A DNA stretch of 64,000 nucleotides, taken from assembly GCA_964575925.1 (NCBI GenBank), contig CAZNTR010000002.1, positions 6,624 through 70,623 on the forward strand, written 5' to 3'. Position numbers and translations under genes: made by a program. The notes under the pieces are model-generated. The model was not told where the DNA came from. It searched no databases and saw nothing but the letters and a program-made list of their open reading frames with translations. Below, in pieces: positions 1 to 64,000 of the stretch (position 1 is the first letter of the stretch; each line of letters opens with the position of its first letter). The DNA comes from an uncultured Chitinophagales bacterium (lineage in GTDB: Bacteria; Bacteroidota; Rhodothermia; Balneolales; M1805).

Positions 1-315
1 GCTATGGTTCAGGGTCAAAACAGTGCCGTAGATTTGGGCCAAATTGAATTGGCTAAATTTATTAATCCAGGTGGATTGCGCGCACTTGGTGATAATTTAT
101 TTGAAGCAACCGATTCTTCAGGCGATCCTTTTTTAGGGCTTCCTGGCGGAGAAGGATTTGGTGGAGTTATGCAAGGATTTACTGAAAACTCAAACGTTGA
201 TATTGTAAATGAAATGGTTCGTTTAATTGTAGCTCAAAGAGCGTATGAAACCAACTCAAAAATGGTTACAACTGCTGAAGAAATGATGGGAATAACAAAC
301 AGTATCAAACGTTAA
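1..315 (+). CDS. flgG: Flagellar distal rod protein FlgG, C-terminal fragment (5' end lies outside the window)
   Basis: Frame is open to the window edge. C-terminal rod/hook signature VAQRAYETNSKMVTTAEEMMG. Followed by flgA-flgH-flgI. Confidence 0.85.
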   Translation, partial: AMVQGQNSAVDLGQIELAKFINPGGLRALGDNLFEATDSSGDPFLGLPGGEGFGGVMQGFTENSNVDIVNEMVRLIVAQRAYETNSKMVTTAEEMMGITNSIKR

Positions 316-333
316 TAGTTTTCTTTTCAAACA

Positions 334-1053
334 ATGAATACTCTGATTTTTCTTATTGGTTTATTTCTGCTACAAAGTCTGGATAATTTCCATAAAGGAA
401 AGGATGTATCTATTGATGGTGATAAAAAATCACTAATTGTTGGAAAAGTAAAAGAAATGGTTTCTTCCGTTTACACTGATGATAGCTTTCGTTTTGACAT
501 CTCATTAAAACGACTTCCATCTTCATTGGACGGAAATAATATTGTGATTAAATCAGTTCGGCCCACAAATGATGGAATCCCAAGAGGTTATACTGTTTTT
601 GATGTGAATTATGAACGGAACGGCAATGAGCGAGTGGCAAAAGTTCAATTTCTCATTCAAGTTTCACAATTGTTACCTGTTCCTTTAGCTCGTTTAGAAA
701 GTGGAACACCTCTATCAGCTGATTTATTTGCTATGCAATGGATTGATATCACAAATTTGCGTGGAATTGTTGTAGAAAATGTAAATGATGTTGATGGAAT
801 GGTTACGGCAAGTTTGCTTAAAAGTGGTTATCCAATTCGTCCAACAGATTTAACAAATCCTCCCATTATTAAAGCTGGAGAATCTGTTACAATGACCTTT
901 TCTCAAGAAGGAATTGCATTAAGTCTTCCCGTTACGTGTAGAGTTTCTGCCGCTAAAGGTGAGTTCATAAACGTTTGGTGCGATAAAACACGCAAAACAT
1001 ACAAAGTAAAAGTCATTTCTTCTCAAATTGTTGCCTGGGAACAAACATTATGA
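334..1053 (+). CDS. flgA: Flagellar P-ring assembly chaperone FlgA
   Basis: 239 aa with a hydrophobic N-terminus. Canonical position between flgG and flgH. The 4-nt ATGA overlap with the next gene suggests translational coupling. Confidence 0.65.
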   Translation: MNTLIFLIGLFLLQSLDNFHKGKDVSIDGDKKSLIVGKVKEMVSSVYTDDSFRFDISLKRLPSSLDGNNIVIKSVRPTNDGIPRGYTVFDVNYERNGNERVAKVQFLIQVSQLLPVPLARLESGTPLSADLFAMQWIDITNLRGIVVENVNDVDGMVTASLLKSGYPIRPTDLTNPPIIKAGESVTMTFSQEGIALSLPVTCRVSAAKGEFINVWCDKTRKTYKVKVISSQIVAWEQTL

Positions 1054-1655
1054 AACATTTTATTCTGCTCTTTTTGAGTGTATTTATTCTTCAGGTTCAA
1101 GTTGGATCGTCACAATTTTCTTTATATCAAGATTATAAAGCTCGGAAAATTGGGGATTTAGTAACAATCGTTTTACAAGAAAATATTACAGGTTCGTCAT
1201 CTGCCGATAACTCAAATAAATCAGGAGTAAATGGTGGTGCAACAGGTTCAGTAACTGGAAATTTAGCTCCTTTCCTTCCTTTATTTGGAGCAAACGCAGC
1301 AGTTGATTATCAATCGAATGATCGAAATGCAGCCGCACAAAGTAATTTATTAAGGGGTACGGTTAGTGCACGAATTGAAGAGATTTTACCAAATGGTGAT
1401 TTGTATTTAGTTGGAATGCGTAGTAATGAAGTAAATGGAGAGTTATACAAACTTGAAATTAAAGGCTACATCCGAACCAATGATATTGATTCCTATAATG
1501 TGGTGGCTTCATACAAAATCGCCAATGCAGAAATTGTTTATGTAAAAAAAGAGAGTTCTGAGAAATTAGCGGATAGAAGTCAGTTCTGGCAAAAGGTAAT
1601 TTGGGTCACAATAGGCATTGGACTTGGCGTTGCCGCTTATGTTGGAGTTTTTTAA
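1050..1655 (+). CDS. flgH: Flagellar L-ring protein FlgH
   Basis: FlgH-type N-terminal block DYKARKIGDLVTIVLQENITGSSSADNSNKS. 201 aa with a signal-like N-terminus, but no lipobox Cys is visible. Confidence 0.85.
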   Translation: MKHFILLFLSVFILQVQVGSSQFSLYQDYKARKIGDLVTIVLQENITGSSSADNSNKSGVNGGATGSVTGNLAPFLPLFGANAAVDYQSNDRNAAAQSNLLRGTVSARIEEILPNGDLYLVGMRSNEVNGELYKLEIKGYIRTNDIDSYNVVASYKIANAEIVYVKKESSEKLADRSQFWQKVIWVTIGIGLGVAAYVGVF

Positions 1656-1662
1656 AAGAGAA

Positions 1663-2805
1663 ATGAATATGAAAACAAAAATTTTGAGTACTTCTTTTTT
1701 ACTTGGTTCACTGTTACTTTTGGTTTCAGTGAACTCCGCTTTTTGTCAGACCAAAATTAGAGATATTACAAAAGTATTAGGTGCTAACGAGCGAACTTTA
1801 ATAGGATATGGACTTGTAACAGGATTAGACAGAACGGGTGATAGAACCATTCGAAGACAAGGTGCAGCATTTACGGTTCAATCGATAGCTAATATGCTTC
1901 AAAATTTCGGAATCAATGTTGATCCTGATATGATGAGGACTAGAAACGTGGCAGCAGTTATGGTTACGGCTAAGATTTCACCTTACAATGCCTATGGAAG
2001 TGCCGTTGATGTTACTGTTTCTTCTCTTGGAGATGCAACAAGTCTTGCAGGTGGAATTCTTTTACAAACACCATTAACTGATCCTGAAGACAAAGATTAT
2101 TATGTAAAAGCTCAAGGTTCTATCATTGTTGGTGGAATAAGCGCAGAAACCGATGGTGCAAGAGTTTCACAAAATTTGACTTTAACTGGTACTGTTCCAA
2201 ATGGCGGGCAAGTTATATCAAATTCATCTTTTCAGCTAAATAGAAGATCGCCATTAGGCCTTATTTTGGTAAATCCATCGTATGCAAACGCTGAGAAAAT
2301 TGCCAATGCTGTAAATTTGTTTGCTGATGAACCAATTGCGAAAATTCATAATGCTGGTTTAATAAATGTAACTTGGCCTGCAACTTTAACGGATGTTTCA
2401 GATTTAAACCGATTTGTAAGTCAGATTTTTGAGCTTCGAATTGATATGGAAGTTCCTGCACGCGTTGTAATTAACGAAAGAACTGGAACAATTGTAGCTG
2501 GTGGAGATGTCAGAATTGGTGAAGTCTTAGTTAGCCATGGCAATATTCGCATTGCAACGCAGCAAACGCCGTTTGTTTCTCAGCCATCCCCCTTAAGTAT
2601 TGGTGGAAATACGGTATCAGGATCTGTTGGTGGAGCACAAATAACAGAAGGCCCTAGTAACACGTTTGTTCTTGAACCCAATACAAATGTTACTTCGTTG
2701 GCAGCTGCTTTAAATGCAGTTGGTTTATCACCAAGAGATATTATCGCCATATTTCAGGCAATTCATCAAGCTGGCGCTTTAAAGGGCGAATTAGTGATTA
2801 TGTAA
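1663..2805 (+). CDS. flgI: Flagellar P-ring protein FlgI
   Basis: Conserved IRDITKV...LIGYGLVTGLDRTGD and C-terminal RDIIAIFQAIHQAGALKGELVIM. I place the start at ATG 1663, just after the flgH stop, rather than the track start 1618, which lies inside flgH. Confidence 0.9.
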   Translation: MNMKTKILSTSFLLGSLLLLVSVNSAFCQTKIRDITKVLGANERTLIGYGLVTGLDRTGDRTIRRQGAAFTVQSIANMLQNFGINVDPDMMRTRNVAAVMVTAKISPYNAYGSAVDVTVSSLGDATSLAGGILLQTPLTDPEDKDYYVKAQGSIIVGGISAETDGARVSQNLTLTGTVPNGGQVISNSSFQLNRRSPLGLILVNPSYANAEKIANAVNLFADEPIAKIHNAGLINVTWPATLTDVSDLNRFVSQIFELRIDMEVPARVVINERTGTIVAGGDVRIGEVLVSHGNIRIATQQTPFVSQPSPLSIGGNTVSGSVGGAQITEGPSNTFVLEPNTNVTSLAAALNAVGLSPRDIIAIFQAIHQAGALKGELVIM

Positions 2806-2851
2806 TCGATTTTTTCTCAATAAATGCGAAAGAAAGAGAGTAAGAAAAAGT

Positions 2852-3148
2852 ATGGAAATTAAACCGTTAAGAGGAAACTTTAATCTCGCTGAGGCTAAAC
2901 TAGATAAGCTTGAGAAAAAAAAGCAAGACACAGCTATGGAATTTGAACGTATGTTTGCACGACATTTGGTTGAGGAAATGACTAAAGGTAGCTTCAAAAT
3001 GTCCGATAATGCGATAGGTGCAAGTTCATTCGCAATGTACCGTGAACATATCACTGAAACATTAGCAAATGAAATTGCAAGCCAAAAAACACTCGGAATG
3101 GCCGATTTGGTAATGAAACATTGGAAAATTAAAACGGAAGAAAGCTAA
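2852..3148 (+). CDS. Rod-binding protein (FlgJ N-terminal domain only, no muramidase domain)
   Basis: 98 aa. FERMFARHLVEEMTKG matches the FlgJ rod-binding domain pattern. Sits directly after flgI. Confidence 0.7.
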   Translation: MEIKPLRGNFNLAEAKLDKLEKKKQDTAMEFERMFARHLVEEMTKGSFKMSDNAIGASSFAMYREHITETLANEIASQKTLGMADLVMKHWKIKTEES

Positions 3149-3159
3149 AAGGTCTTTAA

Positions 3160-3666
3160 ATGGCAATTATTTATAATATGCCCGTAATCAAAGATTTATT
3201 AAAAAATCTTACGGATCATTTTGAAACAGCCTCAGAATTACTTTCTACACAAATTCAATGTGTTGTTAAACATCGCTTAGAAGAACTTCAAGAAGCAATT
3301 GAACAACAAAATGCGGTTAATTCGACTATAAACGCATTAGAAGATGAATTAAGACAAGCCTTAATTTTAAGTTTTAATTCTATTAAAGTTAAAACGAAGT
3401 CCTACACATTACCGAATTTGATGCCTTATTGTGATCCGTCAGATCATGAATTAACAGATTTGCGCGATGGTTTAAAAGCAGCGATTCAGAAAACTCAGAC
3501 AAAACAAGTACATTTACTTCAATTGTTGCAGTTTGCTCAAGACCACGTAGCTGACACAATGAGAGCAATTTTTCAACTCTCTGATGGTCATTCAACTCAC
3601 TATAAATCCACAGGAAAAAAAGCAACATCAAATGTAGCTTCAAAATTGATTAATCAAACCGTTTAA
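3160..3666 (+). CDS. FlgN-like flagellar export chaperone (putative)
   Basis: 168 aa, helical, rich in L/E/Q. Immediately upstream of flgK-flgL, the usual FlgN position. Assignment rests on context and composition only. Confidence 0.45.
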   Translation: MAIIYNMPVIKDLLKNLTDHFETASELLSTQIQCVVKHRLEELQEAIEQQNAVNSTINALEDELRQALILSFNSIKVKTKSYTLPNLMPYCDPSDHELTDLRDGLKAAIQKTQTKQVHLLQLLQFAQDHVADTMRAIFQLSDGHSTHYKSTGKKATSNVASKLINQTV

Positions 3667-3683
3667 CGAAAGAACAATCAGCA

Positions 3684-5042
3684 ATGCGCGAATTACTCGA
3701 AATCGGAAAACGTGGCATGTTTGCCAATCAGAAATCACTTGAAGTGGTAGGGCAAAATGTTGCTAATGCAAATACTCCCGGTTACTCGCGTCAACGTGTT
3801 GAGCTAGAAGCAATTGAATTTAGAAAAGGTGGTCTCTCTGTTGGCTTGGGAGTAAACGTTGAAACAGTTAAGCAACTTCGTGATACTCTTGTAGAAACTC
3901 AGATACAATCAAAAGAAGGGGATTTGGGCGGATATAATGAACAAATTAAATTGTACGAACAACTAGAAGTTCTTTTTGCAACGGGTTCTGACAACGATTT
4001 AGATAAACTCATAACCAAATTCTTCAATTCCTTTTCAGAATTGTCGAATAATCCTGAGAGTTTGGCTTTAAGGGAAAGTGTAGTGTTTTCAGCACAAAAC
4101 ATGACTTCACGATTTAATGAAATTTCAGCCAATTTAGATGCAATAAAAGATTCCCTTTCAAAAGAATCTACTACATTAGTTGGTGAAGTGAATCGATTAA
4201 CATCGGATATTGCAAAATTAAACGTTCAAATTGCAAATGTATCAGGAACAGGACAAGCAGATAATAAAGCGCTCGATTTACGAGCTATGCGTCTAAATGA
4301 GCTTTCTAAACTTGTAGCTATTAATACGATTTATAGTAATAATGGATCAGTAGAAGTTCGAATCGGTAATTTAGTGGTTGTTCAGCACGACAGAGTATTT
4401 AATGTTGAGCCTGAAATTGATAGCACAAATAACGCTCTTCGACTTCGTTTAAATAATGGTAGGACCCTAAAGAATGTTGGCGGTAAATTAGGTGCAATGA
4501 TTGATTCTTATGAAACAACTTTACCGGGTTTCAAAACAAAAGTAGATACATTAGCGTCAAATTTAGTATCTAAAGTAAATCAGGTACATGTTAATGGGTT
4601 CAACTTAAATGATACCACAGGAATTGAGTTTTTTAATCCAAGTGGAACAACAGCTTCAACAATTGCTTTAAATTCACAAATCGTTGATAGTGTAAGTTTA
4701 ATTGCTGCTTCTGATACTTCCGGTGCACTGGGTAACAATACCGCTGCAAGACAAATATTTACTTTGCTAGATAGTTCAAGTGCAGTTGGCGATAAGTCGT
4801 TTATAGAATATAGTCTAAGTATAGCTGCTGAAACAGGATTTACGATAAGCTCATTACGAACACAAGTAGAATCGGTTAGTTCATCCAAATTGATGCTAGA
4901 GAATCAAAAACTTGATGCCTCAGGCGTAAATATGGACGAAGAACTGGCAAATATGATTAAGTTTCAAAATGCTTATCAGGCTTCTGCTAGAGTAATTGCT
5001 TCAGTGCAAGTTATGTATGATACCGTTTTGAGCTTGGTTTGA
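3684..5042 (+). CDS. flgK: Flagellar hook-associated protein 1 FlgK
   Basis: N-terminal GMFANQKSLEVVGQNVANANTPGYSRQRVEL and C-terminal SGVNMDEELANMIKFQNAYQASARVI signatures. Confidence 0.9.
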   Translation: MRELLEIGKRGMFANQKSLEVVGQNVANANTPGYSRQRVELEAIEFRKGGLSVGLGVNVETVKQLRDTLVETQIQSKEGDLGGYNEQIKLYEQLEVLFATGSDNDLDKLITKFFNSFSELSNNPESLALRESVVFSAQNMTSRFNEISANLDAIKDSLSKESTTLVGEVNRLTSDIAKLNVQIANVSGTGQADNKALDLRAMRLNELSKLVAINTIYSNNGSVEVRIGNLVVVQHDRVFNVEPEIDSTNNALRLRLNNGRTLKNVGGKLGAMIDSYETTLPGFKTKVDTLASNLVSKVNQVHVNGFNLNDTTGIEFFNPSGTTASTIALNSQIVDSVSLIAASDTSGALGNNTAARQIFTLLDSSSAVGDKSFIEYSLSIAAETGFTISSLRTQVESVSSSKLMLENQKLDASGVNMDEELANMIKFQNAYQASARVIASVQVMYDTVLSLV

Positions 5043-5075
5043 CAGAATGGAATTCAGAGGAAATAAGGTAAAAAA

Positions 5076-5963
5076 ATGAGAATTACTACAAATGGAATGC
5101 TTGAATCTATGTTAACGGAGTTAAACCGTAACAGAAGCAAGTATGCTGAATTAACCACTCAAATTGCAACTGCCAAACGAGTTAACAAACCATCTGACGA
5201 TGCAATCGCATTTTCAAATGGAGAAGAAAAAAAGACGGTAATTCAAAGAAATGAGCAATTTCAGTCCAATTTGGCTAGTGGAATAGAACAAGCACAAGTC
5301 GCCGATGAAACGATTGGCCGAATGTTAGATGAATTATATCAGCTAAAAACACTAGCAACAAAAGGAGCGAATGGCGCCGCTTTAACAGATGGCGACATGG
5401 AAATTCTAGGCGAAAACGTTGCTGCAATTAGAACGAAATTAACAGAATATGGCAATACTCAGTTAAATGGACGCTATATTTTTGGTGGAACACGCACACA
5501 AACTCCACCGTTCGAGGAGCAGGCTGGTTCTGTAGTGTATAATGGGAATTCACAAAATTTAGTAATTACTGCGAGTCAGAGTAATACCGTTAATGTGGGT
5601 GTTAATGGTGATGCTCTATTTAATTATAATGGGGAAAGTGTATTCGACATGGTAAATCGCATCGAAACCGCTCTTAATAATCATGATGCACAAGCAGTTA
5701 ATGCTGAATTAGAAAATATCAATTTATCGGTTGAATATTTAGGTCGTATGGGTGGACGTATAGGAAACGCTATAAATCAAATGCAATTTGCATTTGAACA
5801 GTTTGAATCAGTAAATATTAATTTGAATTCACAAGTAAGCAGATTATTAGACACCGATTTTGCAGAAGCTGCGACTAAACTTCAAGCATTAGATACGGCT
5901 TATCAGGCCGCTTTAAGTCTAACTTCGCGAATGTCTCAATTATCATTGCTCAATTATATTTAA
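5076..5963 (+). CDS. flgL: Flagellar hook-associated protein 3 FlgL
   Basis: Flagellin-like N-terminus (MRITTN...) and C-terminus (DTDFAEAATKLQALDTAYQAALSLTSRMSQLSLLNYI). Follows flgK. Confidence 0.85.
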   Translation: MRITTNGMLESMLTELNRNRSKYAELTTQIATAKRVNKPSDDAIAFSNGEEKKTVIQRNEQFQSNLASGIEQAQVADETIGRMLDELYQLKTLATKGANGAALTDGDMEILGENVAAIRTKLTEYGNTQLNGRYIFGGTRTQTPPFEEQAGSVVYNGNSQNLVITASQSNTVNVGVNGDALFNYNGESVFDMVNRIETALNNHDAQAVNAELENINLSVEYLGRMGGRIGNAINQMQFAFEQFESVNINLNSQVSRLLDTDFAEAATKLQALDTAYQAALSLTSRMSQLSLLNYI

Positions 5964-6012
5964 CAGATTTCTAGTACATTGGGCTTATCAGAAGGAAATT
6001 AACTTAATAAAC

Positions 6013-6447
6013 ATGGCTTTAACACAAGAAATGCTATCTATTCAATCAAAATTATTTGGCTCATTTGATGTTGATGAACGAACAGTAATGAAATTTTCAG
6101 AGGGGATTCCTGGCTTAGAAACAATAAAGGATTATGCCATGGTTACTTTTGAGGAATACGCACCAATTGTATGGATGATTTCAACAGATGGGGTGTATCA
6201 TTTTCCTTTAGTGTTGTATAAAACAATAGATTTTAATGATTTTGATAGAGAATCGCAGCAATTTTATAAAATTCAGTTAGATAAGTATTTAGCAAAAAAT
6301 GAGAACAAGAATGCCTATATCATTCTCAAACTAGATAGTTCTGTTCAAACTGTAAGTTTACGATCTCCAATAGTTATAGACCCGGTAAAACAAACAGGAA
6401 AACAACTAATTTTGGAATCAATTTCTCAGGAAAGTGGAGATTTCTAA
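6013..6447 (+). CDS. fliW: Flagellar assembly factor FliW
   Basis: 144 aa. FSEGIPGLE and ILKLD...VSLRSPIVID pattern. Directly upstream of csrA in the flgK-flgL-fliW-csrA order known from Bacillus. Confidence 0.8.
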   Translation: MALTQEMLSIQSKLFGSFDVDERTVMKFSEGIPGLETIKDYAMVTFEEYAPIVWMISTDGVYHFPLVLYKTIDFNDFDRESQQFYKIQLDKYLAKNENKNAYIILKLDSSVQTVSLRSPIVIDPVKQTGKQLILESISQESGDF

Positions 6448-6702
6448 ATGTTGGTCTTGTCACGTAAGGAGAATGAAAAAATCCGAATTGGGTCTGATAT
6501 AACGATAACTATATATGAAGTTAAAGGTAATCAAGTAAAAATTGGAATTGATGCCCCTAAAGAAATTGGCATTTTGAGGGGTGAATTATATGAGCAAGTT
6601 AAACAATCGAATCAGAATAGTCTTCTATCTGAAAAGCCTGAACTTGGTCAGATTCCATTATTCATAAAAATGAAAAATAAAGTTGATAAAACAGATGGAT
6701 GA
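6448..6702 (+). CDS. csrA: Carbon storage/translational regulator CsrA (long C-terminal tail type)
   Basis: [51 protein letters not shown] is an unmistakable CsrA core. The ATG abuts the fliW stop (TAAATG). Confidence 0.95.
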
Positions 6703-7210
6703 AAAGCTACTCGAATCAGGATTAAAAGCGTTAGAGTCACATGATTATTCCAATGCACTTAATATAGCCATAGAAATTCAAACGAAATTCCCAAGTGAAT
6801 CAGAAGGGTATCATCTAGAGGGATTAACTTATCAAAGTGAGCAAAAATGGATAGAGTCGGTTCACTCATTTTCAAAGGCATTAGGAGAGTCTCCGTACGA
6901 TCCGAATTTATACAATTTTAGAGGATTTGCTTATCTGAATATGGGCGAAATGAGTATGGCGGAAAGAGATTTTAAAGAAGCCATTGAATTAGAAGATTTT
7001 GAGCCTGCACATAGAAATTATGTATTGTGGTTAATTGTAAACGACAGAATTGACGAAGGAATTGAATATCTAACGAATAGAATTCAAACCAAACAAGAAG
7101 ATGCTGATAATTTCTTAATGATGGGAGATTTGCTATCTAGAGCAGGTTATACAGAAAATGCAGCAACCTATTATACTAAAGCGGAAGAAATAGCTAGCAA
7201 AAAAAATTAA
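6683..7210 (+). CDS. TPR-repeat protein
   Basis: 175 aa with repeated A..Y/F..G..A-type helical repeats ([27 protein letters not shown]). Overlaps the csrA 3' end by 20 nt. Confidence 0.6.
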
Positions 7211-7237
7211 CAACACGTTCTGGTAAAAATCAAATTC

Positions 7238-8467
7238 ATGCTTCAAAAATTACCTATTTCAGTTTGTTTAATCGTAAAAAATGAAGAAGCGTATCTTGAT
7301 GCTTGTTTAAAATCAGTAAAAGATTGGGTAAATGAAATTATTGTTGTTGATACGGGTTCAACAGATAGCACAGTTGAAATTGCCAAAGAAAATGGAGCTA
7401 AAATAAGCTATTTTGAATGGATTGGAGATTTTGCAGCGGCAAGAAATGAGTCATTATCTTTAGCAACAAATCCATTTATTTTGCAACTAGATGCTGATGA
7501 AGAAATTATACCTAGTTCTATAGATTGGTTTAAAAGCGAATATCCGTATAAAGAATATGATGGATACTACTCTATATTACATAATCTCAGAGATGCCTCA
7601 TCAGAGGAAATACTAGTTAGTCACAGATTGATACGATTTTTTAGAAATCATCCAGAAATTAGATTTAAGAATAAAATTCATGAAAATATTATGATCCAAA
7701 GCGGCAGAACGACTACAAGTAAAATCGAAATTCTGCATAAAGGATATGGCAAAGAAATAAACACATCTACAAAAACAAAAAGAAATATGGATTTACTCTT
7801 AGCCAATTTAAAAGAGAATCCTCACGACCCTTATACCCATTATTATTTATCTCAAAGTTATTCAGCATTAGGAAGAACAGCTGATGCCTATAAAGCCTGT
7901 GTTAAATCCTTAAAACTGGGAATCAGTTTTCCAGTAAGAAGTCATGTTTACCGTGTAATTTTTATGTACTTGGCAAATACTAAAAAAGTAGATGAATTCG
8001 AAAGGATGGAAAAAACACTAGTAAATCACAAATACTTCCCAGAAATAATCTTTTATAAAGCTCTTCTATTTTATAAATTAGGACACATAGAGCAAGCAAG
8101 CATAATTTTTCACGAGTTTATTGATATGGCTAATAAACCTGAAGAAAATAAAAAAATAGGAGATGAAAATTACATACTGCTTACCAATTACGTGATGGCT
8201 CTATCCAATTTAGCAATGATTGAGCATGCTAAAAATAATATTAATCTCTCCCTTGAGTATTTGTATAAGGCATTGAACTTAAGCCCAATGTCAACTTTTT
8301 TGTACAGCATGATAGCTAGAAGTGAAGTAATTAGAAATAATAAACAAAAAGCTATTGAAATTTTGGAAAACGCCATTACTATATTTGATAAACAATTAAT
8401 GAACCTACAACAGAAAGACTTGATTAGTGAATATCAACGAATGATTAAAAAAATTCGAGAATCTTGA
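7238..8467 (+). CDS. Family-2 glycosyltransferase fused to C-terminal TPR repeats
   Basis: N-terminal ISVCLIVKNEEAYLDACLKSV...IIVVDTGSTDSTVEIA...LQLDADEE (GT2 fold with a DxD-like DADE). C-terminal half is TPR-like (HYYLSQSYSALGRTADAYKA...). Confidence 0.75.
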   Translation: MLQKLPISVCLIVKNEEAYLDACLKSVKDWVNEIIVVDTGSTDSTVEIAKENGAKISYFEWIGDFAAARNESLSLATNPFILQLDADEEIIPSSIDWFKSEYPYKEYDGYYSILHNLRDASSEEILVSHRLIRFFRNHPEIRFKNKIHENIMIQSGRTTTSKIEILHKGYGKEINTSTKTKRNMDLLLANLKENPHDPYTHYYLSQSYSALGRTADAYKACVKSLKLGISFPVRSHVYRVIFMYLANTKKVDEFERMEKTLVNHKYFPEIIFYKALLFYKLGHIEQASIIFHEFIDMANKPEENKKIGDENYILLTNYVMALSNLAMIEHAKNNINLSLEYLYKALNLSPMSTFLYSMIARSEVIRNNKQKAIEILENAITIFDKQLMNLQQKDLISEYQRMIKKIRES

Positions 8468-8584
8468 TAATTATTTTTGAATTTATTGAACTATTTCCGT
8501 TATTTACTGTTCTAATTCCCTGCAGATAGCTAAATTACGTCGAATTTGTTTCGGCAGACTAACAAACATGGGCAAATTAAACTT

Positions 8585-8956
8585 ATGAGTGATCTTTTTA
8601 TATTAATAGTAGATGATTCTCCTACAATGAGAAGAATTATTAAAAACACCCTTGAACGACTCGGGCATCGAGAGTCTGTTGAAGCGAGCAACGGAAAAGA
8701 AGCTCTTCAGCAATTAGAAGAGCATCCAATAAATTTTATTATAACAGATTGGAATATGCCTGAAATGAATGGTCTTGAGTTTGTTACAGAACTGAGAACA
8801 ACGCCAGAATATGCGAAAATACCAGTTCTTATGATTACAACTAGAGGAATGAAAGATGATGTATTACAAGCTGTTCAAGCAGGTGTAAACAACTACGTTG
8901 TTAAGCCATTTACACCAGAAACACTCGAACAAAAAATGAATAAACTTCTTGCTTAA
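8585..8956 (+). CDS. cheY: Chemotaxis response regulator CheY
   Basis: Single REC domain: ILIVDDSPTMRRI, ITDWNMPEMNGLE, VVKPF. I prefer ATG 8585 to the TTG at 8546. Confidence 0.9.
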   Translation: MSDLFILIVDDSPTMRRIIKNTLERLGHRESVEASNGKEALQQLEEHPINFIITDWNMPEMNGLEFVTELRTTPEYAKIPVLMITTRGMKDDVLQAVQAGVNNYVVKPFTPETLEQKMNKLLA

Positions 8957-8967
8957 GCTATTGCTAT

Positions 8968-9663
8968 GTGAGTTATCAAATGGAATCAAGTATGATAAAA
9001 AATGACGATTACGGTGAAATTATAACCCGAATAAAGCAAATAAAAAGTCTTTTTGCTTTTGGTGAAGGAATTTTACCCTTTTTAGAAGAATTGTTTGTCT
9101 TTCTCCGTGAAGTTTCGCCACTTTTAAATGATGTTTCTGAATCAATTATGAATACAACTGGTTTAATGCCAGATGCTGCTAGTGAATTAGATACAGCCGT
9201 TGCAGAAACAACGGATGCAACCTATCAAATAATGAATCGAGTTGAGCAAATCATGTCTCATGTTGATACCTTAGAAATGGGTGCAAACCCAGAAGATATG
9301 GAAGCGGCTATGATGTTAGGCGAAATAAGAAATGATGCAATCGCAATTATGACTGCGTTGCAATTTCATGATATTGTTTCACAGAAACTGGTTCATGTAA
9401 GAAAAGTAATGGCAGAAATTCAGATTAAGATGCTTCAATTATTCACAAGAGTGTATGAATTACATATTGAAGACGAGATTAAAGAGAATATTCTATCAAC
9501 ATTTGGAGTTAATATTGAAAAATTCCACAATATGATGGAAAAGAAAATTAATGTTGATTCAAGAATGACAGCTGATTCTCCTGCACCTGAGTCACCTATA
9601 AAAGTTCAGGCACCACAAACATCAGCGTTTAATCAAAATGATATCGATGATTTGTTTGGGTAA
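8968..9663 (+). CDS. CheZ-like CheY-P phosphatase
   Basis: LQFHDIVSQKL matches the CheZ catalytic F-x-D-x3-Q spacing (E. coli FQDLTGQ). The C-terminal end NQNDIDDLFG resembles the CheZ CheY-binding peptide (..VDDLLDSLGF). Adjacent to cheY. GTG start; an alternative ATG is at 8980. Confidence 0.6.
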   Translation: MSYQMESSMIKNDDYGEIITRIKQIKSLFAFGEGILPFLEELFVFLREVSPLLNDVSESIMNTTGLMPDAASELDTAVAETTDATYQIMNRVEQIMSHVDTLEMGANPEDMEAAMMLGEIRNDAIAIMTALQFHDIVSQKLVHVRKVMAEIQIKMLQLFTRVYELHIEDEIKENILSTFGVNIEKFHNMMEKKINVDSRMTADSPAPESPIKVQAPQTSAFNQNDIDDLFG

Positions 9664-9687
9664 AACGAACTAACATTGATTTAAAAA

Positions 9688-9730
9688 TAAAAAGCCAGCA
9701 AATGTTGATCGTATTTGGTGGCTTTTTTTA
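9688..9730. terminator. Bidirectional rho-independent terminator between convergent cheZ-like and cheB
   Basis: AAAAAGCCAGCAAAT ... ATTTGGTGGCTTTTTTT. 11-bp stem with one mismatch, flanked by an A-run and a T-run. Confidence 0.65.
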
Positions 9731-9745
9731 TAAGGATTATGAACG

Positions 9746-10816
9746 CTACGAATACCTCTCGTGTAATGCTCTTACGGCATCAATTATAGCAGAAGATATC
9801 TCATTAATATGTAAAATTTGATCAACAGCCCCTAATTTTATGGCCTCTTTAGGCATTCCATAAACAACACAACTATCTTCATTTTGTGCGATATTATGTG
9901 CTCCTTTGTCATGCATCTCTTTCATGCCAATTGAGCCATCTCCGCCCATACCCGTTAACATTACACCAATTGTATTATTGCCAGCAACCGAAGCAACAGA
10001 GTGAAATAATACATCAACAGAAGGTCTATGATGATGAACCATGGGACCTTCTTTAACCTGAACAAAATAGTCTGAACCACTTTTTTTCAAAAGCATGTGA
10101 TAATTTCCAGGCGCAATTAAAACTCTTCCCATTAAAACACGATCACCGTCTTCCGCCTCTTTAACGTCTAAGGGTACTAGTGAATTTAAGCGTTCAGCAA
10201 ATGCAGTTGTGAATTTAGGAGGCATGTGCTGTACTATAACAATTCCTGGGGAATCAGCAGGGAGACCCATTAAGACTTGTTTTAAAGCTTCAGTACCCCC
10301 TGTGGAAGCTCCCATTGCAATAATTTTATCTGTAGTATGCTTTAGGCCACCTAGATTTAAAGGAGTATTAATCTCAGGAGGTTTTTGAGGAATAACAGGT
10401 GGTTCAAAAAGATGTTTGTTTTTCATGTTGGCTTTTGCTGCAGCTCTAATAACTCGAGCTAATTGCAAGGTTAAATCACCAACTGAATAGGAACCACCAG
10501 GTTTACAAAGAACTTCTACCGCCCCAGATTCTAAGGCTACCATTGCAAGATCACTACCTTGTTTTGTAAGTGAGCTAATTATGATTACAGGTTTAGGGAA
10601 GAATCGCATTATCTTTTTTAAGAATGTAATTCCATCCATACGAGGCATTTCCACATCAAGCGTAATTACGTCGGGGTTCAGACGTACAATCTTGTCTCGG
10701 GCAACATAAGGGTCTATTGCGGAGCCTACAACCTGAATATCCGGGTACTTATTTAGATCTTCAGTTAATTTTTTTCTAACTATTGCGGAGTCGTCAACGA
10801 CAAATACCCGGATCAT
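9746..10816 (-). CDS. cheB: Chemotaxis methylesterase/deamidase CheB (REC + CheB_methylest)
   Basis: N-terminal REC (IRVFVVDDSAIVRK, LDVEMPRMDG). Catalytic domain GASTGGTEAL, HMPPKFT, GMGGDG. Confidence 0.92.
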   Translation of the reverse strand: MIRVFVVDDSAIVRKKLTEDLNKYPDIQVVGSAIDPYVARDKIVRLNPDVITLDVEMPRMDGITFLKKIMRFFPKPVIIISSLTKQGSDLAMVALESGAVEVLCKPGGSYSVGDLTLQLARVIRAAAKANMKNKHLFEPPVIPQKPPEINTPLNLGGLKHTTDKIIAMGASTGGTEALKQVLMGLPADSPGIVIVQHMPPKFTTAFAERLNSLVPLDVKEAEDGDRVLMGRVLIAPGNYHMLLKKSGSDYFVQVKEGPMVHHHRPSVDVLFHSVASVAGNNTIGVMLTGMGGDGSIGMKEMHDKGAHNIAQNEDSCVVYGMPKEAIKLGAVDQILHINEISSAIIDAVRALHERYS

Positions 10817-10818
10817 AA

Positions 10819-11280
10819 TTATTTTCGATTATATGGTGAAATAGTCATTAGTCGCCCTTCGGCAACAAAGTAGATAGTCCAATGTTCGTCTGTATTATCA
10901 GATTCAGTAATTGAATTTGGGTCTAGAATTTCAGGAATCGATAGGTTGCAAGTTGCATTTGGATCTACTCTAACCAGATAATTTCCACCAATTATGTTTG
11001 CCGTTTCACAAGCCATAGACTCAATATGTTCCTGCATTAACTCATCTTGAGTTATGCCCATAAAGTTCATGGCCATTTCGGATAATAATTGAGGATCTAT
11101 AGTGAAGTGAAGGTAAAAATCGGTATTAAAGTGAATTCCAACGTGAATAGAATTACGTGAAATTTCACCGATTGAAACTTTTTTGCCATCATCATCTAAG
11201 TCTGGAAAAATGAAAAACATATCCGTCATTATCTCATCAATGACTGTAATAATAATTTCTTTGTTATTTAAATTAAGCAT
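10819..11280 (-). CDS. CheX/CheC-family CheY-P phosphatase-like protein
   Basis: 153 aa. Single S-x3-E-x2-N motif (SMACETAN) with a Pro about 21 residues later, close to the CheC/CheX/FliY consensus D/S-x3-E-x2-N-x22-P. Lies inside the che operon. Confidence 0.55.
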   Translation of the reverse strand: MLNLNNKEIIITVIDEIMTDMFFIFPDLDDDGKKVSIGEISRNSIHVGIHFNTDFYLHFTIDPQLLSEMAMNFMGITQDELMQEHIESMACETANIIGGNYLVRVDPNATCNLSIPEILDPNSITESDNTDEHWTIYFVAEGRLMTISPYNRK

Positions 11281-11659
11281 TTGAGTATCCTAAAATTTTT
11301 AAAACATCTGCGCCTATTTGTTCTGGGCGGAACGGTTTTGTTATATAATCGGCTGCACCGATATCAAGAGCTCTTTGAACTACATCATCTCTACCTTCGG
11401 TAGAAATTACGATTACTGGAATTGAACGTAAGACTTCGTCATCTTTGAGGTATTCAATAAATGTTAAGCCATCCATAATAGGCATATTTAAATCGGTAAG
11501 GATTAAATCAATCCAATGTGCGCGTGCCTCAATCAGTCCTTCTGCACCATTCCCTGCTTCAAATAATTCGCCAACATCAACACCAGACATTCGAATGGTC
11601 TTGATTATAACTTTTCGCATTACGGGGGAATCATCAACAATTAAAAAATTAAAAGCCAT
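11273..11659 (-). CDS. CheY-like single-domain response regulator
   Basis: FLIVDDSPVMRK, LTDLNMPIMDG, ITKPF. 128 aa. Confidence 0.85.
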   Translation of the reverse strand: MAFNFLIVDDSPVMRKVIIKTIRMSGVDVGELFEAGNGAEGLIEARAHWIDLILTDLNMPIMDGLTFIEYLKDDEVLRSIPVIVISTEGRDDVVQRALDIGAADYITKPFRPEQIGADVLKILGYSNA

Positions 11660-11671
11660 TTTTTTATCCGT

Positions 11672-12202
11672 TTATTTGATTGTACTGGTGTAGGTTATCA
11701 TTTCTTCTTTGTTCACATCAAGAAGAATACTTCCTGTTGCTACATCTATTCTAACGGTTCTGTGTACTCTACCACCTACATGTTCATTTCGAATGAGAAG
11801 TCCTTCTTGCCAAAGTATTTTTCTGAGTGCTACATAATTTCTTTTACCGATATTAAAATAGTCTTCACGATCAAAAACCTGAGCTCCACCAAAAACACTA
11901 ATGCTCATAGTCGCTTTTTTAGCACCCATAGCAAGACATTTTTTGATTAAAATTGGCACCCCTGTGTCCATGTATTTATATGGATTAAAAGAGATTGAAT
12001 TTTTAGTCATTTTTTCAATATTCGAATCTGGAAGCATAACATGAATCATTCCAGATACTTGTACGGTTGGGTCATATACTAATACAGCAATACATGAGCC
12101 AAGTGAGTAGGTAATTAATGTATCTTTAACATTATTACTAACTGCTAAATCGGAGATGCCGATGGTAATTTTGGTGTTTTTTACAACACTTTCAAGCTTC
12201 AT
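11672..12202 (-). CDS. cheD: Chemoreceptor glutamine deamidase CheD
   Basis: 176 aa. LGSCIAV with the catalytic Cys context, then MIHVMLP and GGAQVF blocks typical of CheD. Confidence 0.8.
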   Translation of the reverse strand: MKLESVVKNTKITIGISDLAVSNNVKDTLITYSLGSCIAVLVYDPTVQVSGMIHVMLPDSNIEKMTKNSISFNPYKYMDTGVPILIKKCLAMGAKKATMSISVFGGAQVFDREDYFNIGKRNYVALRKILWQEGLLIRNEHVGGRVHRTVRIDVATGSILLDVNKEEMITYTSTIK

Positions 12203-12205
12203 TCA

Positions 12206-13060
12206 TCACCCGTTTAATCTTCGGTAAATTGTTGGTTTTATCATTGTTAGATTATGTTTTATAGCACTCAAACTTTCAGAATGCCCATTTATAAAATAAC
12301 CGTTGTTCGATAATTTTGTACAAAGTAAACTTACAATTTTTTCTTTCGTCGGATTATCGAAATAAATCATCACATTTCGGCAAAAAATGATATCAAATGT
12401 TTCATTTTGTTGAAGTGATTCAAGCAAATTATGTTTTGCATACGTAATTTTTTCTCTTAAAGCAGGTTTTACCTTAACTAAATCTGCAAAGTCACTTTTC
12501 CCTCGTTGAAAATACTTGCGCTTTAGTGTATCTGGCATTCCATCGAGTTCTTCTAGAGGATAGATACCTTTTTTTGCTTTTTCTAATACAGTAACTGAAA
12601 TATCACTTGCAAAAACAGAAAAAGTAACTCCTGGAAAAGAATGTAATGCTTCCATCATCGAAATACCAATAGAATAAGGCTCTTCTCCACTTGAACTTGC
12701 AGCGCTCCATATTTTGATGTGTTTTAAACCATGAGTTTTAACAAGAGTTGGTAAAATCGTTTCTGTTAAATAGTTGAAGTGAGCATCTTCGCGAAAAAAG
12801 AAAGTATGATTAGTAGATATTGAGTCTAAAACCAATTCTAATGTTTTACCATTTTTCTCACTCTGTAGTTTGTTGAATAAATCGTCATAGCCATTAATAT
12901 GATTCTTTCTCATCAACTTGCCAATGCGAGTTTGAACCAGACAACGTTTAGCATCTGTGAGATTTATTCCTGCCTCTTTGTAAATTAACTCTTTAAGATA
13001 GCGGAACTCTTTATCTGCAATCACAAAGTGTTTAAATTCAAAAGGGTCAGTTTTGCTCAT
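12206..13060 (-). CDS. cheR: Chemotaxis methyltransferase CheR
   Basis: IWSAASSSGEEPYSI SAM-binding block and FDIIFCRNVMIYFD. Confidence 0.9.
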   Translation of the reverse strand: MSKTDPFEFKHFVIADKEFRYLKELIYKEAGINLTDAKRCLVQTRIGKLMRKNHINGYDDLFNKLQSEKNGKTLELVLDSISTNHTFFFREDAHFNYLTETILPTLVKTHGLKHIKIWSAASSSGEEPYSIGISMMEALHSFPGVTFSVFASDISVTVLEKAKKGIYPLEELDGMPDTLKRKYFQRGKSDFADLVKVKPALREKITYAKHNLLESLQQNETFDIIFCRNVMIYFDNPTKEKIVSLLCTKLSNNGYFINGHSESLSAIKHNLTMIKPTIYRRLNG

Positions 13061-13075
13061 ATAATTGGTTCTTAA

Positions 13076-13726
13076 CTAATTTTGAATCATTACTAACTGT
13101 CGGCTTGTCAATATTTTATCAATATCGAGTAAAGTAATAACTTTTTGACTTAATTTTGCAATACCCAAGATAAAGTCTGTATCTAAATCAACTCCAAATG
13201 CAGGTGTGTCTTCAATCATACTATCATCAAGGTTAATTACTTCAGAAACAGAATCGACAACGATACCTAAAAATTGACTACCACCTTTATGGGAAATTTC
13301 AACAATAATGATTGGTGTTCTTGCGTCATCATCTCTTTGTTCTAACCCAAAACGTTTACGTAAATCAATTACAGGATGTACTTTACCTCTTAGATTAATC
13401 ACACCACGTACAAATTCAGGAGTTCTTGGAACTCTTGTAATACTCATCATTCCAATAATTTCTTTAACGCTAAGAATGTATAAACCGTAATCTTCGCCAG
13501 CTAAGGTAAAGGTGATATACTTTCCGGCATGAGCTCTAGCTTGCTGAACATCAGCTACTTCAGTCCGCTTAATAGAATCGATGTGTTTGTCTTTCATTAC
13601 TTCTGATTGAAGAATCAACGCTTCTTCTTCTGAGATTTTATTTGAACTGGATAAAGTTGGATCATTTTCAATTTCGGCAAGTAATGCCTTCATTTCATCC
13701 GTTAAATCATGTAGTTTGTTTGCCAT
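13076..13726 (-). CDS. cheW: Coupling protein CheW with an approximately 70-aa N-terminal extension
   Basis: CheW core YITFTLAGEDYGLYILSVKEII...VINLRGKVHPVIDLRKRFG. 216 aa, versus roughly 150-160 aa typical for CheW. Confidence 0.85.
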   Translation of the reverse strand: MANKLHDLTDEMKALLAEIENDPTLSSSNKISEEEALILQSEVMKDKHIDSIKRTEVADVQQARAHAGKYITFTLAGEDYGLYILSVKEIIGMMSITRVPRTPEFVRGVINLRGKVHPVIDLRKRFGLEQRDDDARTPIIIVEISHKGGSQFLGIVVDSVSEVINLDDSMIEDTPAFGVDLDTDFILGIAKLSQKVITLLDIDKILTSRQLVMIQN

Positions 13727-13747
13727 AAGATAATTCCTGATTTACTA

Positions 13748-16078
13748 TTAGTCTTTATACGATCTTCCTGATTTAGGTAACAAAGTTGGAACATCAATGA
13801 TTAAGCCTACTGTTCCATCCGATAATATTGCACCTCCAGCTAAGCCTGCAAGATTACTTAAACTTTCACCAAGGGATTTAATAACAATTTCTTGTTTGTC
13901 TAACATTTTATCCACTAATAAAGCTGCTTCTTGTTTATCACTTTCAACAATGATAATGAGACCTTCCCATGGTTTTTCAACTGCAGTATTAATTCCAAAA
14001 TATTTCCCAACACGAATAAGAGGCATAACTTTATTGCGAATAAATACGGTTTCGCCTTTTCCAGCAATTTTATTGAGTTGCTCTTTTTTAACAACAAGAG
14101 ATTCTTTAATGCTAATTGTAGGTAAAATATATTTTTCAGAACCAATTTCGATGATAACTCCATCAATAATGGCTAGAGTTAGGGGTAAGCGCAGTGAAAA
14201 CGTTGTGCCTTTACCTAGTTTCGTTTGAATGTCGATATTCCCACGAAGACTAGTAATCGCTCGTTTAACCACATCCATTCCTACACCACGGCCAGATACA
14301 TCAGTGACAACTTCACTTGTCGAAAATCCTGAGGCAAAGATGAAGTTTAGAATTTCTTCTTCTGAATGCTTCACTCCTAATTGTGTAATACCTTTTGAAA
14401 TGGCTTTAGATAGAATTTTTGATGAGTCTATGCCATTTCCATCATCAGTAACATCAATTACTACCATACCACCTTTGTAGAAGGCATTTAAGGTTATGGT
14501 ACCTGTCTCATTTTTACCTCTTGATTTTCGAACTTGAGGGCTTTCAATTCCATGGTCACAATTGTTTCGAATCATGTGCACTAGTGGGTCATACAATTCG
14601 TCAACCATATTTCGGTCAATTTCAGTATCTTCACCGAATACTTCTAGTACAATTTTTTTCCCAGATTTTCGAGCTAAATCGCGAACAATCCGGTGCATTT
14701 TCTGGAAGGTATCTTTAATGGGCACCATGCGCAATGACATGGATAAATCTTGAAGATTGTTTGTAATACGTTTGAGTTGCCCAACATCTTGCTGTAATCG
14801 TTTATCAATACTTGCTTTTACAACATTATTCTGAACAACCATGTTTTGAGTTACAACAAGTTCGCCAACAAGATCAATAAGGGAATCCATTTTTAAGGTA
14901 CTTACACGCAAAGTAGAGTCTTTAACTCCACCCATTGCTCTTGTACCTAATATTTTGTCTGAATCCTCTAATTTTGCAGTATTTTTTTTGAATGCAGATG
15001 TCTCGTTTTGATTAGACTTTGAAAAGGTGTGGTCTAGTTTTGGCTTAATAGGTTGTGAAAGTGAACCCTTATTTATATTTGGTGAAACGTTTTCACTATT
15101 ATTCTTTTGAGATGGAGTCTTCTCGTGAGAATCAAGCGTGCCAGAACGTGCTCTTTCCACAAGTTCTGCAAAACTGTTTAAATCGACAGTGTGTCCTTTA
15201 TAATTTCCGGTTTCAATTGCATCAAGCAAAGCAGAAATCATGCTTTTTAAGGCGTCAATCCCTTTAAAAATGGCATCAGCTAGCGATGCACTGTATGCTA
15301 ATTTCCCTTTCCTAACCTCATCAAGTACATCCTCGTACATGTGTGAAAAATTATTGATGTCAGTTAGGTTTAAAAAGCCTGCTACGCCTTTAATAGTATG
15401 GAAGGGTCTGAATACGGAATCAATGATTGTTAAGTCAGTTGGAGAAGATTCCCAATCTATAAGACCATTTTCTATCATTTGAATATGTTCAGCTGTCTCA
15501 TCAATAAAGCCTTGAAGCAATTCTTCGTCATCTTTTAAAGTTTGATTGATAAGTTTGAAATCATCAAAAGTTTTAAAATAATGATGACTAACAACTGCTT
15601 TAACTACTTCTTGTTGTTTTTCTTGAACTGGTTTCTCTTTAGGAGTTTCTTCAGAAATATGTGTAGGCTTTTTAATAGGATTAGAGGGGGCATTTTTCAA
15701 CTTAACAACTGGTGCATCTAATTCAATGGTATGAGATTCGACAATGTCTTCATGAGTTGCATCTTCATTGTATTCGTTCTGTTTTTTTGCAAATTCTACA
15801 TCAGTAACATATTCAGATTCTGAGTGAGCTATTTGGAGTTGCTCAATTGCGGCATTTAATTCATTTATACCAACAGAATTTGACTCATATTCATCTAAAA
15901 TAAGTCGTTCAACAACAGACCTTACTTGAAGAATGTATTCCTGAATAGGTTGTTCATGCAACTCATCCAGAAGTTTTAATATTTCTCCAAGAGCCTGAAT
16001 ATCATCGGCTTCAAGTAAAACAATTTTACTTGCTAATGAGTTGAGTATGTCGGATGGATTTTTACTGATGGTCTGCAT
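13748..16078 (-). CDS. cheA: Chemotaxis histidine kinase CheA
   Basis: P1 Hpt FRPFHTIKGVAGFL. HATPase blocks HMIRNNCDHGIE, DDGNGID, GRGVGMDVV. C-terminal CheW-like domain. About 180 aa of unassigned sequence precede P1. Confidence 0.95.
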   Translation of the reverse strand: MQTISKNPSDILNSLASKIVLLEADDIQALGEILKLLDELHEQPIQEYILQVRSVVERLILDEYESNSVGINELNAAIEQLQIAHSESEYVTDVEFAKKQNEYNEDATHEDIVESHTIELDAPVVKLKNAPSNPIKKPTHISEETPKEKPVQEKQQEVVKAVVSHHYFKTFDDFKLINQTLKDDEELLQGFIDETAEHIQMIENGLIDWESSPTDLTIIDSVFRPFHTIKGVAGFLNLTDINNFSHMYEDVLDEVRKGKLAYSASLADAIFKGIDALKSMISALLDAIETGNYKGHTVDLNSFAELVERARSGTLDSHEKTPSQKNNSENVSPNINKGSLSQPIKPKLDHTFSKSNQNETSAFKKNTAKLEDSDKILGTRAMGGVKDSTLRVSTLKMDSLIDLVGELVVTQNMVVQNNVVKASIDKRLQQDVGQLKRITNNLQDLSMSLRMVPIKDTFQKMHRIVRDLARKSGKKIVLEVFGEDTEIDRNMVDELYDPLVHMIRNNCDHGIESPQVRKSRGKNETGTITLNAFYKGGMVVIDVTDDGNGIDSSKILSKAISKGITQLGVKHSEEEILNFIFASGFSTSEVVTDVSGRGVGMDVVKRAITSLRGNIDIQTKLGKGTTFSLRLPLTLAIIDGVIIEIGSEKYILPTISIKESLVVKKEQLNKIAGKGETVFIRNKVMPLIRVGKYFGINTAVEKPWEGLIIIVESDKQEAALLVDKMLDKQEIVIKSLGESLSNLAGLAGGAILSDGTVGLIIDVPTLLPKSGRSYKD

Positions 16079-16081
16079 AGA

Positions 16082-17515
16082 TTATTCATCAAAATCGTCT
16101 AAACGAAGTTTTTTTAATTTATTTCGAATGGTTCTATCGGAAATGCCAAGAAGTTCAGCCGCTTCCTTTTGATTGCCGTTTGTACGTTCTAATGCTTGCT
16201 TTATTAATTTCAACTCCATTTCTTCTATTGGAATTAAGGGTAATTCAGCATCAGAATCAAGTTCATCCGATAATTCTAAGTTAGAAAATAAACTGTTTTG
16301 TATGTGTTCAAATGTAATATTTTTTGAATTTCCCGACATTAAAACACCACGTTGAATTACATTATTTAATTCCCGAACATTACCATGCCATTGTTGCTTA
16401 CTTAGATAGGTTAAAACATCAGTTGTGAGCTCTTTTTCACCCATTCCATATTCGAGAGCAAATTTATCTACGAAATAGGTAGATAATGCTAAAATATCGC
16501 TACTTCGCTCTCTTAAAGGTGGAATAATAAGTGGGAAAACATTAAGACGATAAAATAAGTCTGATCTAAATTGGCCTTCTTTAATGCTTTTTCCAATATT
16601 TCTATTTGATGTAGCAATAATTCTAACATCAACTTTTTTTGCGTGTTGGCTACCAACTGCTCTGAATTCTTTTTCTTGTAATACGCGTAATAATTTGGCT
16701 TGAACGCCGAGTTCTATTTCTGTGATTTCATCCAATAATAAGGTTCCGCCATCTGCTTCGTCAAAAGCCCCTTTAGCATCGTTTATTGCACCAGTAAATG
16801 AACCTTTAATATGACCAAATAGTGTACTTTCAACTAATTCACTTGGCAAATTTGCACAATTGATTTTGACATAAGGTTTGTCGGCACGGTCACTATTGTA
16901 ATGAATTAAACTTGCGAACACTTCTTTACCAACTCCACTTTCGCCCTGAATGAGTACGGGTGCATTATTTTGAGCAATTTGAGGTAAAGCATCAATTAAT
17001 GCGGCTATTTTGGGGTGGTTTCCAACTAATTTTATATCGACTGTTTGTTTTGTAGCACTTTTTTGTTTTGAATTATTTTTAGGAGTTGCCTCATTATCCA
17101 ACCCTTTGGGACCTTCAAAAGTATGCTGAGCAAATTCAATTGTTCCTTGATTTCTTAATTTAAAAAAGCGATTTATGCGTGCAAGAATTTCAGGTCCTAG
17201 AAAAGGCTTGGTTATATAGTCAAACGCACCTTTTTGAATGGCATTAACACCATGTTCAATACTACCAAATCCAGTCATCATAATTAAACCAATTGTTGGA
17301 TGATGAGTTTTTACATGATTTAGTACTTCATCACCTGACATTTCAGGCATTTTAACGTCTGTCAAAATGAGTTGAATGTCGATTTTAGGTATAGCTTTAA
17401 GAGCCTCTGATGGTGAGGAAAACGCAGTTACACTATAACCGTTTGAACTTAGATGCAATTGCAAATATTGCAAAAGTGATGCATCGTCTTCAATTAATAA
17501 TATGGAGCCTTTCAA
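16082..17515 (-). CDS. Sigma-54-dependent response regulator (REC + AAA+ + Fis-type HTH)
   Basis: REC (ILLIEDDASL, LTDVKMPEMSG). Walker A GESGVGKE. GAFTGA variant GSFTGA. C-terminal HTH QKEAAELLGISDRTIRNKLKK. Its stop is 3 nt from the cheA start. Confidence 0.9.
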   Translation of the reverse strand: MKGSILLIEDDASLLQYLQLHLSSNGYSVTAFSSPSEALKAIPKIDIQLILTDVKMPEMSGDEVLNHVKTHHPTIGLIMMTGFGSIEHGVNAIQKGAFDYITKPFLGPEILARINRFFKLRNQGTIEFAQHTFEGPKGLDNEATPKNNSKQKSATKQTVDIKLVGNHPKIAALIDALPQIAQNNAPVLIQGESGVGKEVFASLIHYNSDRADKPYVKINCANLPSELVESTLFGHIKGSFTGAINDAKGAFDEADGGTLLLDEITEIELGVQAKLLRVLQEKEFRAVGSQHAKKVDVRIIATSNRNIGKSIKEGQFRSDLFYRLNVFPLIIPPLRERSSDILALSTYFVDKFALEYGMGEKELTTDVLTYLSKQQWHGNVRELNNVIQRGVLMSGNSKNITFEHIQNSLFSNLELSDELDSDAELPLIPIEEMELKLIKQALERTNGNQKEAAELLGISDRTIRNKLKKLRLDDFDE

Positions 17516-17583
17516 TGATTAAACCCTTTGTTAGAATTTTTGGGTTTAATGTACTTGTTAAGAATCTATTATTCTACTTTTAT

Positions 17584-18048
17584 TTACAGATTTGAAAGGA
17601 TTTTTGCGAGTCTTGACGCAACTTCTGTAATAATCTCTGGGTTTTCAGCTAAATTCTGTTTTAATTTGTCTAAATCTACTGGATAAACGGGAATATAAGT
17701 AGATCCTAAAGCGTCAGACTCTAATTCAATGATATCATGTTGAATGGCTACAGCAAGTTTTTTTATTGCGCTTTCTGAAGTATAATACCCTTGTTCTGCT
17801 TTTGTACGAACAGAACGTACTCTATCTAAAGATTGGTCATCTATTTTTTGATAAATTTGTTTCGCAAAGGACAAATCATCGGAGGCAGAGGCGGAAGAAA
17901 TAGAGACTTTGTCTGTTGATTTTTGATCTACTCTATTGTTAGAATACATTTCCGAACGTTTTCCATAACCATCATTTGATGGAGTTTTTATTCTGGAACT
18001 AGAATTTCGGTCAATTCGTTGTGAAGAGGTAAGTGTTCTGATATCCAT
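17584..18048 (-). CDS. FlgM-like anti-sigma-28 factor (putative)
   Basis: 154 aa, Ser-rich and probably disordered N-terminus. LDRVRSVRTKAEQGYYTSESAIKKLAVAI resembles the FlgM C-terminal sigma-28-binding helix pattern (..I..G.Y.v....iA..l). Confidence 0.5.
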   Translation of the reverse strand: MDIRTLTSSQRIDRNSSSRIKTPSNDGYGKRSEMYSNNRVDQKSTDKVSISSASASDDLSFAKQIYQKIDDQSLDRVRSVRTKAEQGYYTSESAIKKLAVAIQHDIIELESDALGSTYIPVYPVDLDKLKQNLAENPEIITEVASRLAKILSNL

Positions 18049-18050
18049 AT

Positions 18051-18455
18051 TCAGCCCTCAATTTTTGAGGAAATAAAAAGTGATTCTTTTGGATGCTTAG
18101 GTTGTTGGAGAGAATAACTAGAATGTGCTTTTTTATCTTTAACAGCTGTTCCAGATTTCGTTCTCAACCGATCTGCTTGTGTTTTTAGAAGATTTCTGAA
18201 TTGATGATCTAATGACATTAATTCGTCGTATCGTTCTTTTACTTGTACATTCTCTTTATCGGATAATTTAGATCGGTCTAAAGTTTTTATATGTAAATCT
18301 AATTCAGTATAGATTTTTCCTCTTTCAATCATCAGCTTTGTGACTTCGACGTATTCGCTTTTTTCTTCTTGAATGTGATTAATCATTTGATTCGTTAAAT
18401 CAATTGCTTGGGTAAATAAGTTATATTCAGTAGAATCGGAAGTCATTAAGCGCAT
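18051..18455 (-). CDS. Hypothetical helical protein in the flagellar operon (FliT/FlgN-like chaperone is a guess)
   Basis: 134 aa with charged helical composition. Tightly packed between flaG and the flgM-like gene (3-nt gaps). No recognisable motif. Confidence 0.4.
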   Translation of the reverse strand: MRLMTSDSTEYNLFTQAIDLTNQMINHIQEEKSEYVEVTKLMIERGKIYTELDLHIKTLDRSKLSDKENVQVKERYDELMSLDHQFRNLLKTQADRLRTKSGTAVKDKKAHSSYSLQQPKHPKESLFISSKIEG

Positions 18456-18458
18456 GTT

Positions 18459-18863
18459 TTACATGTATTTTGGAAGATCTTTAAGAACGAGCTTTGCGGC
18501 TTTGTTTAGAGCATAAACCATATCTAAAAACTCTTGAGCGGGGTATTGTTTTACAACCTCCTCAGTTTGTTTATCAATTATTTTAATAACTGTTTTTTGA
18601 GTTTTTTCATCAATATAAAAAGATATTTTTTCGTTGAAGTAAGACAACAAAGATTCGTTAACTGCTTTTTCAGCGTTTTTTAAAGCTAATTCGTTGTTTG
18701 ATACTTTTAATAAAGCTGCATTTTCAGATTTGAATGGGTTTGTTTCTTCAAAAGAAACAGAGCTCTTTGTCTCGGTTTGAGTACCCAATTTCACTTTTAC
18801 AGTTTCCTGGGAGGAAAAATCTGCCATGAAATTAGAAATCGGGTTTACTGATGAAGTAGTCAT
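18459..18863 (-). CDS. flaG: FlaG family flagellar protein
   Basis: ISFYIDEKTQKTVIKIIDKQTEEVVKQYPAQEFLDM matches the FlaG C-terminal pattern. Adjacent to fliD. Confidence 0.75.
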   Translation of the reverse strand: MTTSSVNPISNFMADFSSQETVKVKLGTQTETKSSVSFEETNPFKSENAALLKVSNNELALKNAEKAVNESLLSYFNEKISFYIDEKTQKTVIKIIDKQTEEVVKQYPAQEFLDMVYALNKAAKLVLKDLPKYM

Positions 18864-18876
18864 AGTTCTTTAAATT

Positions 18877-20415
18877 TTAGCCGTAAGCGTTACCAAAGCT
18901 AACTAATGTTTGATATTGGGAGTTCGCCTGATCTGAAATAGCTTGCAGTTGAATAAACTGATTTGTCAACTGAACTCTGCGACGTTCAAGGTATTCGTCT
19001 TGTGCTTGAATTCTTAGATTCAATGATTCAATTCTATCGTCTATTGTGCTAGTTAAGGATTTAACTAGACCGTCTGTTTTAATAAATACATCAATAGAAC
19101 TTTGCAATTTTCCTGCAATGCCACTGAAAAAATCTGTTCTGTCATTTGCAAAAAGTGTTGCAATCGAATCAGGACTTGTCTCAAGTAAATTCGTTAGTAT
19201 TGATTGATTCTTGATGTATAAAGTTCCGTCATTATTGAAATCTAGCCCAATATCTAATAGTGTTTGAATTGATGTACCTGAAGGAATAACGGGATTTAAA
19301 GGGTCACCTACATTAACAGAGTCACTTAATGCTGTAGAAACCGCATTTTGTCTGAGTGTGTAAGTTAATTCTCTAAATGATCGGTCTCTGTAAAGTGGCC
19401 CTCTATCACCTGAAGTGCCATTTAAGAAAGATTGTTGTCTAATTTCTGAGATTACTGAATTATACGATTCAATAAATCGGTCAATGTTTGCTTGCCCAGA
19501 TTCTGTATCTGCTTCAATGCTTAATGTTTCAGTTGCTGTTGTTAGTTGACGTAGCGTAATAGAAAGACCAGAAATAGCGTCGGTTACAACATTGGAACTC
19601 CGTTCAAAGTTGAGTCCATCTATTGTAAATTTTGCATTTAATGAAGTAAGATCAAATAAACGTCCACCATTTGGTGAACCACCAATTAAAACAGTTGTAT
19701 TATCATCTGCATTAGCTCCGCCGTTATCAACAGTTAATTCTAAAAATTCAGCAAGATTAGTTTCTCCGTCTGCATCGATTGTATTAGTAAATGAAATCGC
19801 ATTATCAGCACCTGAGAGTTTACTACGAATTGATAAACGAGCGCTACTGCTCGTTTCTCTTAAAATAGTGGCTTGAACATCATCACCTGCCACATCATTA
19901 ATTGCAGTAACAACAGCAGAAAGAACTTCTTCGTTAGACATACCCGATAAATCATCAACACTAATAGAATACGTAGTTCCATCAATCGTTAAATCAAACG
20001 TTAATTCATCGGCACCAGTAGTAGAATTGATAGCTGTTGCAATATCGCCATCAGCTGCTACAAATTGTTTAGAAACCCTAACATCTGATTTAGCAATTTG
20101 TTGAATTTCAACAGCATAATTACCAGATGTGTTTAAAGTAGATGTATTAGAAACCAAAAAAGCCGACTCATTGGAAGAGTTGGCAGCATATAAATCGAAT
20201 AAATTAGTTGAAGTGCTACCGAATTCGGTTAAGACGGTATTGAAACTACTGAGTTTAGTGCCAACAGTGCTTATGGCAGTTTTTCGCGAAGTTTGCTCAG
20301 TAACTTGATCCTCATAACTAAATTTCTTGTTACTTTCGAGCGTAATTAAGTTATTAATCAACTGTTCGTATAATTGATTAACGCCAAATAGTCCTGAATT
20401 TACTGCTGAAGACAT
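18877..20415 (-). CDS. fliD: Flagellar filament cap protein FliD
   Basis: 512 aa. N-terminal coiled segment, C-terminal LERRRVQLTNQFIQLQAISDQANSQYQTL. Position between fliS and flaG. Confidence 0.85.
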   Translation of the reverse strand: MSSAVNSGLFGVNQLYEQLINNLITLESNKKFSYEDQVTEQTSRKTAISTVGTKLSSFNTVLTEFGSTSTNLFDLYAANSSNESAFLVSNTSTLNTSGNYAVEIQQIAKSDVRVSKQFVAADGDIATAINSTTGADELTFDLTIDGTTYSISVDDLSGMSNEEVLSAVVTAINDVAGDDVQATILRETSSSARLSIRSKLSGADNAISFTNTIDADGETNLAEFLELTVDNGGANADDNTTVLIGGSPNGGRLFDLTSLNAKFTIDGLNFERSSNVVTDAISGLSITLRQLTTATETLSIEADTESGQANIDRFIESYNSVISEIRQQSFLNGTSGDRGPLYRDRSFRELTYTLRQNAVSTALSDSVNVGDPLNPVIPSGTSIQTLLDIGLDFNNDGTLYIKNQSILTNLLETSPDSIATLFANDRTDFFSGIAGKLQSSIDVFIKTDGLVKSLTSTIDDRIESLNLRIQAQDEYLERRRVQLTNQFIQLQAISDQANSQYQTLVSFGNAYG

Positions 20416-20445
20416 ACTAAAAAATGGGTTGAGGAAATTTAAAAA

Positions 20446-20772
20446 TTAAACGGCAGTGTTTAAGGCTGATTTGTTGCCTTTAACAACTGAGTCGTACCAT
20501 GCATCGCGGACGCCGATAAGTAAATCTCGTACTTCTTCGAATTTATGATCACGAGTTACATGTTGGCAATACTCGTATAAATTAAAGAAGTTTTCAGCAA
20601 GTTCGTAATCATGATTTAAGGAACGCATCAATAATGAGAGAATTTTAATCAATCGAACCTGATCTTTACGATAGGTAGCTTGAATAGCCATATCATAAAG
20701 GATCCCAATTAATTCTGTTGGAGTAGCATTTTTAATTTGCTGAATTTGATACGTATTTAATGCTGAATTCAT
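20446..20772 (-). CDS. fliS: Flagellin export chaperone FliS
   Basis: 108 aa. NTYQIQQIKNATPTELIGILYDMAIQ is a FliS-type N-terminal block. Downstream of the flagellin genes. Confidence 0.85.
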   Translation of the reverse strand: MNSALNTYQIQQIKNATPTELIGILYDMAIQATYRKDQVRLIKILSLLMRSLNHDYELAENFFNLYEYCQHVTRDHKFEEVRDLLIGVRDAWYDSVVKGNKSALNTAV

Positions 20773-20854
20773 AGGACAAAGAGGAGATTAGGAAGTTAAA
20801 GAAATGGAGGGAATACCTATAAAGATACTCCCATCCCATTTCAGATGTTGAGGA

Positions 20855-21709
20855 TTACCTACTTAGGAAACCTAAAACAGCCTGAGGTGCGGCATTTGCT
20901 TGAGCTAATGAAGCGATAGCAGTTTGTTGCAAGATTTGCAATTTAACGGCTTCACTTTGAGTTTTAGCAAAATCTGCATCACGAATTCTACTGCGAGCAG
21001 AAGAATTACTGTTTACCGCTTGAGTAAGGATTTCCTCGCGGATGGAAAGCTGTGTTTGGTAAATACCTAATTGATTTACAGCACCAGCAAGGAGATTGAT
21101 AGCAACATCGATACTAATCATAGCTGATTGAGCAGCTAAGAATGAAGTAACATCAACACCAGCAATACCTAATCCAGAAGCTGTAAAACTAGCTACACCA
21201 TTTGCATTTCCAGAAGTTAATTGAACATTGATAGTATCAGCTGTTCTTTCACCAACTTGAAAAGTTGCATCGTATGTTCCAAGAAGAATATTTCTACCTT
21301 GAAAAACGGTTTGAGTAACTAAGGAGTCTAATTCACTCACTAGGCTATCAACCTGTGCTTGAATAAAATCACGTTCGTCAACACCGTAAGTATCGTTTGC
21401 AGCTTGAGTAGCTTTAGTTTTTAACGTTGTTAGAATATCTAAAACAGAATTCATACTAGCTTCTGCAATATCCAAAACTGATTTTGCGTCACCTGTGTTG
21501 GCAAGAGCTTGCTCTAAACCAGCAATACGTGAACTCAATTTTGCAGAGATTGAAAAACCTGCAGCATCGTCTTCTGCTTTATTAATACGGAATCCAGTTG
21601 ATAATTGTAACTGAGTAATTCCGAGTTTTTTGTTAATCCTGTCTAGAGAAAATCTAGATTCTAGGGATTGAACATTCGTATTAATACGATTAAAATCGCC
21701 GAATGCCAT
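20855..21709 (-). CDS. fliC: Flagellin, copy 3 (284 aa)
   Basis: N-terminal RINTNVQSLESR...GFRINKAEDDAAGFSISAKL. C-terminal IRDADFAKTQSEAVKLQILQQTAIASLAQANAAPQAVLGFLSR. Confidence 0.93.
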   Translation of the reverse strand: MAFGDFNRINTNVQSLESRFSLDRINKKLGITQLQLSTGFRINKAEDDAAGFSISAKLSSRIAGLEQALANTGDAKSVLDIAEASMNSVLDILTTLKTKATQAANDTYGVDERDFIQAQVDSLVSELDSLVTQTVFQGRNILLGTYDATFQVGERTADTINVQLTSGNANGVASFTASGLGIAGVDVTSFLAAQSAMISIDVAINLLAGAVNQLGIYQTQLSIREEILTQAVNSNSSARSRIRDADFAKTQSEAVKLQILQQTAIASLAQANAAPQAVLGFLSR

Positions 21710-21740
21710 AATATAGCTCCTTCTATTTTATTTAAGAATA

Positions 21741-21760
21741 AGACCCCTTCCTTGGGATCT
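21741..21760 (-). promoter_or_regulatory. Leader hairpin presenting GGA in its loop (candidate CsrA site and/or attenuator) upstream of flagellin copy 3
   Basis: Minus-strand RNA AGAUCCC-AAGGAA-GGGGUCU: 7-bp stem including one U-G pair, hexaloop containing GGA. The second GGA sits in the SD AGAAGGAGC (21716-21724), 28 nt downstream. Confidence 0.5.
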
Positions 21761-21773
21761 TTTTGTTGTTTGC

Positions 21774-22622
21774 TTAAGCAGAGATAAATCCAAGAACAGC
21801 TTGTGGAGCAGCATTAGCTTGCGCTAATGAAGCAATAGCGGTTTGTTGAAGGATTTGAAGTTTTAACACCTCACTCTGCTCTTTAGCAAAGTCTGCATCG
21901 CGGATTCTGCTTCGCGCTGAGGAATTTGAATTAATAGCTTGGGTCAGAATTTCTTCCCTAATGGAAAGTTGAGTCTGATAAATACCAAGATTATTAACGG
22001 CTCCTGCAATATAATCTATTGCACTATCGATACTTACCATTGCTAATTGTGCACTTGCAAATGAACTAACGTCTAAAGCATCGATTTCCAAACCTGAAGC
22101 AGTAAAACCTGCGTCTGCTCCTCCAGAAGTTAATTGAACATTAATGACATCTGCACCGCGTTCACCAACTTGGAAGGTTGCATTGTAAGTTCCACCTAAT
22201 AATGATCGACCTTGATATACTGTTGTGGTTACTAATGAGTTTAGCTCATTTACTAAACTATCAATTTGATCTTGAATAAATTGACGCTCATCAACACCGT
22301 AAGTGTCATTGGCCGCTTGTGTTGCTTTTGTTTTCAAGGTTGTTAAAATATCAAGCATCGAATTTAAACTCGATTCTGCGATATCTAATACAGATTTTGC
22401 ATCTCCAGTATTCGATAAACCTTGCTCTAGTCCAGCAATACGAGAACTTAATTTTGCCGATATTGAAAACCCTGCTGCATCGTCTTCCGCACGATTAATG
22501 CGAAAACCAGTAGAGAGTCTCAATTGGGTTATACCAAGCTCTTTATTGATTTTGTCCAGAGAAAATCTAGATTCCAATGTTTGTACATTGGTATTAATCC
22601 TGTTAAAATCTCCGAAAGCCAT
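21774..22622 (-). CDS. fliC: Flagellin, copy 2 (282 aa)
   Basis: Same conserved termini as copies 1 and 3. Divergent central segment. Confidence 0.93.
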   Translation of the reverse strand: MAFGDFNRINTNVQTLESRFSLDKINKELGITQLRLSTGFRINRAEDDAAGFSISAKLSSRIAGLEQGLSNTGDAKSVLDIAESSLNSMLDILTTLKTKATQAANDTYGVDERQFIQDQIDSLVNELNSLVTTTVYQGRSLLGGTYNATFQVGERGADVINVQLTSGGADAGFTASGLEIDALDVSSFASAQLAMVSIDSAIDYIAGAVNNLGIYQTQLSIREEILTQAINSNSSARSRIRDADFAKEQSEVLKLQILQQTAIASLAQANAAPQAVLGFISA

Positions 22623-22657
22623 AAAAGCTCCTTCTTTTTGATTGTTTCTGTTAGAAT

Positions 22658-22673
22658 GCCCCGTCCCTGAGGC
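22658..22673 (-). promoter_or_regulatory. Leader hairpin presenting GGA in its loop (candidate CsrA site) upstream of flagellin copy 2
   Basis: Minus-strand RNA GCCUC-AGGGAC-GGGGC. The SD AGAAGGAGC (22627-22635) lies 32 nt downstream. The hairpin sits just downstream of the sigma-28-like -10 box. Confidence 0.5.
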
Positions 22674-22681
22674 AATCTATG

Positions 22682-22709
22682 TTATCGAACAATCTGAAAA
22701 TTCTTTAAA
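22682..22709 (-). promoter_or_regulatory. Sigma-28 (FliA)-type promoter for flagellin copy 2
   Basis: Minus strand reads TTTAAAGAATTTTCAGATTGTTCGATAAC: TAAA, 16 nt, CGATAA. Consensus is TAAA-N15-GCCGATAA, i.e. 17 nt between TAAA and CGATAA. Confidence 0.6.
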
Positions 22710-22802
22710 TCGGAAATTTGTTTTCACAAAAATTAAGTCAAAGAACAAAGGAGACTTTTAGAGTCTTTGGAGAATTGGGACGGGTTGGGACTAACAGAGA
22801 AT

Positions 22803-22841
22803 CAAAAAGCCCTAAGCCGTTTAACCTATTCAGGCTTAAGG
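22803..22841 (-). terminator. Rho-independent terminator after flagellin copy 1
   Basis: Minus-strand RNA CCUUAAGCC-(14-nt loop)-GGCUUAGGG followed by CUUUUUGAU. 9-bp stem with one wobble pair. Confidence 0.65.
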
Positions 22842-22861
22842 TTTAAAACGAGGGTTAATTT

Positions 22862-23707
22862 TTATTGTAAGAATCCAAGAACTGCCTGTGGTGCTGAGTT
22901 AGCTTGAGTTAGTGAAGCGATAGCCGTTTGTTGTAAAATTTGCAACTTAACGGCTTCACTTTGTTCTTTAGCAAAATCTGCATCTCGAATTCTGCTTCTT
23001 GCTGAAGAGTTAGAATTAATAGCTTGAGTAAGAATTTCTTCACGAATTGAAAGCTGAGTTTGATAAATACCAAGATTATTAACCATGCTAGCTACTCCAT
23101 TTATAGCTCCATCAACATTTGACATAGCTATTTGTGAGTTTGCATTTGAGTCCACAAGTAGAGCGTTAACACCAAGACCAGTTGAATCGAAACCAGTTCC
23201 TGAAGTACCTGAGAAAATTTGAACGTTGATTACATCAGCTGTTCTTTCACCAACTTGGAATGTTGCATCGTAAGTACCTGCAAGTAAAGAACGACCTTGG
23301 TAAACAGTTTGACTGATTAATGAATCTAATTCGTTAATTAAGCTATTTACTTGACTTTGAATAAAGTTGCGTTCATCAACACCGTAGGTATCGTTCGCAG
23401 CTTGAGTTGCTTTCGTTTTAAGAGTAGTTAAAATATCTAGGATGCTATTTAAGCTAGATTCTGCAATGTCTAAAACTGATTTTGCATCACCTGTATTTGC
23501 CAAAGCTTGCTCTAAACCTGAAATTCTAGAACTTAATTTTGCAGCAATTGAAAATCCAGCAGCATCATCTTCTGCTTTATTAATTCTAAAACCTGTTGAA
23601 AGTTTTAATTGAGTATTACCAAGTCTTTTGTTGATTTTATCCAATGAAAATCTTGACTCAAGAGATTGTACATTAGTGTTAATCCGGTTAAAATCTGCGA
23701 ATGCCAT
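22862..23707 (-). CDS. fliC: Flagellin, copy 1 (281 aa)
   Basis: MAFADFNRINTNVQSLESR...GFRINKAEDDAAGFSIAAKL and C-terminal QANSAPQAVLGFLQ. Confidence 0.93.
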   Translation of the reverse strand: MAFADFNRINTNVQSLESRFSLDKINKRLGNTQLKLSTGFRINKAEDDAAGFSIAAKLSSRISGLEQALANTGDAKSVLDIAESSLNSILDILTTLKTKATQAANDTYGVDERNFIQSQVNSLINELDSLISQTVYQGRSLLAGTYDATFQVGERTADVINVQIFSGTSGTGFDSTGLGVNALLVDSNANSQIAMSNVDGAINGVASMVNNLGIYQTQLSIREEILTQAINSNSSARSRIRDADFAKEQSEAVKLQILQQTAIASLTQANSAPQAVLGFLQ

Positions 23708-23751
23708 AATGTGAGTGTTTAGAGTGTTTGGTTTTTTGTATTATGACTTAC

Positions 23752-23780
23752 TTATCGTATTGTGGGAAAGCAGACTTTAA
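23752..23780 (-). promoter_or_regulatory. Sigma-28 (FliA)-type promoter for flagellin copy 1
   Basis: Minus strand reads TTAAAGTCTGCTTTCCCACAATACGATAAG: TAAA, 18 nt, CGATAA. The -10 box lies about 45 nt upstream of the ATG. Confidence 0.6.
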
Positions 23781-23873
23781 TTTTTTAAAAAAATAATTTA
23801 AAATTCTTATACCTAAATAGCTTAGAAGCGTTGTAAATGGTTGTTTTAATTAGTTTTTATTGTCTAGTAAGTC

Positions 23874-25118
23874 TTAGTTAATTAGTAAATCATTATAATA
23901 TTCAGTTAAAACAGGATCTCTTTTTTGATAATATGCTCTTAGTGCTTTAATAGCTTCTATATTATTATAATTAATATTTAATACGTCTTTAAACCAAATC
24001 ATAGCAGAATCTGGTTTGCCAATGTTAAGATACATTTCTGCTAAATTGAAACGAGCGTTCTCATTATTGGTGTCTAATTCACAACAGGTCTTCATTAATT
24101 GAACTGCTTTCTTCTTTTCTCTATTTGCCCAATACCAAACGGCAAGATTATTTAAGGTTGGACTATGATTTGGATTAGTTTCGATTAGAAGTTCAAACAG
24201 TTTAATAGCAATAGGGTATTGTTTTTTTCGGTAATAAGAAGTGGCTTTCAAGTAAAGAATGTCTGACTCTAAAGGAAGTTCTTCTAATAAAATGTTACAT
24301 TTTTCAATACATTCATCTAGTTTGCCGTGAGTTTGTAAATGGGAACAGAAGGTAATTTGAGTTAAGAAAGACTTAACTTTGTCAAAAGACCAGTTTTTTG
24401 TGAACTGCGAACGAGACAAAGCATATTTGAATTTGATTGCTGTGTTCTCAAGAAATTTTGCTTCTTGATTTGAGTGTTCTATGCTGTCATTGCGCTTTAG
24501 ATATAGACCTAATAGTTGATTTATTTTTTTAAACTCAAAAAATTCTGAAAGTTTCACCCAAAATTCAAAATCGCCTGAAGTAATAAAATCAGAGTCGAAA
24601 AAGCCTACCTTTTCATGTACTGATCTCCTCCACATAGGCATAGGACCTATATAACAAAGACCATTGATTAACGTCTCACGATCATGATCATTCAGTTTAA
24701 ACATTCCATCAGATGAGTTAATTTCAAACGTTTCATTCTCATTTTTTGTAATGAGTACATCAGGATATACAAGGGCATATTCTGTATGTTCTTCTAGATA
24801 ACTTGAAAGAATCTCATATGCATCTTTTCGTAATCGGTCGTCTGTGTTTGCGTTTGTAATATATTTACCGGAAGCTAGCTCAATGCCACGATTCCATGCC
24901 CCATAAACTGTTTCACGTTCGGTTCGCAAATAGTAAATATTAGAATGATAGTGTTGATATGCTTTAACAATTTCAGCTTCATTTTGAGTTGAACCACTAT
25001 CTATCACAATAATTTCAAGTTTTTTCCCAATTGTTTGAGATAAAAGATCGTCGAGTCGACCTTTTATGAAACGTTCGGCGTTATATGTAGAGACAATTGC
25101 TGAAACTAGGTATTCCAT
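23874..25118 (-). CDS. Family-2 glycosyltransferase fused to C-terminal TPR repeats (second copy of this architecture)
   Basis: VSAIVSTYNAERFIKGRLDDLLSQT...EIIVIDSGSTQNEAEIV...NANTDDR (GT2). C-terminal TPR-like LYLKATSYYRKKQYPIAIKLFELLIETNPNH... Confidence 0.75.
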   Translation of the reverse strand: MEYLVSAIVSTYNAERFIKGRLDDLLSQTIGKKLEIIVIDSGSTQNEAEIVKAYQHYHSNIYYLRTERETVYGAWNRGIELASGKYITNANTDDRLRKDAYEILSSYLEEHTEYALVYPDVLITKNENETFEINSSDGMFKLNDHDRETLINGLCYIGPMPMWRRSVHEKVGFFDSDFITSGDFEFWVKLSEFFEFKKINQLLGLYLKRNDSIEHSNQEAKFLENTAIKFKYALSRSQFTKNWSFDKVKSFLTQITFCSHLQTHGKLDECIEKCNILLEELPLESDILYLKATSYYRKKQYPIAIKLFELLIETNPNHSPTLNNLAVWYWANREKKKAVQLMKTCCELDTNNENARFNLAEMYLNIGKPDSAMIWFKDVLNINYNNIEAIKALRAYYQKRDPVLTEYYNDLLIN

Positions 25119-25142
25119 AAGTAAACTAACTTCTGCGAAGAT

Positions 25143-28100
25143 TTATTTTTGTTTTAAGGAAAGTTTGAAATGTTGAATTTTATCAATCATTAACTGTGCG
25201 TTTTGCCTGTAAGATGTGGTCAGAAAGTGAGATAAAAGATTAATTGCCTCATCAAATTGATGATTTACAACTAGTAATTTAGTTTCTTCTGAACCCTTTT
25301 TCCAGACTTCATGTTCATTAAAAGTAAAAAAGTCTTTTGGTTTTTCTATGTGCCAATCAATATCCCAAATGTCTAAATTCTTGAAATATGCTACACCAAA
25401 TTGTTCAAACCATTCTTGAATTTGAGCTGTTCTCCAAGTTTCTTTTACGGAAAGTTTTACGGGTTTAAACCAATCTGAATACGCTTCAAACCAAAGATAG
25501 GGGCTGTTTTGAAGAGATAGGCCAGTTTCATTTTTTGAAGGGTAATAGTTAATATTTATTTCAGTTGTACTTTTTTTAGGTTGTCTTATGAGTTCTAACA
25601 TTCTGTACCAAGCTTGTTTTACTAATAAATTATGCCAATTTACAAACTGAAAGTGCATAATTCCGTAGTCATAAGTTTTAAAAAAATAATAAGTTCCATC
25701 TAAGTTTGCTGGAGTTCTTCCGGTGTGAATAAATTCTGATTCGTAATAACATTCACCATCATCACAGAAAATAAATGCTTTCATATTCCATGTCCAAACA
25801 GAGTTGTCGAAGCGAAATTTTGTGCAAGATCTCCATAATTGAATCCAAGTAAAAACGAATTTGTCGCCCGGATTCATACATTTGATAGCATGTTTTAGCG
25901 AGTCATTATCTAAGCAGTTAGCGGTAAACAACTCATCAGCGTCTAAAACAATAAAATGTGTGCCACCATGATTTCTACCAGCTTTTAATAAAAGATTACG
26001 ATCTCCAGGTTCATCTCTAAACCAGTTATCTTTTTCAATTATTTCTAGAATGGAACACTCGTTTGCCAAGCTTTTTATGATGTTCACGGTTTCATCATCA
26101 GAATGGTCGTCTAAAACGATAATACCATCTGTTATTAATGCAAGAGCTCGTAAACAATTTTCAATATGAAATTCTTCGTTTTTAACTGGAACTAAGCCAA
26201 TAATTTTTGAGTCTTTAGCCGATTTATATTTGAAATCTTCGATACGAACATGTTGTTGTTTTGTGTTTAGAATGTTCTTAATGGATGTACAATCGTCAAT
26301 GTCTTTTCCTTCACCTCTATTTGTTTTCATGGCATGCAATGCTTGAAGACTAATGCATTTAACTCCATTCAAATAAAAATGAAATTCTGGATTTTGAATG
26401 ATTTCATCTTTTGGCCAAGCATGATATTTAAGTTGAGATTCGATAACATGGCTATTAATGCCATTAATTGGGATTTCCCAAGGTTTATTGCCTACATGTA
26501 GAAAATCTAAATCGCCACATTCACGAATTCCATAAGCGGAAAGGCTAGAACTTCCATCAATACAAACTTGATTAAGTGGAACTTGAACGGACTTTAGCCA
26601 TTTCGCAAAATGATAAAATAAGGTGTAAAAGACCGGGAAGTTTTGAGCGGTAGATTTTTCAAGAAAATGCCTTGAATTTGCATTTAAAAGTGAGCCACAG
26701 ATTACAGCTGTTTCAGCATGTGAATCATTAATATGAACGGAGTGATTCTCGACCTTATAAGCAGCTCTTATTTTCTCTTTAATAGATTTAAGTAGTTCAA
26801 GTTTATCCGATTGAATAAGATAGACTCGAACATTAGCAGAACCAGAAAAACAATTTGAAGCTTTAAATTCAGCTCCAGCAAAACCATTTTGGTATGAGCC
26901 TAACCATGGTTCATCTGCATAAATTTGACGGATGAGATTTAAGCCAAACTTGCCAGAAGGAGTAATCGATTTGTAATAGATAACAGGGACGTTTGAGCGT
27001 ATAAAGTGATCAATCTCTGAGTCTAAGCCTTCTGCTCGTGGAAAGAGTGTAATAGTGCGAGTTGTTGAATCTAGTTCCGCAAACAAACTAGCTCCAAAGT
27101 CTAGCCATTTCTCTTCAAGGTTTTTATAAGTAAAAAAAGAGTAGTTGAAATTAGTTTGAGAATTCGGCATTACAACGGTTAGTACAGGAATAGAATTCGC
27201 AAAAGCAGCGGCCACTCTATGCGACCCATCTAAAACAACTCCTAAATTTGAAACGGGAATTATAGATTCAGCAGGATTAAACCCTAACGTTTCAAATGAT
27301 CTCAAAATCTCATGAAAAGCTTCCTGAAAAGATTCGAAATTAGATTTTCCACTTTCATCACCTTCAATAAAATTATTAAAAGCTTGCAAATGAGCTTTGT
27401 ATGCTAGAATTGCAGAAGTGGTTAAATCGCCCTTATAAAAATGTTGAGCATAATTAATTTTGAATGGTAAATCGAAGCGTTCAGGTTTTAAAAGTTGGCT
27501 ACTTTTTGTCCGTTTTAATTGTAAGGTTTCGGAAACAGAATGAATTTTTAAAAAATGAGGATTAATTAAATGTTGAATTTCAGAAAGAGAAACCGTTTCG
27601 GTCGGCACGAGAAATAAATCTTGACCATTGTCGTCATATAAACTAAAGGAAACTGACCGAGCAAATTCGATTATTTCTTCTCGAAGGGTTCCGTACTCGA
27701 TGATGATTAATTCTGGTTTAAAACGATTAAAATCAAGTGTTTTGAGAACTTCTAAATCATAACCTTCAGCATCGATTGAGAGGATATCTATATGAGAAAA
27801 TCCTGCTGATTCTACCAATTCGTTAAGTGTAGTAGTTTCAACATTTTCGATGTGCCATTCGGGTTTGTAATTATCCCAACGCTCTTTTTCCACTTCCAAA
27901 ACACTAGCTACATCTGAACCCCATTCTTGAATTTTTGGATATGATGAAACATGAAGTGGAATGGGACCTTTTTCTGGGCTAATGGCTTTATTTACTAAAA
28001 TAGCATTTGGGAAAGCTGAATAAGATTTTTTTAAGCGTTGGAAATTATCGTGAACAGGTTCAACATGAATGGATTTCCACCCAAATTTTGTAACTAATCT

Positions 28101-28955
28101 TCGGACATTACTATAATGCACCCCATCAAAAGCACCGATTTCAATACAGGTTTTTTCTTTTGGGCGAAAGGTGACGAGATATTTTTCAATTTCATCATCT
28201 TGATCTAACTGAGCAAACCAACCTTGTGCATGTTTTTGTAGTTCACGTGCGTACCAAAATTGAGGTTTAGTTTGTTGAATTAAGGCACATTTTTCCATTG
28301 TTAATGCGCTATTACCCGTTTCGTAAGCGGCTTTAGCAGTGAACCAATTCCAAACCCAGTTAGCAGAGTCATCATTAGAAAAATAAGTCAAAAGAGGTAG
28401 CGCCTCTGAAAATTGCTCAGATAAAAATAAAAGTAATGCTTTAATTGATAATTGCGAAGTTGATGAAAGAAAATCTTTAGTTTCATCAGACTCCATTAGT
28501 GCAGCATGTAACCATGGGTAAGAAGAAGCTTTATAAGCAGATTCCAACAAAATGTTTGTGTTCGAAGGTATCGAAAAAATAGCGTTTACTAGACCTGGGT
28601 AAACTTTAGTAGCTGCAATGAATGTTGCAAATAAATACCCTTTATCAAAGTGCAAATCAGCTATTGAAATAGTTAGTTTAGAGTCTGATTTTAAAAGATT
28701 TAATAGTGTAACACAAAGGTTGTATATCCAAGCAGTCTCAGCTAGCGGAATTTGATTTTTTAGTTCTGTTTCGGCACGTTGAAATTGTTTAGTTTGTAGG
28801 AAGAAAAGAATAAAAGCATACGATTTAAAGACAGAATCTGAAAGAGAATGTAAATGGCTAATATCCGTTTTTTCTAATTGAGAAATGATGTTCCATAATT
28901 CATAGAGTTTTTTTTCAGAACAAACTAATTCCCAATCGGTAAGTGAATTTTTCAT
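25143..28955 (-). CDS. 1270-aa multidomain protein: helical/TPR-like N-terminus, FkbM-type methyltransferase, about 400 aa of unassigned sequence, C-terminal GT2 glycosyltransferase
   Basis: aa ~260-425: CIEIGAFDGVHYSN...IDILSIDAEGYDLEVL...LIIIEYG (FkbM family pattern). aa ~570-585: VLDGSHRVAAA. aa ~800-820: CIDGSSS...GDLDFLH. aa ~915-1010: IGLVPVKNEEFHIENCLRAL...IIVLDDHSDDET...FIVLDADE (GT2). Confidence 0.8.
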   Translation of the reverse strand: MKNSLTDWELVCSEKKLYELWNIISQLEKTDISHLHSLSDSVFKSYAFILFFLQTKQFQRAETELKNQIPLAETAWIYNLCVTLLNLLKSDSKLTISIADLHFDKGYLFATFIAATKVYPGLVNAIFSIPSNTNILLESAYKASSYPWLHAALMESDETKDFLSSTSQLSIKALLLFLSEQFSEALPLLTYFSNDDSANWVWNWFTAKAAYETGNSALTMEKCALIQQTKPQFWYARELQKHAQGWFAQLDQDDEIEKYLVTFRPKEKTCIEIGAFDGVHYSNVRRLVTKFGWKSIHVEPVHDNFQRLKKSYSAFPNAILVNKAISPEKGPIPLHVSSYPKIQEWGSDVASVLEVEKERWDNYKPEWHIENVETTTLNELVESAGFSHIDILSIDAEGYDLEVLKTLDFNRFKPELIIIEYGTLREEIIEFARSVSFSLYDDNGQDLFLVPTETVSLSEIQHLINPHFLKIHSVSETLQLKRTKSSQLLKPERFDLPFKINYAQHFYKGDLTTSAILAYKAHLQAFNNFIEGDESGKSNFESFQEAFHEILRSFETLGFNPAESIIPVSNLGVVLDGSHRVAAAFANSIPVLTVVMPNSQTNFNYSFFTYKNLEEKWLDFGASLFAELDSTTRTITLFPRAEGLDSEIDHFIRSNVPVIYYKSITPSGKFGLNLIRQIYADEPWLGSYQNGFAGAEFKASNCFSGSANVRVYLIQSDKLELLKSIKEKIRAAYKVENHSVHINDSHAETAVICGSLLNANSRHFLEKSTAQNFPVFYTLFYHFAKWLKSVQVPLNQVCIDGSSSLSAYGIRECGDLDFLHVGNKPWEIPINGINSHVIESQLKYHAWPKDEIIQNPEFHFYLNGVKCISLQALHAMKTNRGEGKDIDDCTSIKNILNTKQQHVRIEDFKYKSAKDSKIIGLVPVKNEEFHIENCLRALALITDGIIVLDDHSDDETVNIIKSLANECSILEIIEKDNWFRDEPGDRNLLLKAGRNHGGTHFIVLDADELFTANCLDNDSLKHAIKCMNPGDKFVFTWIQLWRSCTKFRFDNSVWTWNMKAFIFCDDGECYYESEFIHTGRTPANLDGTYYFFKTYDYGIMHFQFVNWHNLLVKQAWYRMLELIRQPKKSTTEININYYPSKNETGLSLQNSPYLWFEAYSDWFKPVKLSVKETWRTAQIQEWFEQFGVAYFKNLDIWDIDWHIEKPKDFFTFNEHEVWKKGSEETKLLVVNHQFDEAINLLSHFLTTSYRQNAQLMIDKIQHFKLSLKQK

Positions 28956-29357
28956 AACACAAAGGTAAACTAAATGATTTAAATCGATTTAAAACAACAA
29001 ACTCTGACAAAATATGTGCCATAAAAGGTTTCCTAAAACTTAACTATTAGTAAAAGCATTTGGAATAAAAACTATTTAGCTTGGAGTAAAAGCTAAAAAG
29101 ATGTTTTCTACAAAATAATAGCCAATTGAATATGATTTGAAAAGAAGTAAGCTGTTAAACGATAGTTGGTAGTTTGATTAAGTATGGTATTCAATTAAAG
29201 GAAAAGTTTTAATACGATTTTGAACTAAATTAAATCCCAATAATTCAATTTGATTAAAGGTAGATAGTGAGAATTAGAAATTAAAATGCTGTTAATACCA
29301 ATCAAATATTGAATTGAAAGAAATAAACCTGTATTTTTAACTTCCCAAAAAGGAATT

Positions 29358-29441
29358 GCCCTGGTGGTGAAATTGGTAGACACGCCATCTTGAGGGGGTG
29401 GAGCTGGAAACGGTGTGCTGGTTCAAGTCCAGTCCAGGGCA
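29358..29441 (+). tRNA. tRNA-Leu (anticodon GAG), long variable arm, CCA not encoded
   Basis: Acceptor GCCCTGG pairs with CCAGGGC, followed by discriminator A. Anticodon stem CCATC/GGTGG with loop TTGAGGG. T-arm GGTTCAAGTCC. 84 nt. Confidence 0.9.
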
Positions 29442-29452
29442 CAGGAAAAATT

Positions 29453-29490
29453 AAAAGCCTTGTAGGTCAATAACTTGCGAGGCTTTTTTG
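29453..29490 (+). terminator. Rho-independent terminator after tRNA-Leu
   Basis: AAAAGCCTTG...CGAGGCTTTTTTG: hairpin followed by a T-run. Confidence 0.6.
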
Positions 29491-29556
29491 TTAGAATTAA
29501 TTTGATTTAAAATGTGAAAAGAGAGTTATTTTATTAAAAATTGGTCAGCTCAATAA

Positions 29557-29964
29557 TATCGATTTTTTCGATTTACCCCCCCCCCCATCAAATACATCGA
29601 ATTCTCAGAGTATTTTGCTGAAAGTACTTTTTGAAATATGCTCAAAAATGAACTATTAAAACAGGAAAATGAAAAAAGGGTTAATCCAAAATATTTCTCA
29701 TTAATAAGAAAAATGGTGAACTTTTGAAAAAGGAGTCCACTCCGAAACGTCGATTCTGTTGGTTTACAAGCTACCAAATTCTCCGAATTCGACGAATATA
29801 CTGCTAAAAACTACTTTTCGGAGTACGCTCAAAAATTGAAAATAAGTGGCTTATCAATACTATTAATAAGGTTTAGCAAAACTAAATTAGCTAATGAAAG
29901 TCAAAAAAAGGAATACATTTATAGACTATTCGAAAGTCATTATTCAGAGCAATGTAAAAGTTAG
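29557..29964 (+). pseudogene. Decayed ORF with an internal 62-codon tandem duplication and two in-frame TGA stops
   Basis: One frame reads ..IDFFDLPPPPIKYIEFSEYFAESTF*NMLKNELL...VNF*KRSP...KFSEFDEYTAKNYFSEYAQKL...*. The EFSEYFAESTF and EFDEYTAKNYF units lie 186 nt apart in the same frame. Confidence 0.3.
29576..29586. repeat. Homopolymeric C11 tract
   Basis: atttaCCCCCCCCCCCatcaaa. Unusual in this AT-rich sequence. Confidence 0.9.
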
Positions 29965-30003
29965 ATTAATTGAGCAAGCCAAACAATAAGTAAAAATAGA
30001 AGG

Positions 30004-31077
30004 ATGAATCCATTCATTAAGATTCCTCTAGTAGTATTAATTCTAATTGTTGGGTGCAAAGAGGGTAAATCAACAGAAATTGATTATCGAAGCCCCAAAT
30101 TTAATCCAAGTGATACTGCTGTTTTATTCATGTTGGATTGGTCTAGAAATGAAGAAATGGCAACATACATAAAAAGATATCCGAATAAAATTCCAGCTGG
30201 ATTCGCTTATTACACAAATTTGAATTTTGGAATTCCAAATGCAGATTTTAACAAAGCAAAAGCATTTGCTTCTTCTTATGGTAAATCTAGTATCCAATTT
30301 GCAATTTGGACAGGTGGAAATTATTCAAGTCAAAGACTGGGCTATTATTTAGACCAAATTGTATGAGGGGAAAAAGATCAAGGAATATTGCAATTAGCTA
30401 GTACAGTTAAAGCGTACAAGGGGTCAGTTTATATTCGATTTGGTTATGAATTTGATGGATATTACCAAGCTTACCAACCAGAAAAATACATAGATACCTA
30501 TACTAAGTTTGTTGATAAAATGCGATTCTATGATATAACTAATGTCGCTTATGTTTGGCATTCTTGTGGCGTGCCTCCTTATTATGGGTCGAAAGATTTC
30601 CCAGAAGAGTATTCAACTTTAAAAAACGGAAAAGTCGCAACGTTCGCTATGTGGTACCCAAGAGACCAATATTGATTGGGTTGCGATGTCAATATTCGGG
30701 AAAGGTTGGGATAAGGTGAAAAATCATGAGCCAGTTCGCCAATTGATAAGTAGAGCTTAACAACATGGAAAGCCCTTTTGAATGTAGCATCTTCAGCTCT
30801 AAAACATCAAATAAGGTAAATGATTTATGGGTGATTCCAAATGAAACCTAGCTTACAAAAGTATTCGAATTAATGAAAGAAAATCCTGAAATTAAAGCGG
30901 TTACCTATACACGTAGATTGGATGGCCTCAAATCCTAAATCAATTTGAGGGAATACACGATTTCTGGATGCTGCATCAGTAGTAAAAGTATGTTGATTCG
31001 AACAAATTCCTGAATTTGAGCATGTTAGCAACAGTTTGTATAACCTTATTGGATTTGAAAAGTTGAACTCAAGTTAG
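30004..31077 (+). pseudogene. GH26-like (mannanase-family) lipoprotein gene, broken by stops and frameshifts
   Basis: Lipobox LILIVGCKEG. Fragments VYIRFGYEFDGYY and WYPRDQY then, in a shifted frame, IDWVAMSIFGKGWDK, which together resemble the GH26 YPGD.YVDW.G.D.Y block. At least one frame change and several stop codons lie between 30364 and 31077. Confidence 0.5.
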
Positions 31078-31115
31078 GCATAACAAATAAATTCGGTGTT
31101 CAAGAAAAAATGAAA

Positions 31116-33521
31116 TTAGTTGTCCCCATCTCGTTTATCGTAATCCTTATAGGATTCATAACTGTATTGATAGTAATAATCTGAATAATAATAACCACTT
31201 GTTTTCTTAGCATCAAATGCAGTTAGTGCTAAACCAATAATGGGGGCTTTTATTTTCCTAAGATTTTCAAGAGTAAAATCAAATTCGATTGATTTTGTTT
31301 GATTGAATTTTGCAACTATAATAACACCATCTGCTAAATTGATGAGTGGAGCTGCATCAGTAATAATTCCATAAGGAGGAGTATCTAAAATAATAAAATC
31401 AAAATCATCTCTTAATTTGTTAATTAGATTTTTGAATTTTTCGGAACGAATGATTTCGGATGGATTGGGAGGAATCATTCCAATGGTAAATACATAAAGG
31501 TTTTCGACAAGTGATGTCTTAATCATTGTCAGTGGATCTTCTTCACTAAAAAGACAATCAATAACCCCAGGATTTGATTCAAAGCCAAAAATTTTATGCA
31601 CACGAGGTCTTCTAAAATCACAATCAATTAAAAGAACTTTTTTGCCTGTTTCAGCAAAACTAATAGCAAGGTTAGATGAAAGTGTCGTTTTACCCTCAGA
31701 TTTATTTGAGCTTGTTGTAAGAATAACTTTATAAGGATTGTCTGGGCGAGAATAAAGAATATTACTTTGTAGTCTGCGATAGGCTTCAGCACTTGGTGAA
31801 ATAGAATCGAGTAGTGTAACTAAACCCGTAGAAATATCACTTCCTTCAATATTAACAAACTCATCACCTTTAAATTGCTCTTTTATGTAATGTAGTAAAT
31901 CAGGTATTACACCAATAACGGGGTATCCTTTTTTCTTCAATTTTTCAACACTATCAATTTCAGGAGTGGTGAATTCTTTAATTCCGATAAAACCAAAACT
32001 TAAAAGTAAACCTATCATGAAACCAACTAAGGTAAATAGTTTGGGTCTAGGTTCAACGGCTTGGGTTGGAATAAAAGCCAAATCAACAATTCTTGCTAAA
32101 CCTGACTGAGTATGTTCCCATAGATTCAGTTCAGATGATTGTTTAGCAAGAGATAAATACAATTGTTCGTTAATTGATAAATCCCTTTTTTTACGAGCTA
32201 ATTCAATCATGTGATCTGGAAGTTGCTTATAGAAAGACTCATAGCTTTGAATTTGCGTTTCAAGAACATTAATCTGAGTTTGAAACGAAATTTGTTCAAT
32301 CTGTAAGCGAATAAGTTGTTCTCTGTAATTTTGCAAGCGTGAAGTTAATCCACCATCTGAAGAAGTGGCAAAGCCAATGAGTTGAAAATTTTCGTCTTCA
32401 AGCAGTTTTTGTGTTGTTTGTAAAATTTCATTGTAAACATAATCAATTTGGTTATTTAGTTTTTCAAGCCTAGGTTCACTAACAGAGTCTGATCGAATTT
32501 CAGGATTTTTAGCTAAAAGAAGTACACGTTCTGTTTTAAATTCAGCTAATTGTACTTGTAATCGTTGAATAAAAGGAGCAATAGATTGGCTCAGTTGAAC
32601 AGCATAGCCAGGTTTAATAGCATCAATTTCAGCTGAATAGCGTTTTATGGCTTCATTCGTTGCTGCTAATTTAACTTCGAATTGTTTTTGTTCACCAACT
32701 AAACGAGATAAAGTTCTGATTAATTCGTCGGTTTGCGTATCGAGCTTAACCACTTCTGAATTATGCATATATTCCCGAAGTGATTCTTCAAAGAAAGTTA
32801 CTTTATCTTTAACTATTGATAATTCTTTGTTTAAAAAATTTAAAGCAGCTTTTATTTGAATTTTGTTTGATTCAGTAGAAGCCTCGCTATAAGTGTCAAT
32901 AATCAAATTCACCATTCGTTGAGCTTCTAAAAGTGAAGGCGATTTAAAACTGATGGTTAAAATTCCAGAAAAAGTATTTCCTTTTTGACTAACTAGTTTT
33001 TGAGTCATCACTCTAGAATAAACAGTGTCTAAAGTAGTAGCTGTAGAATCGTTAGGGAAACTTCGCCAAAGTAAGGGATAAAGACGACCGTATTGATCGA
33101 ATCGTTCTTCGAAAATCTTAGTACTCAAGTTGTAACCGAGCGTTCTAGAATTAAGAATTTCAAGTTCATTCGTTATTGAACTACCAAGCCCAATTCCGTA
33201 ACTACTCATTAAAAGACTAGAAATGTCGCTACCTGCCATCGAAAACTTGTTAGCAGGTGTTGAAATAATTATAGTTCCTTGACTTTCATAAATAGGAGTA
33301 AAAAAAGCGGAAAGGGAAAATCCAAGTATGGAAGTGATAAGAACCGAAGTAATGATAATCCATCGATAGTGATAGGCTAATCGGATTAATTTAGTGACAC
33401 TTATTTCGTCACTCTCTGCCTCTAAATCCTGATTTGGAAGAGTTTCATCATGTATACTTTCGCTTTTACTTAAGCTATAATCAATTGAATCTTGAAATAC
33501 CTTATCTCTGATATTATGCAT
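31116..33521 (-). CDS. Polysaccharide co-polymerase / BY-type tyrosine autokinase (Wzc/GumC-like)
   Basis: 801 aa. Two TM segments flank a long coiled periplasmic region. Walker A SSNKSEGKTT, DCDFRRP, ILDTPP. Tyr-rich tail SGYYYSDYYYQYSYESYKDY. Confidence 0.88.
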   Translation of the reverse strand: MHNIRDKVFQDSIDYSLSKSESIHDETLPNQDLEAESDEISVTKLIRLAYHYRWIIITSVLITSILGFSLSAFFTPIYESQGTIIISTPANKFSMAGSDISSLLMSSYGIGLGSSITNELEILNSRTLGYNLSTKIFEERFDQYGRLYPLLWRSFPNDSTATTLDTVYSRVMTQKLVSQKGNTFSGILTISFKSPSLLEAQRMVNLIIDTYSEASTESNKIQIKAALNFLNKELSIVKDKVTFFEESLREYMHNSEVVKLDTQTDELIRTLSRLVGEQKQFEVKLAATNEAIKRYSAEIDAIKPGYAVQLSQSIAPFIQRLQVQLAEFKTERVLLLAKNPEIRSDSVSEPRLEKLNNQIDYVYNEILQTTQKLLEDENFQLIGFATSSDGGLTSRLQNYREQLIRLQIEQISFQTQINVLETQIQSYESFYKQLPDHMIELARKKRDLSINEQLYLSLAKQSSELNLWEHTQSGLARIVDLAFIPTQAVEPRPKLFTLVGFMIGLLLSFGFIGIKEFTTPEIDSVEKLKKKGYPVIGVIPDLLHYIKEQFKGDEFVNIEGSDISTGLVTLLDSISPSAEAYRRLQSNILYSRPDNPYKVILTTSSNKSEGKTTLSSNLAISFAETGKKVLLIDCDFRRPRVHKIFGFESNPGVIDCLFSEEDPLTMIKTSLVENLYVFTIGMIPPNPSEIIRSEKFKNLINKLRDDFDFIILDTPPYGIITDAAPLINLADGVIIVAKFNQTKSIEFDFTLENLRKIKAPIIGLALTAFDAKKTSGYYYSDYYYQYSYESYKDYDKRDGDN

Positions 33522-33706
33522 TAATAATAAATAAGTGAACTAAATTAAGGTAATAACACTAAACCAATATCATTTTCCCTAATTGAGATAAACTATATGA
33601 CAAAATGATTCTTAGGTTAAGCAAAAATAAGTTAATAGATTGTGTTAACAAACTAAAACCCAATAAGTTTCCTTATAATTACTGAAAGCGTTTCGGAAGA
33701 TACAAA

Positions 33707-34450
33707 TTAATGAGCATGAGAATGTGAAGGCATATTCGATTTTTTCATCATCTCCATTTTCTCCATTTTCGCAAAATCGGGACTAATAAATGGAATTCCT
33801 AAAGATAGACCACGTAAAATGAAAAGAAGAGCAAGAATAGTTGCTACATAGGGAATAGCTTTATTAAGTGTATTTCTGAATTTGAAGCCTAATGTTTGTC
33901 TACTGATACCAATTAAAAACAAAAGAGGCATTGTGCCAAGGCCAAAAACAAACATAAATAACCCACTTTGAAGTACTCCTCCAGCTGAGACAGAAGCTGC
34001 TAAAGCCACATAAACTAGTCCACATGGCAATAAGCCATTTATTCCACCGAGCACAAATTGAGCAAAAAGTCCTCTTTTTTTCATCCAAATACCCATTGTT
34101 TTGACAATTTTTGCTTGGAATGCGGATTGTGATTTAGATTTAAAAAGTATTGGTAACCAAATCAGTAGTAAAATGAGGACACCAGAACCGATACTAATCC
34201 ATTGTTGCCATTCTTTTGGGAAAACGCTAGCACCCATAAATCCTAAGGCTAAACCCATAAAAGCATAGGTTAACGCTTTTCCAATAAAGTAAACAAAGTT
34301 CGAAATAAATCGATTTAACCAATTATCCTGATCGAAAGGTAAAGCCAACATTATAGGTCCACACATTCCAACACAGTGAATACTACCTGCCAATCCAATA
34401 ATTAAGGCAGAAACAATAATTTCAGGAAAAGACATCATAACAGAAAGCAT
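33707..34450 (-). CDS. TauE/SafE- or DsbD_2-like polytopic membrane protein of the cbb3 maturation cluster
   Basis: 247 aa with multiple TM helices and an SIHCVGMCGP motif. Last gene of the cco cluster. C-terminal His-rich end PSHSHAH. Confidence 0.6.
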   Translation of the reverse strand: MLSVMMSFPEIIVSALIIGLAGSIHCVGMCGPIMLALPFDQDNWLNRFISNFVYFIGKALTYAFMGLALGFMGASVFPKEWQQWISIGSGVLILLLIWLPILFKSKSQSAFQAKIVKTMGIWMKKRGLFAQFVLGGINGLLPCGLVYVALAASVSAGGVLQSGLFMFVFGLGTMPLLFLIGISRQTLGFKFRNTLNKAIPYVATILALLFILRGLSLGIPFISPDFAKMEKMEMMKKSNMPSHSHAH

Positions 34451-34486
34451 TAAAATAGGTTCGAAATTATCTTTATTAAATTGGAA

Positions 34487-34936
34487 TTATAAGGTGAGTT
34501 TAAACCGTGTTAAAACATGAACGGTATCCGATTTCCATTCAGCTTCAATAGCCCATGCACCTTTTTTTAAATCTTTAATACTTAAGCCTACAGATTTACC
34601 ACTATCAACAGAAAAAGGAAACGTTAAATCAGATTTGGCATTATCAGGTTTAATAAACGAGATGGTTCCTTCTGCTTTTTTATGTGAAGGAAAATTAAAA
34701 AACATCGAATCTTTTTTAGAAGAAAAGACATGAGAAAGTTGATATTTTTTTTTTTCACCAGTAGATAATCGATTTTGAACGACGTCGTATTTTAGTGTTC
34801 TTTCGTAATAATCAGGGTAAAGAACATCAACTTTTTGACTTACCATGATATACACAAGTGTTAATGTGAAAATCATGAAGATTAAAATTGCTCCAATAAT
34901 GCTGTAAGACCAAGGTCTCCCTTTATAAGATGACAT
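34487..34936 (-). CDS. ccoH: FixH/CcoH-like protein
   Basis: 149 aa with a single N-terminal TM helix after RPWSYSIIGA. Positioned after ccoG. Confidence 0.65.
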   Translation of the reverse strand: MSSYKGRPWSYSIIGAILIFMIFTLTLVYIMVSQKVDVLYPDYYERTLKYDVVQNRLSTGEKKKYQLSHVFSSKKDSMFFNFPSHKKAEGTISFIKPDNAKSDLTFPFSVDSGKSVGLSIKDLKKGAWAIEAEWKSDTVHVLTRFKLTL

Positions 34937-35021
34937 AGTTTTTATTTACTAGATTAAAATTGATACCATTAAAAAAGGAAATACCGAATAACAGTATTTC
35001 CTTAAAAAGTGAATGATATAT

Positions 35022-36563
35022 TTAGTTTTGAGGGCCTGTAAAACGAGTCTCTAATGTCTCAATTTGTTTACCTTCAACAAATAAGCCGAGTTTGATGGTA
35101 GATTTACCACCTTGTAAATCAGTGTTTGGCAGAATAATCATGAATCTGCCAGAAGTGATTTCTTGATCAGGAACAATAGGGAATCCACCAAAACTTACTA
35201 ATTCAGCTGAAGTTGGGTTGAGTACTTTAAGTTCAATATTCTTCGAATCAAACGTTTTATTCACAAATTTATAATTAAATAAATTAGATGAAGTACTTTC
35301 ATTAATTCTGGTTAACATAATACCAGGTTCACGAGTAACAATAGCTTCAATTTCAGTGCGAGTTGTTAACAAGTAAATAAATAAGGAAGATAAAATTGCA
35401 AGAACGCCAATGTAAGCTTTTATTCTTAGAGTAAAGATTGAATTAACGCCATTCTTAATATTATTATAAGAGGTGTATTTGATTAAATCTTTTGGTTTAC
35501 CAATTTTTTCCATCACATTATTACATGCATCAATACAAGCTGTACAATGAATACATTCTAATTGGATGCCATTACGAATATCGATTCCCATTGGGCAAAC
35601 TCTAACGCATTCTTCACAATCGATACAATCCCCATAAGGTTTAGATTCAGGAACTTTTGCGCCTTCAGCTAAAGCAACTAAAGAAATTTCGTCTATTGCA
35701 GTTGCATTAGCTACTTGAGTCTGCGTTTGAGCATGAGCTTGTTTTTTTTTTTCCTGAACTCGAACTTTTTGATTTGCTCTTTTTTCGCCACGTTTAAAAT
35801 CGTAGCTCACGCAAATGGTATCATCATTAACCATTACCGATTGATGTCTACCATAGGGGCAAGCAAAATGACAGACCTGCTCTCTAAAACGGGAGAAAAC
35901 ACTATAAAAAACGAAAGAAAAAATAGTAATTGATAAGAAGCCTACCCAATGAGCTAAAATTGGTTCTTTTATTATCTGCCAAAGAGCATCTACTCCAATG
36001 ATATAGGATAGGAACAGATTTGCAATCAAAAAAGAAACAGCAAAGAAAACAATATGTTTGATTCCTTTTTTTAGAATTTTTTCCTTATTCCAATCTTGTC
36101 TATCAAGGCGTATTTGGGCAGATCGATCTCCTTCAATCCAATACTCGATTTTCCGAAAGACATGTTCCATAAAAATGGTTTGAGGGCAAGCCCAACCGCA
36201 CCAAATACGACCAAATACAGCTGTTAAAATAACAACTGTTAAAAGCATTGTTAAACCACCAATTGCTAAAAGATGGAAATCTGATGGCCAAAAAGCACTC
36301 CCAAAAATGACAAATTTTCGTTCAATAAAATTAAATTGGAGAAAAGGATGCCCTGAAATTTTAATAAAAGGTGCAGAAAAAAAGAATAATAGAAGAATAG
36401 AAGCTACAATCTCTCTTGCGTTGGTAAATTTACCAGTAGGTTTTTTAGGAAATACCCAATTCCGACCGCCACCTTCACTTATCGAGTTAATTTGATTCCG
36501 AAAACCTTCTAGATCATCTTCATCACCACCAACCATAAATGGGTCTGGTTCAAATTTAAACAT
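35022..36563 (-). CDS. ccoG: cbb3 oxidase accessory ferredoxin-like protein CcoG/FixG
   Basis: RIWCGWACPQT, CPYGR, CIDCEECVRVCPMGIDIR, CIHCTACIDAC. Start placed at ATG 36563 because the track start 36647 lies inside a palindromic repeat element. Confidence 0.88.
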   Translation of the reverse strand: MFKFEPDPFMVGGDEDDLEGFRNQINSISEGGGRNWVFPKKPTGKFTNAREIVASILLLFFFSAPFIKISGHPFLQFNFIERKFVIFGSAFWPSDFHLLAIGGLTMLLTVVILTAVFGRIWCGWACPQTIFMEHVFRKIEYWIEGDRSAQIRLDRQDWNKEKILKKGIKHIVFFAVSFLIANLFLSYIIGVDALWQIIKEPILAHWVGFLSITIFSFVFYSVFSRFREQVCHFACPYGRHQSVMVNDDTICVSYDFKRGEKRANQKVRVQEKKKQAHAQTQTQVANATAIDEISLVALAEGAKVPESKPYGDCIDCEECVRVCPMGIDIRNGIQLECIHCTACIDACNNVMEKIGKPKDLIKYTSYNNIKNGVNSIFTLRIKAYIGVLAILSSLFIYLLTTRTEIEAIVTREPGIMLTRINESTSSNLFNYKFVNKTFDSKNIELKVLNPTSAELVSFGGFPIVPDQEITSGRFMIILPNTDLQGGKSTIKLGLFVEGKQIETLETRFTGPQN

Positions 36564-36601
36564 ATATACTACCTTGAAATTAGTTGAAACAAGTTGCAGG
36601 C

Positions 36602-36644
36602 TTGCGCCAAGGTAAACTTTGCCAAAGTAAAACTTTGGCAAAGT
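36602..36644. repeat. CTTTGCCAAAG hairpin repeat, copy 1 (ccoP-ccoG spacer)
   Basis: ACTTTGCCAAAGT-aaa-ACTTTGGCAAAGT: perfect 13-bp stem. A degenerate third arm, CTTGCGCCAAGGT, lies just upstream. Confidence 0.85.
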
Positions 36645-36659
36645 CATGATTATTATTAT

Positions 36660-37271
36660 TTATTCACAAACTAGTTCTCTAGTAGGATCAATAGGCTTAG
36701 CATTAGCCGGTTTAGAGCCTTTAAGAGAATGAATGTAACTTGAAACTAGCTGAAGTTCATCTGTATTCAACTGTTTGCCACCGCCGTAAGCTGGCATACC
36801 TTTAGCTGGAAACCCAGTTTGTACACTAACCATGATCGATTTAGGGTCGCAACCATTAATCCAATACTCATCGGTAAGGTTAGGCCCAACTAGACCTTTG
36901 CCATTCGCCCCATGACAAACATTACAAATGGAATTGTAAATAGCTTTTCCTTTTTCAACGGATTCAACATCTGTTAGAAAAGTTAATTCTATCCAATCGT
37001 CTGTATTAACTGTTGGGGATGTTGGTCTTTGAGAAACCACTCCAGCCATTTCTGCCTCATATTCACCTTTTGAACTAGATCCCCAGCCTAAAACGTGATA
37101 GAAAAGTAAGTATAGAACTGCAAAAAGAATACAGAACCAAAATCCGAATACCCACCAACCAGGCATGTGGTTGTCTAATTCGCGGATGCCATCATAATTA
37201 TGATCGAGCAATACGTCTTTTTCATCATCGAAAATATCGGCCTGCTGTTTTTTATTTACATTTTCAGACAT
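36660..37271 (-). CDS. ccoP: cbb3 oxidase subunit III CcoP, monoheme form
   Basis: N-terminal YDGIRELDNHMPGWWV (FixP N-terminal signature). Only one CxxCH motif (CNVCH). 203 aa. Confidence 0.85.
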   Translation of the reverse strand: MSENVNKKQQADIFDDEKDVLLDHNYDGIRELDNHMPGWWVFGFWFCILFAVLYLLFYHVLGWGSSSKGEYEAEMAGVVSQRPTSPTVNTDDWIELTFLTDVESVEKGKAIYNSICNVCHGANGKGLVGPNLTDEYWINGCDPKSIMVSVQTGFPAKGMPAYGGGKQLNTDELQLVSSYIHSLKGSKPANAKPIDPTRELVCE

Positions 37272-37284
37272 GATTTTTACCTCC

Positions 37285-37509
37285 TTAATTCATTGATATT
37301 TTTTTGTTGTTGGGATTAGTCGCATCGGCCGAAATTGCTTCAATTGTACTAACATCTTCCAATGGAAGTGAAGCCATGTGATCCACCCAGGAAGAACCTG
37401 AGTGGTACACTTTATAGAGCATAAGAGCAAAAAAACTGATGAATAAAATCATACTGATAATGGGAAAAAGCTCGATATCAGTAATTGAGTTTAGAACCTG
37501 TTTATACAT
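37285..37509 (-). CDS. ccoQ: CcoQ/FixQ-like small membrane subunit
   Basis: 74 aa with one TM helix. Lies between ccoNO and ccoP. Confidence 0.6.
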   Translation of the reverse strand: MYKQVLNSITDIELFPIISMILFISFFALMLYKVYHSGSSWVDHMASLPLEDVSTIEAISADATNPNNKKISMN

Positions 37510-37512
37510 GAC

Positions 37513-39654
37513 TTACTCCAAAGAAGCTGTTGAAGCATTAGCAGCTTTAATGTCGGTTCCTAAGCGTTGTAAATAGGAAATAACAGCAACAATTTCTTTA
37601 TCGGCTTCAGCGTCGTTAAAACCTGCCGCTTTTAACCCATTAGAAATTTTTTGAGCTTGCATACGAGCATTCGACTCAGCTTCACCTGCTTCAAATGTAT
37701 AAGGAACATTCAAGAATTTTAATGCACCAATTTTAGCGTCAAGATCACTATAGGTAATTGTGTTCTCATAGATCCATGGATAGCGAGGCATAATTGACTG
37801 AGGTGAGGTTGATTCTGGTTCTCTCATGTGAAGATAGTGCCATGAGTCTGGATATTTTCCACCAACGCGATGTAAATCGGGACCAGCGCGACGTGAACCC
37901 CATAAGAATGGATGATCATAGACGAATTCTCCAGCTTTAGAATATTCACCGTATCGTTCGGTTTCACTTCTAAATGGCCTAATCATTTGTGAATGACAAT
38001 TATTACAACCTTCACGTATATAAATATCTCGTCCAATTAATTCTAAAGGAGTATAAGGTTTTACACTAGCAATCTTTGGAATGTTGGATTCTACCATAGC
38101 GGTAGGGATGAACTCAACAATACCTCCAACCAAAATTGCTAATAATGCAAGAATGGTAAATAAAGCGGGTTTTGATTCTAACCAATGGTGGAACTTCTTA
38201 CCATCTTTTGGCATTGGGTCGTTTATTTTAATCATTTCAGGAGCCTCGTCTGGCTCGGATGCCCATAAAGTTCCTGATTTAGCTGTTTTATATAAATTGA
38301 AAACTGAGAATAGTGCACCAGTTATATAAAGTGTACCACCTAGAACTCTCAACATATACATTGGCATAATTTGAGTTAATGTTTCAACGAAATTTGGATA
38401 ACGTAAGAACCCATCAACAGTAAATTCTTTCCACATTAAAGATTGGGTAATACCAGCAACATATAATGGAATGGCATAGAATAATAAACCAAGAGTTGCA
38501 AACCAGAAGTGTGTGTTTGCCAATGATTTAGAAAACAATTGAGTTTTATAAATTCTAGGTACAATATAATAGAGCATAGCAAAGGTTAAACCACCGTTCC
38601 ATGCTAATGCCCCCATGTGTACGTGAGCAATTATATAATCTGTGTAGTGAGCGATAGCACTAACATTTTTTAACGAAAGCATAGGTCCTTCAAATGTACT
38701 CATACCATACGCTGTTACACCAACTACAAGAAATTTTAAAACTGGATTATCGCGAACACGATCATAAGCACCACGTAGGGTAAGTAATCCATTAATCATA
38801 CCACCCCAACTAGGAGCAATAAGCATAATGGAGAACACGGTACCTAAAGATTGTGCCCAATCTGGAAGTGCTGTATATAATAAGTGGTGAGGACCTGCCC
38901 AAATGTAGATGAAAATAAGTGACCAAAAGTGAACAATAGAAAGTTTATAGGAATAAACGGGTCTATTTGCAGCTTTTGGAATAAAATAATACATAATTCC
39001 CAGAAAGGGTGTAGTAAGGAAAAATGCAACTGCATTATGTCCATACCACCATTGTACAAGAGCATCTTGAACTCCAGAAAAAAGGGAATAGGATTTAAAT
39101 ATTGTTACAGGAACTTCAAGATTATTTACAATATGAAGAACAGCAACGGTGATAAATGTTGCTATGTAAAACCAAATAGCAACATAAATATGTTTTTCAC
39201 GACGAGTAAAAATAGTTGCCATCATATTCCATCCAAATATGACCCAAATAACGGCAATTGCGATATCAATTGGCCATTCTAATTCAGCATATTCTTTGCT
39301 TGAGGTAAAACCAAGTGGTAAAGTTAAGGCAGCAGCAACTATAATGCCTTGCCAGCCCCAAAAGTGAATAGTACTTAACAGTTTACTCCACATTTGTGTT
39401 TTTAACAAACGAGGAAGTGAATAATACACACCCATGAAAATACCGTTACCTGCAAAAGCAAAAATAACAGCATTGGTGTGAAGAGGACGTAAACGTCCGT
39501 AGCTAAGCTCGGGGATTCCGCTTAAAAACTCGGGCCAAACGAGTTTTGAAGCAACGATTAAGCCGACTAAAAAGCCGACTATTCCCCAAACAACAGTTGC
39601 AATTGCAAAATTGCGTACTACCTTGTTATCGTATTCGAATTGTTGTAAGGCCAT
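37513..39654 (-). CDS. ccoNO: Fused cbb3 oxidase subunits I and II (CcoN-CcoO)
   Basis: Heme-copper oxidase core (GHNAVAFF, HFWSLIFIYIWAGPHH, AHVHMGALAWNG) followed by a CcoO segment with heme c motif CNNCHSQMIRP. Confidence 0.93.
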   Translation of the reverse strand: MALQQFEYDNKVVRNFAIATVVWGIVGFLVGLIVASKLVWPEFLSGIPELSYGRLRPLHTNAVIFAFAGNGIFMGVYYSLPRLLKTQMWSKLLSTIHFWGWQGIIVAAALTLPLGFTSSKEYAELEWPIDIAIAVIWVIFGWNMMATIFTRREKHIYVAIWFYIATFITVAVLHIVNNLEVPVTIFKSYSLFSGVQDALVQWWYGHNAVAFFLTTPFLGIMYYFIPKAANRPVYSYKLSIVHFWSLIFIYIWAGPHHLLYTALPDWAQSLGTVFSIMLIAPSWGGMINGLLTLRGAYDRVRDNPVLKFLVVGVTAYGMSTFEGPMLSLKNVSAIAHYTDYIIAHVHMGALAWNGGLTFAMLYYIVPRIYKTQLFSKSLANTHFWFATLGLLFYAIPLYVAGITQSLMWKEFTVDGFLRYPNFVETLTQIMPMYMLRVLGGTLYITGALFSVFNLYKTAKSGTLWASEPDEAPEMIKINDPMPKDGKKFHHWLESKPALFTILALLAILVGGIVEFIPTAMVESNIPKIASVKPYTPLELIGRDIYIREGCNNCHSQMIRPFRSETERYGEYSKAGEFVYDHPFLWGSRRAGPDLHRVGGKYPDSWHYLHMREPESTSPQSIMPRYPWIYENTITYSDLDAKIGALKFLNVPYTFEAGEAESNARMQAQKISNGLKAAGFNDAEADKEIVAVISYLQRLGTDIKAANASTASLE

Positions 39655-39660
39655 AAGTGC

Positions 39661-39855
39661 TTACTCCTGGTCTTTCCCTTTTTTATGGTTATGGTTATTG
39701 TTGTTTGTTGTTTTTGAAGTATCAGAAAAAAGCATGCGCATAGACGGGGTGTATGTGTCATCATATTGACCACTTTTAACAGCCCACGAAAAAGCTGCTA
39801 AAAAGCCTATAGCTATTGTTATACTAAAACCTACTAAGACGACGATGATTTCCAT
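39661..39855 (-). CDS. ccoS: cbb3 oxidase maturation protein CcoS
   Basis: 64 aa. FLAAFSWAVKSGQYDD is the CcoS/FixS signature. Confidence 0.85.
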   Translation of the reverse strand: MEIIVVLVGFSITIAIGFLAAFSWAVKSGQYDDTYTPSMRMLFSDTSKTTNNNNHNHKKGKDQE

Positions 39856-39872
39856 TTAATCTATTTATTAAC

Positions 39873-42290
39873 CTACACTAACTTACGTTTAATGCTTAGA
39901 ATATAAACCATTCCAGTTGTGAAAACCAAAACAGTAATTGAGCTTAATGGCATAAGGATAGCTGTTAAAAGAGGGGATAATAAACCCAAAACAGCTAAGG
40001 TTACACCAATAATATTATATAAGAAGGATATAGTATAGGATGCATAAACTACTTTATTCGCATCATTTGATAATTGAAGCATTGCATCTAAACGATAAAT
40101 ATGTTCTGCTTGTAGAATGCCATCGCATCCTGGTGAAAAACTATGCACATCATCACTAATTGCAATACCTACATCTGCTGCTTGTAATGCACCTGCGTCA
40201 TTTAGTCCGTCTCCAACCATTAGCACGAGTTCATCAGTTTTTTCTCTTTTTATGCGCGAAATGATATTCAATTTATCTTCGGGTTTACAATCAAAATTAC
40301 TTTCATGAAAAGAATCAAAAAGAGTTTTTACTGGTCCTGAATTTGGTTTAGTATCACCTGATAATCCAATTAATTTTAAACCTGATTGTGCAAGTTTGGA
40401 AATAGTCTCAGCAGAACCAGCTCGTAAAATTTGCTCGAAAATAAATGCACCGTATAAATGTTCATCGATTCCTATATAAGTTTTGGTAGCATGGCCAATA
40501 TAATCTTGTGCTTCAATTCCGTTTGAATTTAGCCATTTTTCACTTCCAATAAGTACTTTTTTATTACCAAAGACAGCTTTAATTCCCATTCCTTTAACTT
40601 CAACAAGTTCGTCGGGAAAATGCTTTTCCTTTGATTTTAAAAAATTAACAATTGCAAGACTTAAGGGGTGTGTAGAAGACATTGCAGCTGCGGCTATAAG
40701 TTGTACCTCATGATCTGATAAATCTCTACCTATCCATTTTAAAGGCAAATTTCCCGATTCTGTTAATGTACCCGTTTTATCAAAAACAATTGTTTTGATT
40801 TTAGAAAGTTGATCAACAATTCTCTCAGAACGCAAATACAAACCATTTTTAGAAAATGTATTTAATACAGAGCCCATAGTGAATGGTATTGAAAGCGATA
40901 GGGCACAAGGACAGGCTACAATTAAAACGGCTGCAAGAACGTGAACGGCTTTCATTGTATCAGTTGATTGCCAATAAAAAAATCCAGCAAATGCAATTGC
41001 CAAAATAACCCAAGTAAAATAGGGGGAAACCTTATCGGCTAAAGAAACATGATTGGTCAATTTATCTTGTTTAAACACTTCGTGATTCCAAAGTTGAGTT
41101 AGATAACTTTGATCCACAGTTTTTTGAATAAAAAATTGAGCTTCTTGACCTTTAAGTCGACCACCAGCAAATACCTCATCAGCTTTTTTGATGTTAACTG
41201 GTGCCGATTCACCTGTTACAAAATGATAATCAATACTTGCTTTTTCACTAATTAATGTAGAATCTGCAGGGATAAGTTCTTCATTTCGTACTCGAATTAC
41301 ATCCCCTTTATTCAACTTCGCTAAAGGAATTGCTTTAAATCCATCTTCAATTTTTACGAAAACAGACATAGGGAAATAAGAACGATAATCACGGAAAAAT
41401 GAAATAGCATGGTAAGTTTTTTGCTGAAATAATTTACCAATCAATAAAAAGAAAATTAGTCCCGTAAATGAGTCGAAATAACCTGAGCCACTTTTACTCA
41501 TAAGTTCATAAGCACTTTGCGCAAACATAGCAAAAATGCCAATTGTAAGAGGTACATCCATCGTTATACGATGACTTTTAATGCTATACCAAGCACTTTT
41601 CCAATAATCTTCTGCGCTAAAAACTAAAACGGGTACACTAATTAGTGCACTTAACCAAGTAAAAATACTTCTGAGGTATTCACTGTATAAATCTAAGCCC
41701 AAATAATCTGGAAAACTGTAGAGCATCACATTGCCAAAAGCAAAGCCTGCTAAACCAAGCTTTAAATACGTTCTTCTCCAGGGTTTTTTCGAATCCGCTT
41801 CATTTTCTAAGTCGCTTAATTGAATCATTGGTTCATAGCCAAGCCAAGCAAGTAATTGAACCACGGAACGAACTGAAATTTCAGTATGGTTAAACCAAAC
41901 ACGTATTTCTTTGCGTAGATAATCTACTTCAGATTTTAAGATTCCTTTTTTAAGAGAGGGGAGTTTTTCTAATAACCATACGCAGGAAGCACAATGAATA
42001 TCAGGAATGTAAAAACTTACAAGCGATTGTTTTTCATCGCTATATTTAATTAATGCTTTTGAAGCTTCAGGGTCGTCTAGCCAATCAAATTTTTCAGAAT
42101 CGGCTGAATATTTTCTCTCTCCAGGTCTGTCTTCCATAGTATAGAAAGAATCAAGACCACTTTCAGTAAGTAATTGATATACTGATACACAACCATTACA
42201 ACAGAATGCTTTTCCATCGTGAAAAACAGGAGCGCCATTATTATCTGTGCCACAATGATAGCAAGTAGTTTGTTGAACGGGAGTTTCCAT
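39873..42290 (-). CDS. ccoI: Copper-translocating P1B-type ATPase CcoI/FixI
   Basis: N-terminal Cys-rich CYHCG...CCNGC, HMA-like CASC, TM CPC (VACPCAL), DKTGTLT, GDGLNDAGAL. Confidence 0.92.
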   Translation of the reverse strand: METPVQQTTCYHCGTDNNGAPVFHDGKAFCCNGCVSVYQLLTESGLDSFYTMEDRPGERKYSADSEKFDWLDDPEASKALIKYSDEKQSLVSFYIPDIHCASCVWLLEKLPSLKKGILKSEVDYLRKEIRVWFNHTEISVRSVVQLLAWLGYEPMIQLSDLENEADSKKPWRRTYLKLGLAGFAFGNVMLYSFPDYLGLDLYSEYLRSIFTWLSALISVPVLVFSAEDYWKSAWYSIKSHRITMDVPLTIGIFAMFAQSAYELMSKSGSGYFDSFTGLIFFLLIGKLFQQKTYHAISFFRDYRSYFPMSVFVKIEDGFKAIPLAKLNKGDVIRVRNEELIPADSTLISEKASIDYHFVTGESAPVNIKKADEVFAGGRLKGQEAQFFIQKTVDQSYLTQLWNHEVFKQDKLTNHVSLADKVSPYFTWVILAIAFAGFFYWQSTDTMKAVHVLAAVLIVACPCALSLSIPFTMGSVLNTFSKNGLYLRSERIVDQLSKIKTIVFDKTGTLTESGNLPLKWIGRDLSDHEVQLIAAAAMSSTHPLSLAIVNFLKSKEKHFPDELVEVKGMGIKAVFGNKKVLIGSEKWLNSNGIEAQDYIGHATKTYIGIDEHLYGAFIFEQILRAGSAETISKLAQSGLKLIGLSGDTKPNSGPVKTLFDSFHESNFDCKPEDKLNIISRIKREKTDELVLMVGDGLNDAGALQAADVGIAISDDVHSFSPGCDGILQAEHIYRLDAMLQLSNDANKVVYASYTISFLYNIIGVTLAVLGLLSPLLTAILMPLSSITVLVFTTGMVYILSIKRKLV

Positions 42291-42358
42291 ATACTAATTA
42301 AGATAAAAGACTCCCAATAAAAAAGCGAATAAATTTTCTTAAATCTGCAATATATTTT

Positions 42359-42478
42359 GAGACTAAAGTCTCTAATTTGCTAAATGGTACGAGACTGAAG
42401 TCTCGCACCAAACCAAAATATTTTATAGCGCTAGACTTTCGTCTCGTGCTATAAAAGCAAAAAAGAGACTTCAGTCTT
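42359..42478. repeat. REP module L: four GAGACT(GA/TC)AGTCTC palindromes in about 120 bp
   Basis: gagactaaagtctc (42359-42372), cgagactgaagtctcg (42390-42405), degenerate tagactttcgtctcg (about 42432-42446), gagacttcagtctt (42465-42478). Confidence 0.9.
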
Positions 42479-42480
42479 TA

Positions 42481-43029
42481 TTATTCTATTAAAACCAATG
42501 GCAGTAAATTCCTTAGTCCCGCATATTCTTTAGCACTGCTATAAACCCAATCTTCAGCTTGATCAACAAAGCCTGCTTTCACTGGATTTTGGTGAATATA
42601 ATCTAAGGCTTTATCCATTTGCTCATTTTTTTCCAAAATAATTGGGTGATTATGTTGTTGCCAAACTTGATAATGATGATTGTGGCAATTTTGTTGACCA
42701 TTGGATTTTAGTATCCACTTCAACCAATTTCTACGACTTTCTTTTGGATTATCAATAATTATTTCAAGCAATTGAACAGAAGTGAATTTCTTCAAATCAC
42801 GCATTATATAGCTTAATTTATTAGTTTCACTACTTGCAATTAAATGAACATGATTGGTCATTATGCACCACGAATGAAGAATTAATCCTTTCTTTTCTAT
42901 GCAAAAAGCTAAACTGTTAACAAAAGTGTCGTAATAAATGCGACGAGTGAAAATGTCTATCCATTCAACTGTTGAAAAGGTGATAAAATGTGGGTTTCTT
43001 GAATCATAAAATTTGTATTTGCGGCTCAT
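42481..43029 (-). CDS. REP-associated tyrosine transposase (RAYT; IS200/IS605 Y1 HUH family)
   Basis: 182 aa. HUH motif in IMTNHVHLIASS. Conserved Tyr context DWVYSSAKEY. Flanked on both sides by palindromic repeats. Confidence 0.85.
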   Translation of the reverse strand: MSRKYKFYDSRNPHFITFSTVEWIDIFTRRIYYDTFVNSLAFCIEKKGLILHSWCIMTNHVHLIASSETNKLSYIMRDLKKFTSVQLLEIIIDNPKESRRNWLKWILKSNGQQNCHNHHYQVWQQHNHPIILEKNEQMDKALDYIHQNPVKAGFVDQAEDWVYSSAKEYAGLRNLLPLVLIE

Positions 43030-43093
43030 AAATTTTCCTTTTTGGAATAGAGACGCTTGAAAACGAAAAATCTTCCCAAAAAAATAAAAAAAT

Positions 43094-43208
43094 GAGACTG
43101 ATGTCTCTAAATCGCTAATTTAGTACGAGACTGAAGTCTCGCACCAAAATTATTTAGCGCGAGACTTCAGTCTCGTGCTGATAAAGCAGAAAAGAGACTT
43201 CAGTCTCG
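43094..43208. repeat. REP module R: four GAGACT(GA/TC)AGTCTC palindromes
   Basis: gagactgatgtctc (43094-43107), cgagactgaagtctcg (43126-43141), cgagacttcagtctcg (43160-43175), gagacttcagtctcg (43194-43208). Confidence 0.9.
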
Positions 43209-43270
43209 ATTTGTAAAACAAATGAGGGAATTATCGAGTATTTTAGCAGATAAATCAAAAAAACGAATTC

Positions 43271-44095
43271 ATGAAATCTTCTTTTATCGATAAACTCTAT
43301 TCAAATCAGCAACATTGCCAAAGTTGTCCATCACCAACTATTGTATCAGAGTGGTTTAATGAATTGTTAGGTACACTTTTTCCAGATTTCAGAAAACAGC
43401 AATTTCAGTCAAAAAAGGAGTTTGAGCTTCATATTGAGCGCTTAAAACTTCAATTAGAGCAAATTCTTTATCGAAATCCTGTTAAATCTGATGATGAAGT
43501 GGAGCATGTGGCTGATTTATTTTTTTCAGAGGTGGAAGAAATTCATCAACTTTTAGAAAAAGATGTTAAGGCTATTTTTGAGGGAGATCCTGCCGCACGA
43601 AGTGAAACGGAAGTAATTAGGACGTATCCTGGATTTTTTGCCATTGCTGCTCACCGAATTGCTCATAGTTTGTATTCATTTGGAGTTCGTTTGATTCCTA
43701 GAATGATTTCAGAGTTTGCACATAGTAAAACAGGAATAGATATTCATCCCGGTGCACAAATTGGTGAATCTTTTTGTATTGATCATGGAACCGGAATTGT
43801 AATTGGGGAGACTACAATTATTGGGAAATGGGTGAAATTATATCAAGGAGTTACATTAGGTGCGCTTAGTGTTTCTAAACATGATGCCGAAGTTAAACGT
43901 CATCCCACAATTGGAGATCATTCTATTATTTATGCTGGTGCAACTATTCTTGGCGGAACAACTCAAATTGGAGAATATTCAATAATAGGCGGAAATGTTT
44001 GGTTGACACAGAGTGTTCCTGCAAATTCAAAAATTTATTATCAAGCACAAATGAGCAAAACGAGTGGTGAATTAGATACGATTGTTTTTAAATAG
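43271..44095 (+). CDS. cysE: Serine O-acetyltransferase
   Basis: DPAARSETEVIRTYPGFFAIAAHRIAH and hexapeptide region GIDIHPGAQIGESFCIDHGTGIVIGETT. Confidence 0.9.
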   Translation: MKSSFIDKLYSNQQHCQSCPSPTIVSEWFNELLGTLFPDFRKQQFQSKKEFELHIERLKLQLEQILYRNPVKSDDEVEHVADLFFSEVEEIHQLLEKDVKAIFEGDPAARSETEVIRTYPGFFAIAAHRIAHSLYSFGVRLIPRMISEFAHSKTGIDIHPGAQIGESFCIDHGTGIVIGETTIIGKWVKLYQGVTLGALSVSKHDAEVKRHPTIGDHSIIYAGATILGGTTQIGEYSIIGGNVWLTQSVPANSKIYYQAQMSKTSGELDTIVFK

Positions 44096-44124
44096 ATTTT
44101 CGGATGTCGGATTTGATTTATTTT

Positions 44125-44194
44125 CCAGCCTCCAGCCTCCAGCCTCCAGCCTCCAGCCTCCAGCCTCCAGCCTCCAGCCTTCAGCCTTTCACCT
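44125..44194. repeat. Heptanucleotide microsatellite (CCAGCCT) x8 perfect, plus 2 degenerate units
   Basis: Perfect units span 44125-44180, followed by tcagcct and ttcacct. Lies between the cysE stop (44095) and the peptidase start (44273). Confidence 0.95.
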
Positions 44195-44272
44195 GAACCC
44201 AATTCAAATTCTTGCTCCCTTTCTTAAACCTGATTAACTTCCCTCATCTATTAACTTAAAAAATAAAATAGA

Positions 44273-46186
44273 ATGAAAAGTATTCTTCTTTTATGCGTCA
44301 TTCTGGGTTTTAGTCTTCACAATGGCTTTGCTCAAGATGTTATGTCTCCTGAATTATTGTGGAAATTAGGTCGTGTTGCTGCGGTTGGTATAACAAAAGA
44401 TGGTAAAAATCTTGTTTACAGCGTTTCAACGCCAGATATTGAAAATCAAAATAACACAAAAGCGTATTTTACTGTTCCTATAAATGGCGGAACTCCGACA
44501 AAAATTGAATCTATTGATGGTTTAGTTACCGATGCTTCAATCTCACCTGACGGCAAATTTCAACTAACGAATAGAACCGTAAAATTAATGAATGTTGCGG
44601 GCTCTGATTTTTATCCTGCGCTCGACAAAAGTAATGTGAAAATTTACAATTCTCTTGATCACAGACATTGGGATACTTGGAGAGATGGAAGCTACAATCA
44701 CGTTTTTGTTCACAAAATTGTAGATGGGAAAGCGGATGAAGGCGTCGATATCATGAAAGATGAAAAATTCGATACACCTACTATGCCATTTGGAGATGAG
44801 TCAGATTATACGTGGAGCTCTGAGAGTAAATCTGTGGTTTATGTCTCTAAAAAACTCTCTGGAACCGAGTATGTTCAAAGTACCAATTCTGATTTATATC
44901 AATATGATGTCGCTTCTGGAAAAACAATTAATCTTACTGAAGGAATGTTGGGCTACGATACAGCTCCTGCTTTTTCATCAAAAGGCGATTTAGCTTGGTT
45001 GAGCATGGCTAGAAATGGGTATGAATCTGATAAAAACGATATTTATGTAATGATGAACGGTTCTAAAATGAATCTTACCAAAGATTGGGATGGAACTGTA
45101 AATGCATTCATGTGGTCAAAAGATGCTAAAAAGATTTATTTCGTTGCTCCAACAAAAGGAACTATTCAATTATTTGAAGTAGATGTACCGAGTAAAAGCA
45201 AAAAGATGCCAATTGTAGTTCAACTTACCGAAGGAGATTTTGATGTAAATGGAATTGTAGCAGAGTTGAAAAATGCCTTAATAGTTACACGCAACGATAT
45301 GAATCATGTTAAAGAAATCTTTAACTATAATCTAAAGAAAAAGTCGTTTACTCAGTTAAGTAATGCCAATAATGATGTTTATGCAAACTTAAAAACATCA
45401 AAAGTTGAAAAACGTTGGGTGAAAACTACAGATGGTAAACAAATGTTGGTTTGGGTAATTTTCCCACCTGATTTTGACGCATCAAAAAAATACCCAACTT
45501 TATTGTATGCGCAGGGTGGTCCTCAATCAGCATTATCTCAATTTTATTCTTTCCGTTGGAACTTCCAATTAATGGCAGCAAATGGTTACATCATTGTTGC
45601 TCCGAATCGTCGTGGAATGCCAGGTCATGGTGTTGAATGGAACGAGCAAATCAGTAAAGACTGGGGCGGACAAGTAATGCAAGATTATTTAAGTGCCATA
45701 GACGAAGTAAGTAAAGAATCTTATGTTGATAAAGATAGATTAGGCGCAATTGGCGCTAGTTATGGTGGGTATTCCATGTATTATTTGGCTGGAATCCACG
45801 AAAATCGTTTCAAAACATTTATTACTCATGCTGGAATTTTCAACATGAAAAGTATGTATGGTACAACCGAAGAGACTTTCTTTACCAATTGGGATAATGG
45901 CGGAGCTTATTGGGAAACTTCAAATACAGCGGCACAAAAAGCATACAATGAATTTGATCCAATCAATAAAATTACAAAATGGAATACTCCCATGTTGGTT
46001 ATTCAAGGCGGACGTGATTATAGAGTTCCTGAAAATCAAAGTTTTGAAGCCTTTACTGCAATGCAATTACGTGGAATTAAATCACGCTTAGTATATTTTC
46101 CTGAAGAGAATCACTGGATTCTAAAAGCTCAAAATGCCTTAGTTTGGCATGCTGAGTTCTTTAAATGGTTAAAAGAGACCCTTTAA
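44273..46186 (+). CDS. Secreted S9-family serine peptidase (beta-propeller + alpha/beta hydrolase)
   Basis: Signal peptide MKSILLLCVILGFSLHNGFAQ. Nucleophile elbow GASYGGYSMYY. C-terminal GGRDYRVP and ENHW blocks. Confidence 0.85.
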   Translation: MKSILLLCVILGFSLHNGFAQDVMSPELLWKLGRVAAVGITKDGKNLVYSVSTPDIENQNNTKAYFTVPINGGTPTKIESIDGLVTDASISPDGKFQLTNRTVKLMNVAGSDFYPALDKSNVKIYNSLDHRHWDTWRDGSYNHVFVHKIVDGKADEGVDIMKDEKFDTPTMPFGDESDYTWSSESKSVVYVSKKLSGTEYVQSTNSDLYQYDVASGKTINLTEGMLGYDTAPAFSSKGDLAWLSMARNGYESDKNDIYVMMNGSKMNLTKDWDGTVNAFMWSKDAKKIYFVAPTKGTIQLFEVDVPSKSKKMPIVVQLTEGDFDVNGIVAELKNALIVTRNDMNHVKEIFNYNLKKKSFTQLSNANNDVYANLKTSKVEKRWVKTTDGKQMLVWVIFPPDFDASKKYPTLLYAQGGPQSALSQFYSFRWNFQLMAANGYIIVAPNRRGMPGHGVEWNEQISKDWGGQVMQDYLSAIDEVSKESYVDKDRLGAIGASYGGYSMYYLAGIHENRFKTFITHAGIFNMKSMYGTTEETFFTNWDNGGAYWETSNTAAQKAYNEFDPINKITKWNTPMLVIQGGRDYRVPENQSFEAFTAMQLRGIKSRLVYFPEENHWILKAQNALVWHAEFFKWLKETL

Positions 46187-46195
46187 GAGAGAAAA

Positions 46196-46226
46196 ACTTT
46201 GCCAAAGTTTTATACCTTGGCAAAGT
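46196..46226. repeat. CTTTGCCAAAG hairpin repeat, copy 2 (also a likely bidirectional terminator)
   Basis: ACTTTGCCAAAGT-tttat-ACCTTGGCAAAGT (12 of 13 bp paired) followed by TTGATTTTTT. Lies between the convergent peptidase and SOD genes. Confidence 0.8.
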
Positions 46227-46233
46227 TGATTTT

Positions 46234-47244
46234 TTAATTCATTCGAGCTAAATCAAGCACTTTGTGGAATTTATGATGTAATTCCTCAAACTCTTTCATT
46301 AAATCTTCTTTGCTCATCTTTTTGTTCTTAACTGATTTTTGGAATGCTAAGGTTCCTTTTTCTAAATCAGCAACAGCTATTTTTGTCATTTCAGAATCAA
46401 ACAAGGTTGGAATTGCATTTTTCTTAAGTTTCTTAGCAACTTTTACCATGTTTTTGATTTCTTTTTTGATGGGGTCAAAATTGCCATCTTCAGCAGGATG
46501 AAAAGTTCCATCCATCACAGTATGGAAATCATCTAATTCTTTCCAAGCTGTAAAAACATCTTTTGATGAACGCATTGCAAAAGCATAACGTTTACTTATT
46601 TCAGACCAATTCAACACGTTCCAAATGGCTCCCAAATAATCTCCACGTTTATTTTGATACTTTAGGTAATAGGCATGTTCCCAAACATCTATAGCAATAA
46701 GAGGAGTTCCTTTTACTTCTGCATCGTCCATTAATGGATTATCTTGATTTGCAGTCGAAATAATGGCTAATGTGGAATCTTTTTTCAGAATCAACCATGC
46801 CCAACCTGAACCAAACTGAGTCATGGCAGCTCTATTCATTTTTTCTTTGAACTCATCTAAATCGCCAAATGTTGAATTTATTGCAGAAAGTAATTTTTCA
46901 CTTGGTTTTTGGTCACTTGCAGGTGCAAGTGTTTCCCAGAATAACGTGTGATTAAAATATCCACCAGCATTATTTTTTACCACTGTTGAATAGTTTGAAA
47001 TGTTAGCCATTAAGGTATAAATAGATGTAGGTGCATTTTCAACACCTTCTAATGCTTTATTTAAGTTGGCTATGTAACCAGCATGATGTTTAGAATAATG
47101 GATTTCCATAGTCTGAGCATCAATATAGGGTTCAAGTGCGTCGTAAGCGTAAGGAAGTGGAGCTTGTTTAAATTGTGCACTTGCTTGAAAGCTTAAGCCA
47201 AAAATACAAATGGCAGTAAAACCAATTTGTTTAAGTTTGTTCAT
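46234..47244 (-). CDS. sodA: Fe/Mn superoxide dismutase with signal peptide and an approximately 130-aa C-terminal extra domain
   Basis: Signal MNKLKQIGFTAICIFGLSFQASAQ. SOD blocks LPYAYDALEPYIDAQTMEIHYSKHH and DVWEHAYYLKYQNKRGDY. 336 aa, versus roughly 200 aa typical. Confidence 0.88.
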   Translation of the reverse strand: MNKLKQIGFTAICIFGLSFQASAQFKQAPLPYAYDALEPYIDAQTMEIHYSKHHAGYIANLNKALEGVENAPTSIYTLMANISNYSTVVKNNAGGYFNHTLFWETLAPASDQKPSEKLLSAINSTFGDLDEFKEKMNRAAMTQFGSGWAWLILKKDSTLAIISTANQDNPLMDDAEVKGTPLIAIDVWEHAYYLKYQNKRGDYLGAIWNVLNWSEISKRYAFAMRSSKDVFTAWKELDDFHTVMDGTFHPAEDGNFDPIKKEIKNMVKVAKKLKKNAIPTLFDSEMTKIAVADLEKGTLAFQKSVKNKKMSKEDLMKEFEELHHKFHKVLDLARMN

Positions 47245-47718
47245 AGTATTTTTTATTATGTGTAAATTGAATAGGTCTAAATTTAGCCCAAAAAAGGGAA
47301 GTAAATGGTTAAAAGTTGATTAACTGTAAACCCTATGACTGCGCCAAAAAAATTTGATATTTGCAAAAAAAAATCTTCCGATGAATAATTATTTTGCTGG
47401 TGCTAGACTCTTTACTTTTTTTGACTTAAGATTCGAATTGATTTGTTGTTCAAGAAACATTATTTACTGTTAAATTATTTCGTTTATAGCTTTTCCCTTT
47501 TAACTCCATTAAATTTAGTGATATCGCAATTGATCAGTTAAAGGTAGATTGATTCAATGCCTTATCTTCGCATTTAAATTGATTCTGCATCATCATTTTG
47601 AATCATAATGAAATGAATGATACCACACTGATTTAACTATTCTTACAAAAAAACAGACAGAATCAAGCGCAAAAATTTTAAAATTGTTTTGAAAGAAATG
47701 AATTAACGTATAAAAAGA

Positions 47719-49197
47719 ATGAAAAAGAAAATTACCATTATAGGAAGTGGTTTCGGCGGTTTAGGTGCTGCGAATCGTTTAGCATCAATTGGACATGACG
47801 TTACTATACTTGAAAAAAGAGATAAACTTGGCGGACGTGCTTATGTTTATGAAAAAAATGGATTTAAATTTGATGGCGGCCCAACAGTAATCACAGCGCC
47901 TTTCATGTTCGATGAAATTTTCGAAAAAGCTGGAAAGAAACGCGAAGATTATGTGAAATTCGTTCCATGTAATCCATTTTATCGCATTTTTGATCACAAA
48001 GGTAAACATCTTGATTATAATGGGGATGAAAAATTTATTCTAGAACAGATTGATAATTGGAATCCCAAAGACAAGCAAGGTTATATCGATTTCATCAAAA
48101 CAACTAAAGCTATTTTTGATAAAGGCTTTACTGAATTAGCCGATGTACCTTTTCTTTCTATTTGGGATATGCTAAAAGTTGCTCCTGATTTAATTAAGCT
48201 TCAGTCGTACAAAAACGTGTATTCATATGTTTCTCAATTTGTTGAAAATGAGTTTTTACGCCGTTGTTTTTCTTTTCACCCTTTATTAGTTGGTGGAAAT
48301 CCATTCGATACAACCTCTATTTATGCCATGATTCATTATTTAGAACGCGAGTGGGGCGTTCATTATGCATTGGGCGGAACGGGAGCAATTGTTGAAGCGC
48401 TAGCCAAATTGTTTGTTGAACAAGGCGGAAAGTATCATTTAAATACTGAAGTTGAAGAAATCTTGATTGATAAAGGTCATGTAAATGGCGTTCTTCTCAA
48501 AAATGGAGAAGTAATCGAAAGTGACATTGTAGTTTCCAATGCAGATGTAGCTTACACCTACAAAAATATGATTGACAAACAACATCGTCGAAAATACACT
48601 GATCGTAAAATTAACCGAACGAAATATTCGATGTCTCTTTTTGTAATCTATTTTGGAACAAAAAAAAGATATAATAATCTAAACCTCAAACATCATAATA
48701 TCATTTTAAGTGAGCGTTACAAAGGATTATTAGAAGATATTTTCAATAAAAAAGTATTGGCTGAAGATTTCTCATTGTATCTCCACATGCCAACAATTAC
48801 AGATTCAAGTATAGCACCTGAAGGTCATGAGTCGTTCTATGTTTTATCACCAGTTCCTCACTTAGATGCAGATATTGATTGGACAACCCAAGCAAAACCG
48901 TATCGTGATGCCATTATGAAGTTCTTGGAAGAGAATTACTTACCTGATTTGGAAGAAAACATAGTTGCAGAACATTATATAGATCCGCTTCACTTCCAAG
49001 ATGTGTTGAATTCACATGTAGGCTCAGCATTCTCCGTTCAGCCATTATTAACACAATCAGCTTGGTTTAGACCTCACAATAAATCGGAAGATGTGGAAGG
49101 CTTATATTTTGTAGGTGCAGGAACGCATCCTGGCGCTGGTTTGCCAGGTGTACTTTCTTCTTCAATTATTGCTGAGAACTTGATTGGTCCAGCGTAA
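47719..49197 (+). CDS. crtI: Phytoene desaturase family FAD oxidoreductase (CrtI-like)
   Basis: N-terminal dinucleotide fold [17 protein letters not shown]...[13 protein letters not shown]-terminal [16 protein letters not shown]. Confidence 0.85.
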
Positions 49198-49267
49198 TTT
49201 ATTTAAAGATGAATTAGAGGTAGATTTCTCAAATCCATCTTTAGAAAGCGTTTTGTTTTTAAGTAGA

Positions 49268-49305
49268 GTTTGCTAATCAGTTTTAATAAAAAAAGATTAG
49301 CAAAC
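49268..49305. repeat. Perfect 11-bp inverted repeat downstream of crtI
   Basis: GTTTGCTAATC-(16 nt, A-rich)-GATTAGCAAAC. No clear T-run follows, so the terminator call is weak. Confidence 0.5.
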
Positions 49306-49419
49306 AATCTCAATGTTTTCCATTTGAAAAAATGTATATAAATGCTTTAACTGGATTTGGGCTTTAAAATGAGCAGAATTGTTTTTTGATAGGTTTTGAT
49401 CTGAAAATGCTTTTGATCA

Positions 49420-49692
49420 TTAATTGAATATGTGAATTGATAAATACATTATTAAGATTAAAACTCCCCAAAGAAGATTACCAATATCATTAATTAGTTC
49501 TCTAGAATTTTGATAGTGTAATTTTAAGTTCCTATTTCCAGTTTTATCTAATTTATTTTGCAATTTTAAAATTATAAGTGGCATCTGTAGAAAATTGATT
49601 ATCAATAAGAATTCTAAAAAAGGTTTTGATTTAAAAGATGTATCAAAAGGAATTAAACCGGGAATAATTAGCTCAATAAAAAGGGTAATCAT
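49420..49692 (-). CDS. Hypothetical small membrane protein
   Basis: 90 aa with two or three hydrophobic segments. Its start overlaps the upstream stop (TAATG). Confidence 0.4.
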   Translation of the reverse strand: MITLFIELIIPGLIPFDTSFKSKPFLEFLLIINFLQMPLIILKLQNKLDKTGNRNLKLHYQNSRELINDIGNLLWGVLILIMYLSIHIFN

Positions 49693-50087
49693 TAAAAGAG
49701 CAAAAGTAGATAGCTTAATTTTTTCATCAAAAATACTATTCGAAGATAGAAAGGGGTGTTTTGAGATTCTGATTTATCTACGTCAGATGACTTCCAATTT
49801 GTTTTAATCCACAGTTTTGGAGGTGATAAGGGTGATTTAGAGAATTGTATAAATACTTCTTTTGTCGCTTCAAAATCAAGCTCATTAGTTGGGCAAAACT
49901 TTACTTGATTATTAAAATACTCGACTAGGTAGGAGTTATTATCAGAATTTGTTACTTGTATAAAGCAATCTTTACGATGTTCAAGAATGATAAACTCAAT
50001 TTTATCATCACTAAGATCAGTTAAATTAGATTCAAATACTTCGAAAGAATAGGTGATTTTCTTTCTACCGTTTATTGATAGCTTCAA
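49692..50087 (-). CDS. Hypothetical protein
   Basis: 131 aa with no motif recognised. Translationally coupled to the downstream small membrane ORF. Confidence 0.45.
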   Translation of the reverse strand: MKLSINGRKKITYSFEVFESNLTDLSDDKIEFIILEHRKDCFIQVTNSDNNSYLVEYFNNQVKFCPTNELDFEATKEVFIQFSKSPLSPPKLWIKTNWKSSDVDKSESQNTPFYLRIVFLMKKLSYLLLLF

Positions 50088-50362
50088 GTTGAAAATTATG
50101 ACTGATGTTGTAAAATATTGATTTTAATATGATCAAAAGAATATGCGAAATCAAAGAACTATTCAAAGCTTGAGTCAATTTGGTAAAATTAGTAATTCCA
50201 AAACTATTTAGTAATCAATTGAGAATGAACTAATAAAAAGTATTCGGATAAGATTAATTCTATTTTCCGCCTTTAAACCCTTATTTGAATTGCATCTAAG
50301 TAGCTTTGCATTATATTTGGTCAACTAACTGTATCAACCCCAATCAATTTTTCTTAACCGAA

Positions 50363-50698
50363 ATGGCATATATAGTAACCGAACCTTGTATAAACTGCAA
50401 ATACACCAATTGTGCATCCGTTTGTCCAGTAGATGCATTCCGTGAAGGTCCAAACTTTTTAACCATCGATCCAGATGAATGTATAGACTGTGATGCTTGT
50501 CGTTCTGAGTGTCCTGTTGAAGCTATTTATCCTGAAGATGAAGTCCCTCAAAAATGGGAACATTATATTGAATGGAACGCAAAATTAGCCGAAAAATGGT
50601 CAGATCGTGTTATCAATGTTACCAACGATCCTATGGATTCTGCTGATGAATGGGCAGAGAAAGAAGATAAAAGTGGTGACTTACAAGAAGAATGGTAG
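50363..50698 (+). CDS. fdxA: 7Fe-type ferredoxin (FdxA-like)
   Basis: MAYIVTEPCINCKYTNCASVCPVDAF...CIDCDACRSECPVEAI. I prefer ATG 50363 to the TTG at 50306. Confidence 0.9.
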   Translation: MAYIVTEPCINCKYTNCASVCPVDAFREGPNFLTIDPDECIDCDACRSECPVEAIYPEDEVPQKWEHYIEWNAKLAEKWSDRVINVTNDPMDSADEWAEKEDKSGDLQEEW

Positions 50699-50721
50699 TT
50701 TAAGACAAAACTAACACCCTA

Positions 50722-51585
50722 TTGGAAACCTATTTTCGAGAAAAATCTGAGCGTCTGATCATTAAAGGTCAGACGCTTTCTCTTATTAGCCCTATTGTTA
50801 TGGGTATTTTAAATCTTACCCCAGATTCTTTTGCAGATGGTGGTAAATACACGACAATAGATTTAGCGTGTAAACGGGTCTCTGAAATGAACCAAGAAGG
50901 GGCCACAATTATTGATGTTGGGGGAGAGTCTACAAGACCTGGTGCAGAACCTGTGTCAGATGAAGAAGAGTTTAAACGAGTTGTCCCGGTAGTTGAGGAA
51001 TTGATAAAGCAATTTCCAAAAAAATTATTTTCCATTGATACAACAAAACTAAAAACGGCAAAAGCTTGCTTAAAAGCCGGTGCTCATATTATAAACGATG
51101 TTAGTGGATTACAAATCCATCCAGAATTTGTTGATTTATGTGAAGAATATGATGCAGGTTTAGTGATTATGCATTCAAAAGGAAATCCTAAAACTATGCA
51201 AAACGCTCCTTTTTATGAAGATGTAATTAAGGAGATCAAAAAGTTCTTTTTTTATCAATTGCAATTAACGGATGAACGAATTCTAAATAGAGTTATTCTT
51301 GATCCTGGTTTTGGCTTTGCAAAAACGGCTGAGCATAACTTAATTATTTCTCATCATTTAAATGAGTTAACTCATTTCGGTTGTCCATTATTAGTTGGAG
51401 CGTCTAGGAAATCTATTATTGGGCAAATATTAGGTGGAAAACCTGCTCAAGATCGTCTTATTGGTACAGTAACATTTCATTATGATGCTCTAACTAAAGG
51501 CGCAAAAATTCTTAGGGTTCATGATGTTAAAGAAGAAGCAGAATCTATTGCTGTATTTAATGCAATCCAGAAAAAAACGCTATAA
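50722..51585 (+). CDS. folP: Dihydropteroate synthase
   Basis: IVMGILNLTPDSFADGG, GATIIDVGGESTRPGA, IINDVSG, DPGFGFAKT, GASRKS. Apparent TTG start. Confidence 0.9.
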   Translation: METYFREKSERLIIKGQTLSLISPIVMGILNLTPDSFADGGKYTTIDLACKRVSEMNQEGATIIDVGGESTRPGAEPVSDEEEFKRVVPVVEELIKQFPKKLFSIDTTKLKTAKACLKAGAHIINDVSGLQIHPEFVDLCEEYDAGLVIMHSKGNPKTMQNAPFYEDVIKEIKKFFFYQLQLTDERILNRVILDPGFGFAKTAEHNLIISHHLNELTHFGCPLLVGASRKSIIGQILGGKPAQDRLIGTVTFHYDALTKGAKILRVHDVKEEAESIAVFNAIQKKTL

Positions 51586-52015
51586 TCCTTATTTTGAAAA
51601 ATCAAAGTAAATTCCATCTTTGAGCAAGATAATTAAGTTCGAAGATGTAAGAATAATAAAGTGAACTAGGGAGAATTAATGACAAAAAGGTATTTGCAAA
51701 AATTGAGCTTACTCTGAAAAGTAATTTTCAGCAACTAAATAGGCGATTTCATACGATTTGAATGGTTAAAAACTGGCAAAATCGACTTTTAAGAGGGAAC
51801 TTAAAATTTATTTTTTAACTATGTGATGTTCTGCAAAGCTAAAAGACAGCAGATTTAATTTAATTATGCTGCAAATGTATTTGCAAACAGTTTAATCTTA
51901 ACAATCTACGTGTCAACCAATTAACTATGATTCGATTTTAAAATTGAATAGCTACTTTAATCCTCAGCATTTTATATATTCAAAAACGCCGAAAACCCAC
52001 TTATTTTAGCTGAAC

Positions 52016-52831
52016 TTGGACTTTTTTCCTATTGGATTTTTAGAATTTGGAATTAAGGATTTCATTGAAACCTTAATAATTGCGAGCATTCTGTTTTATT
52101 TGTATAAATGGATTCGAGGCTCGTTTGCCATACCTGCGTTCATTGGTTTGGTCTTTATTTTCGTTTTAAATGCAGGTGTAAGTGCTTTAGGCTTAAATAC
52201 CATTAATTTCTTTCTCAGGAAAATAATGGATGTGGGGATTTTAGCGGTATTTATTATTTTTCAGCCAGAGATTCGTAAGTTGTTGTATAGTTTAGGCTTA
52301 AATACAAATTTCGATAAGTTGTTTTCAAAAAAGCAGTCTGAAAATGTAATTAATGAAGTTATAAATGCCATCAAATTATTGAGTAAAACCAAAACAGGTG
52401 CGCTCATCGTTTTTGCTCAGGGAAATGCCTTAAACGATATTATTGAAGCAGCGACCGAAATTGATGCTCGAGTAAAAACTGGTTTATTATTAGCCATTTT
52501 CAATAAAGAAGCACCGCTTCACGATGGGGCAATTATTATTAAAGGAAACCGAATAATGGCTGCGGGTTGCTTATTACCCTTGAGTGCTAATCAAAATATA
52601 TTATCGGTATTTGGTACTAGACACAGAGCAGCTGTTGGGGTAAGTGAATCGAATAGTGTGTTTGTTGTTGTTGTTTCAGAAGAAACGGGAAAAATCTCTA
52701 TTGCTCAACACGGTAGATTAATAAGTGGGCTAACCATTCAAAAATTACGGGTTGAAATGGCAGAAAATCTGTCAAAAAATATGGCTTCAGAGTCTGAGAT
52801 TTCCTTTTCAAAAAAAGAAGTAGAGATTTAA
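52016..52831 (+). CDS. cdaA: Membrane-anchored diadenylate cyclase (CdaA/DisA_N)
   Basis: Three N-terminal TM helices. DAC motifs GALIVF, PLHDGAIII, GTRHRAAVG, VVVVSEETG. TTG start. Confidence 0.88.
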   Translation: MDFFPIGFLEFGIKDFIETLIIASILFYLYKWIRGSFAIPAFIGLVFIFVLNAGVSALGLNTINFFLRKIMDVGILAVFIIFQPEIRKLLYSLGLNTNFDKLFSKKQSENVINEVINAIKLLSKTKTGALIVFAQGNALNDIIEAATEIDARVKTGLLLAIFNKEAPLHDGAIIIKGNRIMAAGCLLPLSANQNILSVFGTRHRAAVGVSESNSVFVVVVSEETGKISIAQHGRLISGLTIQKLRVEMAENLSKNMASESEISFSKKEVEI

Positions 52832-52983
52832 GTTGTCAAACAAGATTTTATTATAAAACATAGTTCTTGATTAAAAATTAGCGATTTAGTTCGATTAAAA
52901 TCCTAGAAATCATACTTCTCGAAATGATGTCTTGTATGCAAAGATAATATTTAGCTAGTTTCACAAAGCAAATTGTTGAAACA

Positions 52984-53014
52984 ACTCTGGCAAAGTCCTA
53001 AACTTTGCCAAAGT
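52984..53014. repeat. CTTTGCCAAAG hairpin repeat, copy 3 (opposite arm order)
   Basis: ACTCTGGCAAAGT-cctaa-ACTTTGCCAAAGT, about 50 nt upstream of pheA. Confidence 0.8.
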
Positions 53015-53062
53015 TTTCATTAAATTTACGAATTCAAAAATAGTACTTTTTCGAATTCAACC

Positions 53063-54223
53063 ATGCCTGAAAACACACTTAAACCGGAGCAGTTACTTAA
53101 ACTCCGCGAAACCATCGATTCTTTAGATCATCGTATTATTAAAGCTTTAGCTGAACGACAGCGCGTTGTTCGTCAAGTCATTTCTTCAAAAATATCGACA
53201 GCAACTCAAGTTAGGGATTTAGATCGTGAAGATGCTTTACTCAAAAAAATTCGTGAAAAGGCAGTAACTGCAGGTTTAGACCCATATTTTGCAGAGCAAT
53301 TATTCCGCGAAATCATTTTTCAATCTGTTCGGTATCAAAATCATTCTTTGGTTGATCATCAAAATGAACTAAATACGGTGAAATCCATTCATGTGGCTTA
53401 TCAAGGTTTAGAAGGGGCTTATTCTCATTTAGCTGCACTAAGACATTATAGAGAACGCTACGAAGAGGTTATTTGCCATGGGTTTCCTACAATTGAAGAA
53501 GTTACCAATGCTGTTGAAACCGACAAAGTTCAAGTCGGTATTTTACCTATTGAGAATACAACAGCAGGGTCAATAAATGACACCTATGACTTATTGGGTT
53601 CAAAATCTTTATTTATTGTTGGGGAAGAAGTATTTCGAGTAGAGCATTGTTTGGTGACTTTAGAACCCGTAGCATTCGAAAACATTCGCAGAATTATTTC
53701 CCATCCACTTACTTTGGTTCAATGCAGTAAATTTTTAAGTGGATTTCATCATACAACCATAGAATCATTTATTGATTCAGCCATGAGCGCGCAAAAAGTA
53801 AAATTTGATGCTGATTTATCTCAAGCGGCTATAGCAAGTCCTGAAGCAGCAGAGAAATACGGCTTACACATTTTACAACATGAAATCTCCAATAACCCCG
53901 ATAATTATACACGTTACGTTGTAATTGGAAAGCAAAAAGTCGCTGTAGATCCACAGTTACCTAGTAAAACCTCGCTCATTTTATCCACGATTCATGAAAA
54001 AGGCGCCTTAATGCGTTGTTTGCAAGTCTTGGATAAATACGAAATAAATATGTCAAAACTAGAATCAAGACCACGCCCAGATAAAGCATTTCAATATCAG
54101 TTTTATGTAGATATCGAAGCCAACAATCAAGACCCTAAAGTAATTAAAGCTTTAAAAGAATTAGATGGAAAAGCAGCGAATCTTAGAGTATTAGGCTGTT
54201 ATCCTAAGCAAATTGAGGAATAA
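53063..54223 (+). CDS. pheA: Bifunctional chorismate mutase / prephenate dehydratase
   Basis: CM helix LRETIDSLDHRIIKALAERQ. PDT VAYQGLEGAYSH and PIENTTAGSI. ACT region TSLILSTIHEKGAL...ESRP. Confidence 0.9.
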   Translation: MPENTLKPEQLLKLRETIDSLDHRIIKALAERQRVVRQVISSKISTATQVRDLDREDALLKKIREKAVTAGLDPYFAEQLFREIIFQSVRYQNHSLVDHQNELNTVKSIHVAYQGLEGAYSHLAALRHYRERYEEVICHGFPTIEEVTNAVETDKVQVGILPIENTTAGSINDTYDLLGSKSLFIVGEEVFRVEHCLVTLEPVAFENIRRIISHPLTLVQCSKFLSGFHHTTIESFIDSAMSAQKVKFDADLSQAAIASPEAAEKYGLHILQHEISNNPDNYTRYVVIGKQKVAVDPQLPSKTSLILSTIHEKGALMRCLQVLDKYEINMSKLESRPRPDKAFQYQFYVDIEANNQDPKVIKALKELDGKAANLRVLGCYPKQIEE

Positions 54224-54560
54224 GTTTAACTGTAAAAATGCTTATTAAACTTCTTTGAGTCGAGGCATAACTTTTATGAATAATGTATTAAATGCGGTTA
54301 TTAAAGAGTGAATTTTTGAGTTATAAATTAATCATGCAAAACTCAATTTAAAAAAAACTGATAAACACTATAAGGAAAACCTAATCTTAATTTTTTGTCA
54401 ATTTCATTTCAAAATTATATCTTACGTAGGTATCGTGATTTTAAGCATTTTCGATAAATTTCTGTGATGCTTAAAATGTGATAGTAAGCAGAATTATAAT
54501 TTGATGTATTATGGAGTTTATTTTGTGGAAGTATTTTAATCTCATTTTATATTTATTGCG

Positions 54561-54929
54561 ATGAGAGTATCAAAAAGTAGTTATTTGGACGAGACAAAAA
54601 TCCTAAGTTTAACTAAAGGGGAGTTAAGCTATAAGTTAAACTTTTATAGATTGTTAGCTAAACTTTTAATAAAATCAATCGAAGATATTTCGGGCTTTAA
54701 TTCTTCGGAAATAATTGGTTTTCCAGAGCTTAAAAAAAATTATCATAAATTAAAACCGAATATCAAACTATTTTGTAACGATTCTGTGTATCAATTTTTT
54801 TTAACATTAGAATTGAAAATAAAAGAAGAAACGATAAACCAAGGAGATATTTCTGATTTATGTGAGCTCTTAAAAAATATTCTTTTAGAAATTCAACAAA
54901 ATACAGAAAACTTGTCTACAAATAAGTAA
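54561..54929 (+). CDS. Small helical protein with an Hpt-like HKLKP motif (putative phosphotransfer protein)
   Basis: 122 aa. NYHKLKPNIKLF parallels the HKIRPTLKV motif of the 55808 ORF and the Hpt consensus H-x-L-K-G/P. Motif-level evidence only. Confidence 0.4.
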   Translation: MRVSKSSYLDETKILSLTKGELSYKLNFYRLLAKLLIKSIEDISGFNSSEIIGFPELKKNYHKLKPNIKLFCNDSVYQFFLTLELKIKEETINQGDISDLCELLKNILLEIQQNTENLSTNK

Positions 54930-54945
54930 GCTTTATTTTTTTTAT

Positions 54946-55823
54946 ATGATTATTGATTTTGAAAAAAAAATAAAACCTGATTATTCATTTATCATATTTA
55001 ATGATGATGGTTTTATCGAGTCTTATAGTAGAGATTTAATAAATATTTTAAAGTACTTCCAAATAGTCAAAAAAATAAAATAACTATTTACAGAAATGTT
55101 TATTTATATAATCAGAATAGTTTAGCAGTTAATATTGAAAAAAATGAATTCGAAGATGATTTAGATTCTATAGTTTTTTGTAAAATAGATAACAATGGGA
55201 ATGAAATTGTTAGTAGTAATTGTAGCGTTTTAGTTTTTGACGGAATTGATGAAAAAAGACGCTTAATTATTTTTTTGGAAAATTCATCGGATAAATCGGA
55301 TAAATCAGTTAGTTCAAATACTTCATTCGTTACTAATCGGCAAGCTATTTCAACATTATCAAGTAAAATAGCTAATCCCGTTTATTTTAAAGTTGCTGAA
55401 ACCATTAAATCGATAAAATGGAGCAATGGAGTTGTGGTTCAGTTAAACATGATAAATGCAAATAATTCGATTCAAGTGAAAAATGAAGATGATTTATTTG
55501 AAGTCATAAAAATGTTGCTAACTAGTAGCTCCGAAGTAACCAACTATGGCTTAGTATTAGTCGAAATTCAATTTCTAAAAAATACAATTGCTGTCAAAAT
55601 TGAAGATACCGGTTTAGACGTTTCGAGCATTCTTGAAAATTCTCAAATGAAAAAACCTATAATTAAACAATTATTAACTCAAATAGACTTTAGATTTAAG
55701 AAAAATGCGATTATCAATCATGAGAATGTATTTAGTAAGTATGGAAATATATTTTTATTTGAATGGCGCCTAAAGGAAAGTATGAATTTGAGCAAGTTTG
55801 AAATCAGTTGCAATCAGAAATAA
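54946..55823 (+). pseudogene. PAS-like / degenerate HATPase-like gene split by a frame change at an A7 run (pseudogene, sequencing error or -1 frameshift)
   Basis: Frame 1: ATG 54946 MIIDFEKKIKPDYSFIIFNDDGFIESYSRDLINILKYFQIVKKIK*, stop at 55081-55083. Frame 0 is open from 55032 and reads ..NKITIYRNVYLYNQNSLAVNIEKNEFEDDLDSIVFCKIDNNGNEIVSSNCSVLVFDGIDEKRRLIIF into the track ORF 55275-55823 (..IAVKIEDTGLDVSS..). The A7 run lies at 55069-55075. Confidence 0.5.
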
Positions 55824-56116
55824 TAGTAGCTGTTAAATATGAAAATGCTGATATAAAAGATGTAAATTATGTTAATAATATAATTGATGAATGGATCGAA
55901 GAATTTGAATATAATGAAACGATTACGATTAAAGATATTTCTTTTTTATTGCACAAAATACGACCTACTCTAAAAGTATCTGGCTATGAGAATATTGCCG
56001 AAAAGAGCTCTCAACTAGAGTGTTATTTAAAGAAAAATAATGATGAAAAAGAAATTATAGACCTGTTTAAAAAGTTTATAATAAATTTGAAAGATGCGGT
56101 AAATTACAATGTATAA
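55808..56116 (+). CDS. Hpt-like phosphotransfer protein (putative)
   Basis: 102 aa. FLLHKIRPTLKVSGYENIAEKSSQLE fits the Hpt pattern H-K-x-K/R-x5-G...L.LE. TTG start. Overlaps both neighbouring genes. Confidence 0.5.
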   Translation: MQSEIIVAVKYENADIKDVNYVNNIIDEWIEEFEYNETITIKDISFLLHKIRPTLKVSGYENIAEKSSQLECYLKKNNDEKEIIDLFKKFIINLKDAVNYNV

Positions 56117-56843
56117 AATTTTAATAGTAGACGATTTTAAAACTCAAAGACAGTTTATCTCAGGTATCTGTGCCGATTTGAAATTGGAAACGGTAGAGGC
56201 TGTAAATGGTGAAGAAGCTTTAAAAATATTGGAAAAAGAAAAAATTGGTTTAATCTTAACAGATTATGAGATGCCAATTTTGAATGGAATGGAATTGACT
56301 AAAAAAGTTCGTAAAAATGTACTTTGGAAAGACATTCCCATAATTATGATTACATCTGTAAGCGATTTGAAAAACAAAGCTATTGCTTCAGGTGTATCTC
56401 AGTTTGTTGTAAAGCCTTTTGATCGTTTAGATCTAAAAAAAAATATTTCCGAATATTTTGGCGAACAGTCTCAAATAAAAACATTTAATGTATTATTGTT
56501 AGATGATGTTCAATTGCAAACAGCTATTTGGGAAAGAGTTCTCTCAATGGATTATTTTGAGTATACGAAGGTTCATACAGCGCAAGAAGCATTAAATGAA
56601 TTAAGGAAAAAATCATACGATATTATTCTTACAGACTATTCAATGCCAAATGTGGATGGAGATCGATTTGTAAGAAAAATTAAAACATTGCCTGAATTCT
56701 CACGCATTCCTATTATTATGATTACTGCAAATAAAGATTTAGCAAAAAATAAACCTGCTGAAGTTGATCGATTATTTATTAAGCCTTTTGAACCATCAGC
56801 AGTAAAAGATACAATTAAAGAATTAGTTGGTTGGCAAACTTAA
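56109..56843 (+). CDS. Tandem double-receiver (REC-REC) response regulator without an output domain
   Basis: REC1: ILIVDDFKTQRQ, LTDYEMPILNG, VVKPF. REC2: VLLLDDVQLQ, LTDYSMPNVDG, FIKPF. Confidence 0.88.
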   Translation: MYKILIVDDFKTQRQFISGICADLKLETVEAVNGEEALKILEKEKIGLILTDYEMPILNGMELTKKVRKNVLWKDIPIIMITSVSDLKNKAIASGVSQFVVKPFDRLDLKKNISEYFGEQSQIKTFNVLLLDDVQLQTAIWERVLSMDYFEYTKVHTAQEALNELRKKSYDIILTDYSMPNVDGDRFVRKIKTLPEFSRIPIIMITANKDLAKNKPAEVDRLFIKPFEPSAVKDTIKELVGWQT

Positions 56844-56891
56844 TCAAATTATACATACTATTATTTAATCATTTAAGGCAAATAAATTGGT

Positions 56892-59800
56892 ATGAAAGAC
56901 AGTAAAGAGATTAATAATGAGCACAATGATAAAATAAATAAAGAAGAAAATAAGTCAGGCAAGGTTTTTATTGATTTTGTAGATAATTCCAAAACTATAG
57001 AAGCAACTTCTACAAGTTCTTATGAATCGAAATATGCATTACAAATTGAAGCATTAGATAAACATGCCATAGTTAGTATTGCTAATAGGGCAGGAATAAT
57101 TACCTATGTAAACGATAAGTTTTGTGAAATTAGTGGTTATTCCCGTGAAGAGTTAGTTGGAAAAAGACATCAGATTATAAAATCTAATTACCATTCAAAA
57201 TTGTTTTTTAAAGAAATGTGGAAAACAATTAGTAGTGGCGCTACATGGAATGGTGAGATTTGCAACAAGAAAAAAGATGGGTCTCTGTATTGGGTTGAAA
57301 CAACAATTGTCCCAAAGATTGATGTTGATGGTAAAACGATTCAATATTTATCAATAAGAACTGAAATAACCAAGTTAAAAGAATTAGAAGCAAGACTTAC
57401 TAAGCAAAATGAAGCGCAAAAAATATTAAGTGATTTTGCATCTAGTCTTATAAAAGCTCAAAAAAACGAATTCGATAAGATAATTAAAAACTACTCAAAC
57501 TTATTATGCAAAAAGTTAGAGGTTAATGGCGCTGATATTTTTTTCTCTTTTCAAAAAGATAAACTTGAACTCTATCATAGGGTTAATGATGAACTTATAG
57601 AGGGAGAGTCAAGATTTATTTCAATCGATTTAAATGATATTCCTGAATTAAGAGAAAAGCTCAAACAAGAGTCATTTATCTATGTAAACAATGATTTTTC
57701 TATTAAAGAAAATATAAATAACGAAATTCGTAAATATCTTTTTTTAGATACGTGCTCCTTTTTGATTAAATCACTTAAAAAAGAAAATGAAACTTTAGGT
57801 TTAGTGTCTTTTTATTCTAACAGGAATAATTTCGAAGAGTATGAAATAGAGTTACTATCTTTTTTTTGTAATATCATCGTAAATACACTAGAACGAATTA
57901 AAAGTGAAACACCTTTAATAGAATGTGAAACTAACTACAAGTCTTTAGTAAATAACTTACCAGGAATGGTTTATAGTTATAGAATTGAATCGGGTATCAG
58001 TCATATTTCAAATAGTTTTAAAATTTGTGGTTACACTGATAATGAGTTATTAATCAATGGCAAAAATGCCTTGTTGTCTTTAGTTCATCCAGATGATGTT
58101 GATAACTATTTAAGTGATTTCGATTCTCTAAAAAGTATTAAACACTCTGTAACGGGTGAATATAGAATTATCCACAAAAATGGGACTATTCATTGGGTTA
58201 AAGAATTTAAAAAGATGCTTTTTGAAGATGAAATTCTTATTGGATTTGATGGTGTTATATTTGATAATACCGAAACAAAGAAGTTAGAAATCTTAAATGA
58301 ATTAAATAAAGAGAGATTAAGAAGAGGGCAAGTATATGCTAATATAGGTACTTGGGAATGGGATATAGTTACTAATGAATTGTATTGGACTGAACGTGTT
58401 GGTCCATTATTCGGATATCCAGAAAATAACTCAATGGATATAGAATTCGACAAATTTTTAAATGTAATTCATGCTGATGATAAAGATGCCGTAATGAATG
58501 CAATTCGAGATTCAGTTGAGCATAACCAGCCCTATAATATTGAACACAGAGTTGTCTGGGCTGATGGAACCATAAAGTGGGTTCAAGAAAAAGGGGCCGT
58601 AATTAGAGATGAAAACGATAAACCAATAAAAATGATCGGAGTTGTTCAAGATATACATGATAAAAAATTAGCAGAACTTGCGCTTGCTGAACGAGAAAAT
58701 GATTTAAAGTTTGCTCAATCCATAGCAAAAATTGGAAATTGGTCTATCGATTTTTCTGACGGTTCAGTTGATTGGTCAGATGAAGTGTATAATCTTTTAA
58801 ACATGAAAAAAGTTGATAATCCTGCCCATTTTGGATTATTAAAGGATATTCTTTTAGAAGAAGATTTCAGGTTGATTGGAAAAAAACTGATTGAAGCTGA
58901 AAAAACCGGACAGTTTAATGTAACTCATAGAGTAGTTTTAAAAAACAACACAATCAGATACTTTCAAGAAATAGCCCATGCTGAACTTGATTCTACTGGA
59001 AAAGTTAGCAAATTAGTTGGAACCGTACAGGATGTAACAGAAAGGGTTGAGTCAGAGAATGCATTAATTGCGGCAAAAGATGAAGCGACAAAAGCCAATT
59101 TCGCTAAATCTGAATTTCTATCGAGTATGAGCCATGAGTTGCGGACTCCAATGAATTCAATTATCGGTTTTAGTCAATTATTAGAATATGACGAAAAGCT
59201 TACAAGTGAACAAAAAGCAAATATTCGTGAAATTCGAAAAGCAGGGAAACACTTACTTGAACTGATTAATCAAGTTTTAGATTTATCTAAGATTGAGTCG
59301 GGTAATAATGACATGATTTTGGAACCTGTATTAATAAATGATGTAATTCAAGAATCGATTACATTGGTAAAGACCCTAGCATTCAAAAAGTCAGTTAAAA
59401 TTCAATTTATAAATGAAGCTCAATTTATTGTAAAAGCAGATCGACTAAGATTAAAACAAGTTGTACTTAATTTGCTATCAAATGCGATTAAGTACAATAA
59501 GATAAATGGTGAAGTTCGAATAACGTTAGAAAAGAAAGTATCTGAGAAGCAAGCAAAAATTTTGCTTGTCGTAGCTGATAAAGGAATTGGAATTCCGTCT
59601 AATCAGTTAAATGAATTATTCTTACCATTTCAACGATTGGGGCTTGAAAATAAAGAAGTTGAAGGAACAGGAATCGGTTTATCGATAACAAAGAGAATTG
59701 TCGAATTAATGAATGGCTCTATTGGTGTATTAAGTAAGGAAAATGAGGGAAGTACGTTTTGGGTTGAGTTAGATGTATTGGAATCCGAAAAAGCTAGTAG

Positions 59801-60236
59801 AATACAAACTGATCAAAAAGAAGAAGAAATTGTTAAGAATAATCCTTCACAAATTAATAAACCAAACGAAGTATATGTTGTTTATATAGAAGATAACTTG
59901 TCCAATATTAAATTGATGACACAAATATTTGATTACCTTCCTGGCGCAAAATTAGTTACATCAACTAAGCCTTTGGACGGCTTAAAGATAATAAGTGAAA
60001 TAAAACCTGAATTAATTCTTTTAGATATTAACTTGCCAGAAATGAATGGCTTTGAAGTTTTAAAAAGAATTAGAAAGATGGAAGAATTTGAAAGCATTCC
60101 AGTTTTAGCAATTACAGCAAATGCAATGGAAAATGATGTGAAAAAAGGAATGGATTTAGGATTCTCTTATTACATTACCAAACCTATTGATATTAATAAG
60201 TTTATGAAAATAATAAATGATTATCTTTTAAAATAA
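56892..60236 (+). CDS. Hybrid sensor histidine kinase (multiple PAS/PAC, GAF-like region, HisKA, HATPase_c, REC)
   Basis: PAS blocks such as GIITYVNDKFCEISGYSREELVGK and WNGEICNKKKDGSLYWV. H-box FLSSMSHELRTPMNSIIGFSQLL. N/G boxes NLLSNAIKYN, DKGIGI, GTGIGLSI. REC VVYIEDN, LLDINLPEMNG, ITKP. Confidence 0.92.
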   Translation: MKDSKEINNEHNDKINKEENKSGKVFIDFVDNSKTIEATSTSSYESKYALQIEALDKHAIVSIANRAGIITYVNDKFCEISGYSREELVGKRHQIIKSNYHSKLFFKEMWKTISSGATWNGEICNKKKDGSLYWVETTIVPKIDVDGKTIQYLSIRTEITKLKELEARLTKQNEAQKILSDFASSLIKAQKNEFDKIIKNYSNLLCKKLEVNGADIFFSFQKDKLELYHRVNDELIEGESRFISIDLNDIPELREKLKQESFIYVNNDFSIKENINNEIRKYLFLDTCSFLIKSLKKENETLGLVSFYSNRNNFEEYEIELLSFFCNIIVNTLERIKSETPLIECETNYKSLVNNLPGMVYSYRIESGISHISNSFKICGYTDNELLINGKNALLSLVHPDDVDNYLSDFDSLKSIKHSVTGEYRIIHKNGTIHWVKEFKKMLFEDEILIGFDGVIFDNTETKKLEILNELNKERLRRGQVYANIGTWEWDIVTNELYWTERVGPLFGYPENNSMDIEFDKFLNVIHADDKDAVMNAIRDSVEHNQPYNIEHRVVWADGTIKWVQEKGAVIRDENDKPIKMIGVVQDIHDKKLAELALAERENDLKFAQSIAKIGNWSIDFSDGSVDWSDEVYNLLNMKKVDNPAHFGLLKDILLEEDFRLIGKKLIEAEKTGQFNVTHRVVLKNNTIRYFQEIAHAELDSTGKVSKLVGTVQDVTERVESENALIAAKDEATKANFAKSEFLSSMSHELRTPMNSIIGFSQLLEYDEKLTSEQKANIREIRKAGKHLLELINQVLDLSKIESGNNDMILEPVLINDVIQESITLVKTLAFKKSVKIQFINEAQFIVKADRLRLKQVVLNLLSNAIKYNKINGEVRITLEKKVSEKQAKILLVVADKGIGIPSNQLNELFLPFQRLGLENKEVEGTGIGLSITKRIVELMNGSIGVLSKENEGSTFWVELDVLESEKASRIQTDQKEEEIVKNNPSQINKPNEVYVVYIEDNLSNIKLMTQIFDYLPGAKLVTSTKPLDGLKIISEIKPELILLDINLPEMNGFEVLKRIRKMEEFESIPVLAITANAMENDVKKGMDLGFSYYITKPIDINKFMKIINDYLLK

Positions 60237-60242
60237 GTAAAC

Positions 60243-62561
60243 ATGGATGGCCTTAACGATTTAACTTCAAATAAATTGGCTTTTGCAGCGCTAGAGTCTG
60301 CCATTAGTGGAATAGCTATTTCAGATTTAAATGGGAAACTAACGTATGTAAACAAAGCATTTCGGAAAATGTGGAAAATTCCAGATAGCGAAATAGTGGT
60401 AGGAAGGTCTCCAATTGAGTTTTGGGTTGATGAAAATGCTGCCAAAGCTGTAGTTCATAACTTGATGACATTTGGTGAATGGAAAGGCGAACTCATTGCA
60501 AAATTGAACGATGGCACAACAGCTATATTTCAACTAATTGGCAATTTAGTGAAATCTGAGACTAGTGATCCCATTTGCATGATGGCTTCCATTATAGACA
60601 TTTCAGAAAAAGTTGAAATGGAAAAGCAACTTAGATCGGAAAGAGACTATTCTCAAAATCTTGTTAATACTACACCAACAAAAATTATCATATTGAATAA
60701 GGATCAGACCATTGAGTTTATAAATCCTTATTTCGAAAAAAAAGCAGGGTATAAAAAAGAAGAAATTATTGGGAAAAGCTACATCGATATTTTTATTCCA
60801 AAATCCTTAGAAAATCTTTGGGGAGAGTTTTTCAATAAAGCTATTAAAGAACCTTTCATTGATTATATATTTCCATTTAAGAATAAAATGGGTAAAATGC
60901 GAACAATTGAATGGAATACTCAACCATTAAATGATCGTGCTGATGGGGAGATTTCACTATTATTAGTAGGTAATGATATTACTGAACTTGATGAGCAAAA
61001 AAAGTCACTAAAGCATAAATATGAGATGCTTAGTTTAAGTGAAGAATTGAAGACACTTCAAATCAAAAAACAAAAGGAAAGAATAGAAAAAATTATTCAA
61101 GCACTCATTGACGGGTATATGGCTCTCGATTTAGAGGGGAATATAAAGGAAGTAAATAAATCTATGAGTGATCAATTTGGTTATGAGTACAAGGAATTAA
61201 TTAATAGGCATGTTAGTGATATTGATGATCTTGAGTCAGCCAATGACGTCAAAAAACATATTGGATATGTTGTACAGAATGGGTTTGATAGATTTGATAC
61301 CGTTTATGTAAAGAAAGACGGAACAAAATTCAATGCGGAAGTTAGCGCTACTTATTCTGGATATGATAGTGAACAGTTAATTTATGTATTCATTAGAAAT
61401 ATTGATTCAAGAATTAATGCAAAAAATGAGCTCCAAAAAGCTAAACAAGACGCAGAGATAGCCAATAAATACAAATCAGAATTTATCTCTAGAATGAGTC
61501 ATGAATTGAGAACGCCTCTAAATGCGGTTATTGGGTTTTCTCAATTATTAGAATTGAATATGCACAAACGACTTTCAGATTCAGACTTAGAAACGGTAAA
61601 TGAAATAAAAATGGCTGGCAATGAACTGCTCTCCATGATCAATAAGCTCTTGGATATTTCCAAAATTGAGAAGGGTGAATTGAGCATTGTCTGTACTAAA
61701 CTAGATCTAAATGAAATTGTAACAAAGTGTATTTCAAATCTTTCAAATGAATTAGAGAATAAATCCATTCAAGTTTATATAGATTCGTTTTCTTGTGAAA
61801 ATTATTTTGTAAATGCTAATGAAGAACGCTTGGAAATGGTTTTATTAAGCATTCTATCAAATGCAATAAATCATAATGCGGAAAATGGTTCAATATTCAT
61901 TAATTGTAGAAAAAATGGTGATCAAACGATTACAGTATTCATAAAAGATACTGGAAAAGGAATTTCACAAGATCGTCTCTCAACTTTTTTTGATTCAGCA
62001 GAAAAAACATCAATTGCTTATGATGCTTCTCAAGGCACAGGTATAAATATGCACTATGCGAGAGCAATAATGGAAAAAATGAATGGATCAATCGGTGTTG
62101 AAAGTGAGATTGGTGAAGGAAGTACGTTTTCGATTGTTTTAAATGAAATTATGGATGAACACAAGAGCCATATTTATCAAAACTTGGATATTTCCTTCTT
62201 CGTTGTAGATGATAATCAAATAAATTTGATGGTAATGGAGCAGACCTTAGAAACCTTGTTCCCAAACGCAAAAATAGAATCATTTACGGATGGATTATCA
62301 TGTGTGGAAAAACTAGAAATTGAAGTTCCAGCCATGATTTTTATGGATTTACAAATGCCAAGATTAGATGGTTATGCTGTTACAGCAATGATTAGAGAAA
62401 AAAAGGAGTTTACAAGTATTCCAATTATTGCCTTGTCGGCAAGTAATGATACAGACGAAATTGACAGAGCAAAAGAGTCTGGAATGAACAATTATTTAGT
62501 AAAACCTGCTTCCGTTGAACAAATTGAAACAATTATTGCAAAGTATGTTAAGCTAAAATAG
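60243..62561 (+). CDS. Hybrid sensor histidine kinase (PAS x3, HisKA, HATPase_c, REC)
   Basis: GKLTYVNKAFRKMWKIPDSEIVG. H-box FISRMSHELRTPLNAVIGFSQLL. SILSNAINHN, DTGKGIS, GTGINM. REC FFVVDDNQIN, FMDLQMPRLDG, LVKP. Confidence 0.92.
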   Translation: MDGLNDLTSNKLAFAALESAISGIAISDLNGKLTYVNKAFRKMWKIPDSEIVVGRSPIEFWVDENAAKAVVHNLMTFGEWKGELIAKLNDGTTAIFQLIGNLVKSETSDPICMMASIIDISEKVEMEKQLRSERDYSQNLVNTTPTKIIILNKDQTIEFINPYFEKKAGYKKEEIIGKSYIDIFIPKSLENLWGEFFNKAIKEPFIDYIFPFKNKMGKMRTIEWNTQPLNDRADGEISLLLVGNDITELDEQKKSLKHKYEMLSLSEELKTLQIKKQKERIEKIIQALIDGYMALDLEGNIKEVNKSMSDQFGYEYKELINRHVSDIDDLESANDVKKHIGYVVQNGFDRFDTVYVKKDGTKFNAEVSATYSGYDSEQLIYVFIRNIDSRINAKNELQKAKQDAEIANKYKSEFISRMSHELRTPLNAVIGFSQLLELNMHKRLSDSDLETVNEIKMAGNELLSMINKLLDISKIEKGELSIVCTKLDLNEIVTKCISNLSNELENKSIQVYIDSFSCENYFVNANEERLEMVLLSILSNAINHNAENGSIFINCRKNGDQTITVFIKDTGKGISQDRLSTFFDSAEKTSIAYDASQGTGINMHYARAIMEKMNGSIGVESEIGEGSTFSIVLNEIMDEHKSHIYQNLDISFFVVDDNQINLMVMEQTLETLFPNAKIESFTDGLSCVEKLEIEVPAMIFMDLQMPRLDGYAVTAMIREKKEFTSIPIIALSASNDTDEIDRAKESGMNNYLVKPASVEQIETIIAKYVKLK

Positions 62562-62665
62562 ATGTATTAATTGTTCAAAAAAAGTAATGATTAAGAGTAA
62601 AATCAACGTTATTAAATGAGTTCGGAATAAGAAATAAAAAAAAACAGGTATAAAATAATTTTGTC

Positions 62666-62686
62666 ATTCTGGGCTTGTCCCAGAAT
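62666..62686. repeat. Hairpin ATTCTGGG-cttgt-CCCAGAAT with tgtc...ctc flanks
   Basis: 8-bp perfect stem. Flank pattern tgtcAT...GAATctc is shared with the hairpin at 63911-63940. Confidence 0.8.
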
Positions 62687-62850
62687 CTCTGTCTAATTTG
62701 GGATTAAATTTGAGATTTAACTGCGAATCCAAATGAGGTTCTTCATTGTTTATTCTGGTTTTTGATTAAAATCATTCTATTAAACCTGAATTCGAACTCA
62801 GGTTATTAGTAAACTGTTTTCAAATTATCAATTTATCGCTACATTGAGCA

Positions 62851-63699
62851 ATGAATGGTGATTCTTACATTCAAAAAGCTAACGGTTCACTGGTTTTATT
62901 TAACCGTGAAAAACTAGTCGGTTCTTTAGTTAGGTCTGGGGCAAAAGAAGTTCAAGCCAATTCCATTGCTGACGAGATTGAGATTCATCTTGTTCAGGGG
63001 ATGAAAACTCAAAAGATTTATCAAAAAGCGTTCAAATTATTACGAAGTGGGAATCGACCTGCTGCATCAAATTATCAATTAAAGCGCGCTGTAATGGATT
63101 TGGGCCCAAGTGGTTATCCGTTTGAACATTTGGTTTCTGCAATATTCCGACATCAGGGTTATCAGGTAAAAACCGGAATTATTATGCAGGGAATATGCGT
63201 TACTCACGAAGTGGATGTTTTCGCTGAAAATGAGCATGAAGTCAATTTTATTGAATGCAAATTTCATAATCAGCCTGGAGTGAAATCGGATGTAAAAATT
63301 GCTATGTATGTGAATTCTAGGGTAATTGACCTTAAAAACCGATGGCTAAAAGATCATCCCGATGAAAAACGAAAAATTTCTGGAGGATTAGTAACCAATA
63401 CCAAATTGACAGAAGATGCACGTGTATTTGCTTCTTGTAGCGGAATTCTGGGAATAGGTTGGGACACTCCGCACAAATTGGCAATTATGGAGCAATTAAC
63501 CGATATGCGTTTATTGCCGATTACCCTCATTCCGTCATTAACTAAAAGAGAACGCGAGGAAATTGTAAAGAACGGAATAGTTTTGTGTCGAGAATTAATT
63601 CAAGCAGAAGAAAAAATGGAATCCCTAATGATTGAGAGTTACAGAATAGAAAAATTGATAGCAGAAGCAAAAGAAATAATGGAAAACTTTGAGCTGTGA
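62851..63699 (+). CDS. ATP-cone domain fused to a PD-(D/E)xK (Mrr-like) nuclease-fold domain
   Basis: N-terminal IQKANGSLVLFNREKLVGSLVRSG (ATP-cone pattern). Central GYPFEHLVSAIFRHQGY...THEVDVFAENEHEVNFIECKFH (D...E-x-K arrangement). Confidence 0.7.
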   Translation: MNGDSYIQKANGSLVLFNREKLVGSLVRSGAKEVQANSIADEIEIHLVQGMKTQKIYQKAFKLLRSGNRPAASNYQLKRAVMDLGPSGYPFEHLVSAIFRHQGYQVKTGIIMQGICVTHEVDVFAENEHEVNFIECKFHNQPGVKSDVKIAMYVNSRVIDLKNRWLKDHPDEKRKISGGLVTNTKLTEDARVFASCSGILGIGWDTPHKLAIMEQLTDMRLLPITLIPSLTKREREEIVKNGIVLCRELIQAEEKMESLMIESYRIEKLIAEAKEIMENFEL

Positions 63700-63807
63700 A
63701 ATTGGTAAAATTGGAGTTTTGATATAAGAAAGAAAGCTTCCTCTTTTGCCAAGAACCTTAAGTATGAAGACGGAAGATCTAAAAGAGGGTCGGGGAGATA
63801 TCAAGAT

Positions 63808-63841
63808 GCTATAATTCTGAGTTCGGGATAAGAATTATAGC
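63808..63841. repeat. Perfect 11-bp inverted repeat GCTATAATTCT-(12 nt)-AGAATTATAGC
   Basis: Read directly from the sequence, about 110 nt downstream of the ATP-cone gene. Confidence 0.8.
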
Positions 63842-63910
63842 ATACTAAAACCAATGCTAACTCTCGACAAAGTGATTTTAGAACACAAGTTTAGGCAAAA
63901 AAAAACTGTA

Positions 63911-63940
63911 ATCCCGTCCCGGAAACTTATGGGACGGAAT
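63911..63940. repeat. Hairpin ATCCCGTCCC-ggaaacttat-GGGACGGAAT with tgta...ctc flanks
   Basis: 9 of 10 bp paired. Same flank pattern as the hairpin at 62666-62686. Confidence 0.75.
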
Positions 63941-64000
63941 CTCGCCGAAAAGTATGAGTGTGAACTTAAAAAAAAACAATATCCCGTATTTGATCATGAT

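Follow-up and report, generated by a model that had tools for sequence, protein, structure and literature searches.

Predicted two-site CsrA operators on two of three tandem flagellin genes in a Bacteroidota-like lineage

The Hag-FliW-CsrA partner switch of B. subtilis was reportedly described by Yakhnin (2007) and Mukherjee (2011), and control of C. jejuni flaA and flaB by CsrA-FliW was documented by Dugar et al. (2016) and reportedly also by Radomska et al. (2016). In B. subtilis, CsrA occludes the ribosome-binding region of the sigma-28 (sigma-D) hag mRNA, and flagellin titrates FliW (Oshiro 2019, PMC6529632). The flaA leader of C. jejuni contains two adjacent ANGGA hexaloops, the second located over the ribosome-binding site (RBS), in an architecture that has been validated; flaA is bound by CsrA with a Kd of ~50 nM and de-repressed in a csrA deletion strain, flaB (Kd >350 nM) is unchanged in that deletion, and CsrA binding between operon cistrons is also documented (PMC4894983). 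In the spirochete L. biflexa, flaB3 was the sole gene clearly and restorably upregulated in a csrA deletion by RNA-Seq, and flaB2 was also raised, as determined by RT-qPCR (PMC8668096); in T. denticola, CsrA sites were predicted for both flaB1 and flaB2 (PMC9481697).

Here, a tandem array of three flagellin genes (copies 1 to 3) is described, for which the favored reading, at a probability of roughly 0.72, is that copies 2 and 3 carry two-site CsrA operators, copy 1 is free of CsrA control, and feedback is coupled through FliW. The split control so proposed for copies 2 and 3 is of the same kind as the paralog-selective control known in C. jejuni and L. biflexa and predicted in T. denticola; the earlier suggestion that such an arrangement had not been described was thus too strong.

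Flagellin genes, transcription units and fliW-csrA

The window (the whole 64-kb stretch of DNA analyzed) was compared with 23 related loci, here given L numbers, from relatives labelled Balneolales or Bacteroidota. It encodes three intact flagellins in tandem on the minus strand: copy 1 (22862..23707, 281 aa), copy 2 (21774..22622, 282 aa), and copy 3 (20855..21709, 284 aa). All three ORFs match both Flagellin_N and Flagellin_C from Pfam above the cut-offs, qualifying them as bacterial flagellins. Identity to copy 1 is 80% for both copy 2 and copy 3; in the three-copy alignment, the N- and C-termini are almost identical and the differences are concentrated at columns ~164-210, in agreement with the paralogs, sizes, coordinates, and central divergence given in the earlier note. 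Downstream lies the cluster fliS-fliD-flaG-fliT-like-(flgM-like), which begins with the flagellin chaperone gene fliS (20446..20772, minus strand; assigned by Pfam) and in which the flgM-like ORF is identified only via its positional counterparts in relatives, which match FlgM.

Sigma-28-like boxes had been proposed for copies 1 and 2, and both are present. The copy 1 box, TTAAAG-N17-CGATAA (23752..23780, minus strand), was read directly and by pattern match, and a CTAAAGTC..ACGATAA box stands at equal distance in L001, L002, L008, L009, L012, and L013; the copy 2 box, TTAAAG-N15-CGATAA (22682..22709, minus strand), is kept in L008, L009, L012, L001, and L002. In the window alone, the TAAA-N15-GCCGATAA-like sigma-28 pattern has 3 matches versus 1.2 expected, which is not significant, a count that excludes the copy 1 box, whose spacer, with 2 additional nt, places it outside the searched pattern. 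Among relatives, most flagellin genes that bear a promoter have a sigma-28-like box at the corresponding position. The 64-nt spacer upstream of copy 3 contains no such box, as had been noted previously, and no fliA match was found among the subset of window ORFs scanned against Pfam.

Copy 1 is followed by a terminator-like hairpin (22801..22841, minus strand) recognized from sequence and fold, with a 9-bp stem (CCUUAAGCC/GGCUUAGGG) and then CUUUUUGAUU; its 14-nt loop exceeds the 3-8 nt allowed by the terminator scan. A strong terminator-like hairpin 3′ of copy 3 (20801..20842, minus strand; -22.7 kcal/mol, z -3.5) was called by that scan. Two late sigma-28-type transcription units are predicted, with putative 5′ ends behind the boxes: copy 1 alone, and copies 2 and 3 together, the latter pair being probably co-transcribed.

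The CsrA antagonist gene fliW (6013..6447, plus strand, 144 aa; Pfam FliW, 49.5 bits) and csrA (6448..6702, plus strand, 84 aa; Pfam CsrA, 87.8 bits; PDB 1t3o and 5dmb_D) form the end of flgN-flgK-flgL-fliW-csrA (3160-6702), with fliW located downstream of flgN-flgK-flgL and the csrA ATG abutting the stop codon of fliW. The fliW product matches the FliW chain of the FliW-CsrA complex 5dmb, and the best solved match of CsrA is B. subtilis CsrA, with R44 and the MLVLSRK N-terminus retained; both proteins are nearest to the FliW-type proteins of B. subtilis/Geobacillus. The Pfam and PDB matches thus confirm the reported presence of fliW-csrA in the same window, as adjacent genes of a flagellar cluster.

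Leaders of the three flagellin genes

The copy 2 leader contains the hairpin SL1 (22657..22674, minus strand; UGCCUC-AGGGAC-GGGGCA; fold z -3.1), and the SL1 of copy 3 (21740..21761, minus strand; AAGAUCCC-AAGGAA-GGGGUCUU; fold z -2.9) is located in the promoterless 64-nt spacer between cistrons. Hairpins had been proposed on exactly these two leaders, and both fold, with leader 1 staying unfolded. Each SL1 has an A-N-G-G-A-N hexaloop closed by a C-G pair, which is the high-affinity CANGGANG form cited for both C. jejuni flaA hexaloops (PMC4894983), suggesting that each is a high-affinity CsrA site. Copy 2 SL1 begins 7 nt past the -10 box and would therefore lie at or near the mRNA 5′ end; if transcription started a little further 3′, part of the stem would be lost.

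The predicted second site of copy 2 (22623..22638, minus strand) is aaaag-AAGGAG-cuuuu, a weak hexaloop hairpin over the ribosome-binding region, and that of copy 3 (21713..21726, minus strand), auag-AAGGAG-cuau, overlaps the same region. The hairpin around AAGGAG is weak in general, having 2-5 A-U-rich pairs and no covariation. The Shine-Dalgarno (SD)-like AGAAGGAGC had been placed six nt from the AUG in both leaders; this distance is correct for copy 3 (6 nt), and in copy 2 it is 4 nt. In the 64 kb, GAAGGAGC occurs just twice, at the second sites of copies 2 and 3. The gap between the two GGA sites is 32 nt in copy 2 and 28 nt in copy 3, and the start-to-start distance in relatives is roughly 21-46 nt. 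According to Mercante et al. (2009), a spacing of about 10-63 nt reportedly lets one CsrA dimer bridge two sites. The spacing in copies 2 and 3 falls within this bridgeable range, and an optimum of 18 nt is cited in PMC4894983. In loop, second site, and spacing, the two leaders have the architecture of a dual-site CsrA operator, as the earlier note had recognized.

The copy 1 leader ("type A"; 23708..23751, minus strand) is unstructured (MFE = 0 kcal/mol) and A/C-rich (50% A, 25% C, 5% G), with neither GGA nor SD. The claim of this double absence was true, though unremarkable: 30 of the 46 window genes likewise lack GGA in the 44 nt upstream, and a 5-nt SD core is found in just 3 of 48 non-flagellin ORFs. 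The SD-less, GGA-less leader of copy 1 follows the genomic norm, from which copies 2 and 3 deviate by having AGAAGGAGC. Since the genome is SD-poor, the leader of copy 1 represents its default style and the AAGGAG of copies 2 and 3 the exception, so that the weight previously put on the missing SD of copy 1 was misplaced.

The copy 1 coding sequence has a single GGA, at +22..24, which is shared with L008, L009, and L013 and missing in the orthologs of L012, L001, and L002. CsrA binds a lone unstructured GGA poorly; this one, moreover, occupies a synonymous site and is not kept in all orthologs, and the leader before it offers no hairpin, no RBS-proximal GGA, and little G, all of which argue against a quantitative, rather than binary, form of control. 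Under this alternative, which is considered unlikely, all three flagellins would answer to CsrA, copy 1 doing so indirectly (by FliW titration or mRNA competition) or via weak or non-leader sites such as the +22..24 GGA, at which low-affinity CsrA binding may occur. It draws support from the conservation of that GGA in the window and three related loci and from C. jejuni, in which flagellar leaders of low affinity, that of flaB among them, are bound by CsrA in vitro and become responsive when antagonists are absent (PMC4894983).

Conservation of the dual-site design

Covariation in SL1 was assessed for 7 stem pairs in 20 distinct leaders. Double changes occur at all 7 pairs, and the covariation score of 0.956 (vs 0.31 in shuffles) was reached by 0 of 500 shuffles; 98.6% of cells pair, a percentage that is partly built in because the hairpins of this set were chosen by a hairpin scan. 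Independent of that choice are the slid controls, in which merely 38-54% of cells are paired, the invariance of the loop, and an enrichment test. The loop A.GGA is invariant in 20/20 leaders and the closing C-G is kept in 19/20; SL1 of the copy 3 type has wholly different stems in relatives and an identical loop. In the enrichment search, which covered the window and the 23 loci (about 277 kb, or 553 kb counting both strands), 23 C-ANGGAN-G hairpins had stems of 6 bp or longer, and all but one of them (22) fell in the 80 nt preceding a flagellin AUG, a zone comprising 0.85% of the sequence searched. The SL1 hairpins of copies 2 and 3 are the sole G+C-rich C-ANGGAN-G hairpins of the window.

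The second site AGAAGGAGCU is invariant in copy-2/copy-3-type leaders of the window, L001, L002, L008-L010, and L012-L015, and more distant dual-site leaders have other GGA elements at this position, e.g., AAAAAGGAGUUUGUU or GGAAGGA. Type-A leaders of relatives have a GGA count of zero in 10/10 cases. All 13 loci that have multiple flagellin genes and, among these, at least one dual-site leader (the window, L001, L002, L008, L009, L010, L012, L013, L015, and L016-L019) keep the split between leaders with and without GGA. The earlier note had proposed that orthologous loci be checked for this dichotomy and for conservation of the hairpins and GGA motifs, and both are retained. In the more distant relatives L020-L023, the design is reduced to single or no GGAs, and it is therefore a clade feature, not a universal one. 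Taken together, the comparison with 23 related loci shows that the predicted dual-site design is under selection.

The fixed loop also bears on whether CsrA is relevant at all. It is highly unlikely, though conceivable, that SL1 serves instead as a 5′ stabilizer in copy 2 and as a leaky terminator, attenuator, or processing site in copy 3, with AAGGAG acting as a strong SD for high output of the major flagellins. The location of copy 2 SL1 at the predicted transcript 5′ end would suit such roles, as would the moderately U-rich AUUCUUAAAU following copy 3 SL1 in the window and the rarity of strong SDs in the genome, which could mark genes needing exceptional translation. However, a stabilizer or terminator requires a stem and not a fixed loop, and here the stems vary, whereas A.GGA and the C-G pair stay. 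The suggestion in the earlier note that the copy 3 hairpin might attenuate read-through was not upheld either: the terminator scan does not call copy 3 SL1, and the tail after hairpins of this type contains at most 4 U in 8 nt (never 5) across nine lineages, falling to 0-1 U in L012 and L015. Copy 3 SL1, whose stem is followed by no conserved U-tract, was thus rejected as an intrinsic terminator or attenuator; furthermore, efficient termination at this position would silence the promoterless copy 3. Barely plausible is the idea that the ANGGAN loops are read by another RNA-binding protein or by a small RNA with a UCC-containing seed: although the binder is only predicted and Rfam gave no match in the flagellin region or elsewhere in the 64-kb window, the motif, closing pair, second site at the RBS, and spacing together have the known form of CsrA/RsmE targets (PMC4894983), and a FliW-type csrA is located in the same motility region.

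Predicted control and comparison with known systems

Under the favored two-site reading, CsrA binding, repression, and FliW antagonism at these leaders are predicted from sequence. Copies 2 and 3 would each possess a two-site CsrA operator, the stable SL1 hexaloop hairpin forming the first site and, 28-32 nt 3′ of it, AAGGAG over the ribosome-binding region forming the second; a single CsrA dimer spanning both would keep the 30S subunit from binding and so repress translation. The product of fliW, the neighbor of csrA, would free the mRNA from CsrA unless held by unexported flagellin, and output of copies 2 and 3 would then track export capacity, as it does for hag in B. subtilis and flaA in C. 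jejuni. The copy 1 leader would offer CsrA nothing to bind, placing this gene outside the feedback loop; lacking a CsrA target, copy 1 would be made as soon as its promoter fires. Because their termini are near-identical, all three flagellins probably titrate FliW, such that copy 1 would feed into the FliW-CsrA loop without being subject to it. In partner-switch systems, FliW contacts the C-terminal region of flagellin and acts on CsrA allosterically, for which the almost identical C-termini of the three copies give indirect support here; such a switch needs no CsrB/RsmZ-type sponge RNA, and Rfam matched none in the 64-kb window.

Since genes of this genome otherwise lack an SD, it may be that AAGGAG does not serve copies 2 and 3 as a ribosome-binding site. 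A tentative and rather doubtful extension combines these observations: AAGGAG would be a non-RBS or special-ribosome element and copy 1 a CsrA-blind "pilot" flagellin, with levels coupled via FliW. The element could be a dedicated CsrA operator, or its reading could be confined to certain SD-competent ribosomes, by comparison with the bS21-free ribosomes of Flavobacterium; no 16S rRNA or bS21 gene is located within the window. The cytoplasmic level of copy 1 would determine the amount of free FliW, and translation of flagellins 2 and 3 would therefore depend on copy 1 export. If this extension is true, CsrA repression would be uncoupled from SD competition, and labor would be divided between a sensor flagellin and structural flagellins.

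In its translational background, the window resembles Bacteroidia with SD-independent initiation, such as Flavobacterium johnsoniae (PMC7797042, PMC9976891): most of its genes lack an SD, leaders are A-rich, and strong SDs are likewise limited to a few special genes. Anti-SD sequestration has been demonstrated for class Bacteroidia only (PMC7797042, PMC9976891), and the host lineage here is Bacteroidota-like, with relatives labelled as given above. The locus shares with B. subtilis hag the gene order flgK-flgL-fliW-csrA and a CsrA that is most similar to that of B. subtilis. In contrast, B. subtilis has one flagellin in the loop, whereas three paralogs under predicted split control occur here, in a genome that does not generally use SDs.

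The likeness to spirochetes is that only some flagellin paralogs carry or use CsrA sites (L. biflexa, PMC8668096; T. denticola, PMC9481697) and that a GGA hexaloop lies just upstream of the start codon. However, most flagellin genes of these spirochetes are scattered, with CsrA sites that conform less closely to the canonical form and with effects recorded chiefly for mRNA levels, whereas the genes described here stand in tandem and show a conserved split that is sharply binary. With C. jejuni (Dugar et al. 2016, PMC4894983), this locus has in common two ANGGA hexaloop sites, compensatory stem changes, a FliW antagonist, and, by prediction here, paralog selectivity. The differences are several: flaB of C. 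jejuni is sigma-54-dependent, whereas no sigma-54-type box is apparent before the three genes here, two of which have sigma-28-like boxes; the leader of the uncontrolled paralog is entirely GGA-free, compared with a weak site in flaB; one operator is intercistronic, as opposed to the flaA leader; the sites are spaced 28-32 nt apart, versus 21 nt; and the host belongs to an SD-poor Bacteroidota-like lineage in which the operators are known from sequence alone. Thus, a scheme known from Campylobacter, Bacillus, and spirochetes would be cleanly exemplified by this array in a Bacteroidota-like lineage hitherto unstudied.

Flagellin genes, their leaders, and the SD-poor window

The three tandem flagellin genes on the minus strand, copy 1 (22862–23707; 281 aa), copy 2 (21774–22622; 282 aa), and copy 3 (20855–21709; 284 aa), are intact ORFs with Pfam Flagellin_N and Flagellin_C domains. 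Protein alignment gives 80% identity to copy 1 for copy 2 as well as for copy 3, with the differences concentrated in alignment columns ~164–210. Located 3′ of the array are fliS, fliD, flaG, a FliT-like ORF, an FlgM-like ORF, a sigma-54 activator, and the che operon; large glycosyltransferase and methyltransferase genes are located 5′. The flgN-flgK-flgL-fliW-csrA cluster (3160–6702, plus strand) was assigned by Pfam (FliW, CsrA) and solved-structure matches: fliW (6013–6447, plus strand) has a Pfam match and a structure match, the FliW chain in 5dmb, a FliW-CsrA complex, and csrA (6448–6702, plus strand) has a Pfam match and B. subtilis CsrA (1t3o) as its best solved match.

Several neighboring features were also recorded. 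A 154-aa ORF at 17584–18048 (minus strand) had no match in a Pfam search, but probably encodes an anti-sigma-28 factor, since its positional counterparts in three related loci (L017, L018, and L019) match FlgM weakly. Directly 5′ of the flagellins are GT2-TPR and FkbM-methyltransferase/GT2 ORFs (23874–28955, minus strand), with another GT2-TPR gene after csrA (7238–8467, plus strand); arrays in relatives are flanked by comparable genes, and all of these probably function in flagellin glycosylation. Between 54000 and 58000, G+C content falls to 26–28%, versus about 34% elsewhere, and GC skew is strongly positive.

Sequence and ORF checks bore out every coordinate in the earlier note, including TTAAAG...CGATAA boxes 5′ of copies 1 (23752–23780) and 2 (22682–22709); a search for this box in the 64-nt spacer upstream of copy 3 found none. 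Box statistics were not significant in the window alone, and the putative sigma-28-like promoter assignment rests on conservation. Folding of the three leaders gave the expected hairpins in leaders 2 and 3 and none in leader 1 (no fold, 0 kcal/mol). Leader 2 folds as UGCCUC-AGGGAC-GGGGCA (z −3.1 versus shuffles) and leader 3 as AAGAUCCC-AAGGAA-GGGGUCUU (z −2.9 versus shuffles), both more stably than nearly all shuffles. In these two leaders, the start-proximal AAGGAG also forms the hexaloop of another hairpin, which is weak and rich in A-U pairs. The six nucleotides previously given between AGAAGGAGC and the AUG are correct for copy 3; in copy 2, the distance is 4 nt. GAAGGAGC occurs twice in the 64 kb, only before copies 2 and 3. 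On the minus strand, folding also revealed terminator-like hairpins after copy 1 (22801–22841) and after copy 3 (20801–20842), the latter strong and detected by a terminator scan as well. An Rfam search covering all of the window, run at gathering thresholds, returned zero matches; therefore, the leaders are covered by no known RNA family.

A survey of the 30 nt 5′ of each sizeable ORF in the window showed that SD sequences are almost absent: among 48 non-flagellin ORFs, a 4-nt SD core was present in 9 and a 5-nt core in 3. Likewise, GGA is missing from the 44 upstream nucleotides of 30 of the 46 ATG-initiated genes. Because SD and upstream GGA are so scarce, the copy 1 leader, which is A/C-rich, G-poor, and devoid of an SD, is the default type for this organism, and the AGAAGGAGC element on copies 2 and 3 is the exception. 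The earlier note was thus right that copy 1 lacks both GGA and SD, but the reading of this as a peculiarity of copy 1 was rejected. SD-independent initiation is well documented for the class Bacteroidia (PMC7797042, PMC9976891); the former study makes no mention of Rhodothermia, Balneolales, or Ignavibacteria. Besides flagellins 2 and 3, only two genes in the window have strong SD-like cores, namely AAGGAGG before a cbb3 oxidase FixP-like gene and CAGGAG before a fused CcoN-CcoO gene (36660–37271, 37513–39654). An IS200/Y1-transposase-like ORF (42481–43029, minus strand) adjoins the cbb3 oxidase and P-type ATPase cluster.

Leader classes and hairpin conservation in related loci

For comparison, 23 related flagellin loci (L001–L023) were collected, 11 from genome and metagenome contig scans and 12 by searching proteins and then looking up their contigs. 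Their arrays contain one to six flagellin genes, and the closest genome records are labeled Balneolales, "Bacteroidota bacterium", or unclassified MAGs. Three leader classes recur. Type A combines a sigma-28-like box with an unstructured, A/C-rich leader; it includes window copy 1, the first genes of L001, L002, L008, L009, L010, L012, L013, and L015, and the third gene of L016, and GGA is absent from all 10 of these leaders. Type B has a sigma-28-like box, a hairpin with an A-N-G-G-A-N hexaloop at the predicted 5′ end, and a GGA element just before the AUG; its members are window copy 2, the second genes of L001, L002, L008, L009, and L012, the single gene of L011, and the first genes of L004, L005, and L016–L019. 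The first gene of L003 has GGAs in a loop and at the RBS, but in a form other than the type B hexaloop. Type C is a spacer of 60–85 nt right after the stop codon of the preceding flagellin, without a promoter box, that carries a type-B-like hairpin and AGAAGGAGCU; it comprises window copy 3, the third genes of L001, L002, L008, L009, and L012, the second genes of L010, L013, and L015, and the only complete flagellin gene on L014.

The split between leaders with and without the dual-site design (hexaloop hairpin plus a second GGA at the RBS) is kept: among loci with two or more flagellin genes, all 13 that have a dual-site leader, the window included, also have a leader without this design. In the more distant L020–L023, the pattern decays to single or zero GGAs. 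L010 and L015 have a type C gene immediately after a type A gene, such that one transcript would carry one CsrA-blind and one CsrA-controlled flagellin under the predicted control. In a neighbor-joining protein tree, the copy-3-type genes of nearer relatives cluster together, L010 excepted, and types A and B are not cleanly separated between the window group and the L001/L002 group. Copy orthology based on the protein tree was rejected. Gene order predicts leader type better than protein similarity does; gene conversion is possibly the cause of the mismatch.

Array turnover is visible as a third copy degraded by stops and frameshifts in L010 (5908–6328), a copy-2 3′-end remnant as all that is left in a 547-nt gap in L013 (4437–4983), and six flagellin copies in L005 (4551–11207). 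Type C genes of the window, L008, L009, L012, L013, L001, and L002 are almost identical in nucleotide sequence over their first 60 nt, a stretch with zero GGAs; type B genes of the window group have three GGAs within the first 60 nt.

The original observation is confirmed, and the hairpin is both conserved and specific. When 20 distinct hairpins were aligned in register, 98.6% of cells were paired, with both-side changes at all 7 pairs; the percent paired is inflated by selection of the hairpins through a hairpin scan, but the slid controls and loop invariance are independent of that choice. Sliding the partner by 1–3 columns reduced pairing to 38–54%, and the covariation score (0.956 versus 0.31 for shuffles) was reached by 0 of 500 shuffles. 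The loop A, G, G, and A are invariant, with a C-G closing pair in 19 of 20 hairpins, on stems that are sometimes wholly different: AGAUCCC/GGGGUCU in the window, GAGCUCC/GGAGCUC in L001, and GGAAUCUC/GAGAUUCC in L015. In an independent scan of both strands of the window and all loci (553 kb) for C-ANGGAN-G hexaloops on stems of at least 6 bp, 22 of 23 matches fell in the 80 nt preceding a flagellin start codon, a zone amounting to 0.85% of the sequence, making this hairpin a near-perfect marker of predicted CsrA-controlled flagellin genes in the clade. The window also has an intergenic hairpin at 51787–51806 (plus strand; uuuuaag-AGGGAA-cuuaaaa), with a 7-bp A-U-rich stem and an ANGGAN hexaloop; a CdaA-like diadenylate cyclase gene (52016–52831) starts about 210 nt further downstream.

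Predicted CsrA control and alternative readings

Leaders 2 and 3 have the form of high-affinity CsrA/RsmE targets, a C-G-closed A-N-G-G-A-N hexaloop followed, some tens of nucleotides on, by another GGA that overlaps the ribosome-binding region; a FliW-type csrA and its antagonist fliW are encoded in the same motility region. Given this match, the C. jejuni flaA precedent, and the nearby csrA-fliW, the most likely reading is that CsrA controls flagellins 2 and 3, but not 1. CsrA would repress translation of flagellins 2 and 3, free FliW, i.e., ongoing flagellin export, would release them, synthesis of flagellin 1 would be independent of CsrA, and the type C operator would act between cistrons. 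From sequence, we infer CsrA binding and repression, FliW antagonism, the transcript ends, and co-transcription. The CsrA sites of the earlier note thus largely stand, but not the significance it gave to the missing SD, its claim of novelty, or attenuation.

A more elaborate and rather unlikely proposal is that ribosomes here are SD-blind as in Bacteroidia, with AAGGAG being a pure CsrA operator or a special-ribosome site, and copy 1 a CsrA-blind pilot flagellin that sets FliW availability. Since the genome barely uses SD, the locus is useful for asking whether CsrA repression needs SD competition and whether ribosomes outside the class Bacteroidia are SD-blind.

It is unlikely that control is quantitative rather than binary, with copy 1 also responding: copy 1 has a GGA at +22..24 of its coding sequence, but the position is synonymous and the motif is absent from L012, L001, and L002, and leader 1 is 5% G and unstructured. 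A hidden CsrA site in early copy 1 coding sequence was therefore rejected as a conserved feature. It is improbable that the hairpins are stabilizers or terminators and AAGGAG a strong SD, with CsrA irrelevant, as this leaves the fixed loop on changing stems unexplained. The terminator scan was negative for the copy 3 hairpin, whose tail always has fewer than 5 U in 8 across nine lineages; with the U-tract absent or not conserved, the attenuator role suggested for this hairpin was rejected. That a factor other than CsrA reads the loops is very unlikely because they match the CsrA target form and csrA is present.

Within the window, further GGAs were noted upstream of motility genes. The 44 nt upstream of csrA (within 6400–6447, the fliW 3′ end) contain three GGAs, including GGAG at −12, and the fliW TAA directly abuts the csrA ATG, which suggests translational coupling, CsrA autoregulation, or both. 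At least two GGAs occur in the 44 upstream nucleotides of seven window genes, six of them for motility (flgN, flgL, csrA, cheW, and flagellins 2 and 3; stretches include 3116–3159, 5032–5075, and 13727–13770), which hints that, as in C. jejuni, the CsrA regulon may be broader.

Comparison with known CsrA-controlled flagellins

The earlier note considered split control of flagellins undescribed, but it is known in kind from C. jejuni, L. biflexa, and T. denticola. In C. jejuni, two ANGGA hexaloops lie in the flaA leader, of which the second covers the RBS, and compensatory changes support their stems; CsrA binds with a Kd of ~50 nM, and GGA mutations or csrA deletion de-repress flaA (PMC4894983). 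CsrA binding to flaB is about seven-fold or more weaker, and deleting csrA leaves the flaB level unchanged (PMC4894983). In L. biflexa, CsrA bound flaB3, the sole gene with clear, restorable RNA-Seq upregulation in a csrA deletion; among the other three flaB genes, flaB2 was also upregulated by RT-qPCR (PMC8668096). Predicted CsrA sites are reported near the SD of flaB1 and flaB2 in T. denticola (PMC9481697), and in B. subtilis, the FliW release mechanism is tied to flagellin export (PMC6529632). Our search of a literature library found no paper on FliW-CsrA in Bacteroidota-like bacteria, and the predicted control would extend this flagellin checkpoint to flagellated members of that group. The default, promoter-proximal-operator, and intercistronic-operator leader designs are all retained in many genomes, providing a clean natural experiment in which near-identical flagellins with each design stand side by side.

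The C. jejuni flaA layout, two GGA sites with the second over the RBS, is that of leaders 2 and 3, and CsrA binding between operon genes in C. jejuni, with discoordinate regulation (PMC4894983), resembles the position of the type C operator. Because split control has been described in kind, the mechanism itself is not new; what is new is the lineage, the intercistronic operator, the SD-poor background, and the binary split, which is sharp within a tandem array whose promoter-bearing genes all have sigma-28-like boxes.

Follow-up and report, generated by a model that had tools for sequence, protein, structure and literature searches.

Between ccoI of the cbb3 cluster and cysE, the analyzed DNA stretch (64,000 nt in full length, referred to below as the window) codes for a small putative transposase that is enclosed by two copies of a hairpin-rich module. 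This arrangement raises the question of what the locus is: an insertion sequence carrying its own ends, a resident gene accompanied by the repeats on which it might act, or a gene that merely neighbors regulatory or fortuitous palindromes. The first-pass annotation, made from the sequence alone, opted for a RAYT gene with cognate REPs inserted into the ccoI-cysE junction. We analyzed the protein, the modules, their dispersed relatives and the history of the junction. The positions of all features are collected in Table 1.

Table 1. Features of the RAYT locus (coordinates refer to the window)
Feature	Coordinates	Strand	Description
RAYT/TnpA_REP gene, subclass 2.6 (Bertels group 5)	42481..43029	minus	182-aa ORF; profile and fold matches
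HUH motif codons H60-V61-H62 (in NHVH)	42844..42852	minus	both His invariant in 32 homologues; aligned to EHMH of 4ER8
Predicted catalytic Tyr144 codon (DYIHQNP)	42598..42600	minus	invariant in 32 homologues; aligned to DYIYINP of 4ER8
Module L	42359..42478		inverted dimer of the two-hairpin unit, one hairpin degenerate; 3' of the RAYT stop, upstream of the ccoI leader
Module L, outer hairpin	42359-42372
Module L, inner hairpin	42389-42406		type GGT-A..C-ACC
Module L, inner' hairpin	42430-42447		degenerate
Module L, outer' hairpin	42465-42478		1 mismatch
Module R	43094-43208 (43089..43212 by inverted-repeat limits)		complete inverted dimer, four hairpins; in the divergent RAYT/cysE intergenic region
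Module R, four hairpins	43094-43107, 43125-43142, 43159-43176, 43194-43207
One ~55-nt two-hairpin unit (dispersed form)	42357..42412	+	outer hairpin, spacer aatttgc..., inner hairpin plus foot

The family to which the protein belongs is well defined. It scores 97.7 bits with the NCBIfam equivalog NF047646 (REP_Tyr_transpos; cutoff 80) over residues 5-164, and Pfam Y1_Tnp matches it with 27.5 bits. A database search returned 1178 relatives, most of them exactly 182 aa long; those from Balneolaceae, Fodinibius, Fulvivirga and Bacteroidia are labeled RayT or REP-associated tyrosine transposase by their sources. The nearest named RAYT homologues come from Balneolaceae, Fulvivirga and Bacteroidia, the host lineage itself being uncultured. 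We aligned 32 homologues and compared the resulting profile with the PDB. Only the E. coli TnpA_REP structure (4ER8) was matched (E = 1.2e-6); a single-sequence phmmer search had placed spurious MBT-domain matches above 4ER8, a ranking that the 32-homologue profile corrected. Structure comparison led to the same protein. The AlphaFold model (pLDDT 92.4) has 4ER8_A as its top Foldseek match (E = 1.6e-7, TM 0.65-0.70), followed by the ISDra2, IS200 and IS608 transposases.

The residues invariant in the alignment include H60, H62, W123, Y144, H146, N148, P149 and S164-S165. In the profile alignment to 4ER8, NHVH corresponds to EHMH, Y144 to Y115 and N148 to N119. The HVH motif of the first-pass annotation (H60/H62) is thereby retained, but the tyrosine that it placed in a 'YSS' context is another residue. 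That tyrosine, Y163 of 'VYSS', is replaced by H, N or F in some homologues and is therefore not the nucleophile; the invariant SS pair next to it is a separate C-terminal tail motif. The nucleophile position aligns with Y144 in DYIHQNP, which is the predicted catalytic tyrosine. The first-pass annotation would have given up the assignment had the HUH and tyrosine residues been lacking on alignment; H60, H62, Y144 and N148 are all invariant in the 32 homologues.

The assignment can be taken to a finer level. Subclass 2.6 of Quentin et al. 2018 (PMC6006769), equivalent to RAYT group 5 of Bertels et al. 2017 (PMC5581495), is defined by the motifs NH[LIV]H, WQ and YIH[QN]NP, a tail SS, a mean length of 179 aa and an insertion between alphaC and beta4. 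All these motifs are present in the window protein (NHVH 59-62, WQ 123-124, YIHQNP 144-149, SS 164-165). Its 182 aa compare with the mean of 179, and the model has an extra helix, 99-111, between alphaC and beta4. Low copy number and flanking hairpins of non-GTAG type, described below, are further points of likeness; the window differs in its host, an uncultured deep-branching lineage. The protein is thus a RAYT/TnpA_REP of subclass 2.6 (Bertels group 5).

As the first-pass annotation had it, the ORF lies between two direct repeats of ~120 nt. Their mean column identity is 85%, and they agree without a mismatch over 26 nt (GTACGAGACTGAAGTCTCGCACCAAA). The palindrome GAGACTNNAGTCTC occurs seven times in the 64-kb window when at most one mismatch is allowed, every time within modules L and R. 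The expectation by chance is 0.06 occurrences, and none of 100 shuffled sequences reached seven. Four palindromes had been proposed for each module; the eighth, the third in module L and already noted as degenerate, has three mismatches. The GA and TC orientations of the central dinucleotide are as described, and the inner pair does form the longer hairpin that was suggested. Moreover, each whole module is an imperfect palindrome, and its single-stranded DNA folds into one long hairpin whichever strand is taken. The two 60-nt arms of module R (43089-43148 and 43153-43212) are separated by 4 nt and show 75% complementarity. Folding energies of module DNA range from -28.5 to -39.5 kcal/mol, and the z-scores against shuffled sequences lie between -6.9 and -10.3 (-38.7 kcal/mol and z = -10.2 for module R). 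An Rfam search of the locus and of the REP-bearing loci revealed no real family, all matches being sub-threshold miRNA-precursor models on the long hairpin.

Each module is an imperfect, REPIN-like inverted dimer of a ~55-nt unit that comprises two hairpins. The first-pass annotation regarded such a composite module as a departure from the textbook arrangement. It is not new, because Table S1 of the subclass survey (PMC6006769) contains a 122-nt composite hairpin of Belliella baltica, built on CAGTCTTCAGACTG/CAGTCTGAAGACTG palindromes. We found no further copies of the unit in the 64-kb window outside modules L and R, so that REPs are sparse here in comparison with E. coli or Pseudomonas.

The palindrome was found at other loci of the lineage; had it occurred nowhere else, the reading of the modules as REPs would have lost its ground in the view of the first-pass annotation. 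A scan of metagenomes with an 18-mer from the inner hairpin region returned 44 stretches; 37 sites lay on contigs with 30-38% GC, which derive from the sample series that also contain the identical RAYT protein. Once the three RAYT loci were dropped and orthologous sites merged, ~20 distinct sites remained. The copies lie on metagenome contigs of at least three sister lineages, so that their assignment follows sample origin and composition and not a closed genome. In tetranucleotide usage, the REP-bearing contigs correlate with the window at r = 0.72-0.95, all except one (L067) exceeding 0.79; for comparison, the two halves of the window give 0.92 and other low-GC Bacteroidota loci 0.53-0.65.

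All ~20 dispersed sites are intergenic. With ORFs defined simply from stop to stop, every site has at least one ORF ending next to it, and no site separates two divergent ORFs. Among sites ascertained by the exact 18-mer, 19 of 20 are singlets having no inverted partner within 250 nt, and the one remaining site (L067/L069) is a full inverted dimer. Extra tandem hairpins are present at another site (L056). We also observed short duplications of the 3' half of a hairpin at 5 of the ~20 sites. Different lineages have orthologous REP sites in common (for example, L052 and L077), and many of the copies must therefore be old.

The same scan was run on species-representative genomes. Rufibacter and Sabulibacter have several copies of a two-hairpin element that contains the 18-mer, ACGAGACTGAAGTCTCGC; a Chitinophagales MAG has two copies, and the genome of the window was not among the matches. 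In Rufibacter and Sabulibacter the element has the form ggCGAGTCTggAGACTCG...ACGAGACTGAAGTCTCGC. No RAYT lies near the copies of the 18-mer, as judged by tblastn of the RAYT against the surrounding 8 kb in Rufibacter, Sabulibacter and the Chitinophagales MAG. We considered horizontal transfer as the source of the identical 18-mer in Rufibacter and set it aside, the GCGCGAG...CTCGTGC part being common to the whole subclass; the identity of the remaining few bases may be a coincidence.

To describe the unit itself, we aligned 30 distinct copies. The ~55-nt dispersed form, with the consensus tGAGACTtaAGTCTCtaatttgcattttGGTACGAGACTGAAGTCTCGCACCaaa, consists of an outer hairpin, the spacer aatttgcWtttt and an inner hairpin. 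The outer stem differs between copies, with changes on one side compensated on the other (GAGACT/AGTCTC, AAGACT/AGTCTT, AAGTCT/AGACTT and GAGATT/AATCTC). The inner hairpin, CGAGACT-GA-AGTCTCG, is near-invariant; the invariance of its core is due to ascertainment, since the core served as the search pattern. Its 3-bp foot covaries (GGT/ACC, AGT/ACT, AGC/GCT). Between foot and core there is an invariant A.C mismatch, which becomes a G.T wobble on the complementary strand (GGTGCGAGACTTCAGTCTCGTACC); the foot accordingly reads GGTA/AGCA on one strand and GGTG/AGCG on the other. Across the 30 copies, 88.7% of the cells are paired, against 22-44% when the partners are slid. The covarying pairs include 8-21 (GC in 19, AU in 9), 39-58 (UA in 23, CG in 7) and 37-60 (GC in 12, AU in 8). 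Both stems show compensatory change, and none of 500 shuffles matches the observed covariation. The 5' tetranucleotide GT[AG]G is absent from the hairpin foot in all 30 aligned units. The modules flanking the RAYT gene are head-to-head heterodimers of 'type 1' (GGT-A..C-ACC) and 'type 2' (AGC-A..C-GCT). The two-hairpin unit, the heterodimer of the two types and the predominance of singlets are described here for the window lineage only; we did not find them in the text of the subclass survey (PMC6006769).

We also examined homologue loci in Fodinibius halophilus, Fulvivirga sp. M361, a 5.3-Mb genome (L050), an NCBI MAG contig and a Balneolaceae MAG. These RAYT genes are likewise flanked by their own palindromes: CAAGTT..AACTTG; CAGGTTC..GAACCTG; CGAGTC..GACTCG together with CGAGTT..AACTCG; and CAAGTG..CACTTG. 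In every examined locus except L050, at least one hairpin has the foot tGG[C/T]G-C...G-T[G/A]CCa with a G.T wobble. Genes of subclass 2.6 were previously reported to be flanked by hairpins that do not conform to GTAG and that recur elsewhere in the genome; following manual inspection, these REPs were called only 'atypical' (PMC6006769). The same foot can be recognized in Table S1 of that study for four species, Spirosoma (GCTGGCGCGAGC..GCTCGTGCC), Zobellia, Aequorivita and Flexibacter, and the foot in the window, AGCG-C...G-TGCT with a G.T wobble, matches these entries. In the literature after 2018 we found no relevant work specific to RAYTs or REPs of Bacteroidota.

Taken with the dispersed copies, the protein evidence (the NF047646 score, the HUH and tyrosine residues and the 4ER8-like fold) bears out the first-pass reading of a RAYT with cognate REPs. 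The locus is very probably a REPtron, that is, a single-copy, vertically inherited ('domesticated') RAYT of subclass 2.6 that is flanked on both sides by its cognate REPs. Three other explanations have to be weighed against this one.

The first of them holds that the units are mainly host regulatory elements (terminators, stabilizers of mRNA 3' ends or protein-binding sites) kept by selection, their link to the RAYT being secondary or historical. It is in line with the ORF 3' ends next to all the dispersed sites (for stop-to-stop ORFs) and their absence between divergent ORFs, with the terminator-like scores of two module R hairpins, with the maintenance of the stems through compensatory change and with the persistence of orthologous copies, the modules themselves remaining ~85-95% identical across lineages while synonymous dS is 0.5-0.9. 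However, most units have no T-run, and regulation leaves unexplained why every RAYT homologue examined stands beside a lineage-specific hairpin of its own and why the foot with its invariant mismatch is shared. Moreover, a regulatory use is compatible with RAYT-driven spread rather than an alternative to it, and E. coli REPs do have such secondary roles (PMC6006769). We therefore consider it unlikely that regulation is the main explanation, whereas the position of the units at gene 3' ends would agree with a secondary role as terminators or RNA stabilizers.

According to the second explanation, the locus is an autonomous insertion sequence of the IS200/IS605 type, 0.85 kb long, which the modules delimit on the left and right and which transposes as a whole. 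The Y1_Tnp domain, the hairpins just beyond both ends of the gene and the likeness of the fold to IS608 and ISDra2 TnpA would all fit. So would the next relative, with a CcoI 78% identical, which has no RAYT upstream of ccoI. The history of the gene is, however, not that of a mobile element. The identical RAYT protein is always found between cysE and ccoI; this context is present in at least 24 contigs and in three lineages, and no other context occurs in the contigs examined (at least 48). Proteins 92% identical to the RAYT occupy the same junction in two further lineages (L043/L080 and L071), the stretch from L071 being 85% identical to the window in nucleotides over 10.6 kb. Relative to the sister lineages, dN/dS of the RAYT is 0.045-0.057 (dS 0.67-0.90), similar to the ~0.06 obtained for the housekeeping neighbors cysE and ccoI (dS 0.50-0.55). 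Since the junction is the same in three lineages and dN/dS is ~0.05, we conclude that the RAYT gene is fixed, vertically inherited, single-copy and under purifying selection. The first-pass annotation described the gene as 'inserted' between the cbb3 cluster and cysE, a wording that lineages separated by dS of 0.5-0.9 and purifying selection at the gene do not support.

The comparison of the junction in relatives, which the first-pass annotation had proposed, showed the RAYT in all three lineages. Beyond them, RAYT and REP are both absent upstream of ccoI in the next relatives, whose CcoI proteins are 78%, 69% and 67% identical. These relatives are not syntenic in that region, so that no empty cysE-ccoI junction can be defined, and their lack of the gene would fit a rearrangement as well as an insertion. 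Outside its own clade CcoI is only 45% identical to named proteins of Balneolales, Ignavibacteria and Bacteroidota.

Other properties of the locus also speak against an insertion sequence. The protein scores only 20.7 bits with the IS200 equivalog NF033573 (cutoff 55), and a tnpB is absent. In place of distinct LE and RE ends there is a single quasi-palindromic module, repeated directly on both sides of the gene, and what is dispersed (~20 copies) is the 55-nt unit without a gene. The single locus, the failed equivalog and the gene-less dispersed units refute the insertion sequence for practical purposes, and we regard it as highly improbable. Finally, the palindromes might have clustered by chance in AT-rich intergenic DNA next to a gene that has nothing to do with them. 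Only the low GC content of the window (34%) speaks for this third explanation, which has practically no probability left and is refuted by the shuffle statistics, the 26-nt stretch identical in both modules and the recurrence of the unit at ~20 other loci.

The genes of the sister lineages are flanked by modules in the same manner, and units have been gained and lost between lineages. In both L080 and L071, module R has lost one hairpin (~32 nt), the losses affecting opposite arms. In each case two adjacent copies of GAGACTGAAGTCTC are fused, as produced by a deletion between adjacent 14-mers.

How a REPtron of this kind might work can be sketched from E. coli TnpA_REP and the IS200/IS605 TnpA proteins (PMC6006769). 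By homology with these enzymes, the RAYT would bind to its hairpin folded in single-stranded DNA, such as that of the lagging-strand template. Y144 would then cut and rejoin the DNA at the foot of the hairpin through a phosphotyrosine intermediate, the metal for cleavage presumably being held by H60, H62 and N148. As a result, REP units would be copied or moved to new intergenic sites and the RAYT gene would stay in place. That the protein is active, which strand it uses, where it cleaves and whether units still move are inferred from these homologues. To our knowledge, there is no biochemical evidence for any enzyme of subclass 2.6.

Comparison with known systems shows which features the locus shares and which are its own. 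The E. coli K-12 REPtron (subclass 2.2, 4ER8; Y/Z2 BIMEs) also has a single-copy HUH/Y1 gene and inverted pairs of two REP types. Its REPs are intergenic and mostly at gene 3' ends, and its enzyme has the same fold and catalytic residues (PMC6006769). Yet the two proteins are only ~17% identical. The REPs of the window lineage have no 5' GTAG guide tetranucleotide; in its place there is a foot, GG[C/T]G..T[G/A]CC, with a wobble or mismatch. The units have two hairpins each, and their density is far lower than in E. coli, with none in the other 63 kb of the window. The REPINs of Pseudomonas fluorescens SBW25 (Bertels & Rainey 2011, PMC3116915) resemble the modules in that flanking inverted doublets fold as one hairpin and in that the RAYT is single-copy and vertically inherited. 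The two systems differ in the dispersed population, 19 of 20 sites in the window lineage being singlets. In the REPIN model (PMC3116915), replication is by the doublet, from which singlets arise by decay; a dispersed population made up almost wholly of singlets does not fit it. With IS200/IS605 elements (IS608, ISDra2) the window RAYT shares the HUH/Y1 catalytic core and, by homology, probably the recognition of subterminal hairpins on single strands. In contrast to those elements, its gene is not multi-copy, falls below the NF033573 cutoff, has neither distinct LE/RE ends nor a tnpB, and does not move with the repeats.

A more specific, and rather doubtful, proposal can be made. The spreading unit in this lineage could be the ~55-nt two-hairpin singlet, with its variable outer and invariant inner hairpin, and not the REPIN doublet. 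RAYTs of subclass 2.6 could read one specific strand by means of a family-wide foot, GG[C/T]G...T[G/A]CC, with a G.T wobble (A.C on the other strand) that is invariant from the window lineage to Cytophagales, Flavobacteriales and Balneolales, and the half-hairpin duplications could be traces left where the enzyme cut and rejoined DNA within the hairpin or next to it.

The REPtron arrangement has already been catalogued for the Bacteroidetes-type RAYT subclass, and the general picture of RAYTs and REPs is unchanged by this locus. Subclass 2.6 (group 5) gains from it a well-resolved REPtron whose host lineage is uncultured, deep-branching and Bacteroidota-like. The REP population of this lineage is small, with tens of copies, not hundreds. 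Together with the loss, fusion and partial duplication of units across three sister lineages, this makes the locus a tractable case for establishing the mobile unit, the strand and the foot that is read by the enzyme.

Module R, one of the REP modules flanking the RAYT gene, varies in hairpin number between sister lineages. In each of the two sister lineages that carry RAYT at the cysE-ccoI junction (contigs L080 and L071), the equivalent of module R has three hairpins. This form arose by fusion of two adjacent GAGACTGAAGTCTC palindromes, with the deletion of ~32 nt, and the fusions in L080 and L071 affect opposite arms of the module. Dispersed two-hairpin units vary in another way: in five of the ~20, a short segment made up of the inner hairpin's 3' half and its tail is repeated in direct orientation. 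For example, ACTGAAGTCTCGCACTAAA occurs twice in tandem at locus L059, and AGTCTCGCGCTAGGTTTT is present twice at L086. These duplications could be either products of slippage or footprints of cleavage and rejoining.

The inner hairpin itself is shared more widely. An identical copy of its 18 nt, ACGAGACTGAAGTCTCGC, resides inside another dispersed two-hairpin element, ggCGAGTCTggAGACTCGcttcatcc..gtcACGAGACTGAAGTCTCGCgccag, which is found in Hymenobacteraceae (at 11 loci in Rufibacter sediminis) and is distinct from the element of the window lineage. An 85-nt repeat of the Chitinophagales MAG STL-BAC16 (L012, L035) also contains ACGAGACTGAAGTCTCGC. No RAYT was detected in the 8-kb stretches surrounding the ACGAGACTGAAGTCTCGC copies of Rufibacter, Sabulibacter and the Chitinophagales MAG.

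Coordinates and loci of the features (window positions unless a contig or locus is named)
Feature	Location	Remarks
Three tandem paralogous units	20864-23518	~1 kb each
ccoI	39873-42290	
Module L to ccoI start	42291-42358	~68 nt
TCCAGCC tandem repeat	44124-44193	Heptamer; between cysE stop (44095) and S9-peptidase start (44273)
Module R equivalents	L080 ~4384-4465; L071 ~10451-10530	Three hairpins each
Units with 3' half-hairpin duplication	L057, L059, L076, L084, L086	Adjoining each 18-mer match
Hymenobacteraceae loci with ACGAGACTGAAGTCTCGC	L015, L017-L018, L020-L022, L024-L034, L036-L039, L041-L042	Rufibacter spp., Sabulibacter ruber

Across the stretch separating module L from ccoI, the window and its sister lineage L043 share 100% identity, despite a ccoI dS of 0.55. 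The proximal part of the stretch, ..gaatttattcgcttttttattgggagtcttttatcttaatta, is retained even in L096, a more distant relative with a 78% identical CcoI. This stretch is probably a conserved promoter or leader element of ccoI. Elsewhere in the window, two blocks of ~270-300 nt each occur three times (72-78% identity, 913-1085 nt apart), and the corresponding paralogous units probably represent a tandem gene family.

The window organism is an uncultured, deep-branching bacterium. Within its own small clade CcoI identities are 100, 86, 78, 69 and 67%; outside that clade the closest CcoI proteins, bearing the names Balneolales, Ignavibacteria, Melioribacter and Bacteroidota, are just 45% identical. 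The database record of its S9 peptidase comes from a single NCBI contig. The TCCAGCC repeat preceding this gene differs in copy number between metagenome contigs with identical RAYT: there are 9 units in the window and L009, 12 in L002 and L005, 13 in L003, L004 and L010, and 15 in L001. Sister lineages have 5-6 units. Situated ~80 nt upstream of the S9-peptidase gene, the repeat may act as a phase-variable spacer.
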